Of a stretch of 64,000 nucleotides of DNA, positions 1 through 64,000 are shown piece by piece. The notes under the pieces were generated by a model, which ran no database searches, had not been told where the DNA came from, and saw nothing but the letters and a program-made list of their open reading frames with translations. Every line of letters begins with the position of its first letter. Position 1 is the stretch's first letter. The stretch spans positions 44,020,001 to 44,084,000 of the forward strand of contig OZ249436.1 in NCBI GenBank assembly GCA_965235115.1, read 5' to 3'. This DNA comes from Laetmonice hystrix. Lineage: Eukaryota. The position numbers were made by a program, and so were the translations under genes.

Positions 1-322
1 ATTCTAGTCATTTATTGTCAAGCAAATAAGGCCTAGACCTAAGAAATAAATATCCAAAGTAAATATGTATCAATTACTACCCCAAAAATGTCACTAAAAG
101 TATAGAAACTCTCAAACAGGTCAAGAGAAATTAAATTCAAAATGAAACTACTCCCCCCACCCCACCAATGAAATGGTCAGGGGACCAGCCTAGTTAGCTC
201 TGATAGCCATGCCCTGGACTATGTGGACCAGCAGTCCACTAGTCCCAATCGCTCGGAAGTCCCGAGCAGGGCAGCCTTCTGTGACCTATTACCGCACAGG
301 GTCCAAAAAAAATCGAAAATCG

Positions 323-841
323 AATCTGGAACCAGTAACCAGTAGCTAACTTCACACTGCTCTAATCTGGAACCAGTAACCAGTAGCTAACTTCAAACTG
401 CTCTAATCTGGAACCAGTAACCAGTAGCTAACTTCACACTGCTCTAATCTGGAACCAGTAACCAGTAGCTTACTTCACACTGCTCTAATCTGGAACCAGT
501 AACCAGTAGCTTACTTCACACTGCTCTAATCTGGAACCAGTAACCAGTAGCTTACTTCACACTGCTCTAATCTGGAACCAGTAACCAGTAGCTTACTTCA
601 CACTGCTCTAATCTGGAACCAGTAACCAGTAGCTTACTTCACACTGTTCTAATCGGGAACCAGTAACCAGTAGCTTACTTCACACTGCTCTAATCTGGAA
701 CCAGTAACCAGTAGCTTACTTCACACTGCTCTAATCTGGAACCAGTAACCAGTAGCTTACTTCACACTGCTCTAATCTGGAACCAGTAACCAGTAACTTA
801 CTTCACACTGCTCTAATCTGGAACCAGTAACCAGTAGCTAA
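323..841. repeat. Minisatellite, 41-bp unit, ~12.5 copies
   Basis: AATCTGGAACCAGTAACCAGTAGCT(A/T)ACTTCACACTGCTCT. Confidence 0.95.
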
Positions 842-1134
842 CATTACACTCGTCTTTACGAGACTATCCCAAGCAACCCGTAACTGCTGCCAGAATTCAA
901 ATGCCTCACATGTAGCAGGAAAAGTAAGGAAAGTATGTCACTACAGTCACCGGGTCACTGGTTCGAGACTATCGTATATATATATGCGAGTCCCATGGCG
1001 TTTTTGAGTCTTCTGTATAAACGTTGTCCTCAAACCATGACCCCATTCTAGCGATCGATATACATATAACCACGTATTCCCACTTCAACCAGGCGTGTCG
1101 CCTCCAGAGATACCTAGACCGAACCAACAATTCC

Positions 1135-1340
1135 NNNNNNNNNNNNNNNNNNNNNNNNNNNNNNNNNNNNNNNNNNNNNNNNNNNNNNNNNNNNNNNNNN
1201 NNNNNNNNNNNNNNNNNNNNNNNNNNNNNNNNNNNNNNNNNNNNNNNNNNNNNNNNNNNNNNNNNNNNNNNNNNNNNNNNNNNNNNNNNNNNNNNNNNNN
1301 NNNNNNNNNNNNNNNNNNNNNNNNNNNNNNNNNNNNNNNN
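1135..1340. other. Assembly gap (N run)
   Basis: Ns. Confidence 1.
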
Positions 1341-1970
1341 AAAGTGGGAAGACAACTAAAAAGTAAAAGAGGGAAGCGTGAAGCAGGAAGGTCACTAAAA
1401 GTGGGGGAGGGCATGAGGTCGGAAAGTCACTAAAGGTGGGGGAGGGCATGAGGTAGGAAAGTCACTAAAGGTGGGGGAGAGCATGAAGTAGGAAAGTCGC
1501 TAAAAGTGGGGGAGGGCATGAAGTAGGAAAGCCACTAAATGTGGGGGAGGGCATGAAGTAGGAAAGTCACTAAAAGTGGGGGGCGGCATGAAGTGGGAAA
1601 GCCACTAAAAGTGGGGGAGGACATGAAGTAGGAAAGTCACTAAAAGTGGGGGAGGGCATGAAGTAGGAAAGTCACTAAAAGTGGGGGAGGCCATGAAGTA
1701 GGAAAGTCACTAAAAGTGGGGGAGAGCATGAAGTAGGAAAGCCACTAAAAGTGGGGGAGGACATGAAGTAGGAAAGTCACTAAAAGTAGGGGAGGGTATG
1801 AAGTAGGAAAGTCACTAAAAGTGGGGGAGGCATGAAGTAGGAAAGTCACTAAAAGGGGGGGAGGACATGAAGTAGGAAAGTCACTAAAAGTGGGGGGCGG
1901 CATGAGGTAGGAAAGCCACTAAAAAGAAAGGCGGAATGAAGTAGGAAAGCCACTAAAAGAGAAAGGCCCA
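1341..1970. repeat. Purine-rich minisatellite, ~35-bp unit
   Basis: CATGAAGTAGGAAAGTCACTAAAAGTGGGGGAGGG; begins at the N gap. Confidence 0.95.
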
Positions 1971-1971
1971 G

Positions 1972-2165
1972 AAGTGAAACTGAAGGTGTCTGAATGGAAA
2001 CTGAAGGTGTCTGAATGGAAACTGAAGGTGTCTGAATGGAAACTGAAGGTGTCTGAATGGAAACTGAAGGTGTCTGAATGGAAACTGAAGGTGTCTGAAT
2101 GGAAACTGAAGATGTCGGAATGGAAACTGAAGGTGTCGGAATGGAAACTGAAGGTGTCGGAATGT
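1972..2165. repeat. Minisatellite, 21-bp unit, ~9 copies
   Basis: GGAAACTGAAGGTGTCTGAAT. Confidence 0.95.
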
Positions 2166-3408
2166 CCTTTGACACATCACCAACAAAACTCCGGGCGATG
2201 GGCAGCCGTTATAGCCCCCGTGACCTCGAACTTGGGGGTAACCAGTTTCAGGTCACGCTAGGTTGTCTGGCTGATCGGATGAGGGGAGCCATTGAAAGTC
2301 TGACGGTCAGCAATTGAAGCAAGTATAGGAGGAAACCTTTATCCTGGTCAGGAAGGGTCACATATGACTAGGTCATGGCAGGACGGCCGGCAAGTCACTA
2401 CGGAGAGATATATTTGCGCTGACGTAGGCCTAGATGCAGTGATCCGTGTAGTCTGAGGACCCTATAGGTGGTTGTTTTATAACTAGTGTATTTACGATAA
2501 CCCTCTGTTGTCATGAGTCCGGGTTCGACCAGCCTACTTTACAGCTATAACTACTTCTATCCTGTTGTGGCCTTGAAAGTGACCTTAGTTGTCAACACGT
2601 AAAACTACCATACCTCACTCATTCACCTCATTCACAGCAGTCCCCCCCCCCGCTACCCGGTTCACAGCAGTTCCCCCCCCCTACCCGGCAGTAAAAAGGG
2701 ATAATAAAATAACGTGAAAGCCGGGATCGATTGGTGAAATGTGCATTCAATGAGGTTTCCTGATTCGTGAGAACCTGTCTAACTTTACTGAAAACAAAGT
2801 AAGAGTGTGTCTCAGTTTTCCCCCCAAATGATCTTCCACCGTTTCCTGAAACAAAAGTATTTAAGAATAATATTTCATGAAGTGTTCCTTCTTTTCGTCA
2901 GGTCAGAGATTGATACTAGCTGAAGCTGATCGTTTCCCCCTACCCCCCCCCCCCCCCCCGTTAATTTCGCCCTAACCTGTTGTCTGTACACTCAAACAGT
3001 CACTGAAGGTGACTTGGGACTTGGTCCCTAAATCATGCTCGAGAGTTCGAGGTGTATTCCTTCAAGCCATCTATAACGGTAGAGTGGTATATCTATCATT
3101 GACCTTGACTCTATGTAACCCTATACCTACCCCTTGACATTGCCCTTCTCCGGGCCGGCGGTGGTCAAGCGGTTAGCGGCTATGGTTCAGGGACAATTCG
3201 GACTTCTCCTCACAGGTTCCAATCCCCCCGACTCGTTACCAAAGGCTGAACGTGTAACGCTCCGATTGTAAAGAGAAGGGCGTTGTCCAGGGTTGCGTGT
3301 TTCTTCTTATTTTATCTCATCATCATCTTCATCACTCATATGTGTATAGTTATAAGGATGCACCTGCAGATTCACTCGTTTGTTTACGAATACTACCCCC
3401 TCACTCAC

Positions 3409-6400
3409 CCTGATGTTCACTGGACGACTAGACTTGACCTTCGGGAGGACAGACGCCAGGTCAGGGTATGACCTTTTGGTGGGCTCGCATTCCGGCGGTA
3501 AGGGCAGCTGGGGTCGACGGTATCGATATATAGCGGGGTGTGCTGGGTTGGGCTCACCCGTCACGCATGACTAAAGAACGCGGGGGAGTGTTTCGCTGAA
3601 TGAGACACTGGTCGCGGGCCGGTGCGTTGTCACGACCTGTCTCGACACCCCACTCAGGGTAAAATGCAGGACTGTGGTAAAACTACTAGCAAATCAGACG
3701 CAATATACCACAAACTGGAATAATGGAACGGCCTGAAGTCGTCAGGTAGCTGTGACGTCAAAAAAATGAGTGCTGGAAGATGCTATAATCACAACCCTAA
3801 CCCTCATTATCGCCAGTTTAGTGCTATATCGGCAATGTTCTGATTTATTACAACAATCTCTACCGATCCGAACAGAAATGAGTGGTAACATATCAGCGAC
3901 AGGAATGATTAAAACAAATCTTCGTTTGTAAAAATCCTATTACTTTGAGTCGGTCCATGTCTGTGTCAGATTTCCGCGCCTATTTAAAAAAAGCTGATTA
4001 GGCCCCTACTTAAACAAAGTCGAGAGTAACCAGCTGTTCCTTGTATAAAATCTGACCTACTCAACAAGGTATCATGCTAGCGAATGAACTTGATAAAGTT
4101 AGGCTCCCATGGCAGTATATTATATGAATTACACAAAGGACGGTCATTTCCTATACCGGCGGCATTCGACTGGCATTCTTACCTGCCGTGTAAGTCACGA
4201 CATGAACCCCCGCCGGTCGCTTGACCCAGATTCCAACAGGACCGTGACGGTTACCATATCGCTGGCACCAATCACCATCAGCGTCTCATATCTCTTGGGA
4301 GTACTTCCTACTTTTTCAAAAAAAAAAATCTTTTTGTAAAGGCGTAACACACGTTACAACGACACGCTTAACTTACCCCTTTTAATGTATAAAGGGATTT
4401 TACAACGGTACATCGCCGGGGTTTTAATGGTTCCCCAGCCCAGCTTCCTGTCGCGTTCCAACACTCGGCCTGATGCACTGGCCCGGCCGGCCGGCCGGCC
4501 GGCTGATTTAGGCATTCCACCGTTATGCTGGGCCGTAAAATAAAAAATCACGAATACATGATTTTATGTTTCGATGAGATACATTCTTGATTTTTGTCCA
4601 CCACGGCCAACCATAACAAACTCGGCCGGCCGGGCCAGTCACATCAGGCCCTAAAATGAACCCCGTTGATTAATAGATCCTTCGTGTTTAAATAGGCTTA
4701 GGCCCTACAGGTACGTATCCGTTCATCGATACACTCCATAGAGATACAGGCTTTCAAAATGGCACTGACTTCTTTTCCTAGTCGGCTAAGTTTAATATTT
4801 GGTTATCCAAAATTTCCATGCAGACCTGGTTCAGCTGGGAACTGAATGACGTAATCAGCTAAAGATACTTCCAATGCACGAAGACGGATTTAGTTTGCCC
4901 CGCGAGACAGCTCCATCCTGGTTCTTTAATCTCGTCTTTATACGTTGTAAACTTGTGAGAAAATTAAAACCACCAATCTGGTAAAACTGTACAAAGGACG
5001 ATCGACTATAGACCTATAATAGGGACAGGTCTCGTTTAGCTCTCCCGTAAGGGACAGAGTGTCAGAATTCCTCTATAATAGACCTATAATAGGGACAGGT
5101 CTCGTTTAGCTCTCCCGTAAGAGACATAAACTGAGTGTCAGAATTCCTCTATAATAGACCTATAATAGGGACAGGTCTCGTTTAGCTCTCCCGTAAGAGA
5201 CATAAACTGAGTGTCAGAATTCATTTATAATAGACCTATAATAGGGACAGGTCTCGTTTAGCTCTCCCGTAAGAGACATAAACTGAGTGTCAGAATTCAT
5301 TTATAATAGACCTATAATAGGGACAGGTCTCGTTTAGCTCTCCCGTAAGGGGTATAAACTGAGTGTCAGAATTCATCTATAATAGACCTATAATAGGGAC
5401 AGGTCTCGTTTAGCTCTCCCGTAAGGGGTATAAACTGAGTGTCAGAATTCATCTATTATAGACCTATAATAGGGACAGGTCTCGTTTAGCTCTCCCGTAA
5501 GGGGTATAAACTGAGTGTCAGAATTCATCTATAATAGACCTATAATAGGGTCAGGTCTCGTTTAGCTCTCCCGTAAGGGGTATAAACTGAGTGTCAGAAT
5601 TCAGCTATAATAGACCTATAGGCCTACTAGGGGTAGACTCCTCGACGTCTCACACTGGGCGTGTGTGTTGACAACGACGCCTTCATGACATTGTGTATGA
5701 ATGTAAGACCCCTGTCTAACAACAATGCATGTTGGGATTGTCTCTGCAGCGTTGGTTAACTCTTGGTTCTTGCCAAATCTTGATATAATTAATTACTCCA
5801 GTGGAGCAATGCTAGAGCCATGTCCTGATGAAGAGTGAGCGATAATAGAGGCCAACCCTATAGGCCCCTACGATCAACTCAAACAGAGTGAGCGATAATA
5901 GAGGCCAACCTTATACGATCGACTCAAACAGAGTGAGCGATAATAGAGGCCAACCCTACACGACGAACTCAAACAGAGTGAGCGATAATAGAGGCCGACC
6001 CTATACGACCAACTCAAACAGAATGAGCGATAATAGCGAGCGCAGTGGCTCGCGAAGCGAGCTCTATGACAACACGTGTGAAAGGGTTGCCAAGGTGACA
6101 CATACCGTCTCACAAAAAAAATTCGTCACGTAAAACCGGAACCGGAAAAACCATGGAGCAAATCCATGGAGGGTCATGTGACCCTTGCAGAGCGTGTGTG
6201 ATTTGTGACGTCACAGTGAACAAACGGTCGCGTGAGTGTTTGTTCACTGTGGTGCCATAATATCCCGACGTCCGTGCTGCTAAGTGACCAGTCCTGACAT
6301 TGTTGTAGGCCTCTCGTCGCTGCGCTCGCCTTCTAGGTAGCACCTACATCATATTAGAGGCCAACCCTATACGATCAACTCAAACAGAGTGAGCGATAAT

Positions 6401-9400
6401 AGAGGCCAACCATATTCGACCAACTCAAACAGAGTGAGCGATAATAGCGAGCGCAGCGAGCCGCGCAGCGGCTTGCGAAGCGAGCTCTATGACAACACGT
6501 GTGAAAGGGTAGCCAAGGTGACACATACCGTCTCACAAAAAAATTTCGTCACGTAAAACCGGAACCGGAAAAACCATGGAGCAAATCCATGGAGAAATCC
6601 ATGGAGGGTCATGTGACCCTTGCAGAGCGTGTGTGATTTGTGACGTCACAGTGAATAAACGGTCGCGTGTTTGTTTACTGTGACGCCACAATATCCCGAC
6701 GTCCGTGCTGCTAAGTGACCAGTCCTGACATTGTAGGCTATAAGTTATATATTGTAGGCCTCCCGTCGCTGCGCTCGCCCTCTAGGTAGCACCTACATCA
6801 TATTAGAGGCCAACCCTATACGATCAACTCAGAGTGAGCGATAATAGAGGCCAACCCTATACGATCAACTCAAACAGAGTGAGCGATAATAGAGGCCAAC
6901 CTTATACGATCAACTCAAACAGAGTGAGCGATAATAGAGGCCAACCCTATACGACCAACTCAAACAGAGTGAGCGATAATAGAGGCCAACCCTATACGAC
7001 CAACTCAGAGTGAGCGATAATAGAGGCCAACCCTATACGATCAACTCAAACAGAGTGAGCGATAATAGAGGCCAACCCTATACAACCAACTCAAACAGAG
7101 TGAGCGATAATAGAGGCCAACCCTATACGACCAACTCAAACAGAGTGAGCGATACTAGAGGGTGAGAGAAGTTGCACTTTTCGTGAGATCTCGTGACATC
7201 TCGTACGTGCCTCATTTTCTGAGAGCTGCGCGCCCTAGTTTTCATGGATTCCTACCCAAATTTATAACATATTCTGGGTTTGACAAAACGTGGGAATTCA
7301 ATAACAGTTCAATAAAAGGTTGAGGGATGACCACACCGTCCTCTCTGTCTATAACTATTCCAAATAGGGCCGGTGTTCATGCCTCATAAAAGTTATCATA
7401 AAAACTGAGTTTCATTAAACATCTCCCATTATTATAGCCTACATCTGTCATTTAGGCCTAAATATTCATGAGAACTTAGACTCAAAATAATATACGCCTA
7501 CCATGAGTAACTTATGACGTTTAACCTTTCCCCGGTGAAGTTAGGACTATCAAGCACTGAAAAGGTGTAGACCTGTGTACCTGCAGCATGTTTAAATATC
7601 GGCTCTTATAGTGGACTTCGGATTTGCAACAACAGGGAAGGCATGACAAAGTGACTCACTTGCAGTCACCGGTTGGTTTTTTTCGATACTGAATCAGTTC
7701 GAGCCAACAAGGAAGGGGCGGTGAAATGAATACCAGCAAGGCGCCATGCGTGCTAACGATCTATTACAAGGTTCTACAGGGGTCAATTCCTACAATACAC
7801 ACTCTCAAACTCTATGACAAATGGTCATACGAAATAATTTTATATCTGACCCAGATGCTACTAATTGTTTACACCAGTGAAGTGAGTTCTTTCGATCTTG
7901 GAGTTAATTAATTGATTGGGCACCACGAATACGTTTGGAATATTGATATGACTCCAAGACTTGAAGTCAAGGTGTACAGTGCTTCATGTGAACTTCCCAT
8001 TATCTTACGATATTTTCGCCGACGGTCTCTCAAAGTCTTAAAACTATTTTTTTTTATAGATAGCCTTTATAGAATCTAACTACGAGGTTTCTCATATTAT
8101 TAGATTTCTCATTGTTAGAAAGTGGCTGAGGGCGTAAAGCAAACACACCCTAACCTTCGTGATCACCCTATACATAATGAGATCAGACTGCCCCCTATAC
8201 ATAATGAGATCGGACGGCCCTCATACATAATGACATCAGACTCTCCCCTATACATAATTACATCGGACTGCCCCCTATACATAATGACATTAGACGGCCC
8301 TCATACATAATGACAGCAGACTGTCCCCTATACATAATGACATTAGACGGCCCTCATACATAATGACAGCAGACTGTCCCCTATACATAATGACATCGGA
8401 CGGCCCTCATACATAATGACATCAGACTGTCCCCTATACATAATGACATTAGACGGCCCTCATACATAATGACAGCAGACTGTCCCCTATACATAATGAC
8501 ATCAGATGGCCCTCATACATAATGACATCAGACTCTCCCCTATACATGATGACATCGGACAGCCCTCATACATAACGATATCAGACTGCCCCCTATACAT
8601 AATAACATCGAACGGCCCTCATAGATAATGACATCATACTGTCCCCATACATAATGACATCAGACGGCCCTCATACATAATGACATCAGACTGTCCCCAT
8701 ACATAATGACATCAGACTCTCCCCTATACATGATGACATCGGACAACCCTCATACATAATGGCACCAGACTGCCCCCTATACATAATGACATCAGACGGC
8801 CCTCATACATAATGGCATCGGACTGTCGCCTATACATGATGACATCGGACTGCCCTCGTACATAATGACATCAGACTGTCCCCTATACATGACATCGGAC
8901 TGTCCACTATACATGATGACATCGGACTGCCCTCATACATAATGACATCAGACTGTCCTCTATACATGACATCGGACTGTCCACTATACATGATGACATC
9001 GGACTGCCCTCATACATAATGACATCAGACTGTCCTCTATACATGACATCGGACTGTCCACTATACATGATGACATCGGACTGCCCTCATACATAATGAC
9101 ATCAGACTGTCCTCTATACATGACATCGGACTGTCCACTATACATGATGACATCGGACGGCCCTATTTACATAATGGCATCAGACTGCCCCCTATACATA
9201 ATGACATCAGACCCTATACATGATGACATTAGACTGTCCCCTATACATAATGACACCAGACTGCCCCCTATACATAATGACATCGGACGGCCCTCATACA
9301 TGATAACATCAGACTGTCCCCAAACATAATGACATCAAACTGTCCCCTATACATAATGCCATCAGACTGCCCCCTATACATAATGACATCAGACTGTCCC

Positions 9401-10751
9401 CCATACATAATGCCATCCGACTGCCCCCTATACATAATGCCATCAGACTGTCCCCCATACATAATGACATCAGACTGTCCCCCATACATAATGACATCAG
9501 ACTGCCCCCATTACATGCCCCCATGAGATTTCAGTTAAAATTCCGGGAGACCCGATTTTTAACCCCAATAACAAGCAGGGTCAGAGGTCTCTCAGTGTAT
9601 ATGGAGTCTTGCCGGCCGAACCCACTCGTCAGTTATCCTGTTAAATAGTTGACCTCTGGGATATTTCCGATCCGTGATCGGTCAGTTATCCTGTTAGTTG
9701 ACCTCGCGGATATATTTCCGATCCGTGATCGGTCAGTTATCCTGTTAGATGACCTCGCGGATAGTTCCGATCCGTGATCGGTCAGTTATCCTGTTAGATG
9801 ACCTCGCGGATATATTTCCGATCCGTGATCGGTCAGTTATCCTGTTAGTTGACCTCGCGGATATATTTCCCAGCCGTGATCGGTCAGTTATCCTGTTAGT
9901 TGACCTCGCGGATATATTTCCCAGCCGTGATCGGTCAGTTATCCTGTTAGTTGACCTCGCGGATATATTTCCCAGCCGTGATCGGTCAGTTATCCTGTTA
10001 GTTGACCTCGCGGATATATTTCCGATCCGTGTTCGCTCAGTTATCCTGTTAGTTGACCTCGCGGATATATTTCCGCTCCGTGATCGGTCAGTTATCCTGT
10101 TAGTTGACCTCGCGGATATATTTCCGATCCGTGTTCGCTCAGTTATCCTGTTAGTTGACCTCGCGCCACATGTTGAGATAAAGAAGTCTACCGTAGGGTT
10201 GGATGAAAACTATCACAATCAGTCTGAGAATGGATCGTTTAGACGAGGCCTGCAGCATGACCTTCTGGGCCCCTACATCTTACAGACGACATCTAACATA
10301 GCCAACATTCCACACAGTGTCCTGATCTCAATCAACAAGCCACCATCCAGTGTTACGTGTCTTCTACGATGTTGAATACACCCACGCGTCACGACGCTAG
10401 TACCCCTTCAGTTTAACCCCCCACCCCCGTCCTCTAGGTCTCACGTTAGAGGGTTCTGATTACCCCCCCCCCTCGTACTCACGCTCTTTAATCTAACCGT
10501 TACAAAGTTTATTCTCAGTCCAAAGACATTGGCAGAAATAGCTCGTCTTTCGCATATCCGGTTAATCGAAAACCTTTCAGCATTTGAAGGAAAACTTGCA
10601 CCAGAGGTAGACATACACTGATTGAGAATATTGTATGTGAGTGTAGTCGAGACCACGTGGTCGGATTCATAGACCTGCATACGAAGGAAGTTCACCCAGG
10701 GCCTATTTCTGAGAAAGCCGGGACTATTTTCAGGGGTCAGTTGGGGGCCCC

Positions 10752-10783
<32 letters not shown>

Positions 10784-11683
10784 TACCTTTGACATCTGCG
10801 CCATAGTATGCGTATTAATTAGTACAAGGATTCTGTAAGACACCCGCATGGTCTGCATACACAGGCATTCACAACGTAATTCACGAAGTCTTCAGGGTTG
10901 AATACCTCAGGCCACAGGGACCTCGAGCGTGTAGAAGGACCGGCAGTTGCTACAGTCTCGTCTCGGGTGAGGTTAAGAGGGCATTCATTACTTGCATGTT
11001 GACCCCGCCAGGGTCACAAATATGGCTAAGGAACCGGTGGGTATGGGGCGTGCCCGGAGTTTGCTCCACGGTGGGCGGGTGTCGTGTGGGATGACGGGCG
11101 TCACCTGCTGCCGTAAATAGGTGCAGCTAAGTCACCGCAAATTGTTTAGTCAATCCATCGAAAATAGTCTGGTGGGTTCTCTTAGTAGGCCTACTATACT
11201 CCAATGGAGCGATCTCTTAGTACTAAACCATCCTGAACTCCAATTGGGCGATCTTTTTTTTAGTGGTATACTACATATGTGAACGCAAACCATGTTCATG
11301 AGGGAAGTCCGTAAGTAGCACAACTCCATAAATAATAGGAAACCTCGCATGTAAACGCTGGCAAGACGAGGTTATCCTTTTTTGGTGAATTAAAATATTT
11401 ACATAAAAATTATACAGTAGAAATCACATTCACATAAAAAAAATCATAGGGTTCTAATCCCTTGGCCAAAAAAAAAAGCGGGCCAGAAATGTCCACCCAA
11501 AAGTGAGTCATTCGAACTGGATCAAAAGATGTTGGCCCGGCATGAGTCCAATATCTGATCTGAAAAGTACAATTTCATGCAGAATATAAAAATGTACTCA
11601 CCTCTTTTCTTGCTTATGCCAGGAAGGCCAGATTCGCCTAATGGTAAAATCCTTGCAGTCACCCTTCCATTTTCGTGTAAAAC
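3409..11683 (-). CDS. Candidate orphan spliced gene (exons 11602-11683, 10992-11104, 10504-10674, 3409-3570)
   Basis: Four AG/GT-bounded, stop-free segments in unique sequence between repeat arrays that join phase-compatibly; no recognisable homology. Confidence 0.3.
4467..4650. mobile_element. MITE-like inverted repeat element
   Basis: GGCCTGATGCACTGGCCCGGCCGGCCG / CGGCCGGCCGGGCCAGTCACATCAGGCC. Confidence 0.6.
5007..5620. repeat. Minisatellite, 76-bp unit, ~8 copies
   Basis: TAGACCTATAATAGGGACAGGTCTCGTTTAGCTCTCCCGTAAG...GAGTGTCAGAATTC. Confidence 0.95.
5830..7155. repeat. Minisatellite, ~45-bp unit, interrupted by the duplicated TIR element
   Basis: CAGAGTGAGCGATAATAGAGGCCAACCCTATACGATCAACTCAAA. 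Confidence 0.95.
6036..6778. mobile_element. Two tandem copies of a ~300-bp TIR element (6036-6329, 6447-6778)
   Basis: GCGAGCGCAG...CTGCGCTCGC termini, near-identical interiors, embedded in the 45-bp array. Confidence 0.7.
8166..9522. repeat. Degenerate minisatellite, ~26-29-bp unit
   Basis: TACATAATGACATC(A/G)GAC(T/G)G(T/C)CCC(C)TA. Confidence 0.95.
9630..10164. repeat. Minisatellite, 51-bp unit
   Basis: GTTATCCTGTTAGTTGACCTCGCGGATATATTTCCGATCCGTGATCGGTCA. Confidence 0.95.
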
Positions 11684-12436
11684 CTTGAAATAGTATGTCT
11701 ACAGTGAGCAGTTAGTTGCCGGTCCTAATAGTGGAGGCGCGGTGTTGGATGAGTGTCGCAAGGAACAAGGTGTGTGGTTTAGTTTGCGCCCGGCTATGGA
11801 CTAGAGCCGGACCGGTGGGCATGGGTAAGACGGGCGGCGCTGTGCTTAGGGTGGCTATGCGTGTCCACGTCGCAAGGCGCACGAACATCGCAAGTCATCG
11901 GTGAAGTCGAGCGTGCGATGATGCTTGCCACTGTCCTTACAGTGGGCACCGCCCGGCCGGGTCGCCTGCAAGGATTTTCGTTCAGTTAAAACGACCGTCA
12001 CTGCCAGTAGGTTGTACAATCCGTTCCGAGTCACGGGCAGACGATACGACGACGTCGCTGCGTTCGCATGCGTTCCTTTCCGGACTTTTCTCTTATTTCC
12101 TTAAACGCTCATGGCAAGCGGAAGCGCAATTGCCTTCTGGATACAAGTTGGTAAACGTATTGTGACCGACAGAGACGCTAGGTGTGGTGTCGAGTTAAAG
12201 GCTCGGTGATTCCTGCTCAGGTCCTCTCTGCCTCGAGACAGATACAAGTTGAGCTTTCAGACGGTATATTGGCCGGACATTTTGGTATAAGTCCTAGACA
12301 GGATGTACCCTCTTCTGGAAGAGTTTGCAGGGGTAACAATGCCTGCATGGTGATCAGGGTTTACGATAGGGTGGCCAGTAAACTTACGGTTGGACTGTCC
12401 ATAGGTTTATTAAATGTTCATAAAGCCGGATGTACA

Positions 12437-12848
12437 GGTTTGGCAGTTACCTGCTGAAAGGTTTGTCATTTACCTGCTCTAAGGTTTGTCAGTTACCTGC
12501 TGTAAGGTTTGTCAGTTACCTGCTGTAAGGTTTGTCAGTTACCTGCTGTAAGGTTTGTCAGTTACCTGCTGAAAGGTTTGTCAGTTACCTGCTGAAAGGT
12601 TTGTCAGTTACCTGCTGTAAGGTTTGTCAGTTACCTGCTGTAAGGTTTGCCAGTTACCTGCTGTAAGGTTTGTTAGTTACCTGCTGTAAGGTTTGTGAGT
12701 TACCTGCTGAAAGGTTTGTCAGTTACCTGCTGTAAGGTTTGTCAGTTACCTGCTGTAAGGTTTGCCAGTTACCTGCTGTAAGGTTTGTCAGTTACCTGCT
12801 GTAAGGTTTGTGAGTTACCTGCTGTAAGGTTTGTTAGTTACCTGCTGA
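12437..12848. repeat. Minisatellite, 23-bp unit
   Basis: TTACCTGCTGTAAGGTTTGTCAG. Confidence 0.95.
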
Positions 12849-12888
12849 AAGATCGTTGTCTTTGTCCGGGTACTCCGGGTTCATTCAC

Positions 12889-13015
12889 CAGGGCCCGGTT
12901 CACAAACAAAGTCAATTTTAATTGACTTGAAGTCAATTTTGCTTGAATATGATTGGTTAAAATGGATTTCAAGTTAATTAAAATTGACTTGACTTTGTTT
13001 GTGAACCGGGCCCTG
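12889..13015. mobile_element. MITE family A copy 1
   Basis: TIR GGGCCCGGTTCACAAACAAAGTCAA / TTGACTTTGTTTGTGAACCGGGCCC; second copy at 32413. Confidence 0.85.
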
Positions 13016-13431
13016 TAAACTTGAAAGCATCGACATGGACCCAATGGAAGCCTTTACTTCCAGCCCATCCGTACAGTCTGATGAGCACAGGCTTTTTTTC
13101 TGCGTCTCCTTTTTCCTGCCACTGATGATAATAATGATGACCTTAGTATTCAAAAAAAACAATTATCGTCTTTAATAGTGTCATGTGCGCCGTTGGACTA
13201 TTATAATATGCAGAGTAAGAATATAAAACGACTGCGTCAACATTCCGTATTTTTAGTAAAAGATTTTTTCGTAGATGATGTAATGTGGGGACTGGCACGC
13301 GTGTGCCGATATGTTCCTCTACACGCTCTGAGGGTTTCACGATTTGATCTCACTCCGAGGAGTAGTACAAGACAGAGGTAACAGATCGAAACTCTTCGCT
13401 TCCCTGTCACACGTGTCGTCGTTCATTTGTT

Positions 13432-14344
13432 CTAGGAACCGTCACAGAACTCAGATTCAAGTACAGATATCACGGTGCAGCTTGTTTTAGGAACCGTCAC
13501 AAAACACAGATTCAAGTACAGATATGACGGTGCAGCTTGTTGTAGGAACCGTCATAAAACACAGATTCAAGTACAGATATGACGGTGCAGCTTGTTTTAG
13601 GAACCGTCACAAAACACAGATTCAAGTACAGATATGACGGTGCAGCTTGTTTTAGGAACCGTCACAAAACACAGATTCAAGTACAGATATGACGGTGCAG
13701 CTTGTTTTAGGAACCGTCACAAAACACAAATTCAAGTACAGATATGACGGTGCAGCTTGTTTTAGGAACCGTCATAAAACACAGATTCAAGTACAGATAT
13801 GACGGTGCAGCTTGTTTTAGGAACCGTCACAAAACACAGATTCAAGTACAGATATGACGGTGCAGCTTGTTTTAGGAACCGTCACAAAACACAGATTCAA
13901 GTACAGATATGACGGTGCAGCTTGTTTTAGGATCCGTCATAAAACACAGATTAAAGTACAGATATGACGGTGCAGCTTGTTTTAGGAACCGTCACAAAAC
14001 ACAGATTCAAGTACAGATATGACGGTGCAGCTTGTTTTAGGATCCGTCATAAAACACAGATTAAAGTACAGATATGACGGTGCAGCTTGTTTTAGGAACC
14101 GTCACAAAACACAGATTCAAGTACAGATATGACGGTGCAGCTTGTTTTAGGATCCGTCATAAAACACAGATTAAAGTACAGATATGACGGTGCAGCTTGT
14201 TTTAGGAACCGTCACAAAACACAGATTCAAGTACAGATATGACGGTGCAGCTTGTTTTAGGAACCGTCACAAAACACAGATTCAAGTACAGATATGACAG
14301 TGCAGCTTGTTTTAGGAACCGTCACAAAACACAGATATGACGGT
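13432..14344. repeat. Minisatellite, 55-bp unit, ~16 copies
   Basis: TAGGAACCGTCACAAAACACAGATTCAAGTACAGATATGACGGTGCAGCTTGTTT. Confidence 0.95.
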
Positions 14345-15116
14345 CAGGTTGACAAAGGTCAATCTGCGCCGGAAAACCTTCATAGTCCACGAAAATTAAA
14401 CTACAGCAGTCAAAAACCGCACCAGTCTCAGTGGAGGATCCAGGATTTTGAATAATGGAATTCCGAATAATGCATCTTCTTTAAAAAAGGGGGAAAGGAA
14501 AATGTAAGGGGGGCCGGGCCCCTTAGGCCCCCCTGGATCACCCAGTGAGTCTCTTTCATCTGAGAGCTACTACTATTGGAATAAGAACTATTGCGTTGTT
14601 TTCTCTTGGTCAAAATGTAACTAGGCTTTAATCTGTAGTGATCCGGCAAGGTCAAAATGGATTTTAAATATGCGTGGATTAATAAAGCATAGAATAAGTT
14701 GAAAAGGTGTTTAAAGCTTCTGTCAGAAAAAGAAATGGAGATAAAACCGAATAAAAGGAGAACCTGGGTCGACTATTGATAAAATATTTGCTACGTCTAC
14801 GTCAATGTCATGGACGAGGAACGGTGAAGGTCAGCCGGTAAGGTCATGGACGTTATAACATGTTAACAGGCCCTATTTACATGACACACCATGACTCTGT
14901 CGAAAATATCCTAATATGGAAGTACAACATGTATTCATAACATGGTGTCAGACATCAAAGCCAAGACGCGCACCGTGACAGGTGAATCCTTGACGTGGCT
15001 TGAAACACCCCGCGCGCCCTCTTGCGGTGTCTCGGATCACTAACCCCAGGGGCCGGATGGTGGGACGGGCGGGGCTGAGGGTCACGGTGAACCGCCGTCA
15101 CCCCCGCCGCCTACAG

Positions 15117-15253
15117 AGGGTGGTTATAATCACCCCGGAACAGGTTACAATGTGGCAGCTGGTGTTCACTGTACCGTGGACCGGTCCCGGTGTGATGGAG
15201 GCTGCAGCCAGCCATCCCGACTGTACCGTGATCACTATGGACAGTGTACGCAG
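15117..15253 (+). CDS. Candidate orphan Cys/Gly-rich exon
   Basis: ctacag|AG...CAG|gtatcc; GGYNHPGTGYNVAAGVHCTVDRSRCDGGCSQPSRLYRDHYGQCTQ; partner exons not identified. Confidence 0.3.
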
Positions 15254-15318
15254 GTATCCACACCACGTGGTGCTGTAGACAGCCAGTGGATCCATTCATA
15301 CAGGAGGTTGGAGTTACT

Positions 15319-16067
15319 GGAGTCTGGAGATTGGCCCTGGCCTCTGGAGGAGCGATGTTAGTAGGTGAGTACCCGAGTCTGGAGATTGGCCCTGGCCTCT
15401 GGAGGAGCGATGTTTGGAGGTGATTACCGGAGTCTGGAGATTGGCCCTGGCCTCTGGAGGAGCGATGTTTGGAGGTGAGTCCCGGAGTCTGGAGATTGGC
15501 CCTGGCCTCTGGAGGAGCGATGTTAGTAGGTGAGTCCCGGAGTCTGGAGATTGGTCCTGGCCTCTGGAGGAGCGATGTTTGGAGGTAAGTACCCGAGTCT
15601 GGAGATTGGTCCTGGCCTCTGGAGGAGCGATGTTTGGAGGTGAGTACCGGAGTCTGGAGATTGGTCCTGGCCTCTGGAGGAGCGATGTTTGGAGGTGAGT
15701 ACCCGAGTCTGGAGATTGGTCCTGGCCTCTGGAGGAGCGATGTTTGGAGGTGAGTACCCGAGTCTGGAGATTGGCCCTGGTCTCTGAAGGAGCGATGTTT
15801 GGAGGTGAGTACCCGAGTCTGGAGATTGGCCCTGGTCTCTGGGGGAGCGATGTTTGGAGGTCAGTACCGGAGTCTGGAGATTGGCCCTGGCCTCTGGAGG
15901 AGCGATGTTTGGAGGTGAGTACCGGAGTCTGGAGATTGGCCCTGGCCTCTGGAGGAGCGATGTTTGGAGGTGAGTACCCGAGTCTGGAGATTGGCCCTGG
16001 CCTCTGGAGGAGCGATGTTTGGAGGTGAGTACCGGAGTCTGGAGATTGGCCCTGGCCTCTGGAGGAG
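15319..16067. repeat. Minisatellite, 55-bp unit
   Basis: GGAGATTGGCCCTGGCCTCTGGAGGAGCGATGTTTGGAGGTGAGTACCGGAGTCT. Confidence 0.95.
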
Positions 16068-17534
16068 TATCAGACTATCAGACGCTCTTAAAATCTGACA
16101 GGGGATTAAGCAGTGATTCCCACCATTTATTGAAAGGTCAGAAGAGGAAGGACTGCATGAGGTCAATGATTTGAAATGTTATATACTATGAAGAAGATTC
16201 GCGTTTTTATGGCGAATCTTTATTGGGAACACGAATCGGGAGATGTCAGCAATCACATTTTAGAGAGACTTTAAAAAACTGCACCAAATGGTACTTGTCC
16301 TCGTTTTTCTATTTGCCATGACTGTTTCATGCCTGGAAAACCAAATTTAATTTTCCATGACCTTTCATGTCCTGATGTTTCGGCAATCAGCAGCCTGGGT
16401 CAAACTACAGTGTGCCTTGTGAGCTATCGCACAAGCCTATAATGCCAGAGATGATCACGGAAGAATCAGATTCTGGGGCTAGAGTGGTTCCGTATAAAGG
16501 CGACTGGAGAGTTGAGAATATAACTAAAAATTGAAAATACCTTTAAAAAATGAAACTGGACTTAATGGCTGGTCCAAGTCCTATACCGTTCGAAGATCTG
16601 GCGTCTGGAAACACACGATAGCCCATTGAGAGTCAACTGATTTGGAACCTTGCCGCAGATTGAGCCCACTGACGGGGTACGGGTTCTATTGCTAGATCCC
16701 TTTAGAAGAGTTGTGTCCACCTATCGCCGAGTTACACCCTCACCTCTCCAGGTGGACACATAGCAACCGAGCCGAACTCTTCGTACTGTCAGGTTTTCAA
16801 CAGCGTCTGTTTCCAGACTACGACCGAACGCGGAGACCGGTGCCTCACAGTTCCCTACATTACTACAGTGGTGGTAATTGCTTTATATATCCCCCTCCAG
16901 TTCGAGGACCACAGAAAGGGTGTGCACATATACTTAACGTTATGATAGGATAAAAACAAAATTCCGCCGAAATTAAAAGTATTCAAGTACTACAGGTCTT
17001 AGGTAAAAATTAAATACAAATTTTGATACACATTTTACGTCTGTAAAATTTGTTTTAATGAACATAAACAGAAATTTTGAAAATCACACAGCAAATTTGT
17101 GGTCAGTGCCCTCTCCATATTGCAGTCACGTGTGCATGTCTTGAGTTCTTTGATATGCAAATTAGGGTGTTAGTCGCAAGGCCTATTGTAAGACGCTCTA
17201 TTGTTTTGTCTTCTGTTCTGCTACCCACTGACCCACAAAGATTATGTAAGTGGGGATTACCTGCATGAAGCAGTGAGCCCCACGAACCACCAGCAAGCAC
17301 CGCAACTACCAAGCTAGTTATACCTTGTCGTATATGGTGATGTCGGAAGCAAATTTTTGGTGCGGGGCGGGGGTGGGGGGCAACTAGGCCCTGTTTCAGG
17401 TAAATTTTAGGTTACAAGTGTGCGTGGCAGCGGTTAAATGGACAGAACTCAACCCTTTATAGGCCCGCTGAGACATGATTCTTGGGGGGGGGGGCAAAAC
17501 ATTTCCAGTTCTTTGGTGTTTGGGTGCGTGTGTA

Positions 17535-17607
17535 TGTTAATGGCGTAAAGTGTGGACAAGTGTCAGTTTACACACCCTCAAAGCGTGGACCATGGCAAAG
17601 CGTGGAC
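17535..17607 (+). repeat. Left terminal inverted repeat plus subterminal AAAG(T/C)GTGGAC motifs
   Basis: AAAGTGTGGAC at 17547, CAAAGCGTGGAC at 17579 and 17596; reverse-complement orientation relative to the right-end motifs. Confidence 0.75.
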
Positions 17608-19002
17608 GTCCACAGATTGTTTTCTTTCAAAAACCGACTTGTGAGGACTCTGTGTAGCGCCCCCTGTCGTCCCTTTCGTGAACTAGGCCATGTCCACCAA
17701 TAGCGGCGTTTAGCGGATGTGTGAGTGTGTGGTAGCCGCGCCGAGTGTATGTGCCCCTTTTCGCAGGTCCTCTCTTTATCGGTAACAGTAAGAATATAGT
17801 TTCACTAAAATCCGTTAGGGGGCTGCGCGCTCCCCGCAGCGATGTTTCACGTTGAGTTTTATATATTTTGATGGTGACTCTGCCTGGAGAGTGTCAGCAG
17901 GTCCACGGAACGCGCGGTCAGGGTCAATCAGTCCTCGGAGGGTGCGCAAGGAGCCAGTACACTCAGGTTAGTCTCTAACTTGGTAAAATAGTATTTTAAC
18001 CCGTATTAGACCCTACTTGACAATGTTGGAATACAAACAGGACGGTTGTTAGATCTACTGTCTTATTATTAACATAACAATTAACCCGTGTAGCCAATTA
18101 AAACCCTTCTAGACAATCAATGAGTATCAAAATTCGAGAAGGGCCCGAGAACACGCCCTCCCACTATCCGCCATATTACATTTCATCATCATCAATCATC
18201 CCCCATCTACATTCAGGAAATGTGGAGAATTCCTAGACTATATCAAAGCGCCACTTAGACCCATTATAAAGTTACCATTATAATAATTGGGGATGGCGCC
18301 TGCATAACTGCGAACAAACTGGGAGCCTGACCCTATTAATGTTAATCTTTTTTGGTACCATTCATTGTCCTCACTTTGAAGGCCACATTTTTCGTAAATG
18401 TGTCCAGACCTTTTAGCCTGGCTTTCCGTTCAGTGGCGGATCTAGGGGCAAGGGTGTAGCCTTAGGGGGTTTCCGGGTTGCCTGGAAACCTCCTCCCCTC
18501 CCCCAAAAAGATAATTAATAGATAATTAAATAGATATAAATGATTGACTAATATTATGGTTGGACCCCCCCCCCCCCACTTTTAGTTGGACCCCCCCCCC
18601 ATCTCGATTCTGCCTACACCCCGGAGGGGGTGTCTGCGACGTCCGAACCCCGCCCCCCCCCTCAAATTTCCCAAATTTCATTTTTAACCAAAATATAACA
18701 ATCTCTAGGAGGTGTAGAGGATAATTTCATTTTCCTAAAACATGGCCAAAGTTGTCCTGGGTGGCCAAAGTAACCCCAGTTTACTTATTCCATGTTTTAA
18801 TTGGTTTGTCATTTGTAAAAATTATTTTTTATGCCTGTATTAAACTCGGATAACCTTGTGTGTCCTCCCTTTGTATAGGCCTAGGTTTATATAATTACTT
18901 AGTTTGTGTCCTCACTCCTAACTTACTCAAGTGACCCCGTTGCACTAGGTTGATTATACTTTAAAAATTTGCAGACATTTTCACTTATTTTACATTAGGA
19001 AC

Positions 19003-20935
19003 ATGCCACGGCAGAGCAGGAAACCACCGGAAGAAGTGGCAAAGCAGTATATTCGATCAAATAGTGACCCACCTTGGATATGTGAACAACACATCAGTGA
19101 TGAAAAAGGTCAGTTCAAGATAAATGTATCTGACAAGCAGGCAGTTACCATTTCTTAATGAGCCATGATAATGAAACTATAATATTTGTAGGGATGGGAG
19201 GTGTATGTTCAAACAAGGGGAGGGTGCTTTCACTTTCAGTAGTGTTACGTAACATCATTATGGCTATATTCTTAGTGGTAGCCACTGGGGAAAAAACAGC
19301 AGTTGGTAAAACTTTGAGTACTGGTCATGGATATCATTTTTATGGTTTTAAAATTGAAATGGTTTGCTTTTACAATTCGTTTCTGTTTGGGACTGTTCTA
19401 GTTATTTATAAGACTAGACTATCAAGGTTATTACAGTAAAACTGTTGGGCTCAAGTTTGTGATCCATGGCTTGCTAATGAATCCCCGAGAGGCAGTAGCC
19501 ACCTAACTTTGGTTGGACCAAACTCAGATGAGGACAAATTACATTTTTTACAATTCCTAATGTCAAGCAAACATTCCTTTACTGATATAACAAAGCACAC
19601 CATTATTTTATTTTTTACCATAATGTAGTCCATATATAGTGGAATATGTAATGTGCTTTGTATTTTTTTTTAAATTAAAATTGTATAGGGGCACCAGGTA
19701 CTGCTCTCACTGTCCTTTCATCTGGGCCAATTATTTAGCATTTTTGGCACCCCCTCTCCCCTTCTTAAAACCTACAGCTGGAAATTAGGGGGGTGGGGGG
19801 TGGGGCTCGTAAATGCTTATTCTTGTTAGATTTGACCATGTTATGTACCCTATATACCTTTCACAAATTTAGACAGTGCCCCAAGGTTTCGTTGCCCCTG
19901 GAACAAGTCAAGTTTTGGAATCGCCCCCCCCCCCTTCCAAAGCTGCAACACTGAGCACAAGGAACCGATTCTTCTCTTGTCTCCAGCCTTCAGGATCGGG
20001 TGCTGCACTACACTAGCAGAGCCAACAAATTTTCATAGGGGTGGAAATGCTGAGACCAGTAATCCCTTTGGGGTGGCCCGGACATTGGTAGCCCTAAAAT
20101 GTAAATGTTGTGTGGACCAGTCCGTGGAGTGGCAAGTTAGGTGGCCAGCAGGCTTGAGTTTAGGGTAGCCACGTAAATTGTTGAACAGCCCCTAAAAGCA
20201 CATGTACTGTTTCAGGACGAGGGGTTGTGTGTTGCGACGATATCTTGCCAGGGCAGTTTGTGGCAGAATATAAAGGTGAACTAGTAACAGCTGATGAAGC
20301 ATCTGCACGGGAAGAGGAACAGGACAGCGTGTTCCGTTTTTTCTTCACGTGGCAGAAGAAGGAACTTTGGTGAGATTCTGCGATGTTATCTTTAGTGAAA
20401 GTAGAAGGTAATTTCTGTGTCTTTAAACAAAGGTCATGAATGATAAACATGACTACACATAGCACTATATTTGACTTCCCACTGTAATTATATTGCCTGT
20501 GGCTATGACCTTGACAAAGACTTGTTTTTTTATGTTTCTAGTGTTGATGCTTCAGAGGAGCCTGTAGCAGGCCCCAGACTTGGCCGACTTGTCAATCATG
20601 GAGAAAAGTCAGAAAGAAACAGTAGAATGAAAGTTGTGGAGGTGGAATGCATACCAAGGCTTTGCTTGTTTAGTACTTGGTGAGTCCTGTTTGATTTTAG
20701 AAGCCACAGATATGAACAACGACTACCATAGAAGTTTTCAGAAACATGGATACCATGTGGCTCCTCATTTCTATTTGACAGCTTTATGGAACATGATTAT
20801 CTGTGTTTTTGTAAAAAAAAAAGAAAGATTTTGTCTCATGAAGTGTACTTTCCTGACAGTGACATCGGACCTGGCACAGAAATTATGTATGACTATGGGA
20901 TCAAAGAAGAAGATATGCCATGGAAGAAGGCAAAG
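19003..20935 (+). CDS. Exons 1-4: SET-domain lysine methyltransferase (PR-Set7/KMT5A-like)
   Basis: Spliced translation MPRQSRKPPEEVAKQYIRSNSDPPWICEQHISDEK-GRGVVCCDDILPGQFVAEYKGELV...KELCVDASEEP...RLGRLVNHG...LCLFSTCDIGPGTEIMYDYG...PW; hallmark GRGV, EYxGEL, RLVNH and YDYG motifs. Confidence 0.9.
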
Positions 20936-23900
20936 GTTAGTGCCTTTGTATATTCCAGAGTCTCATAAAAACTTTTCCTTTCAGTTCGCGCTTTATTAGA
21001 CAGATTTCTAGTAATCTCTTGCCTTGTGAAAACTGTGTTATTTAGGGCATATGCGTAGGAATAGGGGTCTACAACCCCTCCCCCCATATCAAAGGTGAGG
21101 GGGAGGGGCTGAAGTGTCGTTCCGCAACACCCTGCTCCTTAAATCCTCCTTGGTCTCCCAGGAAGGACTAGACCACCGCGGGCCTCTTCATTTCTGTCAG
21201 AATTTGATCTCCAGAAGCCGGGAGATCCTGTTTTGGGCCTTCAAAATTAAAAATTTTCCGGGGAGCCTTCTGGACCCCATGCTGAATATAAAGTCTGCAC
21301 CTTCGGTTCGGTGCTTGCAGGGCACCACATAGCCGGCACTCTTAGGCCCCCCTAACAAAAGCTTCATATGCGCCTATTGGTTGTGGGTGAAAAAGGAATT
21401 GTGTGTGTCCCCCCTTTGTGTCCTCATATTGTTGCAAACTTTAATCTGGTCAAGTGGCGGGTGTGTCCACACTTATTTCAGTTCTAGGTTATAATGTCCT
21501 CACTTTGGTACATTTTTGGTCTAAGTGTGTCCTCACTTTGTAGCAATGAATACTTTTGTTTTTCCTAAGACTTACAAAAAGGCTAAGATTTCATTAATAC
21601 GTAATGGCTCTACGGCATAGGCCTACGGCGTACGGCATACATTGGAAATGGCCTGATTAAAGTGGGACAGATTCCATATTAGACTGGGATTGTATGGCAC
21701 GACTAAAGAGTAGTGTAGGAAGGAAAAATATATTGGGGGGGGGGGGGGGGAGGGGCAGAAGTGAAGTCACAATGACTTGCGCCTATGCTTTTTCATTGAG
21801 CCATGCGGTCATTTTATAAATATTTGGGGGGGGGGGGGGTGCAGCCCCCTCTGCCCCCAGCTTCCTACGCCCCTGCTATATGGCGTATGGAATAGGAGTC
21901 GCTCCCTGTAACGATTTTCGCCGTAACCGTATGCTTTCCGTAAGGGGAACTCTAAATAATTAATAATCACTAATCACGGCTTCCCTGGGGTCTTCCCTGG
22001 CCTTTGCACGCTACAAAGGCTTACCATGCAAGGACCGTATAAATTTTATGGAATCATCCGTATGCTCTTTACGTACGCCGTATGCCGTGGCCGTAGAGCC
22101 GTAACGCATTTATTGAATCTCAGCTTAAGGCCTCTACAAGTTTTAATATGATAATTATTTTGTTCGTTTGCATTAGTGGCTTAATGTTGATCGTGTCCCT
22201 GATAGTAATTATTTATCAAGTCCAAGAAATTAAATGGCACAGATGGCTATCTCCAGTAGAAAAGTATTATAGGTTGTCTGAAGACTCAGGGGTACCGAAA
22301 TATGGCTGTCTCTTTTTAAATGTTATGTTGTTTTCACAATTATATGAAGATTTTAAAAACTTTGCAGATACATCAACCTATTGGTTTGTATAGATATAAG
22401 ATTTTTGCTTTACATAGGCCTATGACGAACGTTTCCAATCAAATTCATGGGTGTCCGAAATCGGGGAGGGCCCAAACAGGGCAGTTACCCCCCCCCCCCC
22501 CCCGAATGGATAGCATTGTTTACAACACCATAAAAGAAAAGCTTAGAACTACACCCTGCGTGTCCTTCTTTATCCATTCAATAACTATATTTCAAAGACG
22601 TATACCCATATTTTTCCTGTTTAAAATGCCCCCATTAAAAAGTATTACCCTCTACCCTACCCCCTTCGGGAAATACGAACTATGCCTCTCTCAGGAATAT
22701 GTTCTACGGACGCCCATGAACACAAGTTGCTGTTATGTTGCCTTGGAAATGTCATCAGCCACGAATTATATTTACCGGTATAATCTCGATAATGTTATCA
22801 ATTTTTTTTATTCAACAATCGACGTCCACTTTGCCAGCAACACTCTAAAAGATCCTTCTTTCATTGCATTTGTCCTGCTGGTCTTCGGGCAATTCTTTGG
22901 CCCACTACGATTTAACTACTGAAAGATCACTGATATTTTTGCGTTAATGCATCATTTCAACGCCATCCCGTATCCTTTTTCCCTGATTATTCTTTTATGT
23001 AAGAGATTATACCAATATAATAAATTTCCACTCATGTATTTCTGTTTAAATATTTTCAAGTCGTGAGAAGCCCATGATTCAGAGATGTTTACTTACAGTG
23101 TTTTTGTAAAATATATTGAGCAGGTACAGCGGAACAGTTTCGACAGTGGGGGGGGGGGGCTATATCAGTATAACGGAGGTGAAACTATTGGAGATTTTTT
23201 ATTTAGATTTTATTATCAATTTGGTTCTCAATATTCATTCCCACCTTTAACTATGGAAGTCTTGGTCGACAAGAAATCGGGTGGGCCAAAAAATATTGGA
23301 ACACTCTTTTTTTGACTATAACTTCTACAATTACTCCGATGTCATAATGTTTTGCACATATCATGTGATTATTTGGGGCCTGTGGTACAAATTTCAGAAA
23401 GTGTCTGAAAGTGAAGCATGGATATGTAGGTTCACATTTGCAACAGCATGATACCATCCCAACTCAGCATTTCATTATACCTTAATGGCCAATGAAACAG
23501 CTAAATGTAAAACATAGCAAACAAAATAGAAGTATTTGGTAGCCTGTGTTGAATATTCTTTATTCCGTCAAGTTTAAAACCGATTATTTCCGCACCGTCA
23601 CAGGTCCAAACCTCACGAATGGTGTCAGTGATGCCCTACTGGGTCCGGTTGCCACGACTACCGGCCCAGAAATTGTCGGTGATGACCTCCTTTGTCCCGT
23701 TGCCATGGCTTCCACCCTTCAAGTTCCCGATAATGTTCTAAGTCCCGTTGCTAGAGTTGCTACCCCTAAAGTTACCTGTGATGACCTCCTGGGTCCAGTT
23801 CCCAAGGTTACTGCCCCTCACGTTGCCGGTGATGACCTCCTAGGTCCCGTTGCCACGGCTACCACCCCTCAAGTTGCCGGTGATGACCTCTTGGGTTCAG

Positions 23901-26900
23901 TTGCCACGGCTACCACTCAAGTTGCCGGTGAGGACCTCTTGGGTCCAGTTGCCACGGCTACCACTCCTCAAGTTGCCGGTGATGACCTCCTAGTTTCCGT
24001 TGCCACGGCTACCACCCCTCAAGTTGCCGGCGTGGACCTCCTAGGTCCCGTTGCCACGGCTACCACCCCTCAAGTTGCCGGCGATGACCTCTTGGGTCCA
24101 GTTGCCACGGCTACCACTCCCCAAGTTGCCGGCGATGACCTCCTAGGTCCAGTTGCCACGGCTACCACTCCTCAAGTTGCCGGCGATGACCTCCTAGGTC
24201 CAGTTGACAGGGCTAGCGCCCCTCGAGTTGCCGGCGTGGACCTCCTAGGTCCCGTTGCCACGGCTACCACCTCTCAAGTTGCCGGCGATGACCTCCTAGG
24301 TCCCGTTGCCACGGCTACCACCCCTCAAGTTGCCGGCGATGACCTCCTAGGTCCAGTTGACAGGGCTAGCGCCCCTCAAGTTACCGGTGATGACCTCCTA
24401 GGTCCCGTTGCCACGGCTACCACCCCTCAAGTTGCCGGCGATGACCTCTTGGGTCCAGTTGCCACGGCTACCACTCCTCAAGTTGCCGGTGATGACCTCC
24501 TAGTTCCCGTTGCCACGGCTACCACCCCTCAAGTTGCCGGCGATGACCTCCTAGGTCCAGTTGACAGGGCTAGCGCCCCTCAAGTTACCGGTGATGACCT
24601 CCTGGGTCCCGTTGCCACGGCTACCACCACTCAAGTTGCTGGCGATGACCTCTTGGGTCCAGTTGCCACGGCTACCACTCCTCAAGTTGCCGGTGATGAC
24701 CTCCTAGGTCCCGTTGCCACGGCTACCACCCCTCAAGTTGCCGGCGATGACCTCCTAGGTCCAGTTGACAGGGCTAGCGCCCCTCAAGTTACCGGTGATG
24801 ACCTCCTGGGTCCCGTTGCCACGGCTACCACCACTCAAGTTGCTGGCGATGACCTCTTGGGTCCAGTTGCCACGGCTACCACCCCTCAAGTTGCCGGTGA
24901 TGACCTCCTGGGTCTAGTTACCACAACTTCTGTCCATCAAGTTGTCAGTGATGCCCTCCCGTGGTCCGTTGCCATGGCTACCACCCCTCCATTTGTCAGT
25001 GATGCCTTTCTGGGTCCTATCGCCATGGCTACTGCCCCTCAAGTTGATGAAGTCCAGCCTAGTACATCCGCTACCAGTGCTCTGCCAGACAACAGTAATG
25101 AGATGATGATCACTGATTCCCAAAGTCCGGGCCAATCTAGTACAGGAGGTACGAGAATAATAACCAAGATCAATGTTGTTTCCGTCCTCGCTTAGTTTCA
25201 ACTTTGGTGTCCTCACTTTGTTTCAAGCCTGGTGTGTGTTCTTAGCTTGCTTCAGCCTTGGCATATGTCTGTCCTCACTTTGCTCCAACCTTGGTGTATG
25301 TGTCCCCATTCTGCTCCAACCTTGCTGTATGTGTCCTCACTCTGCTCCAACCTTGGTGTATGTGTCCTCACTCTGCTCCAACCTTGGTATATGTGTCCTC
25401 ACTCTGCTCCAACCTTGGTGTATGTGTCCTCACTCTGCTCCAACCTTGGTATATGTGTCCTCACTCTGCTCCAACCTTGGTGTATGTGTCCTCACTATGT
25501 TTGAAGCTTGCCAGGTGTGACTGCACCATGTTTCGACCATGTGTCGTCACTTTGATATTCTCAACATTGGGGTCTGTTTCCTCAGGTTGTTTTAACCTTG
25601 ATGTGCGTTATCTTCACCTGTCTCCGACCCTATATTTAATTGTTCATCTTTTAGGTGCAGCCGCTACTGATGTCATCGACCACGCGTCATTTAGTGAAGA
25701 TGGTGAAGATGAAGATAGTATGGAGGACTATGTACCAGGCTCATCAAGCAGCGAATCAAGTTCTGACTATTCGGATGTCATACCCTTTCAGGGTCTGCCC
25801 TCTGCAAAAGGAAACCAGGAAGCTAAGTACAGAAAAGCCATTTCCAAGATGTGCTCAAGAGCCCTGGAAGCTCGACAAGCCCCACAAGCATCCACCAGTT
25901 CAGATAGTTTCATCAGCCCGTCTAGTGCCCTGGGAGCCCGACAAGCCCCACAAGCATCCACCAGTTCAGATAGTTTCATCAGCCCGTCTAGTGCCCTGGG
26001 AGCCCCACCAACCTCCGGTTCGGATGATGTCCTAGGATCACAAAGTGCCCTGGGGACATCACAAGCCAATGATGCAGTTTTGCATAACAGAAAAATAAGA
26101 GTCATGGTGGCAGACAATGAACAAGGAAGAAAATGGGACAAAATCTATTACTGTTTATATTGTCAGAAGCCACAGAAGAAATTGCCAAGACATATAACTA
26201 CTCAACATCCGGACGAGGTGAAAGTTGTGGAGTACTGCAATGAAAAGAACAGTCTAAGGAAATCACAGAAAATGTGTCTTCTTAGAAACCTAGGTAACCA
26301 CAAACATAACTGTGAAGTGCTGAGAAAGGGAGAAGGGATTTTGATAGTAACTCACAGACCAGTGAGGGCAACCCTACCAGACGAATACGGTCCATGTGAA
26401 ATTTGCTTTGCCTACATCCTCAGAAATGATCTCTGGAGGCACAGATGTCCGCTTAAGGATGAACAGGAAGAGGAACCAGTGAAAAAGAAACGCAGAGCAG
26501 TCAGTTGTAAACTCCTTCTTCCGCCCCCACCAGGTATCAGCGAAAATTTGCACACAATCACCCATTCCATGAGGGCCGACAACATATCCAGAATCACAAA
26601 AAGTGACAACCTCATCCTGGCCCTTGGAGAGAAGTTGTATCAAAAGGTTGGGCACAATAAATTTCAACATAATTACATCAGATGCAAGCTAAGAGAGATG
26701 GGACGTCTCCTTGCCCAATTACGTACTGATACTGGGAAGTCAAATTCAAAGCTCGAAGACTTCATTGAGCCTGACCAGTTTAGGGTTGTACTAGCTGCAG
26801 CAAGACGAGTCTGTGGATTCGAAAAGGAAGGTCAAACGTACAAAACGCCATCACTTGCATTGAAGTTAGGCCATAGTCTTCGAAAGTGTGCCAAGATCTG

Positions 26901-29335
26901 CCAAGGACAGTCAATAGAGTTGAATAACGAAGAAAAACAGAAAAAGGTGAAATCTTTTCTAAAACTGATGGATATAAACTGGACAGAGGAGATGTCAACT
27001 CAGGCACTGCGTACCTTGTATGAATTAAAAAGGAACAAGGTCAAACTTCTTCCTCTTGTTGAAGATGTCCACTTGTTGTCGGCGTATCTAAAGGAAACGG
27101 GAAAGAAAGCTGCTGCTTACTTAACAGCAAGCCAGAGTGAGGATCCAAAATATACTTCTCAATGGGACGTTCTTCGAGATGTTTTGTTGGTTCGACTCAT
27201 CCTCTTCAACAGGCGGCGACAAGGTGAGGTTTCACACATGTCTGTTGAGGACTACGCCAAGGTCCATCAGGCTGGTCATGAAGGCTTTGTGATGGAAAGT
27301 TTAACCACTCTGGAACAGAATCTCAGTCGCCACTTCTTTCGTGTTGAGATCCGCGGAAAGCGTGGAAACACTGTGCCGGTACTTCTCAACAAAGAGTGTA
27401 AAGAATGGCTGGATGTCTTAGTGGCTACCAGGGAAAAGGTTGGTATTGCTCCCGGAAATGACTACCTCTTTGCCAGATCACATTATGGATCTCTTGACCA
27501 TGTCAGAGGTTCTGACTGCTTAAGGGACATGAGCGAACAGTGTGGAGCAAGAGAGCCTCAGCTACTACGAACGACTAAACTACGCAAACAGATTGCGACA
27601 ATGAGTCAGATCTTAAACTTAAAAGATCACGAGCTTGACGTACTAGCCCGGTTCCTCGGCCACGATATCCGAGTACACAGGGAGTATTACCGCTTACCAG
27701 ACCAAACCCTTCAAGTGGCCAAAGTGACAAAACTTCTCTTGGCAATGGAAAAGGGAGGGCAAGGCCTACAGCTTGGACAGAGTCTAGATGACGTCAACGT
27801 AAACGTGGNNNNNNNNNNNNNNNNNNNNNNNNNNNNNNNNNNNNNNNNNNNNNNNNNNNNNNNNNNNNNNNNNNNNNNNNNNNNNNNNNNNNNNNNNNNN
27901 NNNNNNNNNNNNNNNNNNNNNNNNNNNNNNNNNNNNNNNNNNNNNNNNNNNNNNNNNNNNNNNNNNNNNNNNNNNNNNNNNNNNNNNNNNNNNNNNNNNN
28001 NAAACAAAATAGGGATTCCTTTACAGAAATTGATGCCAATTCTGGACAGTCGAGTGAAAGCGATGGGGACCAGGGAAGCCAACAGGACAGTTCTGCCAAC
28101 ACTGAAGCATCGAAACGTGTATCCCAAAGAAATATCGCAAGTCAACTGGAGATAACTCCGGGGAGTACCACAGCAAGTCAACAGAAGAACACCAAACAAC
28201 TTAAAGGTAGAAATCACTAATTTCGCCCCCCCCCCTGCATTTTCACTTCTGTTGATCGCAACTTTAAAATAGATTTATTTAAACAGGATTCTAATGCATC
28301 AGGGAGTAACTAATTTATTAGCATGATGTCAGGTGCTGGTGATCATAATCATTCCCACCACTGTCCCAGACCGTAAGAAATCTTCTCCACGGCCCCTTCA
28401 CCTGAAAGCCCTGGCTTGCTTTTGTGCGTCCTCACTTTGTAGGATGAGTGTAATGCCTATAGCCATGTCCTCAGTCTGTTGTGTGTGTCCTCACTTCGCG
28501 GTGTCGGTGTGGACTGTGTCCTCACTTTGTGCCATTGGTGTGTTGTGTGTCCTCGCTTTGTAAAGTGGGTTTAATACATAAACCCATGTTCTCAGTCACT
28601 CAGTGTCTTGTGTTTGTCCTCACTTCGTGTACTGGTTCGTAGTGTGTCCTCACTTTGTAGCATTGGTGTGGTGTGTGTCCTCACTTTGTAGCATTGGTGT
28701 GGAGTGTGTCCTCACTGTGTAGCATTGGTGTGGCGTGTGTCCTCACATTGTAGCATTGGTGTGGCGTGTGTCCTCACATTGTAGCATTGGTGTGGCGTGT
28801 GTCCTCACTTTGTATCATTGGTGCGGTGTGTCCTCGCTTTAATTGTAAGGTGTGTTTTATGCATAAACCCATGTCCTCAGTCACTCAGTTTCTTGTGCGT
28901 GTTCTCACTTTGTAGCATTGGTATGGAGTGTGTCCTCACTTTGTAGCATTGGTGTGGTGTGTGTCCTCGCTTTGTAGCATTGGTGTGGTGTGTGTCCTCG
29001 CTTTGTATCATTGGTGTGGTACTTAATTATTTTAAATATGAAGTTTTTGTTTATTCTGAGTTTAAATTAAAGTAAAAATTCATGAATGACTTCGTTACAT
29101 TGTTATAGAGCCAGCAGAAACATCTGTTCGCCGGCCCCAGAAGAAAAGAGGCTGGAACGAGACTGAGGTCAACACTGTAATGAGATACTTCAGTACCGAC
29201 ATCGCGCTGGGGAACCTGCCGGGAAAATCACAAATAGAAGCTATGCTTGCTGCAGAACAGCCATTGGAACACCGGTCGTGGAGGAATGTCAAAGATTTTA
29301 TTAGAAATCGCATTGTTAGTCAGAAGAAACTTTAA
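19003..29335 (+). CDS. Spliced SET domain - repeat linker - Zn finger - tyrosine recombinase - Myb/SANT-like fusion protein (~1550 aa or more)
   Basis: Exons 19003-19108, 20216-20369, 20542-20679, 20860-20935, 23398-23425 (tentative), 23604-25148, 25655-27808+ (N gap), ~28013-28206, 28333-28372 (tentative), 29109-29335. All visible junctions are GT-AG and phase-compatible; the junction inside the gap cannot be checked. Confidence 0.7.
21579..22126. mobile_element. MITE nested in intron 4 of the YR-element gene
   Basis: ~55-bp imperfect TIRs (AAGGCTAAGATTTCATTAATACG...CTCTACGGC / GCCGTAGAG...ATTGAATCTCAGCTT). Confidence 0.7.
23604..25148 (+). CDS. Repeat-rich linker exon (17-aa GDDLLGPVATATTPQVA units, 51-bp period)
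   Basis: Acceptor cacag|GT at 23604, donor GGAG|gtacga at 25148/25149; 1545 bp with no stop; phase 1 matches the acceptor of the YR exon at 25655. Confidence 0.7.
25205..25500 (+). repeat. Intronic 31-bp array carrying the element terminal motif
   Basis: TGTATGTGTCCTCACTCTGCTCCAACCTTGG. Confidence 0.9.
25655..27808 (+). CDS. Tyrosine recombinase exon with N-terminal Zn fingers
   Basis: YCLYCQKPQKKLPRHITTQH (C2H2) and CEIC...HRC. Catalytic-type motifs LFNRRRQGE (27211), RGKRG (27352), TTKLRK (~27577), FLGHDIRVHREYY (27658-27690). About 718 codons without a stop up to the N gap. Confidence 0.9.
27809..28001. other. Assembly gap (N run) inside the YR gene
   Basis: Ns. Confidence 1.
28425..29000 (+). 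repeat. Intronic ~31-bp array carrying the element terminal motif
   Basis: GTGTGTCCTCACTTTGTAGCATTGGTGTGGT. Confidence 0.9.
29109..29335 (+). CDS. Terminal exon: Myb/SANT-like helix-turn-helix module
   Basis: ttatag|AG CCA...; PAETSVRRPQKKRGWNETEVNTVMRYFSTDIALGNLPGKSQIEAMLAAEQPLEHRSWRNVKDFIRNRIVSQKKL*, W...W spacing typical of Myb-like folds. Domain identity is inferred. Confidence 0.7.
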
Positions 29336-30023
29336 ATGTGTAAAGATCCGGGTTCCGTTCGTGTCTGGTTACTTAGCATTGTTATGAGCACAATTTTTAA
29401 GACACATTAAAAGGATTTCAGTGAAAATCACAAATAGAAGCTATGCTTGCTGCAGAACAGCCATTGGAACACCGGTCGTGGAGGAATGTCAAAGATTTTA
29501 TTAGAAATCGCATTGTTAGTCAAAAGAAACTTTAAATGTGTAAAGATCCGGGTTCCGTTCGTGTCTGGTTACTTAGCGTTGTTATGAGCACAATTTTTAA
29601 GACACATTAAAAGGATTTCAGTGAAAATCACAAATAGAAGCTATGCTTGCTGCAGAACAGCCATTGGAACACCGGTCGTGGAGGAATGTCAAAGATTTTA
29701 TTAGAAATCGCCTTGTTAGTCAAAAGAAACTTTAAATGTGTAAAGATCCGGGTTCCGTTCGTGTCTGGTTACTTAGCGTTGTTATGAGCACAATTTTTAA
29801 GACACATTAAAAGGATTTCAGTGAAAATCACAAATAGAAGCTATGCTTGCTGCAGAACAGCCATTGGAACACCGGTCGTGGAGGAATGTCAAAGATTTTA
29901 TTAGAAATCGCATTGTTAGTCAGAAGAAACTTTAAAAGTGTAAAGATCCGGGTTCTGTTCGTGTCTGGTTACTTAGCGCTGTTATGAGCACAATTTTTAA
30001 GACACATTAAAAGGATTTCAGTG
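29224..30023 (+). repeat. Four tandem 200-bp copies of the last-exon end plus 3' UTR
   Basis: AAAATCACAAATAGAAGC recurs at 29224, 29424, 29624 and 29824. Confidence 0.95.
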
Positions 30024-30259
30024 TATTTTCGCAACTTCCTGTTTTTCTTGATGCAGTTTTAGGGGTAGCTCTAGGTACCCCACCTGACTGTAGTGATTAG
30101 GCCCCTATATATCCCTCCTGACTGTAGTGCTAGAAGTATCTCTTTTTCAAAGCAGCGGACGTTTATTTGACTCTCAAGTAGTACTGAAACTGAAGAATCG
30201 GGGAACTTCTCGCAATTTTTATCATTACGGGTTGATGCATGCCCCTGGGTTCTTAGTAT

Positions 30260-30532
30260 GGTGCGTGTCCTCACTTCGTAGCATTGGTGTGCGGTGTGTC
30301 CTCAGTTTGTAGGAAGTTTAATGCCTATACCCATGTCCTCGGTTTGTTGTGTGTGTCCTCACTTTGGAGCATTGGTGTGGTGTGTTTCCTCACTGTGTAG
30401 CATTGGTGCGATGTGTGTCCTCACTTTGTAGCATTGGTGTGATGTGTCCTCGCTTTGTAGGATGGTTTTAATGCATAAAGCAATGTCCTCAGTAAGTGAG
30501 TGTAGCATTGGTGTGGTGTGTCCTCGCTTTGT
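30260..30532 (+). repeat. Third array of the element terminal motif
   Basis: Repeated GTGTCCTC(A/G)CTTTGTAG...ATTGGTGTG. Confidence 0.85.
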
Positions 30533-31070
30533 AAAGATAATGAACAATTCGTCCAATTCCGCTTTGTTTTAAAAATTGTTTGTATTTTATTGGATATTTA
30601 AATAGAGTATTTGCATTATATCTGTATCTTAGATAAAATTGTATTCGTTGTTGAACCCAACCTTTAATTTAACGGGTATCTAGATATACATGTATTTCTG
30701 GCATTATTGTCCCTGGTGAAGAGTAAAGATCGCGTGTAGTTTACCTACACAAAGTTAAGATGCCTTATTTCACAATTTTAAGGAGTTTTCCCAGCACTAC
30801 AAGCAGAGTATTGTATGAAGGAATAACCTGAAGGCGTCAGGGGGACAAGTTGCCCATCATTGCTTTTTCCAACCCTTCTACTGTCAAGAGTAGACGAAAT
30901 AGGAAACGTGTTTAAAATAACAGTAGGTGAAGTTGAAGTAGGCCAAATCCGAGTAGATGAGGTCGGGTTTTATGTCTGAGATTTAGGTGGTCGCACTGAG
31001 TTGCTCTAATTAATCGTGAGTAATCTCCTAAGATAGTATTCGATCGAGACTGAACCAAAGTGGTCTTGAT

Positions 31071-31730
31071 CAGGCGCGGATCCAGGGGGTGCATTGGGTG
31101 CACGTGCACCCCCCTTGAGTCCCCATTTTTATATATAGGCCTATATTAATCAAACCCCTCCCGTTCCAAGTGACCCGCATCTGGCAAACCGGCACCAAAA
31201 CCCACTGACCCGCGAGGACAGCCATAGGACCCACCTGAATGATAAATCTAGGGCGTTTTAGGCCTAGATTTATCATTTAGGTGGAGCCTATCCTCTTTTT
31301 TGCCACTTTGTGTCGTTTGTTGAGGATAGTCTGCGGCTTGATCACACGTGCATTAGTAAATTTAGCTCAGATTACATATGCGCCATCAGGTGGCCTATAG
31401 ATCTATAGCCACGCATATCTGATAGATGGCGATTGTGCCCCCCCCCCCCCCTTTTTTTGCAGACTGACTTTTTAACGAATTGCTAAAAAAGCTAGGCCTA
31501 TTTTCAGCTGACTCTAAGACCTTGCAGCCTATGTTGTTCCCAGATGCCAGGAAAACGCATATTTGGCACTTTATTTTTAGGCTTATATTATTATTGAAAC
31601 TTGGGACCTATATGTAAGTAGTCGTAAAATAGTGATAAGAACTGATGCACCGTCCTATACTTTGGGGACCTCACAAGTATCTTTGATGGTGCACCCCCCC
31701 CCCCCTACAGAGCAACTGGATCTGCCCCTG
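31071..31730. mobile_element. G-run MITE nested in the 3' part of the YR element
   Basis: CAGGCGCGGATCCAG / CTGGATCTGCCCCTG imperfect TIR (12/15). Confidence 0.5.
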
Positions 31731-32055
31731 TTGATGATGGGTTGGTTTCATCAGTTGGATAATTTTTAAGGCGGACTGCAGTAGGCCTAGTTTCATTTAG
31801 AATAAATTGCATACGCAGTCCTGCTTTTTACATGCAGTATACGAAATGTCCTCGTACTACCCCATCCATTGGGTATGGATGTGTCCTTACTTTGGTGACC
31901 CAATTAGCTTTCAATACACATGTGGTCCCACCTTTGATAGATTTTGTCCACACACAAAAAAATGTTAGAACTTAACGAAATTAGAGTTTAAGCCTCATTA
32001 GGTTAATTTAATATACCATGCAAAATAATGGCCTAATATCTTTAGAAATAAAAGA

Positions 32056-32106
32056 GTCCACATTTTGTAGGTTTCAGACACATGTCCCCACTTTCCACCA
32101 TTAACA
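32056..32106 (-). repeat. Right terminal inverted repeat
   Basis: GTCCACATTTTG...GTCCCCACTTTCCACCATTAACA, followed by CGTA(TG)n; AATAAA at 32047-32052 just inside. Confidence 0.75.
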
Positions 32107-32107
32107 C

Positions 32108-32110
<3 letters not shown>

Positions 32111-32141
<31 letters not shown>
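32111..32141. repeat. (TG)n microsatellite at the right junction
   Basis: Pure TG run just after the right TIR. Confidence 0.95.
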
Positions 32142-32143
<2 letters not shown>

Positions 32144-32412
32144 GGGGGGGGGGCATGGCCCCTGTGATCCTCCGACATCACTGAACTGTATGCTCCCGCT
32201 TGGAAGTGACATACCATATTGTATAGCTCCACATAACGTTGAAACTACATCGATTATAAAGTAGCTTGGTGCAATTTTTGGTGTAGTTTTAATTCAGTTT
32301 AATATAGGCCTATATATCGCGCAGTATAAACATTGTAGGAAACATTGTACAGAACGTTTGGCGTGATCCCTTAAAAATGGGCGCGTTTATAAACGTTTAT
32401 TGTCCAAGTTCT

Positions 32413-32532
32413 GGGCCCGGTTCACAAACAAAGTCAAGTCAATTTTAATTAACTTGAAACCAATCAGATTTAAGTAAAATTGACTTCAAGTCAATTAAAA
32501 TTGACTTGACTTTGATTGTGAACCGGGCCCTG
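32413..32532. mobile_element. MITE family A copy 2 (opposite orientation)
   Basis: Matches the reverse complement of 12891-13013. Confidence 0.85.
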
Positions 32533-33770
32533 GAGGCGCCAGCTAGGGGACATCGGCCTGGTGTTATGAGAAGTGGCGGTCGGTGCTCGGCACACACACC
32601 GCCCCAGTTCCCGGCCAGTCTCCGGGGTAGATTTGATATAGGGTCACTATTATCTAGATAATAGTGACCGGGGAGGTTATTATTATCTAGATAATACCTA
32701 CTGGGGGTAGGTATTAGATAGGGGGTAGGTATTAGATATGACACCGGCGCTAAACGATATGTCAATAGAATTGGTCTGATTTATTAAACGTATTTTTGGG
32801 ACAGTAGGATAAGCAACCTGTGTTTTAAAGTGGTTGTCTCACGAATTTCAAGTCATACGTAGCGTTTCCCAAATAATATGTCTGCATTGGGGGTCTCCAA
32901 TATGATCCAAAGCCCCGCTACCTTTCGATGTGAACTTTGCGGGTATTATGTAAAATACATTCAAAAAGTCGCGAAATCTTATTTCCGTCACTGAAAATGA
33001 CCTACTTCCGAAAATGGCTTCCGAGACCTCGGTAGTTGTTTTTTTTTATATTCGTATGTACACTGCTATGCAAATTATTTGTACTAGCGAAAATAGATTT
33101 CGAATCTACACCACAACAACACAACGTTCAAACGATTCAAACAAAAGTTTACATGGGGGCCTTTCTGTACTCGCCGTGTATGACATTGGAAGCTATTCCT
33201 GTTCTTCTCAAAAAACAATGACGCACTCCCTACAGGTTAGGATGGCCTTGCCCTGGCACAAAATCAGATAGAAACATGAGTGTGCAGAAAGTGTAAACAT
33301 GTGGTGAGACTTGGCAAGCAAACCCGTCCAGTCCCAGACCCAAAACAAAAACTAATGTTGCGGTTTTCCCTCTAACCATGGTGAAACTTATGTCTCTCTC
33401 CTTCTGGCAAAGATTAGGCTATACATTTCAAGATCCTCCTCCCAACTTTGTGAAGGGTTTGTGGGTGGAGTGGGGGGGGGGGGGGTGTCCTTTTGTCATT
33501 ACACAAGGCGTGGTAGCATTTTTCTGGAGACTTCATTAGGCGTTCAAAAAGAGGGACGTCGATTTATGACATAGGCCTACTAGTTACCATGGGGACGGTC
33601 ACGGCCCGGCCGATATAGGAACCGACGTCGGCAGATGAATCATTTTTTTATTCTTTTAGTTGTAAAATGAAATTTTAGTTAGTATAACGTTAACGTATAT
33701 AATTCTCGACCCTGGTAAAGGCATTTGTGTTCTGTTTAAGGTTCTTGGATAAATGTGCATAGATCCATAC

Positions 33771-34006
33771 CAGGCGCGTGTCCAGAGGTGGGGGGGGGGG
33801 GCAGGGGGTCCGGACCCCTCCTGCTCCCACAGAGCATAGATTCTTTCTAAGCATTCCCGCCGTTTTGAACCTGTTGATCGATGAATCTACAAAATATAAT
33901 GCCCTAAAATGGCCCCTAAATGTCGGGGAATCGCGTTTCAGAGCTTCTAATTTAAAAATAAATTCTGAGACCCCCCCCCCTGCTGAAAATCCTGGACACA
34001 CGCCTG
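33771..34006. mobile_element. G-run MITE
   Basis: CAGGCGCGTGTCCAG / CTGGACACACGCCTG (14/15). Confidence 0.7.
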
Positions 34007-34480
34007 CATACAAACGTGAAACTGAATCGCACCTCCGAAACGATGTCTCCTTCTACAGCTCTGTATACTAAACTATGTCATGAACGTGACGCTTTCACCA
34101 CACCGACTCTTACGAGTTGGCGAGCATTCTAGGATATGCTTCTGTACAATCATGTAAGCATTTCAAACCCCCACAGTACATCAATGCAACCTGTTTTTAA
34201 AAGAAATATCTACGCATACATAATGTATAGACACACATGGGTCACTTGAAATTGTTCTCTCAACTGCACGTTTATCGTTGACACCACGAGGTTGCCTCAA
34301 CCAGAAATGGCCTTAGGTTATCTTTGATCCTCTGTCAGATGTGCCGTGCCAGGAACTTTTTCAGTCCACTCGCCTCCTTCCTTGTTCGCAGAGCTCTGAC
34401 ATGTTTCATCCACGGCGGAAGAAAGAGTGTAATCCTTAACATCAGCATTTACAGGGCCCACGATTTAAGTCATAAATTAT

Positions 34481-34836
34481 ACTGACAATCTGTTATAATG
34501 TTTGTAATAATGTCTGTAATAATCTGTAATAATGTCTGTAATAATGTCTGCAATAATCTGTAATAATGTCTGTAATAATCTGTAATAATGTCTGTAATAA
34601 TCTGTAATAATGTCTGTGATAATGTCTGTAATAATGTCTGTAATAATGTTTGTAATAATGTCTGTAATAATCTGTAATAATGTCTGTAATAATCTGTAAT
34701 AATGTCTGTAATAATGTCTGTAATAATGTCTGTATAATGTCTGTAATAATGTCTGTAATAATGTCTGTAATAATCTGTAATAATGTCTGTGATAATCTGT
34801 AATAATGTCTGTGATAATCTGTAATAATGTCTGTGA
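34481..34836. repeat. 10-12-bp (TGTAATAATGTC/TGTAATAATC) array
   Basis: Direct reading. Confidence 0.95.
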
Positions 34837-35273
34837 TGCGAATAAACAAAAATAAATAATGATCACTTGGATGAGATTGGGATGTTCTGCTTGGTTGCAA
34901 TTGACGCAATTAATGCAACATTAACAAAATACCTCCAGGAAAGAAGCCAACAAGGCCAAACAGTTTCTACCAACATGAGTTCCTGAACACCAGTACTATA
35001 CCGTATAGAGGAGAAAACACCAGCATGCCAGTCATCTTGATTACCAAAATTCTTACGATAATATGGAGCGGATGAAAGGCATACTTTTGCCCAATACCTA
35101 GGTGTCTGAGAAGACAGGTGCATGTAGCATTCCCGTTGCCCTACGGAGGCGTCAGATAGCAAACCTCTACAGGAATGCAAGCTAAACGCGTTCAGTGCCA
35201 GATTTCTACTGAACATTGCGAATTCCCAGAAGGATCCTACGGAGCCCTGTTGGGGACATGAAGAAAGGAAATT

Positions 35274-35410
35274 CGTTTCAGAGAATTTTTTGGTGGTAAT
35301 CTCGTAATAACTTAGTAATAACTTAGTGACGTCATTAAGTCGTAATAATGAGTTACTGACGTCATTAAGTCGTTATTACGAGATCACCACAAAACGTTTT
35401 CTCTAAAACG
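35274..35410. mobile_element. MITE
   Basis: ~38-bp imperfect TIR CGTTTCAGAGAA...GGTAATCTCGTAATAAC / GTTATTACGAGATCACC...TCTCTAAAACG. Confidence 0.7.
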
Positions 35411-35454
35411 AATGATTTATCGGCCTTGCTTACATTTCAAATTGTGCACTTTTC

Positions 35455-35820
35455 TTATTATTTCAATACCAATATGCCAATTTATTTATTATTTCAATAC
35501 CAATATGCCAATTTATTTATTATTTCAATACCAATATGCCAATTTATTTATTATTTCAATACCAATATGCCAATTTATTTATTATTTCAATACCAATATG
35601 CCAATTTATTTATTATTTCAATTCCAATAGGCCAATGTATTTATTATTTCAATTCCAATATGCCAATGTATTTATTATTTCAATACCAATATGCCAATGT
35701 ATTTATTTTTTCAATACCAATATACCAATGTATTTATTATTTCTATACCAATATGCCAATGTATTTATTATTTCAATACCAATATGCCAATGTATTTATT
35801 ATTTCAATACCAATATGACT
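35455..35820. repeat. AT-rich minisatellite, 31-bp unit
   Basis: TTTATTTATTATTTCAATACCAATATGCCAA. Confidence 0.95.
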
Positions 35821-36884
35821 ATGTATTTATTAACTTGAAAGTAACGAATCAGCCTGAGAGAGACTATTATTCCCTGCTATACGACTGACAATAGATGCTA
35901 TCAATACGGTATCTATTGTAGCGGTTTATTGTTTGTTGCATTGACCCTGTACGCCAGTCAATTACAGTCAACTATTTACTCGGTGATAGAGGGAAACGGT
36001 CATAGTGTCCCCGGCGTCTGGATTTCACTTGGGCAGTGGGACGTAGAAATTGTGTCTTTATGAATGTGAACTTAAGTTTGCCCATAAAACCTTTTCGTGT
36101 TTCACTCAGTGCTCACTTATTTTCTTTGGGCAAGAATTGGTTTTGGAGGGGAGAAACAAATTTGCATATCTGTGACAAATATTATGTTGACATTGACGCC
36201 AGGTGCCGACTGTCGCCGAAAGGACGTTGCTGTCGGTCGTTGTTACCATATAATATTTGTCACCAATATCTTGTGGAGGGGGGGGGGAGGTCTGGGGTCA
36301 TTCTGTGTTGGCACATGACTGTCAACCCGGGTATGACTACGAGGCTTGATAAAAACGCCAGCAGTTGGAGTAATGATTTAGCGTTTAGGAAAAGGAAATT
36401 CCGGTACTTTTTAGAATCTATTTTTAATTTAATTTTACACATACCCTAGACCTAGACCTATAACCGCCATCTCCTCTTATTTTTTAACATTTTAATTTTT
36501 TCATTTCTGAGGAAAAATGTTGGCACGTGCCTACAGTGCCTTTAATGGAAGCAACGCGCCGGGACACGAAGTAGTTCTGTGGAAACACCACTCTGGAGGT
36601 CCAGCTTGATCTGCCCTACACGGGGTGAGTTTAAAAAAGGAAGGTACGAAGCCTTGAGCGGGGGGGGGGGGCCCTCCCCGAAAAAAAAATGAAAATTAAA
36701 GCGCCAAGTATTTATCTGGCATCTGGGAACAAAATTCAAGATCTTATAGTTAGCTGGAAACAAACTGAAAAAAAGGATATTTGCTAGTCCGCAGAAATGA
36801 TGGGGTGGAGGGGGGGGGGGGGGAGCAGCGCACGCCCCCTCTAAATCCGCCTCTGCTTTTACAAGCACATCGTTATTATAAGTA

Positions 36885-38323
36885 ATCAGAGAGGTATGTA
36901 ATGAGTATATTCTATTAGCTGTGGTAGTCAGAATCGGAGAGGTATGTAATGAGTATATTTTATTAGCTGTGGTATAGTTAGAATCAGAGAGGTATGTAAT
37001 GAGTATATTTTATTAGCTGTGGTAGTCAGAATCGGAGAGGTATGTAATGAGTATATTTTATTAGCTGTGGTAGTTAGAATCGGAGAGGTATGTAATGAGT
37101 ATATTTTATTAGCTGTGGTAGTTAGAATCGGAGAGGTATGTAATGAGTATATTTTATTAGCTGTGCATGGTAGTCAGAATCGGGAAGGTATGTAATGAGT
37201 ATATTTTATTAGCTGTTGTAGTCAGAATCGGTGAGGTATGTAATGAGTATATTTTATTAGCTGTGGTAGTTAGAATTGGAGAGGTATGTAATGAGTATAT
37301 TTTATTAGCTGTGGTAGTCAGAATCGGAGAGGTATGTAATGAGTATATTTTATTAGCTGTGGTAGTCAGAATCGGAGAGGTATGTAATGAGTATATTTTA
37401 TTAGCTATGGTAGTCAGAATCGGAGAGGTATGTAATGAGTATATTTTATTAGCTGTGGGAGTTAGAATCGGAGAGGTATGCAATGAGTATATTTTATTAG
37501 CTGTGGTAGTCAGAATCGGTGAGGTATGTAATGAGTATATTTTATTAGCTGTGGTAGTCAGAATCGGAGAGGTATGTAATGAGTATATTTTATTAGCTGT
37601 GCTAGTCAGAATCGGAGAGGTATGTAATGAGTATATTTTATTAGCTGTGCTAGTCAGAATCGGAGAGGTATGTAATGAGTATATTTTATTAGTTGTGGTA
37701 GTCAGAATCGGAGAGGTATGTAATGAGTATATTTTATAAGCTGTGGTAGTCAGAATCGGAGAGGTATGTAGTGAGTATAATGTTATTAGCTGTGGTAGTC
37801 AGAATCGGAGAGGTATGTAATGAGTATATTTTATTAGCTGTGGTAGTTAGAATCGGAGAGGTATGTAATGAGTATATTTTATTAGCTGTGGTAGTTAGAA
37901 TCGGAGAGGTATGTAATGAGTATATTTGATTAGCTGTGGTAGTCAGAATCGGGAAGGTATGTAATGAGTATATTTTATTAGCTGTTGTAGTCAGAATCGG
38001 TGAGGTATGTAACGAGTATATTTTATTAGCTGTGGTAGTCAGAATCGGAGAGGTATGTAACGAGTATATTTTATTAGCTGTGGTAGTCAGAATCGGAGAG
38101 GTATGTAACGAGTATATTTTATTAGCTGTGATAGTCAGAATCGGAGAGGTATGTAACGAGTATATTTTATTAGCTGTGGTAGTCAGAATCGGAGAGGTAT
38201 GTAACGAGTATATTTTATTAGCTGTGGTAGTCAGGATCGGAGAGGTATGTAATGAGTATATTTTATTAGTCAGAATCGGAGAGGTATGTAATGAGTATAT
38301 TTTATTAGCTGTGGTAGTCAGAA
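36885..38323. repeat. Minisatellite, 48-bp unit, ~30 copies
   Basis: GGTAGTCAGAATCGGAGAGGTATGTAATGAGTATATTTTATTAGCTGT. Confidence 0.95.
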
Positions 38324-40161
38324 TTCCAGAAGTAGTCGGATGTTTGACGGATCGAGTGTTGACAAAGCGTCAATTATATCCGCTAATTTCTCCACTATAA
38401 TTGATGACCGTCCAGGCTGAGTCAAACCGGCGACTGTAATGGGTTTGTTAGAAGGCGGGCGACGTAATAAGTTATTGCAGGTGCATGGGCTTAAAGTACT
38501 GGTGCGACATTTTTTCCTTCAATCCTTAAATTTGACCCAACAGCTGTCTTTTCTTCATAAGATCTTTACCTGAAAGGTATTTGTTGTGCGCACTCGATAA
38601 GCTTAGTGAAAAGTTGAACTCGTCCATTCTCATTTTTGTAAATCTCTGCCCTCCTTTCGTGAACGTAAATATATAATGAAAAGGCACAAGAACTAAATGA
38701 ACCAATTAGCTTATCTTTGACCCCAGTTACATTTATTAACTTGAATAGAGTTTTCAATGCCAAGATCATGGTTTTTTTCATCAGTACTGTTATGCGACCA
38801 CTCCTAGACGAATTATAGGCCTATGTGCCCTCACGATCTCCGATGTCGTTAAATGTATTTTTATCCACTTTTAATTGCTCCTGTAGAATGTGGCAAAAAT
38901 AGGGATTGCAAGCTGAATTAGTTTGATTTTCTGTAAACTTCGTAAACAGTTATATTAAATTAAAGTTCGATTATTATGGGGTGTGCAAGTGGGTCAAGAG
39001 AGAACACGAGGGTCAAGAGCGAACACGAGAAAACACGAGAACAGAGGAGTTTGGGCCTAACGTGGTCGCGATCTCGTCATTTTATCATTGCGAATCCCGG
39101 CAGAACCGGCAACTGTCAACTTCTAAATATTTGTATTTCATGGTTAGGCCTATAGACGCTTTCATTTCTGTACCTTACAAAACAAGAGCACCAACCTGTT
39201 TTACGTATGAAAGAATACTTTTCATTTTCTAGATGTCAAAAGTGACAAAAAACTGGTCGATGTTTGAAAATGTGTTTTCTCATCATTATGTTAAACCAAT
39301 GGGGAAATTGTGACGTAACAATCGTTTAGCGAACGTTGTGACGCGTTTCGAGGCTATTTCTGCTCATAAATACCTCTCAAGGACACGCACAATGTTGGCC
39401 TTATAAACTTTCTGGTCGTGGTAGCGAAAACCAAAATAGGAACAAGAAGTGGAGGCTCCTGTTATACGAGGACCAGAAGATCGGTCTGTTTGTTACGTCA
39501 CGATCCTGGGATAAAACCAGAGTGATGACGTGTGCTCGCCCTGTGTGGTCACTTCCGGTTGTCATATTTGGCGGCCGAGGATTGGTCCTCAAGCATAACT
39601 CGAGATAAACAGATCCCACATCTCGTGGGCCGAGAGCTGCAGCAGACATCGCGTTCTATTATCTTTTAATCATCCTTAAAATGTTCAATCGAGAAATCCA
39701 GAGAACGCGCGGGCAATGGATAGTAGTGACGTCATCAAATTCGGTGTGCTTTTGGTATTTGGGGAAAAAAACCGCTGAATTTATCTTTTGCATTGTTCGA
39801 GCACTAACCTGAACGTAATGATCGGTTGCACTACACCGGAACTGTAAAGTGAGCAGCAGTGAGTTTGTAAACGAGATTGACACTTGTTAGAATCGAGAAC
39901 AAGGTCATATAATATAGGTTAAGGAATTTGATAATGTGGAAAATTGCCGTTATTGTGGCGGGAGCGCGTCGATCATGACGTTATCGTAAACGTATTTCCT
40001 CTGACTATACATAATCGCACACTTACCACCTGCAATTCTCAGAAATTCACAAGGATTAAATAATTACCGTAGAAATGTGAAACTTTTTGACAATCTTCAA
40101 TGCTTCACATACTGCAATTTGTTTATTCATCTAAGAAGTACAAAAAACACCCGCTCTGAAA

Positions 40162-40305
40162 GTCACAGATTTGAGACGTCACAGATTTGAGACGTCACAG
40201 ATTTGAGACGTCACAGATTTGAGACGTCACAGATTTGAGACGTCACAGATTTGAGACGTCACAGATTTGAGACGTCACAGATTTGAGACGTCATAGATTT
40301 GAGAC
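40162..40305. repeat. 16-bp array, ~9 copies
   Basis: GTCACAGATTTGAGAC. Confidence 0.95.
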
Positions 40306-41443
40306 AATGTCTCAGCATTGCATTTCCCTGAACATCCATTTTTACCAGTGGACAACATTCACTACTACTATATCGTGAAAAAAACACTTCCACGAAGTGT
40401 ACTTGAAAGCTTTATATGATATGTTTGCATTGAAGTGCGCGTTCAGACTAGGAATAGAGCCTACACTCTACTGTCCAGTACACAGAACTAGAAACTGGAC
40501 TGAAACACTCTCCTCAACTAGTATGCTATCCACAGAATGATATTCAGAATTCACATGGCCACAGTATAATGCGTAGTGTCAAGCATCAGCGTGTCGTCGC
40601 CCTGTATAAATACGGGACAATTTGCTGAAGGCTGCTGATTAGAAAGGGACGTTTCCTCTTTGTATTGCCGTTATCCCGTTCCGTTTTCAGCCTCTGAATT
40701 TCCAATGATCCGTTCTCCAATTATCTCTCGCCGGAAGTACTTCAGGACACATTATGTATTTCCATAAAATATTTGACTATACGATTGTTAGAAAAATCAA
40801 ATTAGTTTCATGGAAACGTTCGCATGAAAACGCCCCTTATGATCACAGGCCATAGCAGAAAAAATATACATGATGACATCACAATAGCTATACACGTTAT
40901 GGTTCCTTGGTCCATCCTGGGCCCATCGCTCTCCTATATAAAATAACACGTTTCGTGACGACTACCTTGTGACAAATGATTACATATTGTTACACACACC
41001 CAGGCTTACCGATTACTCTAATAACAACCAGTCAGTAATCACATGGAGTCCTTTAACACGTGTCAGCAGTTATAAGATAATAGTGAACCTTTAGTACGCA
41101 TGCCCGTGGTAACAATGCCACCTGACTCGGACAAGGCGCATCACAATGTCAGGGGATATAAGAAAACTTTTACTTTAAAATACTTTGAAATCTTGTATTA
41201 TTATATCACTATCTCACCGTGTGAATATATCTCTAGATAATATTTCAAAAAATATTTAAAAAATATAAGTGTAAGTATATTTAGGCCTAGGAAAGCTAAT
41301 AGAACACGGAATGTTTCAGTGTGGTGCAGTACAATATTCGGTTACAACCAACATGTCGTTCAGCTCATATTCCCCGGAAAGCCTCCTTTCGGCCTATCAA
41401 TCCCAGAATGACATGGCAAAGTCACGAACTGAAATCAAGACTG

Positions 41444-41971
41444 TTAAAGCCTTATTGTTATGGTTTCTGTAGGTCTGTATTCTAGATCAGAAAGCCCTGG
41501 GATACTGTGGTCGAAGTGTGGGTCTCTGTGAGTGTCGTCGATATTTTCATACGTCGGATCGCAAACCTCATACACGTTTTCCACCTGTCCTTCCGCTATC
41601 ATCTGCGCGCGCAGCAGCGGCGGCACCATGACCACTTCCGGTGGTGCCGAGGCTGCCGGTCCCCGCGCCGTCTCCATGGTGACAGGACGTGATGCTGCCA
41701 TGATGCCGGGCTGTTTGACGTCAGATACAGCACGTCGGAGGTCGGCTGACGTGACCTTACCCCCGCCATGACTGCCGCTCATCCACGGCTCGTATGCGGC
41801 GTTCACGTAAGAGTTAGGTTTGTCAGGGTCGAGTTGTCGAGGTAGGGAGGATGAACCTTGACCCAGAGGTTGACCTTTGACCTCCCGCCTCCTGTAGCTC
41901 TTTGGGCTGGCAGTGTCCGGGTCATCCTCACGCCGACCGTCAGACTGACGCTGAGCGAAGTCAATGAAGAG
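41444..41971 (-). CDS. ABCA: ABCA terminal exon (LFIDFA plus long tail)
   Basis: gcag|CTC TTC ATT GAC TTC GCT (VFVNFA-like motif); TAA at 41444-41446. Confidence 0.88.
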   Translation of the reverse strand, partial: LFIDFAQRQSDGRREDDPDTASPKSYRRREVKGQPLGQGSSSLPRQLDPDKPNSYVNAAYEPWMSGSHGGGKVTSADLRRAVSDVKQPGIMAASRPVTMETARGPAASAPPEVVMVPPLLRAQMIAEGQVENVYEVCDPTYENIDDTHRDPHFDHSIPGLSDLEYRPTETITIRL

Positions 41972-44900
41972 CTGCAAGCAACAACCCCCACACCGGTTAC
42001 CAGCGAACAATTTGATAGGACGGGCCTGTCGTTTTTCTTTCTCGGAATTCTGTTCCAAAACTAAACGAGAATTGCCTGCCCTGAATATCCAATGACCTGT
42101 ATGTTGGTTTACTCTGCACTCTGATTGTGAGCGCATAGTGGTGGATACCTCAAAACGAGGCTACCATGCAATACAGGCGGGTCTGACGTCAAAAACACAA
42201 TACGGGAATATATTTTGGACGAACTGACCAATCACGTTTCAGTATTCTGATCAACCAAATCACCTTATCTAAGGTTGTCTGCGCAATGGAGTAATCCTCT
42301 ATGTGCAAGGCGGCCTTCCGTGTCTCCAGTACGTCAAACAGGTGGGCGAGGCTGCACACCTGGGACGGGATCTCAAACTCTAGCAGTTTGTGGTGACGAT
42401 CCTGGTCGGATACAAAATACAGAATAGCTTTTCGTCTGGGCTCACATCTTAACATCTTAAGACACTGCTTAAGCTTGAGCTTAACGCTTCTGATTGGCTC
42501 GTCTGTGGCAACTAGCCAGTCAGAAGCTTTATGCTTAAGCTCTTCAAGATCACAAGTTTTTATGAATGGGAACAAGATTTATTATTATTATTATGATACG
42601 GTAGAAATGATCTTTATCTGTCCTATTGGTAAAGGTGTTTCACATGTAAGCATCAGAAAGATGTATGCCATGATGCCAGTTTCTGACGTTATAGTTCACT
42701 AGCCAATCCCGAAAACTCATCAAACATCAAAATACTATGATGATATAACAGCTGGGTATATATCACAAGACGACCATAAAACGATCGGCATTGTTCGCCA
42801 GGCGGGTTCAAATGTTTTATTCGGATAACAGACCATTTTAAACTGTTTCCCAAACGTTTATTATCAGAATAACTTACCTTGAGGACGGTGCCAGGGAAGG
42901 ACCCCAGTAGGAAGTCTGTGATACCTTGTTGGTTCAACGTGTGACCTGACACTCGAACTTTTACTGTGTAACTGCCCCCGTACCTACGATTGAAACACAC
43001 ATATTTTTATATATATAAAAATAATAGTAATAGCACGCTACAGACTGCAAAAATTAAAATTATTCAGTACTACCCCTGCATAACTGCATGGACAACGGGG
43101 ATATCCCTTTTTTTAAAATAGCAATTAAAAATGATAAAAATGATAGATTTGGGAGGGCCCCCAGACGGCGGGCATGGATCACCCCCCCCCCCCCACATTA
43201 TATCCTGGCGGAAACACTGCTACTAAGCCAATGAACTCGTCCGGCGGGCGTTGTTTGAAGATGTAAAGGACATGTAAACTATATCTCGGGCTGATATAGT
43301 CCCTGTTCTGCTGAGAGCTATCTGACCTAGACACTGACCGAGGCAGGGAACATTAAAATAATGTTTCCAGGAACAGGATGACCAGAGGTACAATCGGAAT
43401 GTTTATGTTTAATCTTTATGGATCTGTTCATGTATCCATACCTGTACATACAAGTAAATGTTGTCTCCACTATAGCATACCGCAGGTCAAACACTCGTCA
43501 ATATATTTCTGAGAGATAGCCTCTAAAAACCGCTAAACCACTGAGGTCCACTGGAGGCATTAACTTCTTTGAGAATGTGGGTTAAATATATGCTCAACAG
43601 CCATGCTTAACAACTGTCCTAAAGGCGGGTAAGGTCGAGTAGAGACAATAACATTTGGCTCTGCACTCTAATAAACGTTATTTTGAGATACAGAAAAGGT
43701 GAAACATTAGTTTGAACCATGAGGTGTAGGCCTACCCTGCTTGCCCTGAAACAGCACTTACAGTATGATTCTATAGGCCTTACGTTTGGCAGCAGCTCAT
43801 TCGAGCTCCCTAACGACATTACTTCTACTTGAATTGTTGCAGCATGACAAGATCAAATGACAACGAAAAAGATTAAAACTTACTTGTTTTTCAAGTGTTG
43901 TCCGCTGCCGAGGCACATGAAGTTGCCGTTGACCATTATGGCGAGCCTAGTGCAGAGGGCGTCACACTCGGCCATGCTGTGTGACGTCAGAATGACGGAA
44001 CGTCCGTCCTTGACGACACCAATGACGTTGTTCCAGACAAGGCGCCGAGTACTCGGGTCCATACCAGTGGTCGGCTCATCCTGCAAACAACACTCTCTAA
44101 CCTTAGTTACATAAATTCAGGTCCATGGCAGACACTTCCAAAGGGGTGGGTCGTTTGGGGAAAAAAGTGGACCGTTTACTTCCAAAGGGGCGGGTCGTTT
44201 GGGGAGAAAAGTGAACCGTTTACTTCCAAAGGGGTGGGTCGTTTGGGGAGAAAAGTGGACCTTTTTGAAGGCGTGGACAATTATTTGTTAAAAGATGGAC
44301 CTTTTGGGCGGCAACAGACCTAGGCCTACAACCAGTTGCTTCCATTGAAGGCGTTCTTGCTCTCCACCGAAAACTGACAACTGACACCCCCCCCCCCCCC
44401 GGCTACGGGCCTGAAACTCTAAGGGAATTCTTTACCCTAACGGCCTACCTATACTTGAGGTAGGCATGAAGATGATGGTGGGTCACATGGTGTTTTCAGG
44501 GTAGAATATAAGGGTCTACCTTTACACGAATGGACTACATGAGGCTAACTATTTTCCCTGCAAAATACCGACCAGTTGCTGCTTAATGTGCAAAGCAATC
44601 GAGTGCCTGATTTGAGCAAACACAACAGGCTCCGGACTAGGGAAGCCCGTGGGGGTCGGCCATTTTACAGGCCATCCGATCCTTCCTGCCTGGGGCCCTA
44701 CTGGGGTATCAGTGTGACGTCACAGGACGGGCAGACATGTAAGCCCAATCAGTACTGTTTACAGGTTGACGTTCCCTGGCTCGGCCTACCACCGTCCACG
44801 TCAGACCAGGTGTCAGACCATTTATATTAGATATAACGATCTAGACCTACCACGGCTATGGATCAGTGAAGTGTACACTTGACCCCAACCCCTCCTTTAC

Positions 44901-47900
44901 CTGTGCAAGTGACCATATCACAGACACAAAGGGACTCAGTGATGAATGGAGGAGAAACCAAGCCTCTCCCCCGGGTCTACTCGTTCCCACAGGTACTCCG
45001 ACCTCATTATATGAAGCAGGCTTGTTGTTCGCTTACACAGGTATATATTCCACTTATTAGCTCTGTCTGGCATGACTGAGCCATATAATGATAAGATATA
45101 GGTAATCCTTATATATCACATAATATATCACATTCACCTGTAACTAAAGCAATAGTTGGGATCGTATAATGTGGATTATAATGTGACAAATATGATATTC
45201 TTGAAGCTACAAAGTGGGCATCTACATTTGTTCCCTTGCTGACATACAAGGTCCTGGGGATGTCTGTATATATATATGAGCCGTCCTTGGGAGATTTTGT
45301 TCACATGAAGTTATCAGTGTCTCTAATATAGGTCTAGTTTCCAGCATGTTTGTCTACGACTAGCTGCTATTTTTTCACGTGTCTACACTATGCTATCTTT
45401 CATGTGTCTCCGTAAGCAGTTTGCCTCATACCTTCTCTTACTTCTTTTTTTGTTTTAAATTATTCTATAATTCTTTTTTAAAATGATCAATATTAGTTGT
45501 GTTTAATTAATTAATTAATCCTGCAAAAATGAATGTTGCCCTTAGGTTAAGGGGCAAATGTATAAATTGTAGAAATGAAGTAAATGAAATAAGTGCAAAT
45601 TTGTACACACGAATATAAGATTATGCTGTGTCATGTGACGGGGACCAGACACGCCTTTTTATTCAGGTCAGTGGTGAAGGAAATTGTACAACATGAACAC
45701 AGCACAAAACATGACCTTTGGCGATTTATACGCTCCACAGAGAGGTGTACATGTGACGCGATCTCCTGAAGACATAGCTCTGGGGGTAAGGACAGAACTT
45801 AGAGAGCAAGGAACTTTAAACTCCTACATAGTCCCTCTCTGTGTACTATGATAACACACACCCCGGCACTCTCGATACTAATGGTAACACTGTCAGCTGT
45901 GGTCACGCTGTCAGCTGTGGTAACACTGTCAGCTGTGGTAACACTGTCAGCTGTGGTAACACTGTTAGCTGTGGTAACACTGTCAGCTGTGGTAACACTG
46001 TCAGCTGTGGTAACACTGTCAGCTGTTGTCACACTGTCAGCTGTGGTAACACTGTCAGCTGTGGTAACACTGTCAGCTGTGGTAACACTGTCAGCTGTGG
46101 TAACACTGTCAGCTGTGGTAACACTGTCAGCTGTGATAGCACTGTCAGCTGTGGTCACACTGTCACCCGTGGTAACACTGTCAGCTGTGGTAACACTGTC
46201 AGCTGTGGTAGCACTGTCAGCTGTGGTAACACCTGTGGTAACACTGTCAGCTGTGGTAACACTGTCACCCGTGGTAACACTGCCACCTGTGTTAATACTG
46301 TCAGTTGCGGTAACACTGTCAGCTGTGGTAACACTGCCACCTGTGGCAACACTGTCACCTGTGGCAACACTGTCACCTGTGGTAACACTGTCACCTGTGG
46401 TAACACTGTCAGCTGTGGTAACACTGTCACCTGTGATAACACTGTCACCTGTGGTAACACTGTCACCTGTGGTAACACTGTCACCTGTGGTAAAACTGGC
46501 ACCTGTGGCAACACTGTCACCCGTGGTAACACTGTCACCCGTGGTAACACTGTCACCCGTGGTAACACTGTCACCCGTGGTAACACTGTCACCCGTGGTA
46601 ACACTGTCACCCGTGGTAACACTGTCACCCGTGGTAACATTGTCACCCACACTGTCAGCTGTGGTAACACTGTCACCCGTGGTAACACTGTCACCCGTGG
46701 TAACACTGCCACCTGCGTGTCATGTAACTAACAATGTATTGAAAAGCGTGAAGCGGTTGAACCGATCTCGGGATGGTAATAGTACCGGTCTATGCTGAGC
46801 TGGGTAAATCACTGCCCAACAAGTGTATGCGTCCGCCACGCAATATCTGCCATGTTTGTACACGTACTGGGGGCATAGAATTACAAGCTATAGAAACACA
46901 ACGCAGCTACGGTTCTAGAACTTTTATTTCTTTATACCTTGAGGAACGAAATTTGTTAACGGGGGGCACGAAGATAAATGAGATATACTTGCCAGAAGGA
47001 CGAGTTCTGGTTCACCAAGCAGTGCGAGCGCTGTCGACAATTTTCGTTTGTTCCCACCACTGTAAGTGTTCACCGGTTTGTCGGCCCATTTCTCCAACCC
47101 GAACCTCTGGATGGCTGACTCACATACCTGGGTGAGGATATAATATTGAGTTGTTAGAATTCACACTCACACATTCACACAACATTCACACGGCATTCAC
47201 AGAGCATTCACAATCGTACTGCGTTCAGACAGGCTGCAATTGTCTGATAATGCTAGTCGTGTGAGAAATGATTTGGCTGGTATTATCGTGACTGACTCCC
47301 ATCAGGGGGGGAAGACCTGAAACTAGTTCAGACTCGTCAAGGATAGTCTGTCGTGCTCATTCACCCTACCCTGGGCCTTTATTTAAAACCCTAACAAACA
47401 CCCTTTATATAAAATGGGGTAATTTTTTTAAGTTTCTTTTTTCTCTTTTCTAATTTTAAGGCTAAAAGGGAGATATCGGTCGACCATAAATTCTCACAGG
47501 GCACGACAACTAAAGGCCCTGATACACAGACCGAGGTACGGCCGATTTGGAGATACGGCCGATTTTTCTCCATAGTGTTCATGAAACAAGAATGAGAGAG
47601 GGGCGAAGGGCGCTTACCTTTGGCAGGTCGTGGGAGGGGATAGCTTACCTTTGGCAGGTCGTGGGAGGGGATAGCTTACCTTTGGCAGGTCGTGGGAGGG
47701 GATAGCTTACCTTTGGCAGGTCGTGGGAGGGGATAGCTTACCTTTGGCAGGTCGTGGGAGGGGATACCCTTTAGCCGGCAGTAGAAGTAGATCATCTCGT
47801 TGGCTGTTAACATTGGATCTAGACCATCATTCTGAGGGCAGTACCCAACGTTTTGATCCATGTTTGAGAGGTCTGACGAGATCCTGTAACGACCAATTCA

Positions 47901-50900
47901 AGTCACATCACAGCACGCTCAGCACAGAATGCTAGCTCAAGCAAATTCACTGAACACGCGTCATTACCGTATAACACATCATTTTTATTTTGTTAATTCA
48001 TATTTTTTATATATAGGCTAAAAGGCCATAAGAATGGAACACATGCCAAACTTTATCCACGAGAGGGAGTTACTAGTATGATCAAAGGAAACGAGACAAG
48101 TATGACAAGTATAAAAACTGTACGCTCGTAGTGAATGTGAAGGACAAAAGATCTCAAGTGACACCTCACCAAACCTAATCTATCCCCGACTCCCGGTCCT
48201 CAGATATCCTCAAAATACTGACCTCTATCTCTGCCCCAGAACTTACCACCGGCCCTCATACATCCTCAAATACTGACCTCTATCTCTGCCCCAAAACTTA
48301 CCACCAGCCCTCAGACATCCTCAAAATACTGACCTCTATCTCTGCCCCAAAACTTACCACCGGCCCTCATACATCCTCAAAATACTGACCTCTATCTCTG
48401 CCCCAAAACTTACCACCGGCCCTCATACATCCTCAAATACTGACCTCTATCTCTTACCATAACTTACCACCGGCCCTCAGACATCTTCAAATACTGACCT
48501 CTATCTCTGCCCCAAAACTTACCACCGGCCCTCAGACATCTTCAAATACTGACCTCTATCTCTGCCCCAAAACTTACCACCGGCCCTCATACATCCTCAA
48601 ATACTGACCTCTATCTCTGCCCCAAAACTTACCACCGGCCCTCAGACATCCTCAAATACTGACCTCTATCTCTGCCCCAAAACTTACCACCGGCCCTCAG
48701 ACATCCTCAAAATACTGACCTCTATCTCTGCCCCAAAACTTACCACCGGCCCTCAGACATCCTCAAAATACTGACCTCTATTTCTGCCCCAAAACTTACC
48801 ACCGGCCCTCAGACATCCTCAAATACTGACCTCTATCTCTGCCCCAAAACTTACCACCGGCCCTCAGACATCCTCAAATACTGACCTCTATCTCTGCCCC
48901 AAAACTTACCACCGGCCCTCAGACATCCTCAAATACTGACCTCTATCTCTGTCCCAAAACTTACCACCGGCCCTCAGACATCCTCAAATACTGACCTCTA
49001 TCTCTGTCCCAAAACTTACCACCGGCCCTCAGACATCCTCAAATACTGACCTCTATCTCTGCCCCAAAACTTACCACCGGCCCTCATACATCCTCAAAGA
49101 CTGACCTCTATCTCTGCCCCAAAACTTACCACCGGCCCTCAGACATCTTCAAAATACTGACCTCTATCTCTGCCCCAAAACTTACCACCGGCCCTCAGAC
49201 ATCCTCAAATACTGACCTCTATCTCTGCCCCAAAACTTACCACCGGCCCTCAGACATCCTCAAAGACTGACCTCTATCTCTTACCATAACTTACCACCGG
49301 CTCTCAATGTCATAGGATGTTACCACCTCATGATAGAAATAATTAAAACAAACAGACCAACCAATGACCCGAGAATAAATCATTTCTTTATAATTGTAAA
49401 GATAAAGATATTTCTCAAATTGTGACAACCTTACCCACATAGTTCCCGGTGCCGTGATACGCTATGAAATGGAGAAGATCACTCAGTACAGTAGGAAACG
49501 TCAGGTGTACTTATTATAATTCCCGCCCTAACCGATTACCAAGGTGACCTAATCTTTCTGAGCTGACTCTCAAACGTTACACCGATTACCAAGGTGACCT
49601 AATCTCCCGGAGCTGACTCTCAAACGTTACACCGATTACCAAGGTGACCTAATCTCCCGGAGCTGACTCTCAAACGTTACACCGATTACCAAGGTGACCT
49701 AATCTCCCAGAGCTGACTCTCAAACGTTACACCGATTACCAAGGTGACCTAATCTCCCGGAGCTGACTCTCAAACGTTACACCGATTACCAAGGTGACCT
49801 AATCTTCCTGAGCTGACTCTCAAACGTTACACCGATTACCAAGGTGACCTCATCTCCCAGAGCTGACTCTCAAACGTTACACCGATTACCAAGGTGACCT
49901 AATCTTCCTGAGCTGACTCTCAAACGTTACACCGATTACCAAGGTGACCTAATCTCCTATACGGCGTGGAACTCACCCATGGTTCCCCACACAGTCGCTC
50001 TAATTCTGATCTCTCACACCACAAACATTTCTTCACCAACACTGACGATTTCAGTTTTGGAATGTGTGTTTTTTCCCCTCTGAGCGGGTAACAGTAACCG
50101 GGTGGTACGTACATTTTATTTTTAAAGACGGCGGCCCCTCGTGTAGGGACAATGTCACCTGTTATCATCTTGAATGATGTCGTCTTCCCAGCCCCGTTAA
50201 CACCGAGCAGGCCAAAACACTGAAACCGCAAAACAAGTCTTCACAACGGGTGGGGGGAGGGGGGGGGGAGATTTAAAAAAGTACAAGTTACAGTTCAGCG
50301 TCACAAAGTAAGTGTTCAGATAGAGAGAGAAAGAAGAAAGATATATTTCAAATGTAAAGTAGATGACACAACCTATAGTTTAAAAAGGTGTCGGGCTATA
50401 TTAAAACAGTTACAGAATCATGGTTGCTGTCAAGAGGTTCCAGAGCGTCTCACCAGGGTGACAGGCTGTTGGTCAGTTATTGACCACGACAACGACTTCA
50501 TGGATTCAATACGGGTTTTTGAAAACATGTTATGACAAAGTTTATTACGGGTGGTTCACCACACTGAACATTATTCCTAACTCTACCACATCTTGGCTCA
50601 CGCATGACAACCCCCACCACAACAACAATACAGTAGAGAATGCTAGGACCTACCTCACCACGTGGGACACCTAGGCACAGATTGTTGACGGCTAACACTT
50701 TGTTAAACCCACGTCGGTATACCTACAACGAGAGAAAAACACGAGAAAACATCTTATAGAGAGAATATGGTAACATACTGACATGTCACATGTAAACAAA
50801 CATCTTATAGAGAGAATATGGTAACATACTTATAGGTTAAACGAACATCTTATAGAGAGAATATGGTAACATACTGACATGTCACATGTAAACACACATC

Positions 50901-53900
50901 TTATAGAGAGAATATGGTAACATACTGACATGTCACATGTAAACAAACATCTTATAGAGAGAATATGGTAACATACTGACATGTCACATGTAAACAAACA
51001 TCTTATAGAGAGAATATGGTAACATACTGATATGTCACATGTAAACAAACATCTTATAGAGAGAATATGGTAACATACTGACATGTCACATGTAAACAAA
51101 CATCTTATAGAGAGAATATGGTAACATACTGACATGTCACATGTAAACAAACATCTTATAGAGAGAATATGGTAACATACTGACATGTCACATGTAAACA
51201 AACATCTTATAGAGAGAATATGGTAACATACTGACATGTCACATGTAAACAAACATCTTATAGAGAGAATATGGTAACATACTGACATGTCACATGTAAA
51301 CAAACATCTTATAGAGAGAATATGGTAACATACTGACATGTCACATGTAAACACACATCTTATAGAGAGAATATGGTAACATACTGACATGTCACATGTA
51401 AACACACATCTTATAGAGAGAATATGGTAACATACTGACATGTCACATGTAAACAAACATCTTATAGAGAGAATATGGTAACATACTGACATGTCACATG
51501 TAAACAAACATATTAATCACCGTGTGGCGAGTTTCACTGACAAAAGAAATCTTAAGAACGATACCATTGCCAAAACTGGAATCGGCGTTGGCTTTGTGAC
51601 TGTGTTAAACAAGTGCATATTGTGAAAGACCACACCACCAGGAGCGACGTCTTTTGGCCAGCGACATCTTTGGCTCAGTAAAAAGCACGACCCTGAATTC
51701 CTCTTCCATGTGAAAACATAATTTACATGAAGGAGACGTTGAAGAGTTGCATTTTGGCAACTTTTATTCTGACTAGATCACGTTACCTTGGTGAGGTTTT
51801 GCAAAGCAATGACGTCATTACGCGCCTCGCCTGTCACGACTCTCTGGCGTTCTAGACTAACATCGCTATCCTCCTTGTAGTTGGCGATTTTGCCCTTTCT
51901 CGGCTCTCTGAAATGTACAGATATTGTTTTGCGTAACATCAACAAGTTCTCCTGAACTGTTCCCCGTGAAAAGACCAAGAAGATCTGTAAGGTCTCACGT
52001 AACAATATCAACAAACACATAGAACTAGGCCTAGTATCTGCATGACACTTATATGGCTTTATAGTAATTAGTAATTTCACATGATATGAAAAGACGAGTC
52101 TTTAATATTTCCCATTATTATTGGCATTTTCACAACAATATTTTAGTGATAACTGCTTTGGCAAGGGTTTACAATATTTTTGGCAAGGGTTTACAATATT
52201 TTACAATATATTTACAATTTCTGAGTAAATTAGTCATGAAGTTTTAGTTTTAAAACAAAAGTGCGCCTCAACATTTGTGGTTTAGGTTGAGTTATTCGCA
52301 TACGGCGGTCGTGCTGTAAGTCTGTGAACAGCCGATACACATGTTCTCTCCTTCTTCAAGAAGAAAGAAATCTCTTGGTCTCTCCTTCTTCAAGAAGAGA
52401 GAAATCTCTTGGTCTCTACTGCTTCAAGAAGAGAGAAATCTCTTGGTCTCTCCTGCTTCAAGAAGAAAGAAATCTCTTGGTCTCTCCTGCTTCAAGAAGA
52501 AAGAAATCTCTTGGTCTCTCCTGCTTCAAGAAGAAAGAAATCTCTTGGTCTCTCCTTCTTCAAGAAGGAAGAAATCTCTTGGTCTCTCCTGCTTCAAGAG
52601 AGAAATCTCTTGGTCTCTCCTGCTTCAAAAAGAGACAAATCTCTTGGTCTGTCCTGCTTCAAGAAGAGAGAAATCTCTTGGTATCTCCTTCTTCAGGAAA
52701 AGAGAAATCCCTTGGTCTCTCCTGCTTCAAGAAGAGAGAAATCTCTTGGTCTCTCCTTCTCCAAGAAGAAAGAAATCTCTTGGTCCCTCCTGCTTCAAGA
52801 AGGAAGAAATCTCTTGGTCCCTCCTGCTTCAAGAAGGAAGAAATCTCTTAGTCTCTCCTGCTTCAAGAAGAGAGAAATCTCTTGGTCTCTCCTTCTTCAA
52901 GAAGAGAGTAATCTCTTGGTCTCTCCTGCTTCAAGAAGAAAAAAATCTCTTGGTCTCTCCTGCTTCAAGAAGAAAGAAATCTCTTAGTCTCTCCTGCTTC
53001 AAGAAGAGAGAAATCTCTTGGTCTCTACTGCTTCAAGAAGAGCGAAATCTCTTGGTCTCTCCTTCTTCAAGAAGAGAGAAATCGCTTGGTCTCTCCTTCT
53101 TCAAGAAGAGAGAAATCTCTTGGTCTCTCCTTCTTTAAGAAGAGAGAAATCTCTTGGTCTCTCCTTCTTCAAGAAGAGCGAAATCTCTTGGTCTCTCCTG
53201 CTTCAAGACCTTCAAGAAGAGAGAAATCTCTTGGTCTCTCCTGCTTCAAGAAGAGAGAAATCTCTTGGTCTCTCCTTCTTCAAGAAGAGAGAAATCTCTT
53301 GGTCTCTCCTGTTTCAAGAAGAGAAAAATCTCTTGGTCTCTCCTTCTTCAAGAAGAGAGAAATCTCTTGGTATCTCTTTCTACAAGAAGCGAGTTTCACC
53401 CAACGCGCCGAGTGGTGCGCGCAATAGGTGAAGAATTCCTTCTTCAAATTGAGACTACCCCTAAACCTAACCTTAACGCTCTATGATTGGCTAATAATCT
53501 ATGGACTTATCTATCTCAGCCCACCACTCGGCACGCTGGGTGAAAACTCTCTCCTTGAAGGAGAGGCCAACAGAATGATTTCTTCTTCGAAGAAGGAGAG
53601 AACATGCGTATAGATCTATCAGGTCCTGTGAAACACTTTTAACACACAAAACTTTGTTACACACACAAAACTTTGTTACACACACAAAACTTTGTTACAC
53701 ACAAAAATAAGAAATTAGTGAGATGTCACAACATAAAGTTAACTTATTCTCTAAAACGGCATGCGATTAACCCGAACTTGAGGAGAACACCCGTGGTTAT
53801 ATTTTGTTCAACATGTCCACACCGCTACAACAATGTCCTTCTATCAGGTCAATGTCAAGGTCAACCACCACTCACAGGCGTAAACTAACGCATGCGCGCT

Positions 53901-56900
53901 GACCCCAAACCGGCAGTGAATGTCATGAGATATTTGTGTACACAAGGAATATCACTTCACATACGTCATGACAACATGCATGAAAACATCGTATTCATAC
54001 TACTGCCACTGTGTATTAGCTAACTATAAATTTGACGAATCTGTTCATGTAACCAGAAAATATGGACACTGGGAGTTCAGTCAGCCATGACGGGACGATT
54101 TACTGAAGACGCGCTTTGTCCACGTTCTCTTGGGAGAGGTCGTTCCCCATGGTAACGCCCCCATGGAAACAGGGAAGGGGTTAAGGTTAGGGGATGGAGA
54201 TCGGGACTAACGGTTATGGGGCAGGGCTAGGGGATGGAGATCGGGACTAGGGGTTAGGGGGCAGGGCTAGGGGATGGAGATCGGGACTAGGGTTAGGGGG
54301 CAGGGCTAGGGGATGGAGATCGGGACTAGGGGTTAGGGGGCAGGGCTAGGGGATGGAGATAGGGACTAGGGGTTATGGGGCAGGGTTAGGGGATGGAGAT
54401 AGGGACTAGGAGTTAGGGGGCAGGGCTAGGGGATGGAGATAGGGACTAGGGGTTATGGGGCAGGGCTAGGGGATGGAGATAGGGACTAGGGGTTAGGGGG
54501 CAGGGTTAGGGGATGGAGATAGGGACTAGGGTTAGGGGGCAGGGTTAGGGAATGGAGATAGGGACTAGGGGTTATGGGGCAGGGTTAGGGGATGGAGATA
54601 GGGACTAGGGGTTATGGGGCAGGGCTAGGGGATGGAGATAGGGACTAGGGGTTATGGGGCAGGGCTAGGGGATGGAGATCGGGACTAGGGGTTAGGGGTA
54701 GGGGTGGAGATAGGGACTAGGGGTTAGGGGGCAGGGCTAGGGAATAGAGATAGGGACTAGGGGTTAGGGGCAGGGCTAGGGGATGGAGATAGGGACTAGG
54801 GGTTATGGGGCAGGGCTAGGGGATGGAGATAGGGACTAGGGGTTATGGGGCAGGGCTAGGAGATGGAGATAGGGACTAGGGTTAGGGGGCAGGGCTAGGG
54901 GATGGAGATCGGGACTAGGGGTTAGGGGGCAGGGCTAGGGGATGGAGATAGGGACTAGGGGTTATGGGGCAGGGCTAGGGGATGGAGATAGGGACTAGGG
55001 GTTAGGGGGCAGGGCTAGGGGATGGAGATAGGGACTAGGGTTAGGGGGCAGGGCTAGGGGATGGAGATAGGGACTAGGGGTTAGGGGGCAGGGCTAGGGG
55101 ATGGAGATCGGGACTAGGGGTTAGGGGGCAGGGCTAGGGGATGGAGATAGGGACTAGGGGTTAGGGGGCAGGGCTAGGGGATGGAGATCGGGACTAGGGG
55201 TTAGGGGGCAGGGCTAGGGGATGGAGATAGGGACTAGGGGTTAGGGGGCAGGGCTAGGGGATGGAGATAGGGACTAGGGGTCAGGGGTTAGGGGATGGAG
55301 ATCGGGACTAGGGGTTAGGGGGCAGGGCTAGGAGATGGAGATGGGGACTAGGGGTTATGGGGCAGGGCTAGAGGATGGAGATCGGGACTAGGGGGCAGGG
55401 GTCAGGGCTAGGGGATGGAGATAAGGACTAGGGTTAGGGGGCAGGGCTAGGGGATGGAGATAGGGACTAGGGTTAGGGGGCAGGGCTAGGGGATGGAGAT
55501 AGGGACTAGGGTTAGGGGGCAGGGCTAGGGGATGGAGATAGGGACTAGGGGGGAGGGGGCAGGGCTAGGAGATAGAGTTCTTTTAGTTCTCCTTGTGCAG
55601 ATGTTACCAATGGGGATTCGCCCTCAATCGAGAGACATCGTACTCTTCTGGTTAAAGTTAATGGCCCATCAGAAACCAACCACGTGCACTATCCTTGTTT
55701 TAGTAATTGGCTATGACTAGGCTAGAGTCACATCAAAGCAAACGCCATAAACATTAGCATTGTACTAACTTATCCTGTCTAGTTAGATGAACAAATTATA
55801 CATGAATATTATCTGTGATCTCATCAGCAATGCCATCCTGAACTCATAACATATACTTTAGAACTATTTTAATCAGACATGCATGGTGTCTTCGTTGAAT
55901 TCTTTGACTTTAATCAACAGAGTAGAAGAGCAAAGGTTTGATGGAAGGCATAATGATCACGAATTGTATTGAGTTATAGAGGGGTCCAGAGGACTAAAGT
56001 ATATTTCTACATGCATAACAGAGGGAGAAATAACCAAGCTTTGCGATTTATATACAACATTCACCAATCTTGATAAAGACATTTTAAAATATTGCTGACA
56101 TTTCTTTTCCCTAGAGCAGGAGCCTTGCTGACTTAGATCACGAAAATAACAAACAGTGTGCATGAACTAGAGGACAACACGCGGCGGAAGGACTTGGAGA
56201 GAATCCTAGCCACAACATCACCCGGAGCACATGCATGCCACATGGTAAAATTATCAAATCCTACCTGTACGGTTCAAGTGACCTGTAAAGTCGACAAAAC
56301 ATTTTTATTACAAGAGCTCAATCACTAGCTCAGGCTGGTAGGTAACTATACTTTCAGAACGATTGTTTTTTTTTATTTATTTTGGGAATGCCGTCAGGTA
56401 CTTGCCACAGTAAGTGATAACGGCTTATGTTTATGGTATACGGCATACGGTTATGGTATACATGATGTTTTCTTGAAAATTAATATCTGTGCTATTTCTC
56501 CTCATAATGCACATGGGTACAACTATCTACAAGCGAGAAGATATATGCAGGAGCTACGATACTACGGTCATATTTGAAAGGGAAGGGGGGGGGGGGCTAT
56601 GGGGACACAAAGGAAGGTGCAGGCCATACGAGAAAAAGGTGCTAGTTAAAGTATAATCCCGAGGTCCCGCTCTCTTACATCGCTTGGCTCTCATTGGTCC
56701 ACGTAGATCAACCAATCAGAAGCGTTAAAACAAGACCTCCTGTTTCGTTTTTATTTTTGAAACGGGCCCTGTGAATGTTCTAGGTGTGACTGTAGCTACC
56801 TTCGAGTCTGACAGCCTCGACTCTCTATGAACAGGACGATTGTAAAGAAGAAAGCGCCTTCGATGCCGAGAGCGATCAGGTGCCAGCCAATCATGTCGAA

Positions 56901-59900
56901 GGTGAACGGATTCTTGTAGTTATCTATACCAAACCGCTGGAATACGTCAGCCACAAACTCGTTGTATGAGAGCTGTACGAGACTGTCTCCCAGAGCGAAC
57001 TGAGGAAACACTAAAAACACCTTGGTCAGGATGAAATGGATCCGCTTCACGTTCTGCAATCAAACACGAAATGGAAACGGATAATAGAAAGTCAACACTG
57101 CATGTTGTGGTCGGTGCTGAGATCAGCATTAAATTAAGTGTGTGGAGTACAATACCCCGGCATGGCGGAGACCTGACAATGGACAACAATATCATTATGT
57201 ACAAGACCCCGTCTGTATTGTTATATATGTACTAACGCCCCACACATTTCCCATACCCTGGCTGACTTTACCCCAGTTTTTATCAGAGAATTTCCCGGCG
57301 GGAATATGTGCAGACGTAGGTGTGACCGATATCTTTGGTTCTATTGTTACTACGAACAACGAGTTCCTTGTAATGTCGGGTGGTGTTCTGGACTTAAGGC
57401 ACTCACAACCCGACGTACTGCCTCTCCTCAAACAAAATTTGTGATCTCCTGTACACACATTACTTCCTTGGCTTTAATCCTATCTGGTCAGTAACCATAA
57501 CTTGGGTGGGCTAGTCATGGCAATGTGCAACTATTAAGGTACAACACAAGACGGTAAAAAAAACAACAAAATTCATAATTTTTTCGTTTTTACAAAAATT
57601 GGTTAAGTGCATCCTTTGTAATATGGGACGTATGTGAGGTAAAAACTGGTTGAGATGGAAACCACCGACCTCTTTCCATACGAAGAGGCTGAGTAGAAAG
57701 GTACAGGATGTGGTGTTGAGACCGACGAACAGATTGAGGGTGAAGACTGCGAGGTATCCGACAGCTACATCAGTGAACAATCTCGTCAATAGATACGTCA
57801 ATGGAACCGTCGCCCAGCTGTCAACATGTCAACATCAACCATCATTATTATCATCTGGGTTTTAGTATAAAAAAAAAAAATATACGCTTTCCTTTTAACC
57901 TCCCCCTCCCTCATCTTTAAAAGTTAATGTTGAGTTAATCCGGGGCCACCAGGTTCGGGCGGCAAGCAATAGAGGGCGCTCACAACTTCCGGTGTTTGGC
58001 TCTCGTGGTCTCCGAGAACAGAGGAAGCAATCATTGATCCAATCATGGACCGAATCACGGTTCCAATCAGAGACCCAATCATGGACCCAATCACGGTTCC
58101 AATCATTGACCAATCATGGTCCCAATCATGGACCGAATCACGGTTCCAATCATTGACCAATCATGGACCGAATCACGGTTCCAATCATTGACCAATCATG
58201 GACCGAATCACGGTTCCAACCATTGACCAATCATGGACCGAATCACGGTTCCAATCATTGACCAATCATGGACCGAATCACGGTTCCAATCATTGACCAA
58301 TCATGGACCGAATCACGGTGCCAATCATTGACCAATCATGGACCGAATCACGGTTCCAATCATTGACCAATCATGGACCGAATCACGGTTCCAATCATTG
58401 ACCAATCATGGACCGAATCACGGTTCCAATCATTGACCTATCATGGACCCAATCACGGTTCCAACCATAGACCCAATCATGGACCGAATCACGGTTCCAA
58501 TCATTGACCAATCATGAATCCAATCACGGTTCCAATCATTGATCCAATCATGAACCTAGTTGTGACCCTTTCAGGCCCAATCAGACTGAGGGGAGAATCT
58601 TACCAAAACAAGAAGAGTACTGAAGCAAAGGCGCCCAGGTTGAGTCTGGCCGTGAAGACCGGAAGTCCAAACGCTGCTGCTATGGCAACGGCCAGTCCCA
58701 CGGTCAAGGCCACGCTCAGCTAAACGAGGCACGAACAAAAGAAGGGGATATATAACATGACACCAACGTCACAAAAGTTAGAAGGAATCATCGTAACTAA
58801 TTAGGCATATAACCGAACCTTGTTGCGGGGTCACAGGGGTACAGAACAGGTAACGCCTTCACTGTGAGGAGATACATAGTTAGCGCTCGGTGGTTCAGGT
58901 CGGGGTAATTAGAGTGTACTCGTGGGGTCATGGTAATCTCGTGAACTCTAAGTGGTCACGCCATCTTGTCATGACAATTACTGTTACATTTTACACGCCA
59001 GCTTGTAACACCTCATCATAACTCTTACAGGAATCTTACCCACGATTCTAGATATTATCTGGTCAGCTTGTAACACCTCATCATAACTCTTACAGGAATC
59101 TTACCCACGATTCTAGATATTATCTGGCAGCTTGTAACACCTCATCATAACTCTTACAGGAATCTTACCCACGATTCTAGATATTATCTGGCCAGCCTTG
59201 TAACACCTCATTATAACTCTTACAGGAATCTTACCCACGATTCTAGATATTATATCTGGCCAGCTTGTAACACCTCATCATAACTCTTACAGGAATCTTA
59301 CCCACGATTCTAGATATTATCTGGCCAGCCTTGTAACACCTCATTATAACTCTTACAGGAATCTTACCCACGATTCTAGATATTATCTGGCCAGCCTTGT
59401 AACACCTCATTATAACTCTTACAGGAATCTTACCCACGATTCTAGATATTATATCTGGCCAGCTTGTAACACCTCATCATAACTCTTACAGGAACCTTAC
59501 CCACGATTCTAGATATTATCTGGCCAGCTTGTAACACCTCATCATAACTCTTACAGGAATCTTACCCACGATTCTAGATATTATCTGGCCAGCTTGTAAC
59601 ACCTCATCATAACTCTTACAGGAATCTTACCCACGATTCTAGATATTATATCTGGCCAGCTTGTAACACCTCATCATAACTCTTACAGGAATCTTACCCA
59701 CGATTCTAGATATTATCTGGCCAGCTTGTAACACCTCATCATAACTCTTACAGGAATCTTACCCACGATTCTAGATATTATCTGGCCAGCTTGTAACACC
59801 TCATTAGAACTCTTACAGGAATCTTACCCACGATTCTAGATATTATATCTGGCCAGCTTGTAACACCTCATCATAACTCTTACAGGAATCTTACCCACGA

Positions 59901-62900
59901 TTCTAGATATTATATCTGGCCAGCTTGTAACACCTCATCATAACTCTTACAGGAATCTTACCCACCATTCTAGATATTATCTGGCCAGCTTGTAACACCT
60001 CATCATAACTCTTACAGGAATCTTACCCACGATTCTAGATATTATCTGGCCAGCTTGTAACACCTCATCATTACTCTTACAGGAATCTTACCCACGATTC
60101 TAGATATTATCTGGCCAGCTTGTAACACCTCATCATAACTCTTACAGGAATCTTACCCACGATTCTAGATATTATATCTGGCCAGCTTGTTACACCTCAT
60201 CATAACTCTTACAGGAATCTTACCCACCATTCTAGATATTATCTGGCCAGCTTGTAACACCTCATCAGAACTCTTACAGGAATCTTACCCACGATTCTAG
60301 ATATTATCTGGCCAGCTTGTAACACCTCATCAGAACTCTTACAGGAATCTTACCCACGATTCTAGATATTATCTGGCCAGCCTTGGCCTTGAACCTTTCA
60401 ATATTATTATGTAGGCCCATTATGTAAAGAGTTATTTAGAGGGTCAGAATAGTCATATAATACATGGGCCCTATCTAGTGCTACACCCCACCTTCGAGAA
60501 ATATAACACAGTACGTCTAGAGTCTAGAATCTACTTAGAGACCCAAAACCTCCAACCCCGCCCCTTCTTATAGCTTGGTTCTCGCCTCCCGTGTAGGTGG
60601 CGCTAGGCGCACACGGTACAAGTAGGTCGCGGGAAAAGGCTAGCCCCTTCTGAGCGTGGCCGACGTTTAGCCCCTATATAAATGGCTTGAAGTCTAATCT
60701 TGGGGGTCAAAGGTCATACCATATCCCAGAGGAGGGTGCTGATCCAGTAGAGAACGGAGCCGACCCCGCAGATGTACTGGAGGTGTTTCTCCTGGCGGGT
60801 CCGTTCCTGGATGACGTAAATAACGAATCCAGCCGGAACGAAGCAGAAGGCACACAGGATGACTATAGCGATTCCTGTGTCTGCGATCCCCTGGAGCCTG
60901 GGCAGGCGGGATGAGAAAAAACAACTTCTTAAGTCAGGGAACAGGGGCTGGTCTAAGGCGGAAACTCCAGCAACAAGTGGAGGCAGTATCAGTCACAAAA
61001 CTCCTGGAAGAAGGGGCGTTTATAATATGTAGGAAGTAAACTCGATGAAGAAGGGTAGAACGAAGATGAAGGCTCTAGGAAACAGCTAGGGTATCTGGAA
61101 GTGTGACCCCTGAAGGACGTAGAATCTAGGAAGGCGTGTACCGGTATTTATGGGACGTAAAGTTTAGACAGAAGGGTAGCGGGAGGACGTAGACTCTAGG
61201 AAGGCGTGTACCGGTATTTATGGGACGTAAAGTTTAGACAGAAGGGTAGCTAGAGGACGTAGACTCTAGGAAGGCGTGTACTGGTATTTATGGGACGTAA
61301 AGTTTAGACAGAAGGGTAGCTGGAGGACGTAGACTCTAGGAAGACATGTACCGGTATTTATGGGACGTAAAGTTTAGACAGAAGGGTAGCTAGAGGACGT
61401 AGACTATAGGAAGGCGTGTACCGGTATTTATGGGACGTAAAGTTTAGACAGAAGGGTAGCCGGAGGACGTAGACTCTAGGAAGACGTGTACCGGTATTTA
61501 TGGGACGTAAAGTTTAGACAGAAGGGTAGCGGGAGGACGTAGACTCTAGGAAGGCGTGTACCGGTATTTATGGGACGTAAAGTTTAGACAGAAGGGTAGC
61601 CGGAGGACGTAGACTCTAGGAAGGCGTGTACCGGTATTTATGGGACGTAAAGTTTAGACAGAAGGGTAGCTAGAGGACGTAGACTCTAGGAAGACGTGTA
61701 CCGGTATTTATGGGACGTAAAGTTTAGACAGAAGGGTAGCCGGAGGACGTAGACTCTAGGAAGGCGTGTACCGGTATTTATGGGACGTAAAGTTTAGACA
61801 GAAGGGTAGCGGGAGGACGTAAAGTTTAGACAGAAGGGTAGCTGGAGGACGTAGACTATAGGAAGGCGTGTACCAGTATTTAGGGACGTAAAGTTTAGAC
61901 AGAAGGGTAGCGGGAGGACGTAAAGTTTAGACAGAAGGGTAGCTGGGGGACGTAGACTGTAGGAAGGCGTGTACCGGTATTCCTATCAGACGTAAACTGT
62001 AGAGATGGGTCTATATACATGGGACGTAAAGCTGTTTAGCTGTTTCAAATAATGAACGTAGTATTATATACTATGCGGCCTAGTTGTAGCTGCGCCCACA
62101 ATTCATTTTTCGGGAACTATTTTCTGTGCGGATGTACACAACAGCGCGGGCCAACACGACGTTCAACGTATATACTAGTCCTTTAAGAAACCTCAAAGTT
62201 GTCACTGTTACAGTAACGGAATGTTGTCAACATTTTGAAAGGGGAGGGCCACCCCGCCCCCAAGTCCTGCAGTGGGGGTGCGGTGGGGGTGCAGTGGGGG
62301 TGCGGTGGGGGTGCGGTGGGGGTGCAGTGGGGGTGCGGTGGGGGTGCGGGGCGGGGGGAGATGAACTTACAATGTAAAGCGGCCGAGCTGGTCGCGAGTT
62401 GCGTTGAGAGGGTGGCTGTACAGGGTGATTCCGTACTCGCTGGCCTGACGCCCGGGCTCATCTTCCACATTGGCCCTGAGGATCATGTTATTAAGTGCGT
62501 TATAGTAGGCGGGCAAGGCGTGGTGTCCTTTATTGTTGAACCACACGGTGGCCGTAGGGGTTCCTTCCTCAGACGAGAACGTCCACCCACCAAACCTGAG
62601 AAAAATAACACGTGAGGGTCAGCGTAAACTGGGAGGACAGCCAAGAACCTGAGGTGATCACTGGCCTTGCTATGGGACACGTGGCCAGGTGCCACAGTAG
62701 GTATTGTAGGTGTGACTTTAGATTTGGCATTGAGATTCGGGTTTTACGCCTCCTCCACTACAGCTAGGGTGGTAATATTAGTGGCGCCCCAAATTTTCTA
62801 AACTCTTACCTATTTTCTATATTTCATGCATAAAAATAATGGAATTTCGTTGAAAGATTTGGAAGAAATTTCTACTCTATATCTTCAGAAAACACGTCTC

Positions 62901-63697
62901 CGGCATTCCCGAACAAAAGGTTTTTGGGGAGGGCCCCCAGGCCCCCCAAAATGGGCACAAATCTTCTCACATGTGGCTGGAAGGGGGAAGTACAAATGTG
63001 AGAGGCTTTGCGGTCACGGGAAGAGCCTCAGACCACCGGGTTACGGGGCAGAGCCTCAGACCACCGAGCCACCGCGGCTCCTTTCAGGTGTGAAAAAAAT
63101 ATCCAGGAGAGCAGAGAAAAACATCAAACCCACTGAAATGACTCAGGGCAGTAACTTTAAGGATCGAGGAATGGACGACCTCGACTGACCTCGTCATGTT
63201 TTAATTGGCGCGATGATATATAATTGTTCTAATTAAGTTGACAAATGGTACCAGCCCTACCGACTATCATACATAGGAATCTTTTGCCACGCTCGTGCGA
63301 ACAGCCTAACAGTCACCAATTTCTGTTTGTATTATGTTAATTATAACTGATGAAAACGAGGCTGTTTCCAAGAACTGGGACGCCTTACTCTGGTGACTTG
63401 AGGATGGTGGTCTCCTTGGCAACCAAAAGTTCACTGCGTCTCATAGTTTCTCACCTTTTATAAATTTTATCTGTGTGAGTTCGGAGCAGATATTCGCCGG
63501 TGTCGAGCTCAATCCCCGTCAGGTTGACAATGATATTGTTGGTAGATGTACGCATGCGTGGCGGAAGTTCCATGCCACCTAGCGGACACCGATAACGGCC
63601 GTTGATACATCCACACTCGGTGACGTCATTCTTTGTGACGGGCAGTGATGATGTCGGGGGCACGACGAAAGGCGACGGCAGACGTTTGCACACAGAC
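41444..63697 (-). CDS. ABCA: ABCA-family transporter (ABCA12/13-like), 3' half: ECD2 end, TMD2, NBD2, R2 and tail; 15 exons, ~900 aa; gene continues beyond the window
   Basis: Exons 63455-63697, 62371-62595, 60720-60897, 58604-58719, 57670-57817, 56800-57053, 51787-51907, 50654-50722, 50113-50219, 47742-47883, 46993-47127, 43884-44080, 42878-42983, 42264-42401, 41444-41971 join in frame (2707 bp). Motifs [23 protein letters not shown], Walker [36 protein letters not shown]. Confidence 0.95.
42264..42401 (-). CDS. ABCA: ABCA exon ([12 protein letters not shown]...[13 protein letters not shown])
   Basis: IEDYSxxQTTL motif; phase 0/0. Confidence 0.95.
42878..42983 (-). CDS. ABCA: ABCA exon ([11 protein letters not shown]...FPGTVLK)
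   Basis: R2 domain; phase 2/0. Confidence 0.93.
43884..44080 (-). CDS. ABCA: ABCA exon (DEPTTGMDP...[21 protein letters not shown])
   Basis: Walker B end, D-loop, H-loop; phase 0/2. Confidence 0.97.
44135..44262. repeat. Three ~44-bp copies
   Basis: CTTCCAAAGGGG(T/C)GGGTCGTTTGGGG...AAAGTG(G/A)ACC. Confidence 0.9.
45880..46712. repeat. Minisatellite, 18-bp unit
   Basis: GTGGTAACACTGTCA(G/C)C(T/C). Confidence 0.95.
46993..47127 (-). CDS. ABCA: ABCA exon (signature [10 protein letters not shown]...ELVLL), GC donor
   Basis: 45 codons; must end CTG|gcaagt to join DEPT. Confidence 0.93.
47613..47767 (-). repeat. Five 31-bp copies of an ABCA exon end plus donor site
   Basis: CTTACCTTTGGCAGGTCGTGGGAGGGGATAG at 47613, 47644, 47675, 47706 and 47737. 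Confidence 0.95.
47742..47883 (-). CDS. ABCA: ABCA exon (Q-loop GYCPQNDGL)
   Basis: Q-loop; donor AAG|gtaagc; phase 2/0. Confidence 0.95.
48198..49302. repeat. Minisatellite, 55-56-bp unit, ~20 copies
   Basis: CCTCAAATACTGACCTCTATCTCTGCCCCAAAACTTACCACCGGCCCTCAGACAT. Confidence 0.95.
49531..49955. repeat. Minisatellite, 50-bp unit
   Basis: CCGATTACCAAGGTGACCTAATCTCCCGGAGCTGACTCTCAAACGTTACA. Confidence 0.95.
50113..50219 (-). CDS. ABCA: ABCA exon (Walker [15 protein letters not shown])
   Basis: Walker A; phase 0/2. Confidence 0.97.
50654..50722 (-). CDS. ABCA: ABCA exon ([23 protein letters not shown])
   Basis: NBD2 start; phase 0/0. Confidence 0.95.
50751..51510. repeat. Minisatellite, 51-bp unit
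   Basis: AAACATCTTATAGAGAGAATATGGTAACATACTGACATGTCACATGTAAAC. Confidence 0.95.
51787..51907 (-). CDS. ABCA: ABCA exon ([12 protein letters not shown]...LQNLTK)
   Basis: EDxDV-ER motif preceding NBD2; phase 2/0. Confidence 0.95.
52345..53390. repeat. Quasi-palindromic minisatellite, 34-bp unit, ~30 copies
   Basis: TCTCCT(G/T)CTTCAAGAAGAGAGAAATCTCTTGGTC. Confidence 0.95.
53391..53549. mobile_element. MITE adjoining the 34-bp array
   Basis: GAGTTTCACCCAACGCGCCGAGTGGTG / CACCACTCGGCACGCTGGGTGAAAACTC; internal CCTAAACCTAACC. Confidence 0.7.
53640..53705. repeat. Short array of ACACACAAAACTTTGTT units
   Basis: Direct reading. Confidence 0.85.
54178..55570 (+). repeat. G-rich minisatellite, ~40-bp unit, ~34 copies
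   Basis: GGGGATGGAGATAGGGACTAGGGGTTAGGGGGCAGGGCTA. Confidence 0.95.
56800..57053 (-). CDS. ABCA: ABCA exon ([11 protein letters not shown]...NPFTFDMIG)
   Basis: Conserved FPxFxLG motif; phase 0/2. Confidence 0.95.
57670..57817 (-). CDS. ABCA: ABCA exon (TM)
   Basis: [14 protein letters not shown]...NLFVGLNT; phase 2/0. Confidence 0.9.
58030..58555. repeat. Minisatellite, 35-bp unit with two CCAATCA per unit
   Basis: CCAATCATGGACCGAATCACGGTTCCAATCATTGA. Confidence 0.95.
58604..58719 (-). CDS. ABCA: ABCA exon (TM)
   Basis: [38 protein letters not shown]; phase 0/2. Confidence 0.9.
58997..60383. repeat. Minisatellite, 65-67-bp unit, ~21 copies
   Basis: CCAGCTTGTAACACCTCATCATAACTCTTACAGGAATCTTACCCACGATTCTAGATATTATCTGG. 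Confidence 0.95.
60720..60897 (-). CDS. ABCA: ABCA exon (TM; [15 protein letters not shown]...[10 protein letters not shown])
   Basis: ABCA E-x5-KHLQ...YW motif; phase 2/0. Confidence 0.95.
61115..61980. repeat. Minisatellite, 70-bp unit
   Basis: GACGTAGACTCTAGGAAGGCGTGTACCGGTATTTATGGGACGTAAAGTTTAGACAGAAGGGTAGC.GGAG. Confidence 0.95.
62272..62350. repeat. 11-bp G-rich array
   Basis: GGTGGGGGTGC-like units. Confidence 0.9.
62371..62595 (-). CDS. ABCA: ABCA exon (FGGWTF...[25 protein letters not shown]...[11 protein letters not shown])
   Basis: Classic ABCA ECD2 motifs; phase 2/2. Confidence 0.95.
63455..63697 (-). CDS. ABCA: ABCA exon (ECD2; [11 protein letters not shown])
   Basis: ag/gt bounded, phase 2/2. 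Confidence 0.9.
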
Positions 63698-64000
63698 CTT
63701 AATGAGCAGTCACAAGTCACAAAAACAGATCCAAATACAAATGTACAATACTAATTTCTTATTTCCTTTTTTTGGTTTGGTTAAACTTCGATCTATTGTA
63801 TATATTACATAAGTAGTGAACACGAAGAAAGTCGACCAATGAAGGTCTAGCTGGTGGCAAAGTGCGACGACTAGTGGGCCTAGTTTAGCCCCCCCCCCCA
63901 CCCCCTAGTTACCCCCTCCCCCCCGGTGGGTTGGGGTCAGACTGACCTGAGATCAGAATCATTCAGACAAGTGGGCCCCACGCCCGGCTCTCTGAACACC

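Follow-up and report, generated by a model that had tools for sequence, protein, structure and literature searches.

The 14.6-kb stretch at positions 17535-32106 of the window (the whole 64-kb stretch of DNA that was analysed, Laetmonice hystrix contig OZ249436.1, positions 44,020,001 to 44,084,000) is best read as an apparently intact Crypton-type DNA transposon, whose single spliced gene encodes a KMT5A-type SET domain together with a predicted tyrosine recombinase. Like its relatives the element sits at a (TG)n microsatellite, and, as inferred from this target, it probably belongs to the CryptonV lineage. The mobility of this particular copy is an extrapolation from related families, and methyltransferase activity is inferred from homology. 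Literature searches found no paper describing a fusion of a SET domain to a recombinase in a transposon.

Results

Boundaries of the element

The two ends of the element form an inverted repeat that pairs at 26 of 30 positions. To assess whether such a match could arise by chance, the region 16500-33500 was shuffled 20 times, and the best 30-mer inverted match at least 5 kb apart reached only 20-22/30. Independent evidence for the boundaries came from an 11-nt motif, GTCCNCNCTTT, which has 26 exact hits in the window (0.57 expected). All of these hits lie from 17547 to 32094, with the first inside the left terminal inverted repeat (TIR) and the last inside the right TIR. The three leftmost copies are on the minus strand and the rest on the plus strand, such that the motif points inward at the left end and rightward everywhere else. 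Runs of G10 on both flanks (17484-17494 and 32144-32153) were considered as a possible target duplication, but their order relative to the TG tract is mirrored rather than direct and such runs are common in the window (27 runs). The positions of all features are collected in Table 1.

Table 1. Features of the element and its junctions (positions in the window)
Position	Strand	Feature	Details
17523-17534		Left junction	Short degenerate TG-like stretch (GGTGCGTGTGTA); by analogy with L002/L003, part of it may belong to the element
17532-17537 and 32108-32113		Direct GTATGT at both junctions	In TG-rich sequence this may be chance
17535-17564	+	Left TIR	One inward-facing motif copy (GTCCACACTTT on the minus strand, 17547-17557)
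17580-17613	-	Two motif copies and palindrome	Minus-strand copies at 17580-17590 and 17597-17607; palindrome GTGGACGTCCAC at 17602-17613; the L002 family has the same layout about 60-80 nt from its left tip
19003-20935	+	Four SET-domain exons	19003-19108, 20216-20369, 20542-20679, 20860-20935; KMT5A/SETD8-like; GxG, RLVNH and EIMYDYG intact; all introns GT-AG
21405-21540	+	Motif cluster	Four copies in the long intron after the SET exons
23573-25148	+	Linker exon	About 28 tandem copies of a 51-bp (17-residue) unit, open in one frame; the acceptor (AAG) is the least certain junction
25207-25554	+	31-bp tandem array of the motif	9-10 copies, filling the intron 25149-25654
25655-27808	+	Large exon, running into the gap	Acidic/Ser-rich stretch; zinc-finger-like CxxC...HxxxxH (26152-26208) and CxxC...HxC (26395-26448); predicted tyrosine recombinase core-binding plus catalytic domains (about 26518-27768)
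27208-27690	+	Catalytic candidates	R in NRRRQGE (27208-27228), K in RGKRG (27352-27366), T..R in TKLRK (27574-27588), H and Y in GHDIRVHREYY (27658-27690)
27809-28001		Assembly gap	193 N, length estimated
28002-28206	+	Acidic/Ser-rich coding segment	Ends at donor AAAG|GTAGAA (phase 1)
28426-29005	+	Motif copies in 31-bp arrays	About 16 copies within the intron 28207-29108
29109-29335	+	Last exon	Conserved three-helix DNA-binding-type tail (W..E..V...PGK...L..R.W..K...N); stop TAA at 29333-29335; phase matches the previous donor
29223-30122	+	200-bp tandem repeat	4.0 copies at 98% identity over 29223-30023 (Tandem Repeats Finder); an overlapping 300-nt family from a separate repeat search, whose last copy is at 72%, carries it to 30122; re-duplicates the 3' part of the last exon and its stop codon
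30265-30531	+	Motif copies	Seven further copies in the 3' non-coding part
32077-32106	-	Right TIR	Last motif copy (GTCCCCACTTT, 32084-32094)
32107-32140	+	Right junction	CGTA plus (TG)15, the target microsatellite

Structure of the gene

The element contains one gene of eight exon segments with canonical GT-AG splice sites, and no stop was found in 1401 codons before the assembly gap or in 143 codons after it, apart from the terminal one. The initial annotation, which proposed a TIR-bounded tyrosine recombinase element with a gene of about ten exons, was correct in its structural claims and placed the limits of the SET exons exactly, while its exon number is an overcount. The upstream reading frame and the downstream coding-like frame, which splices in phase to the last exon, do not match at the nominal length of the gap; they would match only if this length were 2 mod 3, and 193 is 1 mod 3. 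As the length is only an estimate, neither continuity nor frame across the gap can be decided, and an intact reading frame is not proven. Related open reading frames (ORFs) stop 6-16 codons after the equivalent position, so an intron may lie in the gap, which falls in the poorly conserved acidic linker after the recombinase domain. An alternative read-through frame across the gap (NKIGIPLQ...) has no homologue support and does not splice to the last exon.

Predicted domains of the encoded protein

The large exon is predicted to fold as a two-domain tyrosine recombinase. An AF2 model had a pLDDT of 80, and the top ~40 Foldseek hits were all tyrosine recombinases (XerH, XerA, XerD, Cre, lambda Int, Tn1549 Int), although the E-values are modest (4.6e-4) and the TM-scores low because the relative position of the two domains differs. 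The R, K, R, H and Y positions are invariant or nearly so in 22 homologues, while His-II of the canonical R-K-H-R-H/W-Y set is a threonine. Sequence-only searches did not detect the recombinase: Pfam gave no significant family for the recombinase exon, and PDB profile searches with two alignments found only chance zinc-finger or PdxS matches. Weak Pfam Phage_integrase hits did appear in three homologues. The recombinase assignment thus rests on structure prediction plus conserved residues. No reverse transcriptase, RNase H, DDE transposase or other enzyme domain was found by Pfam on the large exon and on ten other ORFs of both strands.

The upstream exons encode a SET domain. Exon 2 alone passes the Pfam threshold (23.2 bits against a 22.4 cut-off), and the spliced SET domain is 41% identical to that of the frog homologue P0112 (E 2e-25). 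At the other end of the protein, the Myb-like tail proposed in the initial annotation is only partly supported. A three-helix model of the tail had a pLDDT of 81, and Foldseek returned mostly homeodomains with RAP1 Myb lower down, all with weak E-values; there was no Pfam match, and two invariant W residues lie 42 positions apart. The tail is a predicted three-helix, homeodomain-like helix-turn-helix (HTH).

To investigate whether the fusion is genuine, homologues were examined. The same domain order is found in P0112 and P0110, the order SET-recombinase-tail is the same in frog, fish and two further loci examined (L001 and L005), and in two homologues (P0019 and P0007) the SET C-terminus and the recombinase share one uninterrupted ORF. 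SET is present in 16 of 40 long family representatives, whereas some family members carry other N-terminal domains (chromo, OTU, BRCT). SET is frequent in the lineage but not universal.

Related copies and the (TG)n target

To look for evidence of mobility, related loci were compared. Two copies of a related family (L002 and L003) are about 16.2 kb long and about 99% identical, have 21/22 inverted ends, differ in their outer flanks, and lie in different (TG)n loci with (TG)n on both sides. This family shows no detectable SET. Several loci per genome encode proteins that fall in one cluster at 90% identity in Hemibagrus and Brachyhypopomus, and 10,417 clusters at 50% identity match the recombinase profile. 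The nearest relative (P0001, 72% identity) lies on two contigs, and P0093 on three.

(TG)n lies on the gene strand directly after the right end, in the same orientation, in all six copies examined from five families (the window, L001, L002, L003, L004 and L005). L005 has a 20/25 TIR and a right tip (CACCATAAACG) resembling that of the window (CACCATTAACACG). No convincing TIRs were found for L001 and L004 within the DNA examined; their left ends may lie outside this range or be degraded. The left flank of the window element holds only a short degenerate TG stretch. Both the oriented (TG)n target and the polar motif arrays had been missed in the initial annotation.

Discussion

Taken together, these results support, with good confidence, a model in which the element is a Crypton-type transposon, with a tyrosine recombinase as its only mobility enzyme, belonging to a very large animal lineage that integrates in one fixed orientation into (TG)n microsatellites. 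The mechanism is inferred. The recombinase would excise the element as a circle, on which the two TIRs become the inverted arms of a lox/att-like core site around a TG-like spacer. Tyrosine recombinases act on two inverted arms around a 6-8 bp spacer (PMC3212892), although the spacer implied by the L002 ends would be longer. Strand exchange with a (TG)n tract would then insert the element, with the asymmetry of TG versus CA fixing its orientation. The repeated GTCC(N)C(N)CTTT motif (GTGTCCTCACTTTG), present in both ends and in the internal arrays, is the likely binding site for one of the DNA-binding modules of the protein. The SET domain would be tethered to element DNA and methylate a lysine, by homology H4K20 or a non-histone substrate, on element or target chromatin. 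That the element is autonomous and that its integrase carries a histone-mark writer, as the initial annotation proposed, remain inferences from homology.

An alternative but unlikely explanation is that the locus is a fossil or domesticated copy, derived from such a transposon but now an immobile, single-copy host gene or a dead element that retains its ends. Consistent with this, no second copy of this family was seen (without a search of the source genome), the TIR arms differ at 4 of 30 positions, the 200-bp tandem duplication has re-copied the 3' end of the last exon, NCBI annotates homologues as ordinary genes, and Crypton recombinases have been domesticated repeatedly (PMC3212892). However, the open frame runs through 1401 + 143 codons with all splice sites canonical, the catalytic residues and SET motifs are intact, the ends, junction sequence and motif arrays are preserved, and close relatives are demonstrably multi-copy.

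It is very unlikely that the locus is a composite, in which a recombinase-only element landed next to or inside an unrelated host SET-domain gene. The SET-to-linker splice does use a weak AAG acceptor across a 2.6-kb intron, the L002/L003 family lacks a detectable SET, and other N-terminal domains occur in the family. Nevertheless, the single ORFs of P0019 and P0007, the shared domain order and the recurrence of SET among the representatives argue against it, and element-specific motif copies lie on both sides of the SET exons, which the TIRs enclose. A fortuitous inverted repeat in a region mis-joined around the gap is least likely of all: although an N gap lies inside the gene and tandem arrays and G/C homopolymer runs complicate assembly, the TIR exceeds all shuffles, the motif distribution is bounded exactly by the TIRs on both sides of the gap, sequence on both sides of the gap is colinear with single homologous proteins, and related loci from other assemblies have the same architecture.

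Tyrosine recombinase DNA transposons are the least understood class of eukaryotic mobile DNA; their ends are described as nearly featureless and activity was first seen only recently (PMC9977147). The element and its relatives give this class a testable anatomy of inverted ends, an oriented (TG)n target and arrays of a candidate protein-binding motif. Thousands of gene models annotated as 'uncharacterized' or 'KMT5A-like' in fish, amphibian, mollusc and echinoderm genomes appear to be the gene of this transposon, and a recombinase that targets (TG)n in one orientation could also be a useful tool. A more speculative reading, which we consider doubtful, is that the animal genes matching this recombinase form a largely undescribed superfamily of microsatellite-targeting transposons with a recombinase fused to an active KMT5A-type methyltransferase, such that the element writes a mark such as H4K20me1 on itself or on its (TG)n target as part of transposition, for example to recruit repair or replication factors to the excised circle or the new insertion.

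Comparison with known systems

In classical Cryptons (CryptonF/A/I/S; Goodwin 2003; Kojima & Jurka 2011, PMC3212892; active CryptonF-1_cRei, PMC9977147), as here, the tyrosine recombinase is the only enzyme and there is no reverse transcriptase. Their presumed mechanism is a circular intermediate and recombination between a short terminal sequence and a similar target, their copy number is low, and their recombinase is often fused to extra DNA-binding domains. They are described as lacking TIRs, with only 4-6 bp direct repeats at the termini (PMC3212892, PMC8969392), and are usually a few kb long, whereas this element is 14.6 kb with 30-nt TIRs, internal motif arrays and a SET domain. CryptonA/F recombinases (and the derived genes KCTD1, ZMYM2-4 and QRICH1) match Pfam DUF3504; no such hit was found at E <= 0.1 for the window protein, nor for 50 homologues at the thresholds used (E <= 0.01 and E <= 0.001). 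The DIRS and Ngaro retrotransposons have a reverse transcriptase and RNase H next to the recombinase and split direct or inverted long terminal repeats, none of which were found here, where the ends are 30-nt TIRs only. CryptonV, described from cnidarians (Kapitonov & Jurka, Repbase Reports 2012, cited in PMC8869645) and named as a possibility in the initial annotation, includes families that insert specifically into microsatellites, and it is the (TG)n target that links the element to this group.

Bacterial and phage tyrosine recombinases (XerH/XerD/XerA, Cre, lambda Int, Tn1549 Int) are the best structural matches over both the core-binding and catalytic domains, and the TIRs can be read as the two arms of a core site on the circular form, as in the Tn1549 circular intermediate. 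There is, however, no detectable sequence similarity, and the window protein differs in its threonine at the His-II position and its long eukaryotic N- and C-terminal additions.

Among solved structures, the SET domain of the family is closest to KMT5A (also SETD8 or PR-Set7, the H4K20 monomethyltransferase; E 4e-25, against 3e-17 for an unnamed SET-domain protein, 4ldg, and 3e-12 or weaker for the MLL, EZH2 and NSD histone methyltransferases), and the best PDB hits of P0112 are KMT5A. The window copy keeps the GxG, NH and YDY motifs and the PW flank, while frog and fish homologues have D in place of the NH histidine. The gene is not the host KMT5A gene; the domain sits at the N-terminus of a recombinase inside a transposon. 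SETMAR (Metnase) likewise combines a SET methyltransferase domain and a transposon recombinase/transposase in one polypeptide, but appears to be an immobile primate host gene that captured a mariner DDE transposase. The element described here is the mirror image of this arrangement, with the fusion carried by the mobile element itself and made to a tyrosine recombinase.

Terminal repeats and a boundary-restricted motif

To determine whether the two ends proposed in the initial annotation are genuine, the terminal sequences were compared with each other and with shuffled DNA. The two ends form a real inverted repeat, pairing at 26 of 30 positions, whereas in 20 shuffles of 16500-33500 the best 30-mer inverted match between sites at least 5 kb apart was 20-22 of 30. 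A second, independent feature marks the same boundaries. The core GTCCNCNCTTT occurs 26 times in the 64-kb window, against 0.57 expected, and every hit lies between 17547 and 32094, with the first inside the left repeat and the last inside the right repeat. The three leftmost copies are on the minus strand and the other 23 are on the plus strand. A 14-mer version of the motif allowing two mismatches gave 39 hits, all on the plus strand and all inside the element. The copies cluster as three 31-bp tandem arrays together with a smaller group.

The surrounding sequence is itself rich in repeats. The whole window is crowded with more than 25 unrelated minisatellite arrays (periods 12-76 bp, up to 51 copies) and has almost no long open reading frames outside the element. 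The region, or the genome, seems unusually prone to tandem-array formation, which may also explain the arrays inside the element. In addition there are 27 G or C homopolymer runs of 10-17 nt, nine of them inside the 14.6-kb element and one on each flank about 40 nt from the ends, which may be real sequence or a sequencing/assembly artefact. An inverted repeat 300 nt to the right of the element looks like a foldback or a small MITE, and another within the long intron of the element's gene is possibly a nested MITE-like insertion.

Coordinates of features in the window and in two related loci
Feature	Coordinates	Detail
Left terminal inverted repeat	17535-17564	
SET exon	19003-19108	
SET exon	20216-20369	
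SET exon	20542-20679	
SET exon	20860-20935	
Smaller group of motif copies	21405-21540	
Inverted repeat pair in the long intron	21582-22124	53 nt, 79%, 437 nt apart
Linker exon	23573-25148	
Intron	25149-25654	largely motif arrays
Motif array	25207-25554	31-bp tandem array
Large exon	25655-27808	
Zinc-finger-like motif	26152-26208	
Zinc-finger-like motif	26395-26448	
Assembly gap	27809-28001	193 N
Coding segment after the gap	28002-28206	
Intron	28207-29108	largely motif arrays
Motif array	28426-29005	31-bp tandem array
Last exon	29109-29335	
200-bp tandem repeat	29223-30122	4.0 copies at 98% identity over 29223-30023 (Tandem Repeats Finder); a last diverged 72% stretch carries it to 30122
Motif array	30265-30531	31-bp tandem array
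Right terminal inverted repeat	32077-32106	
Inverted repeat right of the element	32413-32530	52 nt, 92% complementary, 14-nt loop
Second assembly gap	1135-1340	206 N, between two tandem arrays
Minisatellite arrays	323-62349	e.g. 8166-9516, 13427-14336, 36884-38324, 48193-49306, 54188-55577, 58997-60381
G or C homopolymer runs	27 sites	e.g. 17484-17494, 21735-21750, 22488-22503, 31438-31451, 32144-32153, 33472-33485
176-bp satellite array, L002	2700-8900	roughly 6 kb
176-bp satellite array, L003	2400-8700	roughly 6 kb

Gene structure

The splice sites of the gene model are canonical throughout. The first four exons give 158 codons, and together with the linker exon and the large exon they make 1401 codons without a stop. 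After the assembly gap, the final two segments give 143 codons ending in TAA. The weakest junction is the AAG acceptor at 23573. The 200-bp tandem repeat re-copies the last 110 nt of the coding sequence with its stop codon, and so leaves extra partial exon copies downstream of the gene.

The large exon reads up to the gap in one frame, while the coding-like frame that follows starts at 28002 (KQNRDSFTEIDANSGQSSESDGDQ...) and is the one whose donor at 28206 matches the phase of the acceptor at 29109. The two frames would be continuous only if the gap length were 2 mod 3, and 193 is 1 mod 3, although the length is only an estimate and this decides nothing. Homologous open reading frames end 6-16 codons after the equivalent of 27807, so an intron may be hidden in the gap. 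The gap lies after LLLAMEKG, in the non-conserved acidic linker, so no part of the recombinase domain is missing.

Predicted domains of the encoded protein

The spliced N-terminus aligns to residues 2-151 of a frog protein (P0112) at 41% identity (E 2e-25), and exon 2 alone passes the Pfam SET threshold. Among solved structures the P0112 SET domain is closest to KMT5A/SETD8 (E 4e-25), followed by an unnamed SET-domain protein (4ldg) at 3e-17 and the MLL, EZH2 and NSD histone methyltransferases at 3e-12 or weaker. The window copy keeps KGRGV, RLVNH and EIMYDYG.

The large exon has no Pfam or PDB sequence match. However, an AlphaFold model built on 22 homologues has a mean pLDDT of 80, and its best ~40 Foldseek matches are all tyrosine recombinases, covering both the core-binding and the catalytic domain (XerH, XerA, XerD, Cre, lambda Int and Tn1549 Int; best E 4.6e-4, probability 1.0). 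Three homologues give weak Pfam Phage_integrase hits. Invariant or nearly invariant residues fit the catalytic set: R in NRRRQGE, K in RGKRG, R in TKLRK (with T where His-II usually is), H in GHD and Y in HREYY. Two conserved Cys/His motifs, which are zinc-finger-like, precede the recombinase. No reverse transcriptase or DDE transposase is present.

The last exon is conserved in frog, fish, snail and three of the related loci. It models as a three-helix bundle (pLDDT 81) that resembles homeodomains and, less well, Myb domains, all with weak E-values. The tail, described as Myb-like in the initial annotation, should therefore be read as a homeodomain-like HTH.

The SET-recombinase fusion recurs in homologues

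To assess whether the fusion is real, the window pieces were compared with homologous proteins and loci. They are colinear with single annotated proteins from a frog and a medaka relative, in the order SET, recombinase, tail. In two other members (P0019 and P0007) the SET C-terminus, a tandem-repeat linker and the recombinase lie in one uninterrupted open reading frame, and two related loci, L001 and L005, show the same order on DNA. Sixteen of 40 long representatives of distinct clusters carry a Pfam SET domain. A variable tandem-repeat linker between SET and recombinase is also a family trait. Taken together, these results show that the fusion is real. Single family members carry chromo, OTU, BRCT or, by UniRef name, Tudor domains in place of SET, and these could be alternative chromatin-related modules or chimeric gene models.

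Related copies lie at (TG)n microsatellites

The recombinase family is very large, with 299 hits among the 8000 candidates scored in a first search and 10,417 clusters at 50% identity for the profile. Members occur in echinoderms, a hemichordate, molluscs, teleosts and a frog. In at least two fish species, several loci per genome encode proteins that fall in one cluster at 90% identity.

The decisive comparison came from one assembly, in which two contigs (L002 and L003) encode an identical 864-residue protein that is 45% identical to the window's. The contigs share about 16.2 kb at about 99% identity, and outside that stretch they are unrelated. Both copies lie inside (TG)n tracts. Their ends are TTTACTAAGTAAACCGGGGACA... 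and ...TGTCCCCGGTTTACTTACTAAA, a 21/22 inverted repeat, with GTGCGTGCG adjoining the left end and CAGGTATG(TG)n adjoining the right end. This related element carries an array of a 176-bp satellite where the window element has its SET exons, and no SET domain was detectable there.

The window's junctions are alike, with GTGCGTGTGTA adjoining TGTTAATGG... on the left and ...CCATTAACA adjoining CGTATG(TG)15 on the right. L005 (a 52% family) ends ...GGTGTCCTCGGTTGGCACCATAAACG directly before (TG)40 and has a 20/25 inverted partner 13.7 kb upstream, while L001 and a further locus, L004, end ...GACAGGTA directly before (TG)n. So in six copies from five families the right end is followed at once by (TG)n on the gene strand. 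Each TIR carries, some 12-25 nt from its tip, a family-specific version of the same motif ending in GGACA: AAAGTGTGGACA, AACCGCGGACA and AAACCGGGGACA. Both the window and L002 have a head-to-head motif pair (GTGGACGTCCAC, CCGGGGACGTCCCCGG) about 60-80 nt from the left tip.

The mechanism is inferred. Tyrosine recombinases act on two inverted arms around a short spacer (PMC3212892). If the element is excised as a circle, as proposed for Cryptons and supported by the clean excisions seen in Chlamydomonas (PMC9977147), the two TIRs come together as such a site, with a TG-like spacer. Exchange with a (TG)n tract would insert the element, and the TG/CA asymmetry would explain the fixed orientation. 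The GTATGT found at both window junctions may be the crossover remnant, but in TG-rich DNA it may also be chance. The motif arrays are candidate binding sites for the zinc-finger or HTH modules.

Comparison with known elements

The initial annotation proposed a TIR-bounded tyrosine-recombinase element encoding a spliced SET-recombinase-Myb fusion; the finding is real and this interpretation is essentially right, although mobility and integrity of this particular copy and any methyltransferase activity remain unproven. Public annotation calls these proteins 'uncharacterized' or 'KMT5A-like', and our literature searches found no paper reporting a SET domain fused to a transposon tyrosine recombinase. 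The closest class is Crypton. Classical Cryptons are described as lacking TIRs, a defining feature that does not hold here, and CryptonA/F recombinases match DUF3504, which this one does not. The one published statement that fits closely is that some families of CryptonV, a Repbase group described from cnidarians, insert specifically into microsatellites. The element is best described as a Crypton-type, probably CryptonV-related (inferred from its target), (TG)n-targeting transposon with inverted ends, polar motif arrays and a SET-recombinase-HTH fusion gene.

What the first reader, a model, noticed from the sequence alone, without database searches (positions are those of the whole stretch)
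18367..32095. The terminal motif GTCCTCACTTTG is amplified into oriented arrays inside the element's own introns
Seen: the TIR core (AAAGTGTGGAC at the left end, GTCCCCACTTT at the right) recurs as GTCCTCACTTTG-like copies at 18367, 18862, 18908, 21420-21540, arrays 25205-25500, 28425-29000 and 30260-30532, and 31882-32095. Nearly all are in right-end orientation, while the left end has three inverted copies. I did not see the motif outside the element. Inference: these are recombinase or Zn-finger/Myb binding sites; dozens of internal copies could act as a protein sponge, an autoregulatory operator around the YR exon, or a scaffold for end synapsis.
Basis: partly seen in the sequence, partly recalled or inferred. 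Interest (0 to 1): 0.7.

Follow-up and report, generated by a model that had tools for sequence, protein, structure and literature searches.

The report
Transposon amplifies its own end motif
A young jumping gene in an animal genome carries dozens of internal copies of a short DNA word from its own ends, and its distant relatives do the same with their own words, so these arrays are likely landing sites for the element's own protein that would help intact copies capture it.

Summary
Observation confirmed. Window 17536-32105 is one of 7 near-identical 13-14.7-kb copies of a SET/zinc-finger/tyrosine-recombinase/Myb-like DNA transposon inserted in (TG)n, most like CryptonV. Its 22-bp terminal inverted repeat has a tip half that is never copied inside and an inner half (GTCCnCACTTT) that is: 35 copies within 1 mismatch, all in right-end orientation (0.075 expected), mostly as 31-bp minisatellites; 26 of 35 are intronic (11 shown, 15 predicted). 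Outside the copies the 12-mer is at chance level. The new result is comparative: all 9 related families tested in this genome (recombinase 28-49% identical) carry at least one tandem array of their own end-motif class, in unrelated repeat units, while 0-1 of 89 host minisatellites carry any such motif. Left ends share a 33/17-18-bp site spacing and a head-to-head pair. Best reading: binding sites of the element's protein (probably the Myb-like tail), kept by selection in cis as a loading platform; self-damping is the main rival. Array position and orientation are not conserved, so an operator around the recombinase exon is not supported. Binding is untested.

The parts
17536..32105 (+). Whole element (CryptonV-like DNA transposon, family A), inserted in (TG)n
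   Evidence: 7 copies with the same ends and different flanks, 98.6-99.7% identical outside tandem repeats
17536..17557 (-). Left TIR, 22 bp (19/22 identical to the right TIR); inner half is motif site 1
17532..17537 (+). GTATGT at the left junction; direct repeat of 32108-32113; likely crossover region
   Evidence: 6-bp repeat in 4 of 7 copies; Crypton-type direct repeats per PMC3212892 passages
17579..17648 (-). Left subterminal sites 2 and 3 (spaced 33 and 17 bp), head-to-head forward site at 17608, fourth inverted site near 17640
   Evidence: same spacing in families X, C, E and partly B, L, P
18367..18919 (+). Dispersed motif copies at 18367, 18862, 18908, upstream of the first exon seen
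19003..20935 (+). Four SET-domain exons (19003-19108, 20216-20369, 20542-20679, 20860-20935)
   Evidence: spliced contig of run X1 with GT..AG joints; Pfam SET E 9.5e-5 for exon 2
21407..21540 (+). Four motif copies at the 5' part of intron 20936-25654
23628..25046 (+). 51-bp coding-type repeat (17-aa unit, open frame 23543-25195); holds no motif; probably an alternative exon
   Evidence: exon use not shown
25184..25554 (+). Array 1: 31-bp minisatellite carrying the motif, 5.4-11.4 units among the 7 copies, just before the YR exon acceptor (25655)
25655..27747 (+). Exon with two zinc-finger-like motifs and the tyrosine recombinase (R371, K420, R495, H521, Y530 of the 26101-based frame); its 3' boundary cannot be read in this window
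28428..29005 (+). Array 2: 31-bp minisatellite carrying the motif, in a predicted intron (28209-29108)
   Evidence: splicing of this intron not shown
29109..29335 (+). Last exon, Myb/SANT-like three-helix tail; candidate binder of the motif
   Evidence: weak Myb matches
30267..30531 (+). Array 3: 31-bp units carrying the motif, after the stop codon
31883..32067 (+). Right subterminal motif copies at 31883 and 32056
32084..32105 (+). Right TIR; motif starts 24 bp before the GTATG junction, as in families B, C, D, E, X and F

Best explanation
The motif is the inner half of the terminal inverted repeat of a young tyrosine-recombinase transposon and is repeated inside the element as minisatellite arrays; it is likely the binding site of the element's own protein (probably its Myb-like tail), and the arrays would act as a loading platform that lets full-length copies capture that protein. 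Steps: (1) shown: the motif sits at fixed places at both ends and is amplified inside; related families do the same with their own motif. (2) Inferred: at the ends the bound domain positions the recombinase 22-24 bp from the crossover, as accessory or arm-type sites do, while the poorly conserved tip half is contacted by the catalytic domain. (3) Inferred: internal sites arise by point change and slippage in a genome rich in minisatellites, and are kept because the protein is made in the cytoplasm and shared among all copies, so a copy with more sites wins more protein and passes it to its ends. Position is free, which fits an avidity role. (4) Orientation is probably a secondary filter (polarity away from the left-end palindrome, partly avoidance of cryptic splice donors). 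My odds: binding sites at all about 0.8; kept by selection about 0.75; positive rather than damping role about 0.6 of that.
For: Enrichment and polarity in family A. Motifs learned from the terminal 130 bp only are enriched in the same family's interior: sense/antisense A 38/2, E 82/0, P 44/1, C 40/19, X 25/32, J 4/48, against 1.2-2.3 expected per strand. 16 of 36 tandem arrays inside 9 families carry the family's motif class, at least one in each family, in units of 31, 56, 68, 73, 102, 125, 147, 160, 183, 194 and 282 bp; 0-1 of 89 distinct host arrays carry any of six motifs. Three motif classes do not cross with fixed patterns: L has 33-41 L-type and at most 1 A-type internal hits, E 77 A-type and 0 L-type. 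Anchored on GTCC alone, array sites of four families agree at +5, +8, +9 (76, 72, 82%) and not in the flanks; long units hold 4-5 motifs between diverged spacers. Left ends keep 33-bp and 17-18-bp spacing and a head-to-head pair in 6 of 8 families; GTC starts 24 bp before the right junction in A, B, C, D, E, X, F. Helix 3 of the Myb-like tail follows the motif class: K[DN][FY] in all six A-type families, KKKV in L and P, KNKL in J; the recombinase-less family X keeps this tail and A-type ends. The 22-bp TIR occurs only 14 times, at 7 long copies that all hold 28-39 motifs: no short derivative. Precedent: extra transposase sites in Galileo's tandem repeats (PMC3688188 abstract), Hermes subterminal repeats (PMC10368747 passages).
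Against: No binding or transposition was measured. Motif class, helix 3 and target follow the tree, so there are only three or four independent lineages and the zinc fingers could be the binder. The Myb call is weak (profile E 0.0026 to c-Myb on helix 1, E 0.58 to TRF1; Pfam in 4 of 17 members, not ours; single-sequence model gave no clear fold match). Automatic learning missed the visible motif in L (0/0) and B (0/30), and off-diagonal cells are not empty (P motif on B 33/1 and on A 11/0; L motif on B 30/0; A motif on J 14/14). K and M share L's helix 3 but show no L-type arrays, and G, Q, R share F's helix 3 without F-type arrays (their ends are undefined). C has few strong sites. Within arrays, motif columns vary less in 7 of 9 but only E stands out (rank 2 of 56). 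No helical phasing across families. The C8 copy lacks the Myb exon yet has both ends. In piggyBat an internal site inhibits (PMC11707139).
Confidence: 0.48

Rival explanations
1. Same binding sites, opposite sign: the arrays damp the element. They titrate the protein away from the ends or tether the SET domain and a roadblock over the element's own introns, keeping copy number low.
For: Low copy numbers (7 for A, 2-7 for others). Arrays flank the YR exon in A and E. A SET domain is fused to the same protein. piggyBat activity is restricted by an internal transposase site (PMC11707139 abstract and passages).
Against: Array position varies freely between families. E has the largest arrays and no SET match. 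Copies that lost such brakes should spread, yet all 7 A copies keep 28-39 sites, and the recombinase-less family X also carries a 4.5-kb array with the GTCCTC core.
Confidence: 0.27
2. Neutral by-product: the protein binds the motif and the bound or nicked sites seed tandem duplication, or end fragments are re-inserted inside; the arrays have no function.
For: The genome is full of minisatellites (74 TRF rows in the window). Array length varies among young copies (array 1: 5.4-11.4 units). Within-array conservation of the motif is weak. Arrays of TG-targeting families are rich in TG-like words and those of TCTG-targeting families in TCTG-like words (9 of 10 and 3 of 3 after masking), as captured junction fragments might be.
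Against: The tip half of the TIR is never found inside; flanks of internal sites do not match the ends; spacers diverged while motifs stayed; the 42 chance copies elsewhere in the genome appear as single hits in the 100 places listed; strong one-strand bias in A, E, L, P.
Confidence: 0.15
3. The internal copies act in the RNA: sense-strand, pyrimidine-rich words with YAG that serve as decoy 3' splice sites or splicing-factor sites and tune how much recombinase mRNA is made.
For: Right-end orientation equals the sense strand. YAG lies in or just after the site in 11 of 27 (A), 71 of 76 (E), 28 of 38 (L). The one spliced contig joins SET to the YR exon out of frame, so splicing choice matters. 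Flipped A sites would read GTGAG-type donors in 16 of 27, which may explain polarity.
Against: The same word sits inverted at the left end, upstream of the exons seen, with conserved spacing; J and F arrays are antisense, X both, D has 0 of 44 YAG; 7 of 35 A sites lie after the stop.
Confidence: 0.07

Closest known systems
CryptonV (Repbase; Kapitonov and Jurka 2012, seen only as cited in PMC8869645 passages)
   Same: YR-encoding DNA transposon; inserts specifically in microsatellites; animal host.
   Different: The original description could not be read. Three papers in the library name CryptonV; the passages read in two of them give no TIRs, end motif, SET or Myb domains or internal arrays.
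Cryptons in general (PMC3212892, passages)
   Same: YR; short 5-6-bp direct repeats at the ends; proposed circular intermediate with inverted arms around a 6-8-bp spacer fits the joined ends here (22-bp arms, 6-bp spacer).
   Different: That paper says Cryptons lack TIRs; this element has a 22-bp TIR, multi-site subterminal architecture, SET and Myb-like domains and internal arrays.
Galileo and Foldback-like elements (PMC3688188 abstract; PMC4079207 passages)
   Same: Extra binding sites for the transposase's DNA-binding domain lie in tandem repeats and are thought to give specificity or efficiency.
   Different: DDE transposases; repeats are part of long TIRs, mirrored at both ends. Here they lie up to 14 kb from the right end, in introns, mostly in one orientation, in unrelated units.
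Hermes subterminal repeats (PMC10368747 passages) and piggyBat internal site (PMC11707139 abstract, passages)
   Same: Short motif repeated at both ends with opposite polarity, asymmetric ends, a quasi-palindrome at the left end; extra sites can help or inhibit.
   Different: DDE enzymes; sites are confined to a few hundred bases at the ends.
Arm-type sites of lambda Int and Tn916-family integrases (recalled, no call)
   Same: A second DNA-binding domain of a YR binds accessory repeats apart from the crossover core.
   Different: A handful of fixed sites, no minisatellite amplification, no introns.

Membership tests
CryptonV | Encodes a tyrosine recombinase | tested here: met
   Model pLDDT 86 matches XerH, XerA, Cre, Tn1549 Int (best E 2.7e-4); R371, R495, H521 in 94 of 94, K420 and Y530 in 93 of 94; the H of HxxR is T
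CryptonV | Inserts specifically in microsatellites | tested here: met
   All 7 copies have TG-type repeats at the right junction and 6 of 7 longer ones at the left; relatives in (TG)n, (TCTG)n, (GA)n
CryptonV | Protein groups with Repbase CryptonV sequences | not testable with these tools
   No Repbase sequences held; 290 homologues are unnamed or 'uncharacterized'
Crypton | DNA transposon without reverse transcriptase | tested here: inconclusive
   The element's long frames are SET, repeat, YR and Myb-like; spliceosomal introns are kept in all copies; no dedicated RT search was run
Crypton | Short (4-6 bp) terminal direct repeats | tested here: met
   GTATGT at both junctions in 4 of 7 copies, GTATG in 5 of 7, GTA in 7 of 7
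Crypton (as defined in PMC3212892) | No terminal inverted repeats | tested here: not met
   22-bp TIR, 19/22 identical, at all 14 ends
Foldback/Galileo-type multi-site TIR | Tandem repeats mirrored at both ends as part of long TIRs | tested here: not met
   Family A arrays are internal and in one orientation; only family D shows a mirrored array at its shared left boundary
Transposase accessory binding sites | Bound by the element's own protein | not testable with these tools
   Needs EMSA, SELEX or CUT&RUN
Myb/SANT domain (C-terminal tail) | Profile or fold match to Myb | tested here: inconclusive
   Profile of 17 tails: c-Myb E 0.0026, TRF1 E 0.58; Pfam Myb_DNA-binding in 4 of 17, best 0.0019; fold searches unclear

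The most novel reading that the evidence does not exclude
This transposon lineage runs a private addressing system: each family's Myb-like tail reads its own 10-bp word, and the element paves its non-coding DNA with arrays that pair that word with short copies of its target microsatellite, so that only full-length copies of the right family are loaded (and, where SET is present, chromatin-marked) for excision. That would be a cis-selection device against parasitic short derivatives and cross-mobilisation, with a readable helix-to-motif code across a dozen co-resident families.
Probability: 0.22. Interest if true: 0.8.

Novelty: new variant of a known kind. Interest (0 to 1): 0.6.

Why it matters
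Animal YR transposons of this type are widespread (homologues in echinoderms, molluscs, hemichordates, fish and frogs) and almost undescribed. The motif, its fixed spacing and the matching changes in a candidate recognition helix give a direct experimental handle on how they find their ends, and a young, intact, transcribed family to test it on. If the arrays help, they show how an element can favour its full-length copies over short parasites; if they inhibit, they are a large-scale form of self-restraint. They also show one route by which transposons seed minisatellites with protein-binding sites.

Tried and rejected
Helical phasing: A's 31-bp period is three turns, but 32 recurring spacings across families give mean cos -0.03 at 10.5 bp: rejected as a rule. 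Arrays as copies of the whole end: tip half absent inside, flanks of dispersed sites match the array unit or ends only modestly: rejected. Same introns in all families: rejected. Blind test on families K, M, N, G, H, Q, R and the C3:971911 copy: no arrays of the three motif classes and no definable ends within about 15 kb: inconclusive, counted against. These loci were then used in the 455-kb background and host-array control, a choice made. In one search families L, B and D were scored with a sister family's learned motif (P, C, C). A1 gave no result in the conservation test (mask failed). No RNA holder listed; the four runs are one sample of one study and may be the assembly's source; only X1 gave spliced joints, for the 5' part. 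No read evidence was obtained for the intron holding array 2 or for the 3' end of the transcript. The Atlas gave no result for the tail; phmmer of the tail against PDB found nothing; fold searches of its single-sequence model gave only common helical matches. Viral fold search gave only distant phage integrases; nimavirus YRs (PMC10871703 passages) were not compared directly. Literature searches found no description of internal end-motif arrays in Cryptons; Repbase Reports and most subscription journals are not in the library, and no supplements were read.

Full report
1. The observation. Every place named holds the motif or a close variant. In the window GTCCTCACTTTG has 13 exact and 35 one-mismatch hits on the + strand and none on the - strand; all 35 lie between 18367 and 31894, in 7 clusters, against a mean of 0.075 in 200 Markov-1 simulations. 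Most copies belong to 31-bp minisatellites, so the number of independent events is nearer 7 than 35. Genome-wide, 50 of 50 exact 16-mers are in the element's copies. The exact 12-mer occurs 138 times: 96 in 100 kb of element and 42 in the other 627 Mb, below the 61 of the reversed control.

2. The element. Both ends recur at seven places, 13.0-14.7 kb apart, with different flanks; copies are 98.6-99.7% identical outside tandem repeats. All sit in TG-type repeats in one orientation. The ends form a 22-bp TIR (19/22) next to a 6-bp spacer, and GTATGT is repeated at both junctions in 4 of 7 copies. With up to 2 mismatches the TIR occurs 14 times in the genome, only at those ends: there is no short derivative and the tip half is never copied inside. 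The amplified word is the inner half. The gene has four SET exons (spliced contig of run X1; Pfam SET), a 51-bp repeat frame, a large exon with two zinc-finger-like motifs and a tyrosine recombinase (model matches XerH, Cre, Tn1549 Int; catalytic R, K, R, H, Y conserved in 93-94 of 94 homologues), and a last exon with a Myb-like tail (weak support). Of the 35 copies, 11 lie in intron 20936-25654, which the X1 contig skips; 15 in a predicted intron; 7 after the stop; 2 before the first exon seen; none in exons.

3. Relatives in the same genome. The recombinase finds 83 matches (79 of 139 candidates scored). I fetched about 30 loci and could fix both ends for eight families: A, B, C, E (39-49% identical), the recombinase-less X, and J, L, P (28-30%); D and F gave the right end only. 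Three motif classes appear: GTCCnCRnTT (A-E, X), ACCCCAnA (L, P; these target (TCTG)n) and CCTnnnnAGG-like (J). With fixed patterns each class is abundant only inside its own families. To avoid circularity I learned motifs from the terminal 130 bp alone: interior sense/antisense counts were A 38/2, E 82/0, P 44/1, C 40/19, X 25/32, J 4/48 (1.2-2.3 expected); learning failed for L (0/0; 19/1 with P's motif) and B (0/30; 44/7 with C's), and some off-diagonal cells are high. Sixteen of 36 tandem arrays inside nine families carry the motif class, at least one per family, in units from 31 to 282 bp; 0-1 of 89 distinct host arrays carry any of six motifs. Units of D, L and B hold 4-5 motifs between diverged spacers, and between families only the motif positions agree. 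So arrays arose several times and each time around the family's own word.

4. End architecture. Left ends keep sites 33 bp and 17-18 bp apart and a head-to-head pair where polarity flips (A, X, C, B, L, P; E with a 9-bp gap; J differs). At right ends GTC starts 24 bp before the junction in A, B, C, D, E, X and F, while the bases between diverge. Such conserved geometry is what protein-binding sites show. The predicted recognition helix of the tail reads K[DN][FY] in all six A-type families, KKKV in L and P, KNKL in J, and X kept this exon while losing the recombinase. This points to the tail, but the traits follow the tree and K, M, G, Q, R did not show the arrays their helices predict.

5. 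What is not conserved. Position: only E has arrays on both sides of the YR exon; others have them near the left end, in other introns or after the gene. Orientation: right-end polarity in A, E, B, L, P, mostly C and D; opposite in J and one F copy; both in X. Spacing: no helical phasing. Motif columns are only slightly better conserved within arrays (7 of 9). E, with the largest arrays, has no SET match. Arrays also carry target-like words: TG-like exceed TCTG-like in 9 of 10 arrays of TG-targeting families and the reverse in 3 of 3 arrays of TCTG-targeting ones; this is unexplained and rests on few lineages.

6. Mechanism. Most likely the word is bound by the element's protein; at the ends it sets the recombinase over the crossover; inside, slippage multiplies it and selection in cis keeps it because copies with more sites capture more of a shared protein (0.48). 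The same sites acting as a brake is the main rival (0.27), then a neutral by-product (0.15) and an RNA-level role (0.07). Steps 2-4 are shown by calls; binding, selection and sign are inferred.

7. Known systems. Closest is CryptonV, known to me only through passages of PMC8869645 (YR, microsatellite targets) and a table line in PMC5753468; membership is likely but the protein could not be compared with Repbase. It departs from the Crypton description in PMC3212892 (passages) by having TIRs. It works like Galileo's extra THAP sites in tandem repeats (PMC3688188, abstract; PMC4079207, passages), Hermes subterminal repeats (PMC10368747, passages) and piggyBat's internal site (PMC11707139, abstract and passages), but those are DDE elements with sites confined to the ends. 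Arm-type sites of phage and conjugative integrases are recalled, not looked up. Nine searches found no account of internal end-motif arrays in Cryptons; Repbase Reports is not held. The scan's index had no note on this sequence or these words; one search listed eight notes on other elements.

8. Verdict. Real, family-wide, and a new variant of a known kind. Interest 0.6: a specialist would find the repeated, family-specific amplification surprising, and it makes the end-recognition of a neglected transposon group directly testable.

Noticed in passing
window 20935 joined to 25655: The only spliced contig (run X1) joins the last SET exon straight to the recombinase exon out of frame, giving SET plus 126 residues and a stop. 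The in-frame protein would need the 51-bp-repeat exon: a possible splicing switch between a SET-only and a full protein.
   Followed up: partly
window 29223-30023: The 3' half of the Myb-like exon is repeated in a 200-bp tandem unit whose number differs among copies; the C8 copy lacks the exon; families B, C, D and H also have duplicated Myb-like exons.
   Followed up: partly
L013-L018 (G000 C18:20360187, C10:4217488, C2:23598969): Family X: three 13.6-kb copies with A-like ends, no recombinase, a SET fragment, an intact Myb-like exon and a 4.5-kb 183-bp array with GTCCTC in both orientations. Candidate non-autonomous partner or repressor element.
   Followed up: partly
L009/L010, L076/L033, L107, L007, L022: Different families hit the same site of other repeats: A (C5:34137581) and C (C30) share both flanks, the B-type element on C10 shares the left one, and A (C5:4567128) and B (C10) share a right flank.
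   Followed up: no
L084/L087, L069-L071, L053: Target differs by lineage: L and P insert in (TCTG)n, one F copy ends in (GA)n, A-E, J and X in (TG)n; A-E have an intronless recombinase exon, F and I-N have introns in it.
   Followed up: partly
window about 21600-22105 and 23230-23435: High-copy inverted-repeat insertions inside the element's long intron (DNA contig depth in the thousands against about 200-300 elsewhere).
   Followed up: no
window 23628-25046: A 17-residue repeat linker precedes the recombinase; other families have unrelated low-complexity coding repeats at the same place (24, 18, 48, 36, 117, 198 bp units).
   Followed up: no
window about 41400-63750, - strand: Exon-sized frames that look like an ABCA-type transporter (Walker A-like [12 protein letters not shown] at 49920-50240; name recalled, not tested), with many intronic minisatellites.
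   Followed up: no

What the first reader, a model, noticed from the sequence alone, without database searches (positions are those of the whole stretch)
19003..25655. SET domain is spliced in frame to the recombinase: a candidate chromatin-writing integrase
Seen: exon phases run 1,2,2,0 through the SET exons. A 28-nt exon (23398-23425) gives phase 1 into the linker exon, and the linker donor (25148) matches the YR acceptor (25655). The SET motifs GRGV, EYKGEL, RLVNH and YDYG are retained. Established: this motif set resembles PR-Set7/KMT5A-type (H4K20) methyltransferases. Inference: the fused enzyme could methylate nucleosomes at its own termini or target sites, aiding silencing evasion or synapsis. 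The ORF track splits this into unrelated ORFs, so automated annotation would miss the fusion.
Basis: partly seen in the sequence, partly recalled or inferred. Interest (0 to 1): 0.8.

Follow-up and report, generated by a model that had tools for sequence, protein, structure and literature searches.

The report
SET methyltransferase fused to transposon recombinase

Summary
Four canonical GT/AG exons (19003-20935, phases 1,2,2,0) splice into a complete 158-aa SET domain. A 51-nt tandem-repeat exon and a large downstream exon follow in frame.

The SET type is KMT5A/SET8: the family profile hits it in the PDB at 6e-39. Pfam finds no family on the downstream exon, but its AlphaFold model (pLDDT 86) matches only tyrosine recombinases (XerH 6e-6).

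The fusion is not an artefact:
- In a relative (L001) the second half of SET, a repeat linker, zinc fingers and the recombinase form one uninterrupted ORF.
- RefSeq models in fish, sea cucumber and jellyfish carry SET plus recombinase.
- Intron positions match the window.

A phase-0 acceptor at 23573 joins exon 4 directly and gives 1,401 open codons.

The gene extends beyond the finding, to a conserved homeodomain-like C-terminal exon (about 29106-29335).

Two sea-cucumber copies on different chromosomes are 98.8% identical with sharp ends, so the family is mobile.

A strand-specific motif, GTCC[T/C]CA, forms arrays in the non-coding parts of three elements.

Methyltransferase activity and any chromatin role remain untested. 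I found no paper describing this fusion.

The parts
18365..18922 (+). 5' cluster of GTCCTC(A)-type motif sites, upstream of the start codon
   Evidence: Sites at 18365, 18860 and 18907, all on the + strand.
19003..19108 (+). Exon 1: start codon and the N-flank of SET (MPRQSRK...DEKG). Donor AAG|gtcagt, phase 1.
   Evidence: The intron position and phase (in the Gly of GRG) are conserved in L001 and in A. japonicus.
20216..20369 (+). Exon 2: the GRGV and EYKGEL part of SET. Phase-2 donor.
   Evidence: The intron before C-[IV]-DA is conserved in L001 and A. japonicus.
20542..20679 (+). Exon 3: the CVDAS...RLGRLVNH...PRLCLF part of SET.
20860..20935 (+). Exon 4: EIMYDYG...PWKKAK, the end of SET. 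Donor AAG|gttagt, phase 0. Read-through stops after 10 codons.
21405..21541 (+). Motif cluster in intron 4
23398..23425 (+). Not supported and not required.
   Evidence: 127 equivalent phase-rescuing candidates in the intron.
23573..25148 (+). Linker exon. It encodes about 525 aa, mostly a 17-aa unit (QVAGDDLLGPVATATTP) repeated about 28 times. The donor after 25148 is phase 1.
   Evidence: Repeat linkers occupy the same position in 27 of 45 SET-recombinase proteins.
25184..25555 (+). 31-nt repeat array carrying the GTCCTCAC motif, in the intron between the linker and recombinase exons
25655..27808 (+). Recombinase exon, which runs into the N gap. It encodes an acidic/Ser-rich stretch, two zinc fingers (C26152-H26208 and C26395-C26448), the core-binding domain and the catalytic domain. 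Catalytic residues: R 27211-27219, K 27358, R 27583, H 27661, Y 27688.
27809..28001 (.). Assembly gap (N). It hides the end of the recombinase exon and its donor. Not filled.
28426..29051 (+). 31-nt repeat arrays (core TGTGTCCTCACTTTGTAGCATTGGTGTGG) in the 3' intron
29106..29335 (+). Last exon: a conserved C-terminal three-helix, homeodomain-like domain (RGW...LPGK...RSWRNVKDFIRNRI) and the stop codon. The exact acceptor (29106 or 29108) is undetermined.
29223..30023 (+). 200-nt tandem repeat, 4 copies at 98% identity, duplicating the last 113 nt of the CDS plus the 3' flank
   Evidence: A 193-nt repeat of 5.6 copies lies just after the gene end in sea-cucumber copy L006.
30265..30532 (+). 3' motif array downstream of the gene. 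The last isolated match is at 31881.

Best explanation
Window 18.4-31.9 kb holds one copy of a Crypton-like (tyrosine-recombinase, no reverse transcriptase) mobile element.

Its single multi-exon gene (19003 to about 29335, + strand) encodes one long protein, in this order:
- a KMT5A/SET8-type SET domain;
- a long tandem-repeat linker;
- an acidic/Ser-rich stretch;
- two zinc fingers;
- a tyrosine recombinase (core-binding plus catalytic domain);
- a C-terminal homeodomain-like domain.

Shown here: the exon structure, the domain identities, the physical fusion in relatives, the mobility of a close architectural relative, and strand-specific GTCC[T/C]CA arrays in the element's non-coding parts.

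Inferred, from what is known of Cryptons and tyrosine recombinases:
- The recombinase excises and integrates the element, probably through a circular intermediate.
- The zinc fingers and/or the C-terminal domain dock the protein on the motif arrays.
- The SET domain, held on a flexible linker, methylates a lysine on nearby nucleosomes at the element, its excised form or the target. H4K20 is the guess, by analogy with KMT5A.

The biological pay-off is not known. Candidates are recruiting H4K20me readers for repair or replication, or self-limiting compaction.
For: Gene model:
- Canonical splice sites and phases.
- 1,401 codons without a stop.
- The spliced SET is complete.

SET type: the family profile hits KMT5A/SETD8 at 6e-39 (136 bits), against about 85 bits for the next human family, MLL. 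Catalytic motifs are retained in the window and invariant in the family.

Recombinase:
- AF2 model with pLDDT 86.
- The 50 Foldseek PDB matches shown are tyrosine recombinases apart from two phage regulators: XerH 6e-6, XerA, XerD, IntI, Cre, lambda Int.
- R, K, R, H and Y are conserved with XerD-like spacing.

Fusion:
- L001 has the SET C-half, repeat linker, zinc fingers and recombinase in one ORF.
- 21 of the 98 first hits and 27 of 138 further representatives carry SET N-terminal to the recombinase.
- All full-length cluster members in cichlids and sea cucumber have both domains.
- Intron positions are shared with L001 and with the A. japonicus RefSeq model.

Mobility:
- A. japonicus copies on two chromosomes are 98.8% identical over 9 kb, with unrelated flanks.
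- Members at 90% identity or more lie on at least four chromosomes.
- The family has 14,054 representative clusters.

Cis motif:
- 38 of 38 matches are on the + strand and lie within 18365-31895; chance expectation is 0.18.
- The same core forms arrays in L001 and in both subterminal regions of the sea-cucumber element.
Against: - There is no transcript evidence for this window. The exon 4 to linker junction is ambiguous (23573, 23604 plus an extra exon, or neither).
- The N gap hides the end of the recombinase exon.
- The element's ends in the window are not defined, because only one copy is available.
- Pfam does not recognise the recombinase: no DUF3504, and Phage_integrase only in 4 of 38 members, below threshold.
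- The first His of the canonical catalytic set is Thr in this family.
- Most fish members have ND instead of the NH cofactor motif, so activity is not guaranteed across the family.
- Relatives L002-L004 show no SET within reach, so SET may be an optional module.
- The codon-position test on the linker was inconclusive.
Confidence: 0.75

Rival explanations
1. There are two transcription units in this copy. One is a short SET-only protein that ends at the stop 30 nt into intron 4. The other is a separately initiated recombinase mRNA. The colinearity is only adjacency.
For: - Read-through after 20935 stops after 10 codons, so a 168-aa SET-only product is possible.
- Prokaryote-style gene calls in relatives start the recombinase ORF at an internal Met (P0001).
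- A 127-aa 'KMT5A-like, partial' member exists.
Against: - An in-frame canonical acceptor exists at 23573.
- L001 has one ORF across both domains.
- RefSeq models in several phyla join them at matching intron positions.
- The repeat linker is a conserved part of the fused proteins.
Confidence: 0.12
2. The locus is a domesticated, immobile host gene derived from such an element, not a transposon copy.
For: - There is only one copy in 64 kb.
- All visible exons are intact.
- The gene has many introns.
- The element's termini are not identifiable in the window.
Against: - Close architectural relatives are dispersed, near-identical and sharply bounded.
- The window keeps the element-specific motif arrays and the 3' tandem repeats seen in the mobile sea-cucumber copies.
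- Several diverged lineages coexist in one assembly.
Confidence: 0.1
3. The copy is a decaying relic, and the apparent open frame through the linker is only a by-product of a stop-free tandem unit.
For: - A 51-nt unit without stops stays open however often it is repeated.
- Distinct variants fall 16/18/19 across the three codon positions.
- The window is full of minisatellites that give long spurious ORFs.
Against: - Indels in the array are multiples of 3.
- The non-repeat ends of the exon are also open and meet splice sites in the right phase.
- The SET, recombinase and C-terminal exons have no stops or frameshifts.
- Linkers of this kind are translated parts of annotated relatives.
Confidence: 0.1

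Closest known systems
Crypton DNA transposons (Goodwin 2003; Kojima & Jurka 2011, PMC3212892)
   Same: - Eukaryotic element encoding a tyrosine recombinase without reverse transcriptase.
- Intron-containing gene.
- Found in chordates, echinoderms, hemichordates, molluscs and cnidarians.
- Extra domains differ between Crypton groups.
   Different: - No DUF3504 or CryptonA-type similarity in Pfam scans.
- The paper holds no occurrence of 'methyltransferase' and says animal Cryptons have no C-terminal domain.
- This family adds a SET domain, a repeat linker, two zinc fingers and a C-terminal homeodomain-like domain.
- The unit is about 12 kb, with subterminal motif arrays.
KMT5A / PR-Set7 / SET8 (H4K20 monomethyltransferase)
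   Same: - It is by far the best PDB match of the family's SET profile (6e-39), aligned from the N-flank to YDYG.
- The window keeps GxG, EY.G, RL.NH and YDYG.
   Different: - No KMT5A N-terminal region.
- The C-flank after YDYG is shorter.
- Most fish members have ND instead of NH.
- The substrate is unknown.
SETMAR / Metnase (primate SET-mariner transposase fusion); comparison from my own knowledge
   Same: A SET domain spliced in frame to a transposon's DNA-breaking enzyme.
   Different: - SETMAR is a single-copy domesticated host gene with a DDE transposase and a different SET subtype.
- Here the fusion sits in the mobile element itself, with a tyrosine recombinase, and is spread over several phyla.
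DIRS1-type tyrosine-recombinase retrotransposons with a methyltransferase-like domain; chromodomain integrases of chromoviruses; comparison from my own knowledge
   Same: Mobile-element recombinase or integrase combined with a methylation or chromatin module.
   Different: - DIRS elements carry RT/RNase H, and their methyltransferase is DNA-methylase-like, not SET.
- Chromodomains read marks rather than write them.
- No other long ORF was listed in window 17-30 kb, and three of its shorter ORFs plus two elsewhere in the window had no Pfam match; no six-frame RT scan was run.

Membership tests
Tyrosine recombinase superfamily | Two-domain fold (core-binding plus catalytic) | tested here: met
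   AF2 model with pLDDT 86. Nearly all of the Foldseek PDB hits shown are tyrosine recombinases, aligned over about 400 columns, best 6.4e-6.
Tyrosine recombinase superfamily | Catalytic residues R-K-H-R-H/W-Y | tested here: inconclusive
   R373, K420, R495, H521 and Y530 are conserved (90-100%) with XerD-like spacing. The first His position is Thr492. The residue assignment rests on spacing and motif, not on a structural superposition I could inspect.
Tyrosine recombinase superfamily | Pfam Phage_integrase above the gathering score | tested here: not met
   No hit for the window. Only 4 of 38 relatives hit, best E 3.3e-4. The PDB sequence profile found only zinc fingers.
Crypton superfamily | Recombinase-encoding element without reverse transcriptase | tested here: met
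   No other long ORF was listed in window 17-30 kb, and three of its shorter ORFs had no Pfam match. A six-frame RT scan of the whole element was not run, so an RT split across frames is not strictly excluded. The sea-cucumber unit holds one annotated gene.
Crypton superfamily (CryptonA) | Recombinase similar to DUF3504 (E<=8e-12 per PMC3212892) | tested here: not met
   No DUF3504 hit at E<=1 in any of 38 members.
Crypton superfamily | Placement among Repbase/Dfam Crypton groups (A, F, I, S, V...) | not testable with these tools
   No Repbase or Dfam library is available. CryptonV is named only in classification tables.
KMT5A-type SET domain | Closest sequence relative among solved SET domains, over the full catalytic domain | tested here: met
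   KMT5A/SETD8 at 136 bits. The next matches are an unnamed SET-domain protein (4ldg, 97 bits) and MLL (85 bits). The window's spliced SET hits the family HMM at 1.7e-51.
KMT5A-type SET domain | Cofactor and catalytic motifs (GxG, Y of EY.G, NH, YDY) | tested here: met
   The window has GRGV, AEYKGEL, RLVNH and MYDYG. The role of each residue is from my own knowledge of SET enzymes.
KMT5A-type SET domain | H4K20 monomethylation activity | not testable with these tools
   Needs an enzyme assay.
Transposable element | Dispersed near-identical copies with discrete ends | tested here: inconclusive
   Met for the A. japonicus relative: 98.8% identity, unrelated flanks, two chromosomes. It cannot be tested for the window's own genome.

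The most novel reading that the evidence does not exclude
A metazoan-wide superfamily of tyrosine-recombinase transposons carries its own histone H4K20-type methyltransferase on a flexible tether. The protein docks on strand-specific GTCC[T/C]CA arrays and writes a histone mark on the element, its excised circle or the target. The mark recruits H4K20me readers (replication licensing or 53BP1-type repair factors). That would make it a transposon that writes chromatin as part of its own transposition cycle. The swap of SET for BRCT domains in oyster relatives would point to the same DNA-damage or replication interface.
Probability: 0.3. Interest if true: 0.85.

Novelty: new variant of a known kind. 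Interest (0 to 1): 0.62.

Why it matters
Transposons are known to read chromatin (chromodomain integrases) and to be silenced by it. A mobile element that encodes a histone-lysine methyltransferase as part of its recombinase would be a different relation with host chromatin.

The family is large: 14,054 clusters at 50% identity. It reaches from jellyfish to teleosts and appears in public annotations only as 'uncharacterized protein'.

It also explains many 'KMT5A-like' or 'SET domain-containing' gene models in fish and invertebrate genomes as transposon genes. That matters for gene-family counts.

The anatomy makes the idea directly testable: a separable SET domain, a separable DNA-binding domain and a defined candidate binding motif.

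Tried and rejected
- Pfam on every exon piece: nothing on the recombinase, the linker or the C-terminal exon.
- PDB sequence profile of the recombinase region: only Sgf11-like or C2H2 zinc-finger hits, so the recombinase call rests on the fold.
- DNA of the closest relative, P0001 (64% identity), and of P0046 and P0019 could not be fetched because the sample was too large. P0060 and P0029 were not on record.
- Codon-position test on the 51-nt repeat: inconclusive.
- blastn of the window element against L001-L004: only coding similarity and (TG)n.
- Search for the sea-cucumber terminal palindrome GGTTCCTTGC/GCAAGGAACC in the window: no convincing match, so the window element's ends stay undefined.
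- SET presence mapped on the recombinase tree: scattered across the tree (31 changes). Absence labels are unreliable because many rows are partial ORF calls, so I draw no single-origin conclusion.
- Literature: no paper combines a SET domain with a tyrosine-recombinase element, or KMT5A with a transposon.
- Host species was not identified. I ran no further search on it.
Full report
**1. What is in the sequence**

The window is eukaryotic, rich in minisatellites, and has two N runs (1135-1340 and 27809-28001).

- Each has a pyrimidine-rich AG acceptor and a GT(A/G)AG-type donor. The phases are 1,2,2,0.
- Spliced, they give 158 aa with GRGV, EYKGEL, RLVNH and YDYG.
- That peptide aligns end to end with the N-terminal module of database proteins: 45% identity to Apostichopus japonicus P0029 at E 9e-36, and family HMM 1.7e-51.

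**2. Linker and junctions**

A 51-nt tandem repeat (about 28 copies, 23628-25046) lies in a frame that is open from 23543 to 25195. The other two frames hold 17 and 54 stops.

- That exon is not distinguishable from chance. The intron holds 127 open AG...GT segments of the right length class, and the proposed one has a poor pyrimidine tract.
- A simpler solution exists. A phase-0 acceptor at exon start 23573 joins 20935 directly.
- With it, exons 1-4, 23573-25148 and 25655-27807 form 4,203 nt (1,401 codons) without a stop.

The open frame of the repeat is weak evidence on its own. The codon-position test was inconclusive, although array indels are multiples of three.

**3. The downstream exon is a tyrosine recombinase**

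Pfam finds nothing. A 38-sequence profile hits only zinc fingers in the PDB.

An AlphaFold model built on that alignment is confident (pLDDT 86). Nearly all of its Foldseek matches are tyrosine recombinases covering both domains: XerH 6.4e-6, XerA, XerD, IntI, Cre, lambda Int and Tn1549 Int.

Conserved residues, with window coordinates:
- R373 (27217), K420 (27358), R495 (27583), H521 (27661), Y530 (27688).
- Their spacing matches XerD-type enzymes.
- The first canonical His is Thr in this family.
- Two zinc fingers precede the recombinase (26152-26208 and 26395-26448).

**4. The gene goes further than the finding**

Beyond the N gap, an exon at about 29106-29335 encodes a 75-aa domain ending in a stop.
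- It is homologous to the C-termini of the same database proteins.
- It lies downstream of the recombinase exon in all the loci where it was searched for (L001-L005).
- It is conserved in 88 proteins.
- Its model (pLDDT 88) is a three-helix bundle. The top structural matches are all DNA-bound homeodomains (TM 0.6-0.8), though the E-values are not significant.
- Its last helix (VKDFIRNR) recalls the homeodomain recognition helix. This is my own reading.

The junction between the recombinase exon and this exon is hidden by the gap.

**5. Is the fusion real?**

Yes, for the family.
- In L001 (52% identical recombinase), the second half of SET, a 93-nt tandem-repeat linker, the zinc fingers and the recombinase are one uninterrupted ORF.
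- Of the first 98 homologues, 21 contain SET N-terminal to the recombinase. They include NCBI models from carp, grass carp, sea bream, cichlids, pipefish, sea cucumber and a jellyfish.
- Of 138 further representatives, 27 do as well.
- Every full-length member of the cichlid and sea-cucumber clusters has both domains.
- The introns E1|E2 (phase 1, in the Gly of GRG) and E2|E3 (phase 2, before [IV]DA) are shared with L001 and with the A. japonicus RefSeq model. That model also has introns after the SET end, before the acidic stretch and before the C-terminal domain, as in the window.
- A tandem-repeat linker is a recurrent feature: 27 of 45 proteins, median linker 232 aa.

Not all relatives show SET. 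L002-L004 have none within reach, and oyster relatives have BRCT domains instead.

**6. SET type**

The family's SET profile hits KMT5A/SETD8 at 6e-39 (136 bits) over the whole catalytic domain. The next human family reaches about 85 bits.

The catalytic Tyr residues and the cofactor Asn are invariant. Most fish members have ND where the window and sea cucumber have NH.

**7. Is it mobile?**

- The recombinase profile finds 14,054 clusters at 50% identity.
- In A. japonicus, members at 90% identity or more lie on at least four chromosomes.
- Two fetched copies (L005 and L006) are 98.8% identical over 9 kb and about 92% through 3' repeats, with unrelated flanks. That defines a unit of about 12.1 kb. 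One copy sits inside a NACHT gene.
- The window has a single copy, so its own ends and mobility cannot be tested.

**8. A cis motif**

- GTGTCCTCACTTTGT (up to 2 mismatches) occurs 38 times in the window. All matches are on the + strand and all lie between 18365 and 31895, in five clusters in non-coding parts. The chance expectation is 0.18.
- L001 has 16 GTCCTC(A/G)YTTGTTTAG units in 31-37-nt repeats downstream of its gene, again on the + strand only.
- The sea-cucumber element has GTCCCCA sites, + strand only, in its 5' subterminal region (5 sites) and in a 3' 24-nt repeat (12 sites).

I infer that these are docking sites for one of the element's DNA-binding domains.

**9. Mechanism, with basis**

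- Shown: domain content, fusion, motif arrays, and mobility of relatives.
- Inferred from tyrosine-recombinase and Crypton biology: excision and integration by site-specific recombination, probably through a circle.
- Speculative: the tethered SET domain methylates H4K20, or another lysine, near the element or its target.

**10. Novelty**

I found no paper linking a SET domain to a tyrosine-recombinase element. The Crypton survey holds no occurrence of 'methyltransferase' and states that animal Cryptons lack a C-terminal domain.

Repbase and Dfam could not be consulted. The proteins are public but unnamed.

I rate it a new variant of a known kind.

Noticed in passing
window 18365-31895; L001:19930-21959; L005:9631-10081 and 19112-19558: A strand-specific GTCC[T/C]CA motif forms arrays confined to the non-coding parts of three SET-recombinase elements from different hosts. 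They are candidate docking sites for the element's protein.
   Followed up: partly
window 29223-30023; L006:18147-19222: A tandem repeat of about 200 nt lies at the very 3' end of the gene. In the window it has 4 copies and includes the last 113 nt of CDS and the stop. Sea-cucumber copy L006 has 5.6 copies of 193 nt, whereas copy L005 has about 1.4.
   Followed up: partly
L005:9404-21503; L006:9394 to about 22800: The sea-cucumber element starts with TTTTT plus a palindrome (GGTTCCTTGC, spacer, GCAAGGAACC). In L005 it ends at ...AAAGTTAA. Inside its 399-nt 3' repeat, AAAGTTAA is followed by TTTTCAG, which resembles the junction a circle would make. A lone GCAAGGAACC lies 0.5-0.65 kb beyond the end in both loci, in unrelated sequence. 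This is unexplained.
   Followed up: partly
P0026, P0094, P0095 (oysters): Relatives of the same recombinase carry tandem BRCT domains at the N-terminus instead of SET, so the N-terminal module appears exchangeable.
   Followed up: no
Alignment A2 (fish SET-recombinase proteins): Most fish members have RLVND instead of the RL(I/V)NH cofactor motif that the window and sea cucumber keep. This may mean altered or lost activity in that branch.
   Followed up: no
window 17351, 19778, 21726, 21818, 33463, 33778: Short repeats with long G runs (AAATATTTGGGGGGGGGGGGGG...) occur both inside the introns and outside the element. They probably belong to an unrelated interspersed repeat.
   Followed up: no
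window 9749-10375, 14000-16164, 34493-35818, 37167-38400, 45799-46798, 50830-51507, 52324-53431: Many minisatellite arrays give long spurious ORFs. The genome is unusually rich in tandem repeats, which weakens any 'long ORF' argument in this window.
   Followed up: no
window 31224-31291, 32413-32530, 32642-32706: Near-perfect palindromes with arms of 29, 52 and about 13 nt lie downstream of the element's last motif array. They could be MITE-like insertions or terminal structures.
   Followed up: no
ENA sample ERZ26222911 (P0001, P0019, P0046): One assembly holds at least three diverged lineages of the family (64%, 45% and 41% identical to the window). It also holds two places with an identical 696-aa recombinase ORF whose upstream ORFs differ in length (497 vs 315 aa), consistent with a variable repeat linker.
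   Followed up: no
window 41444-42136 (- strand): A 230-aa ORF with no Pfam match. It may be an exon of a host gene and could help identify the host.
   Followed up: no
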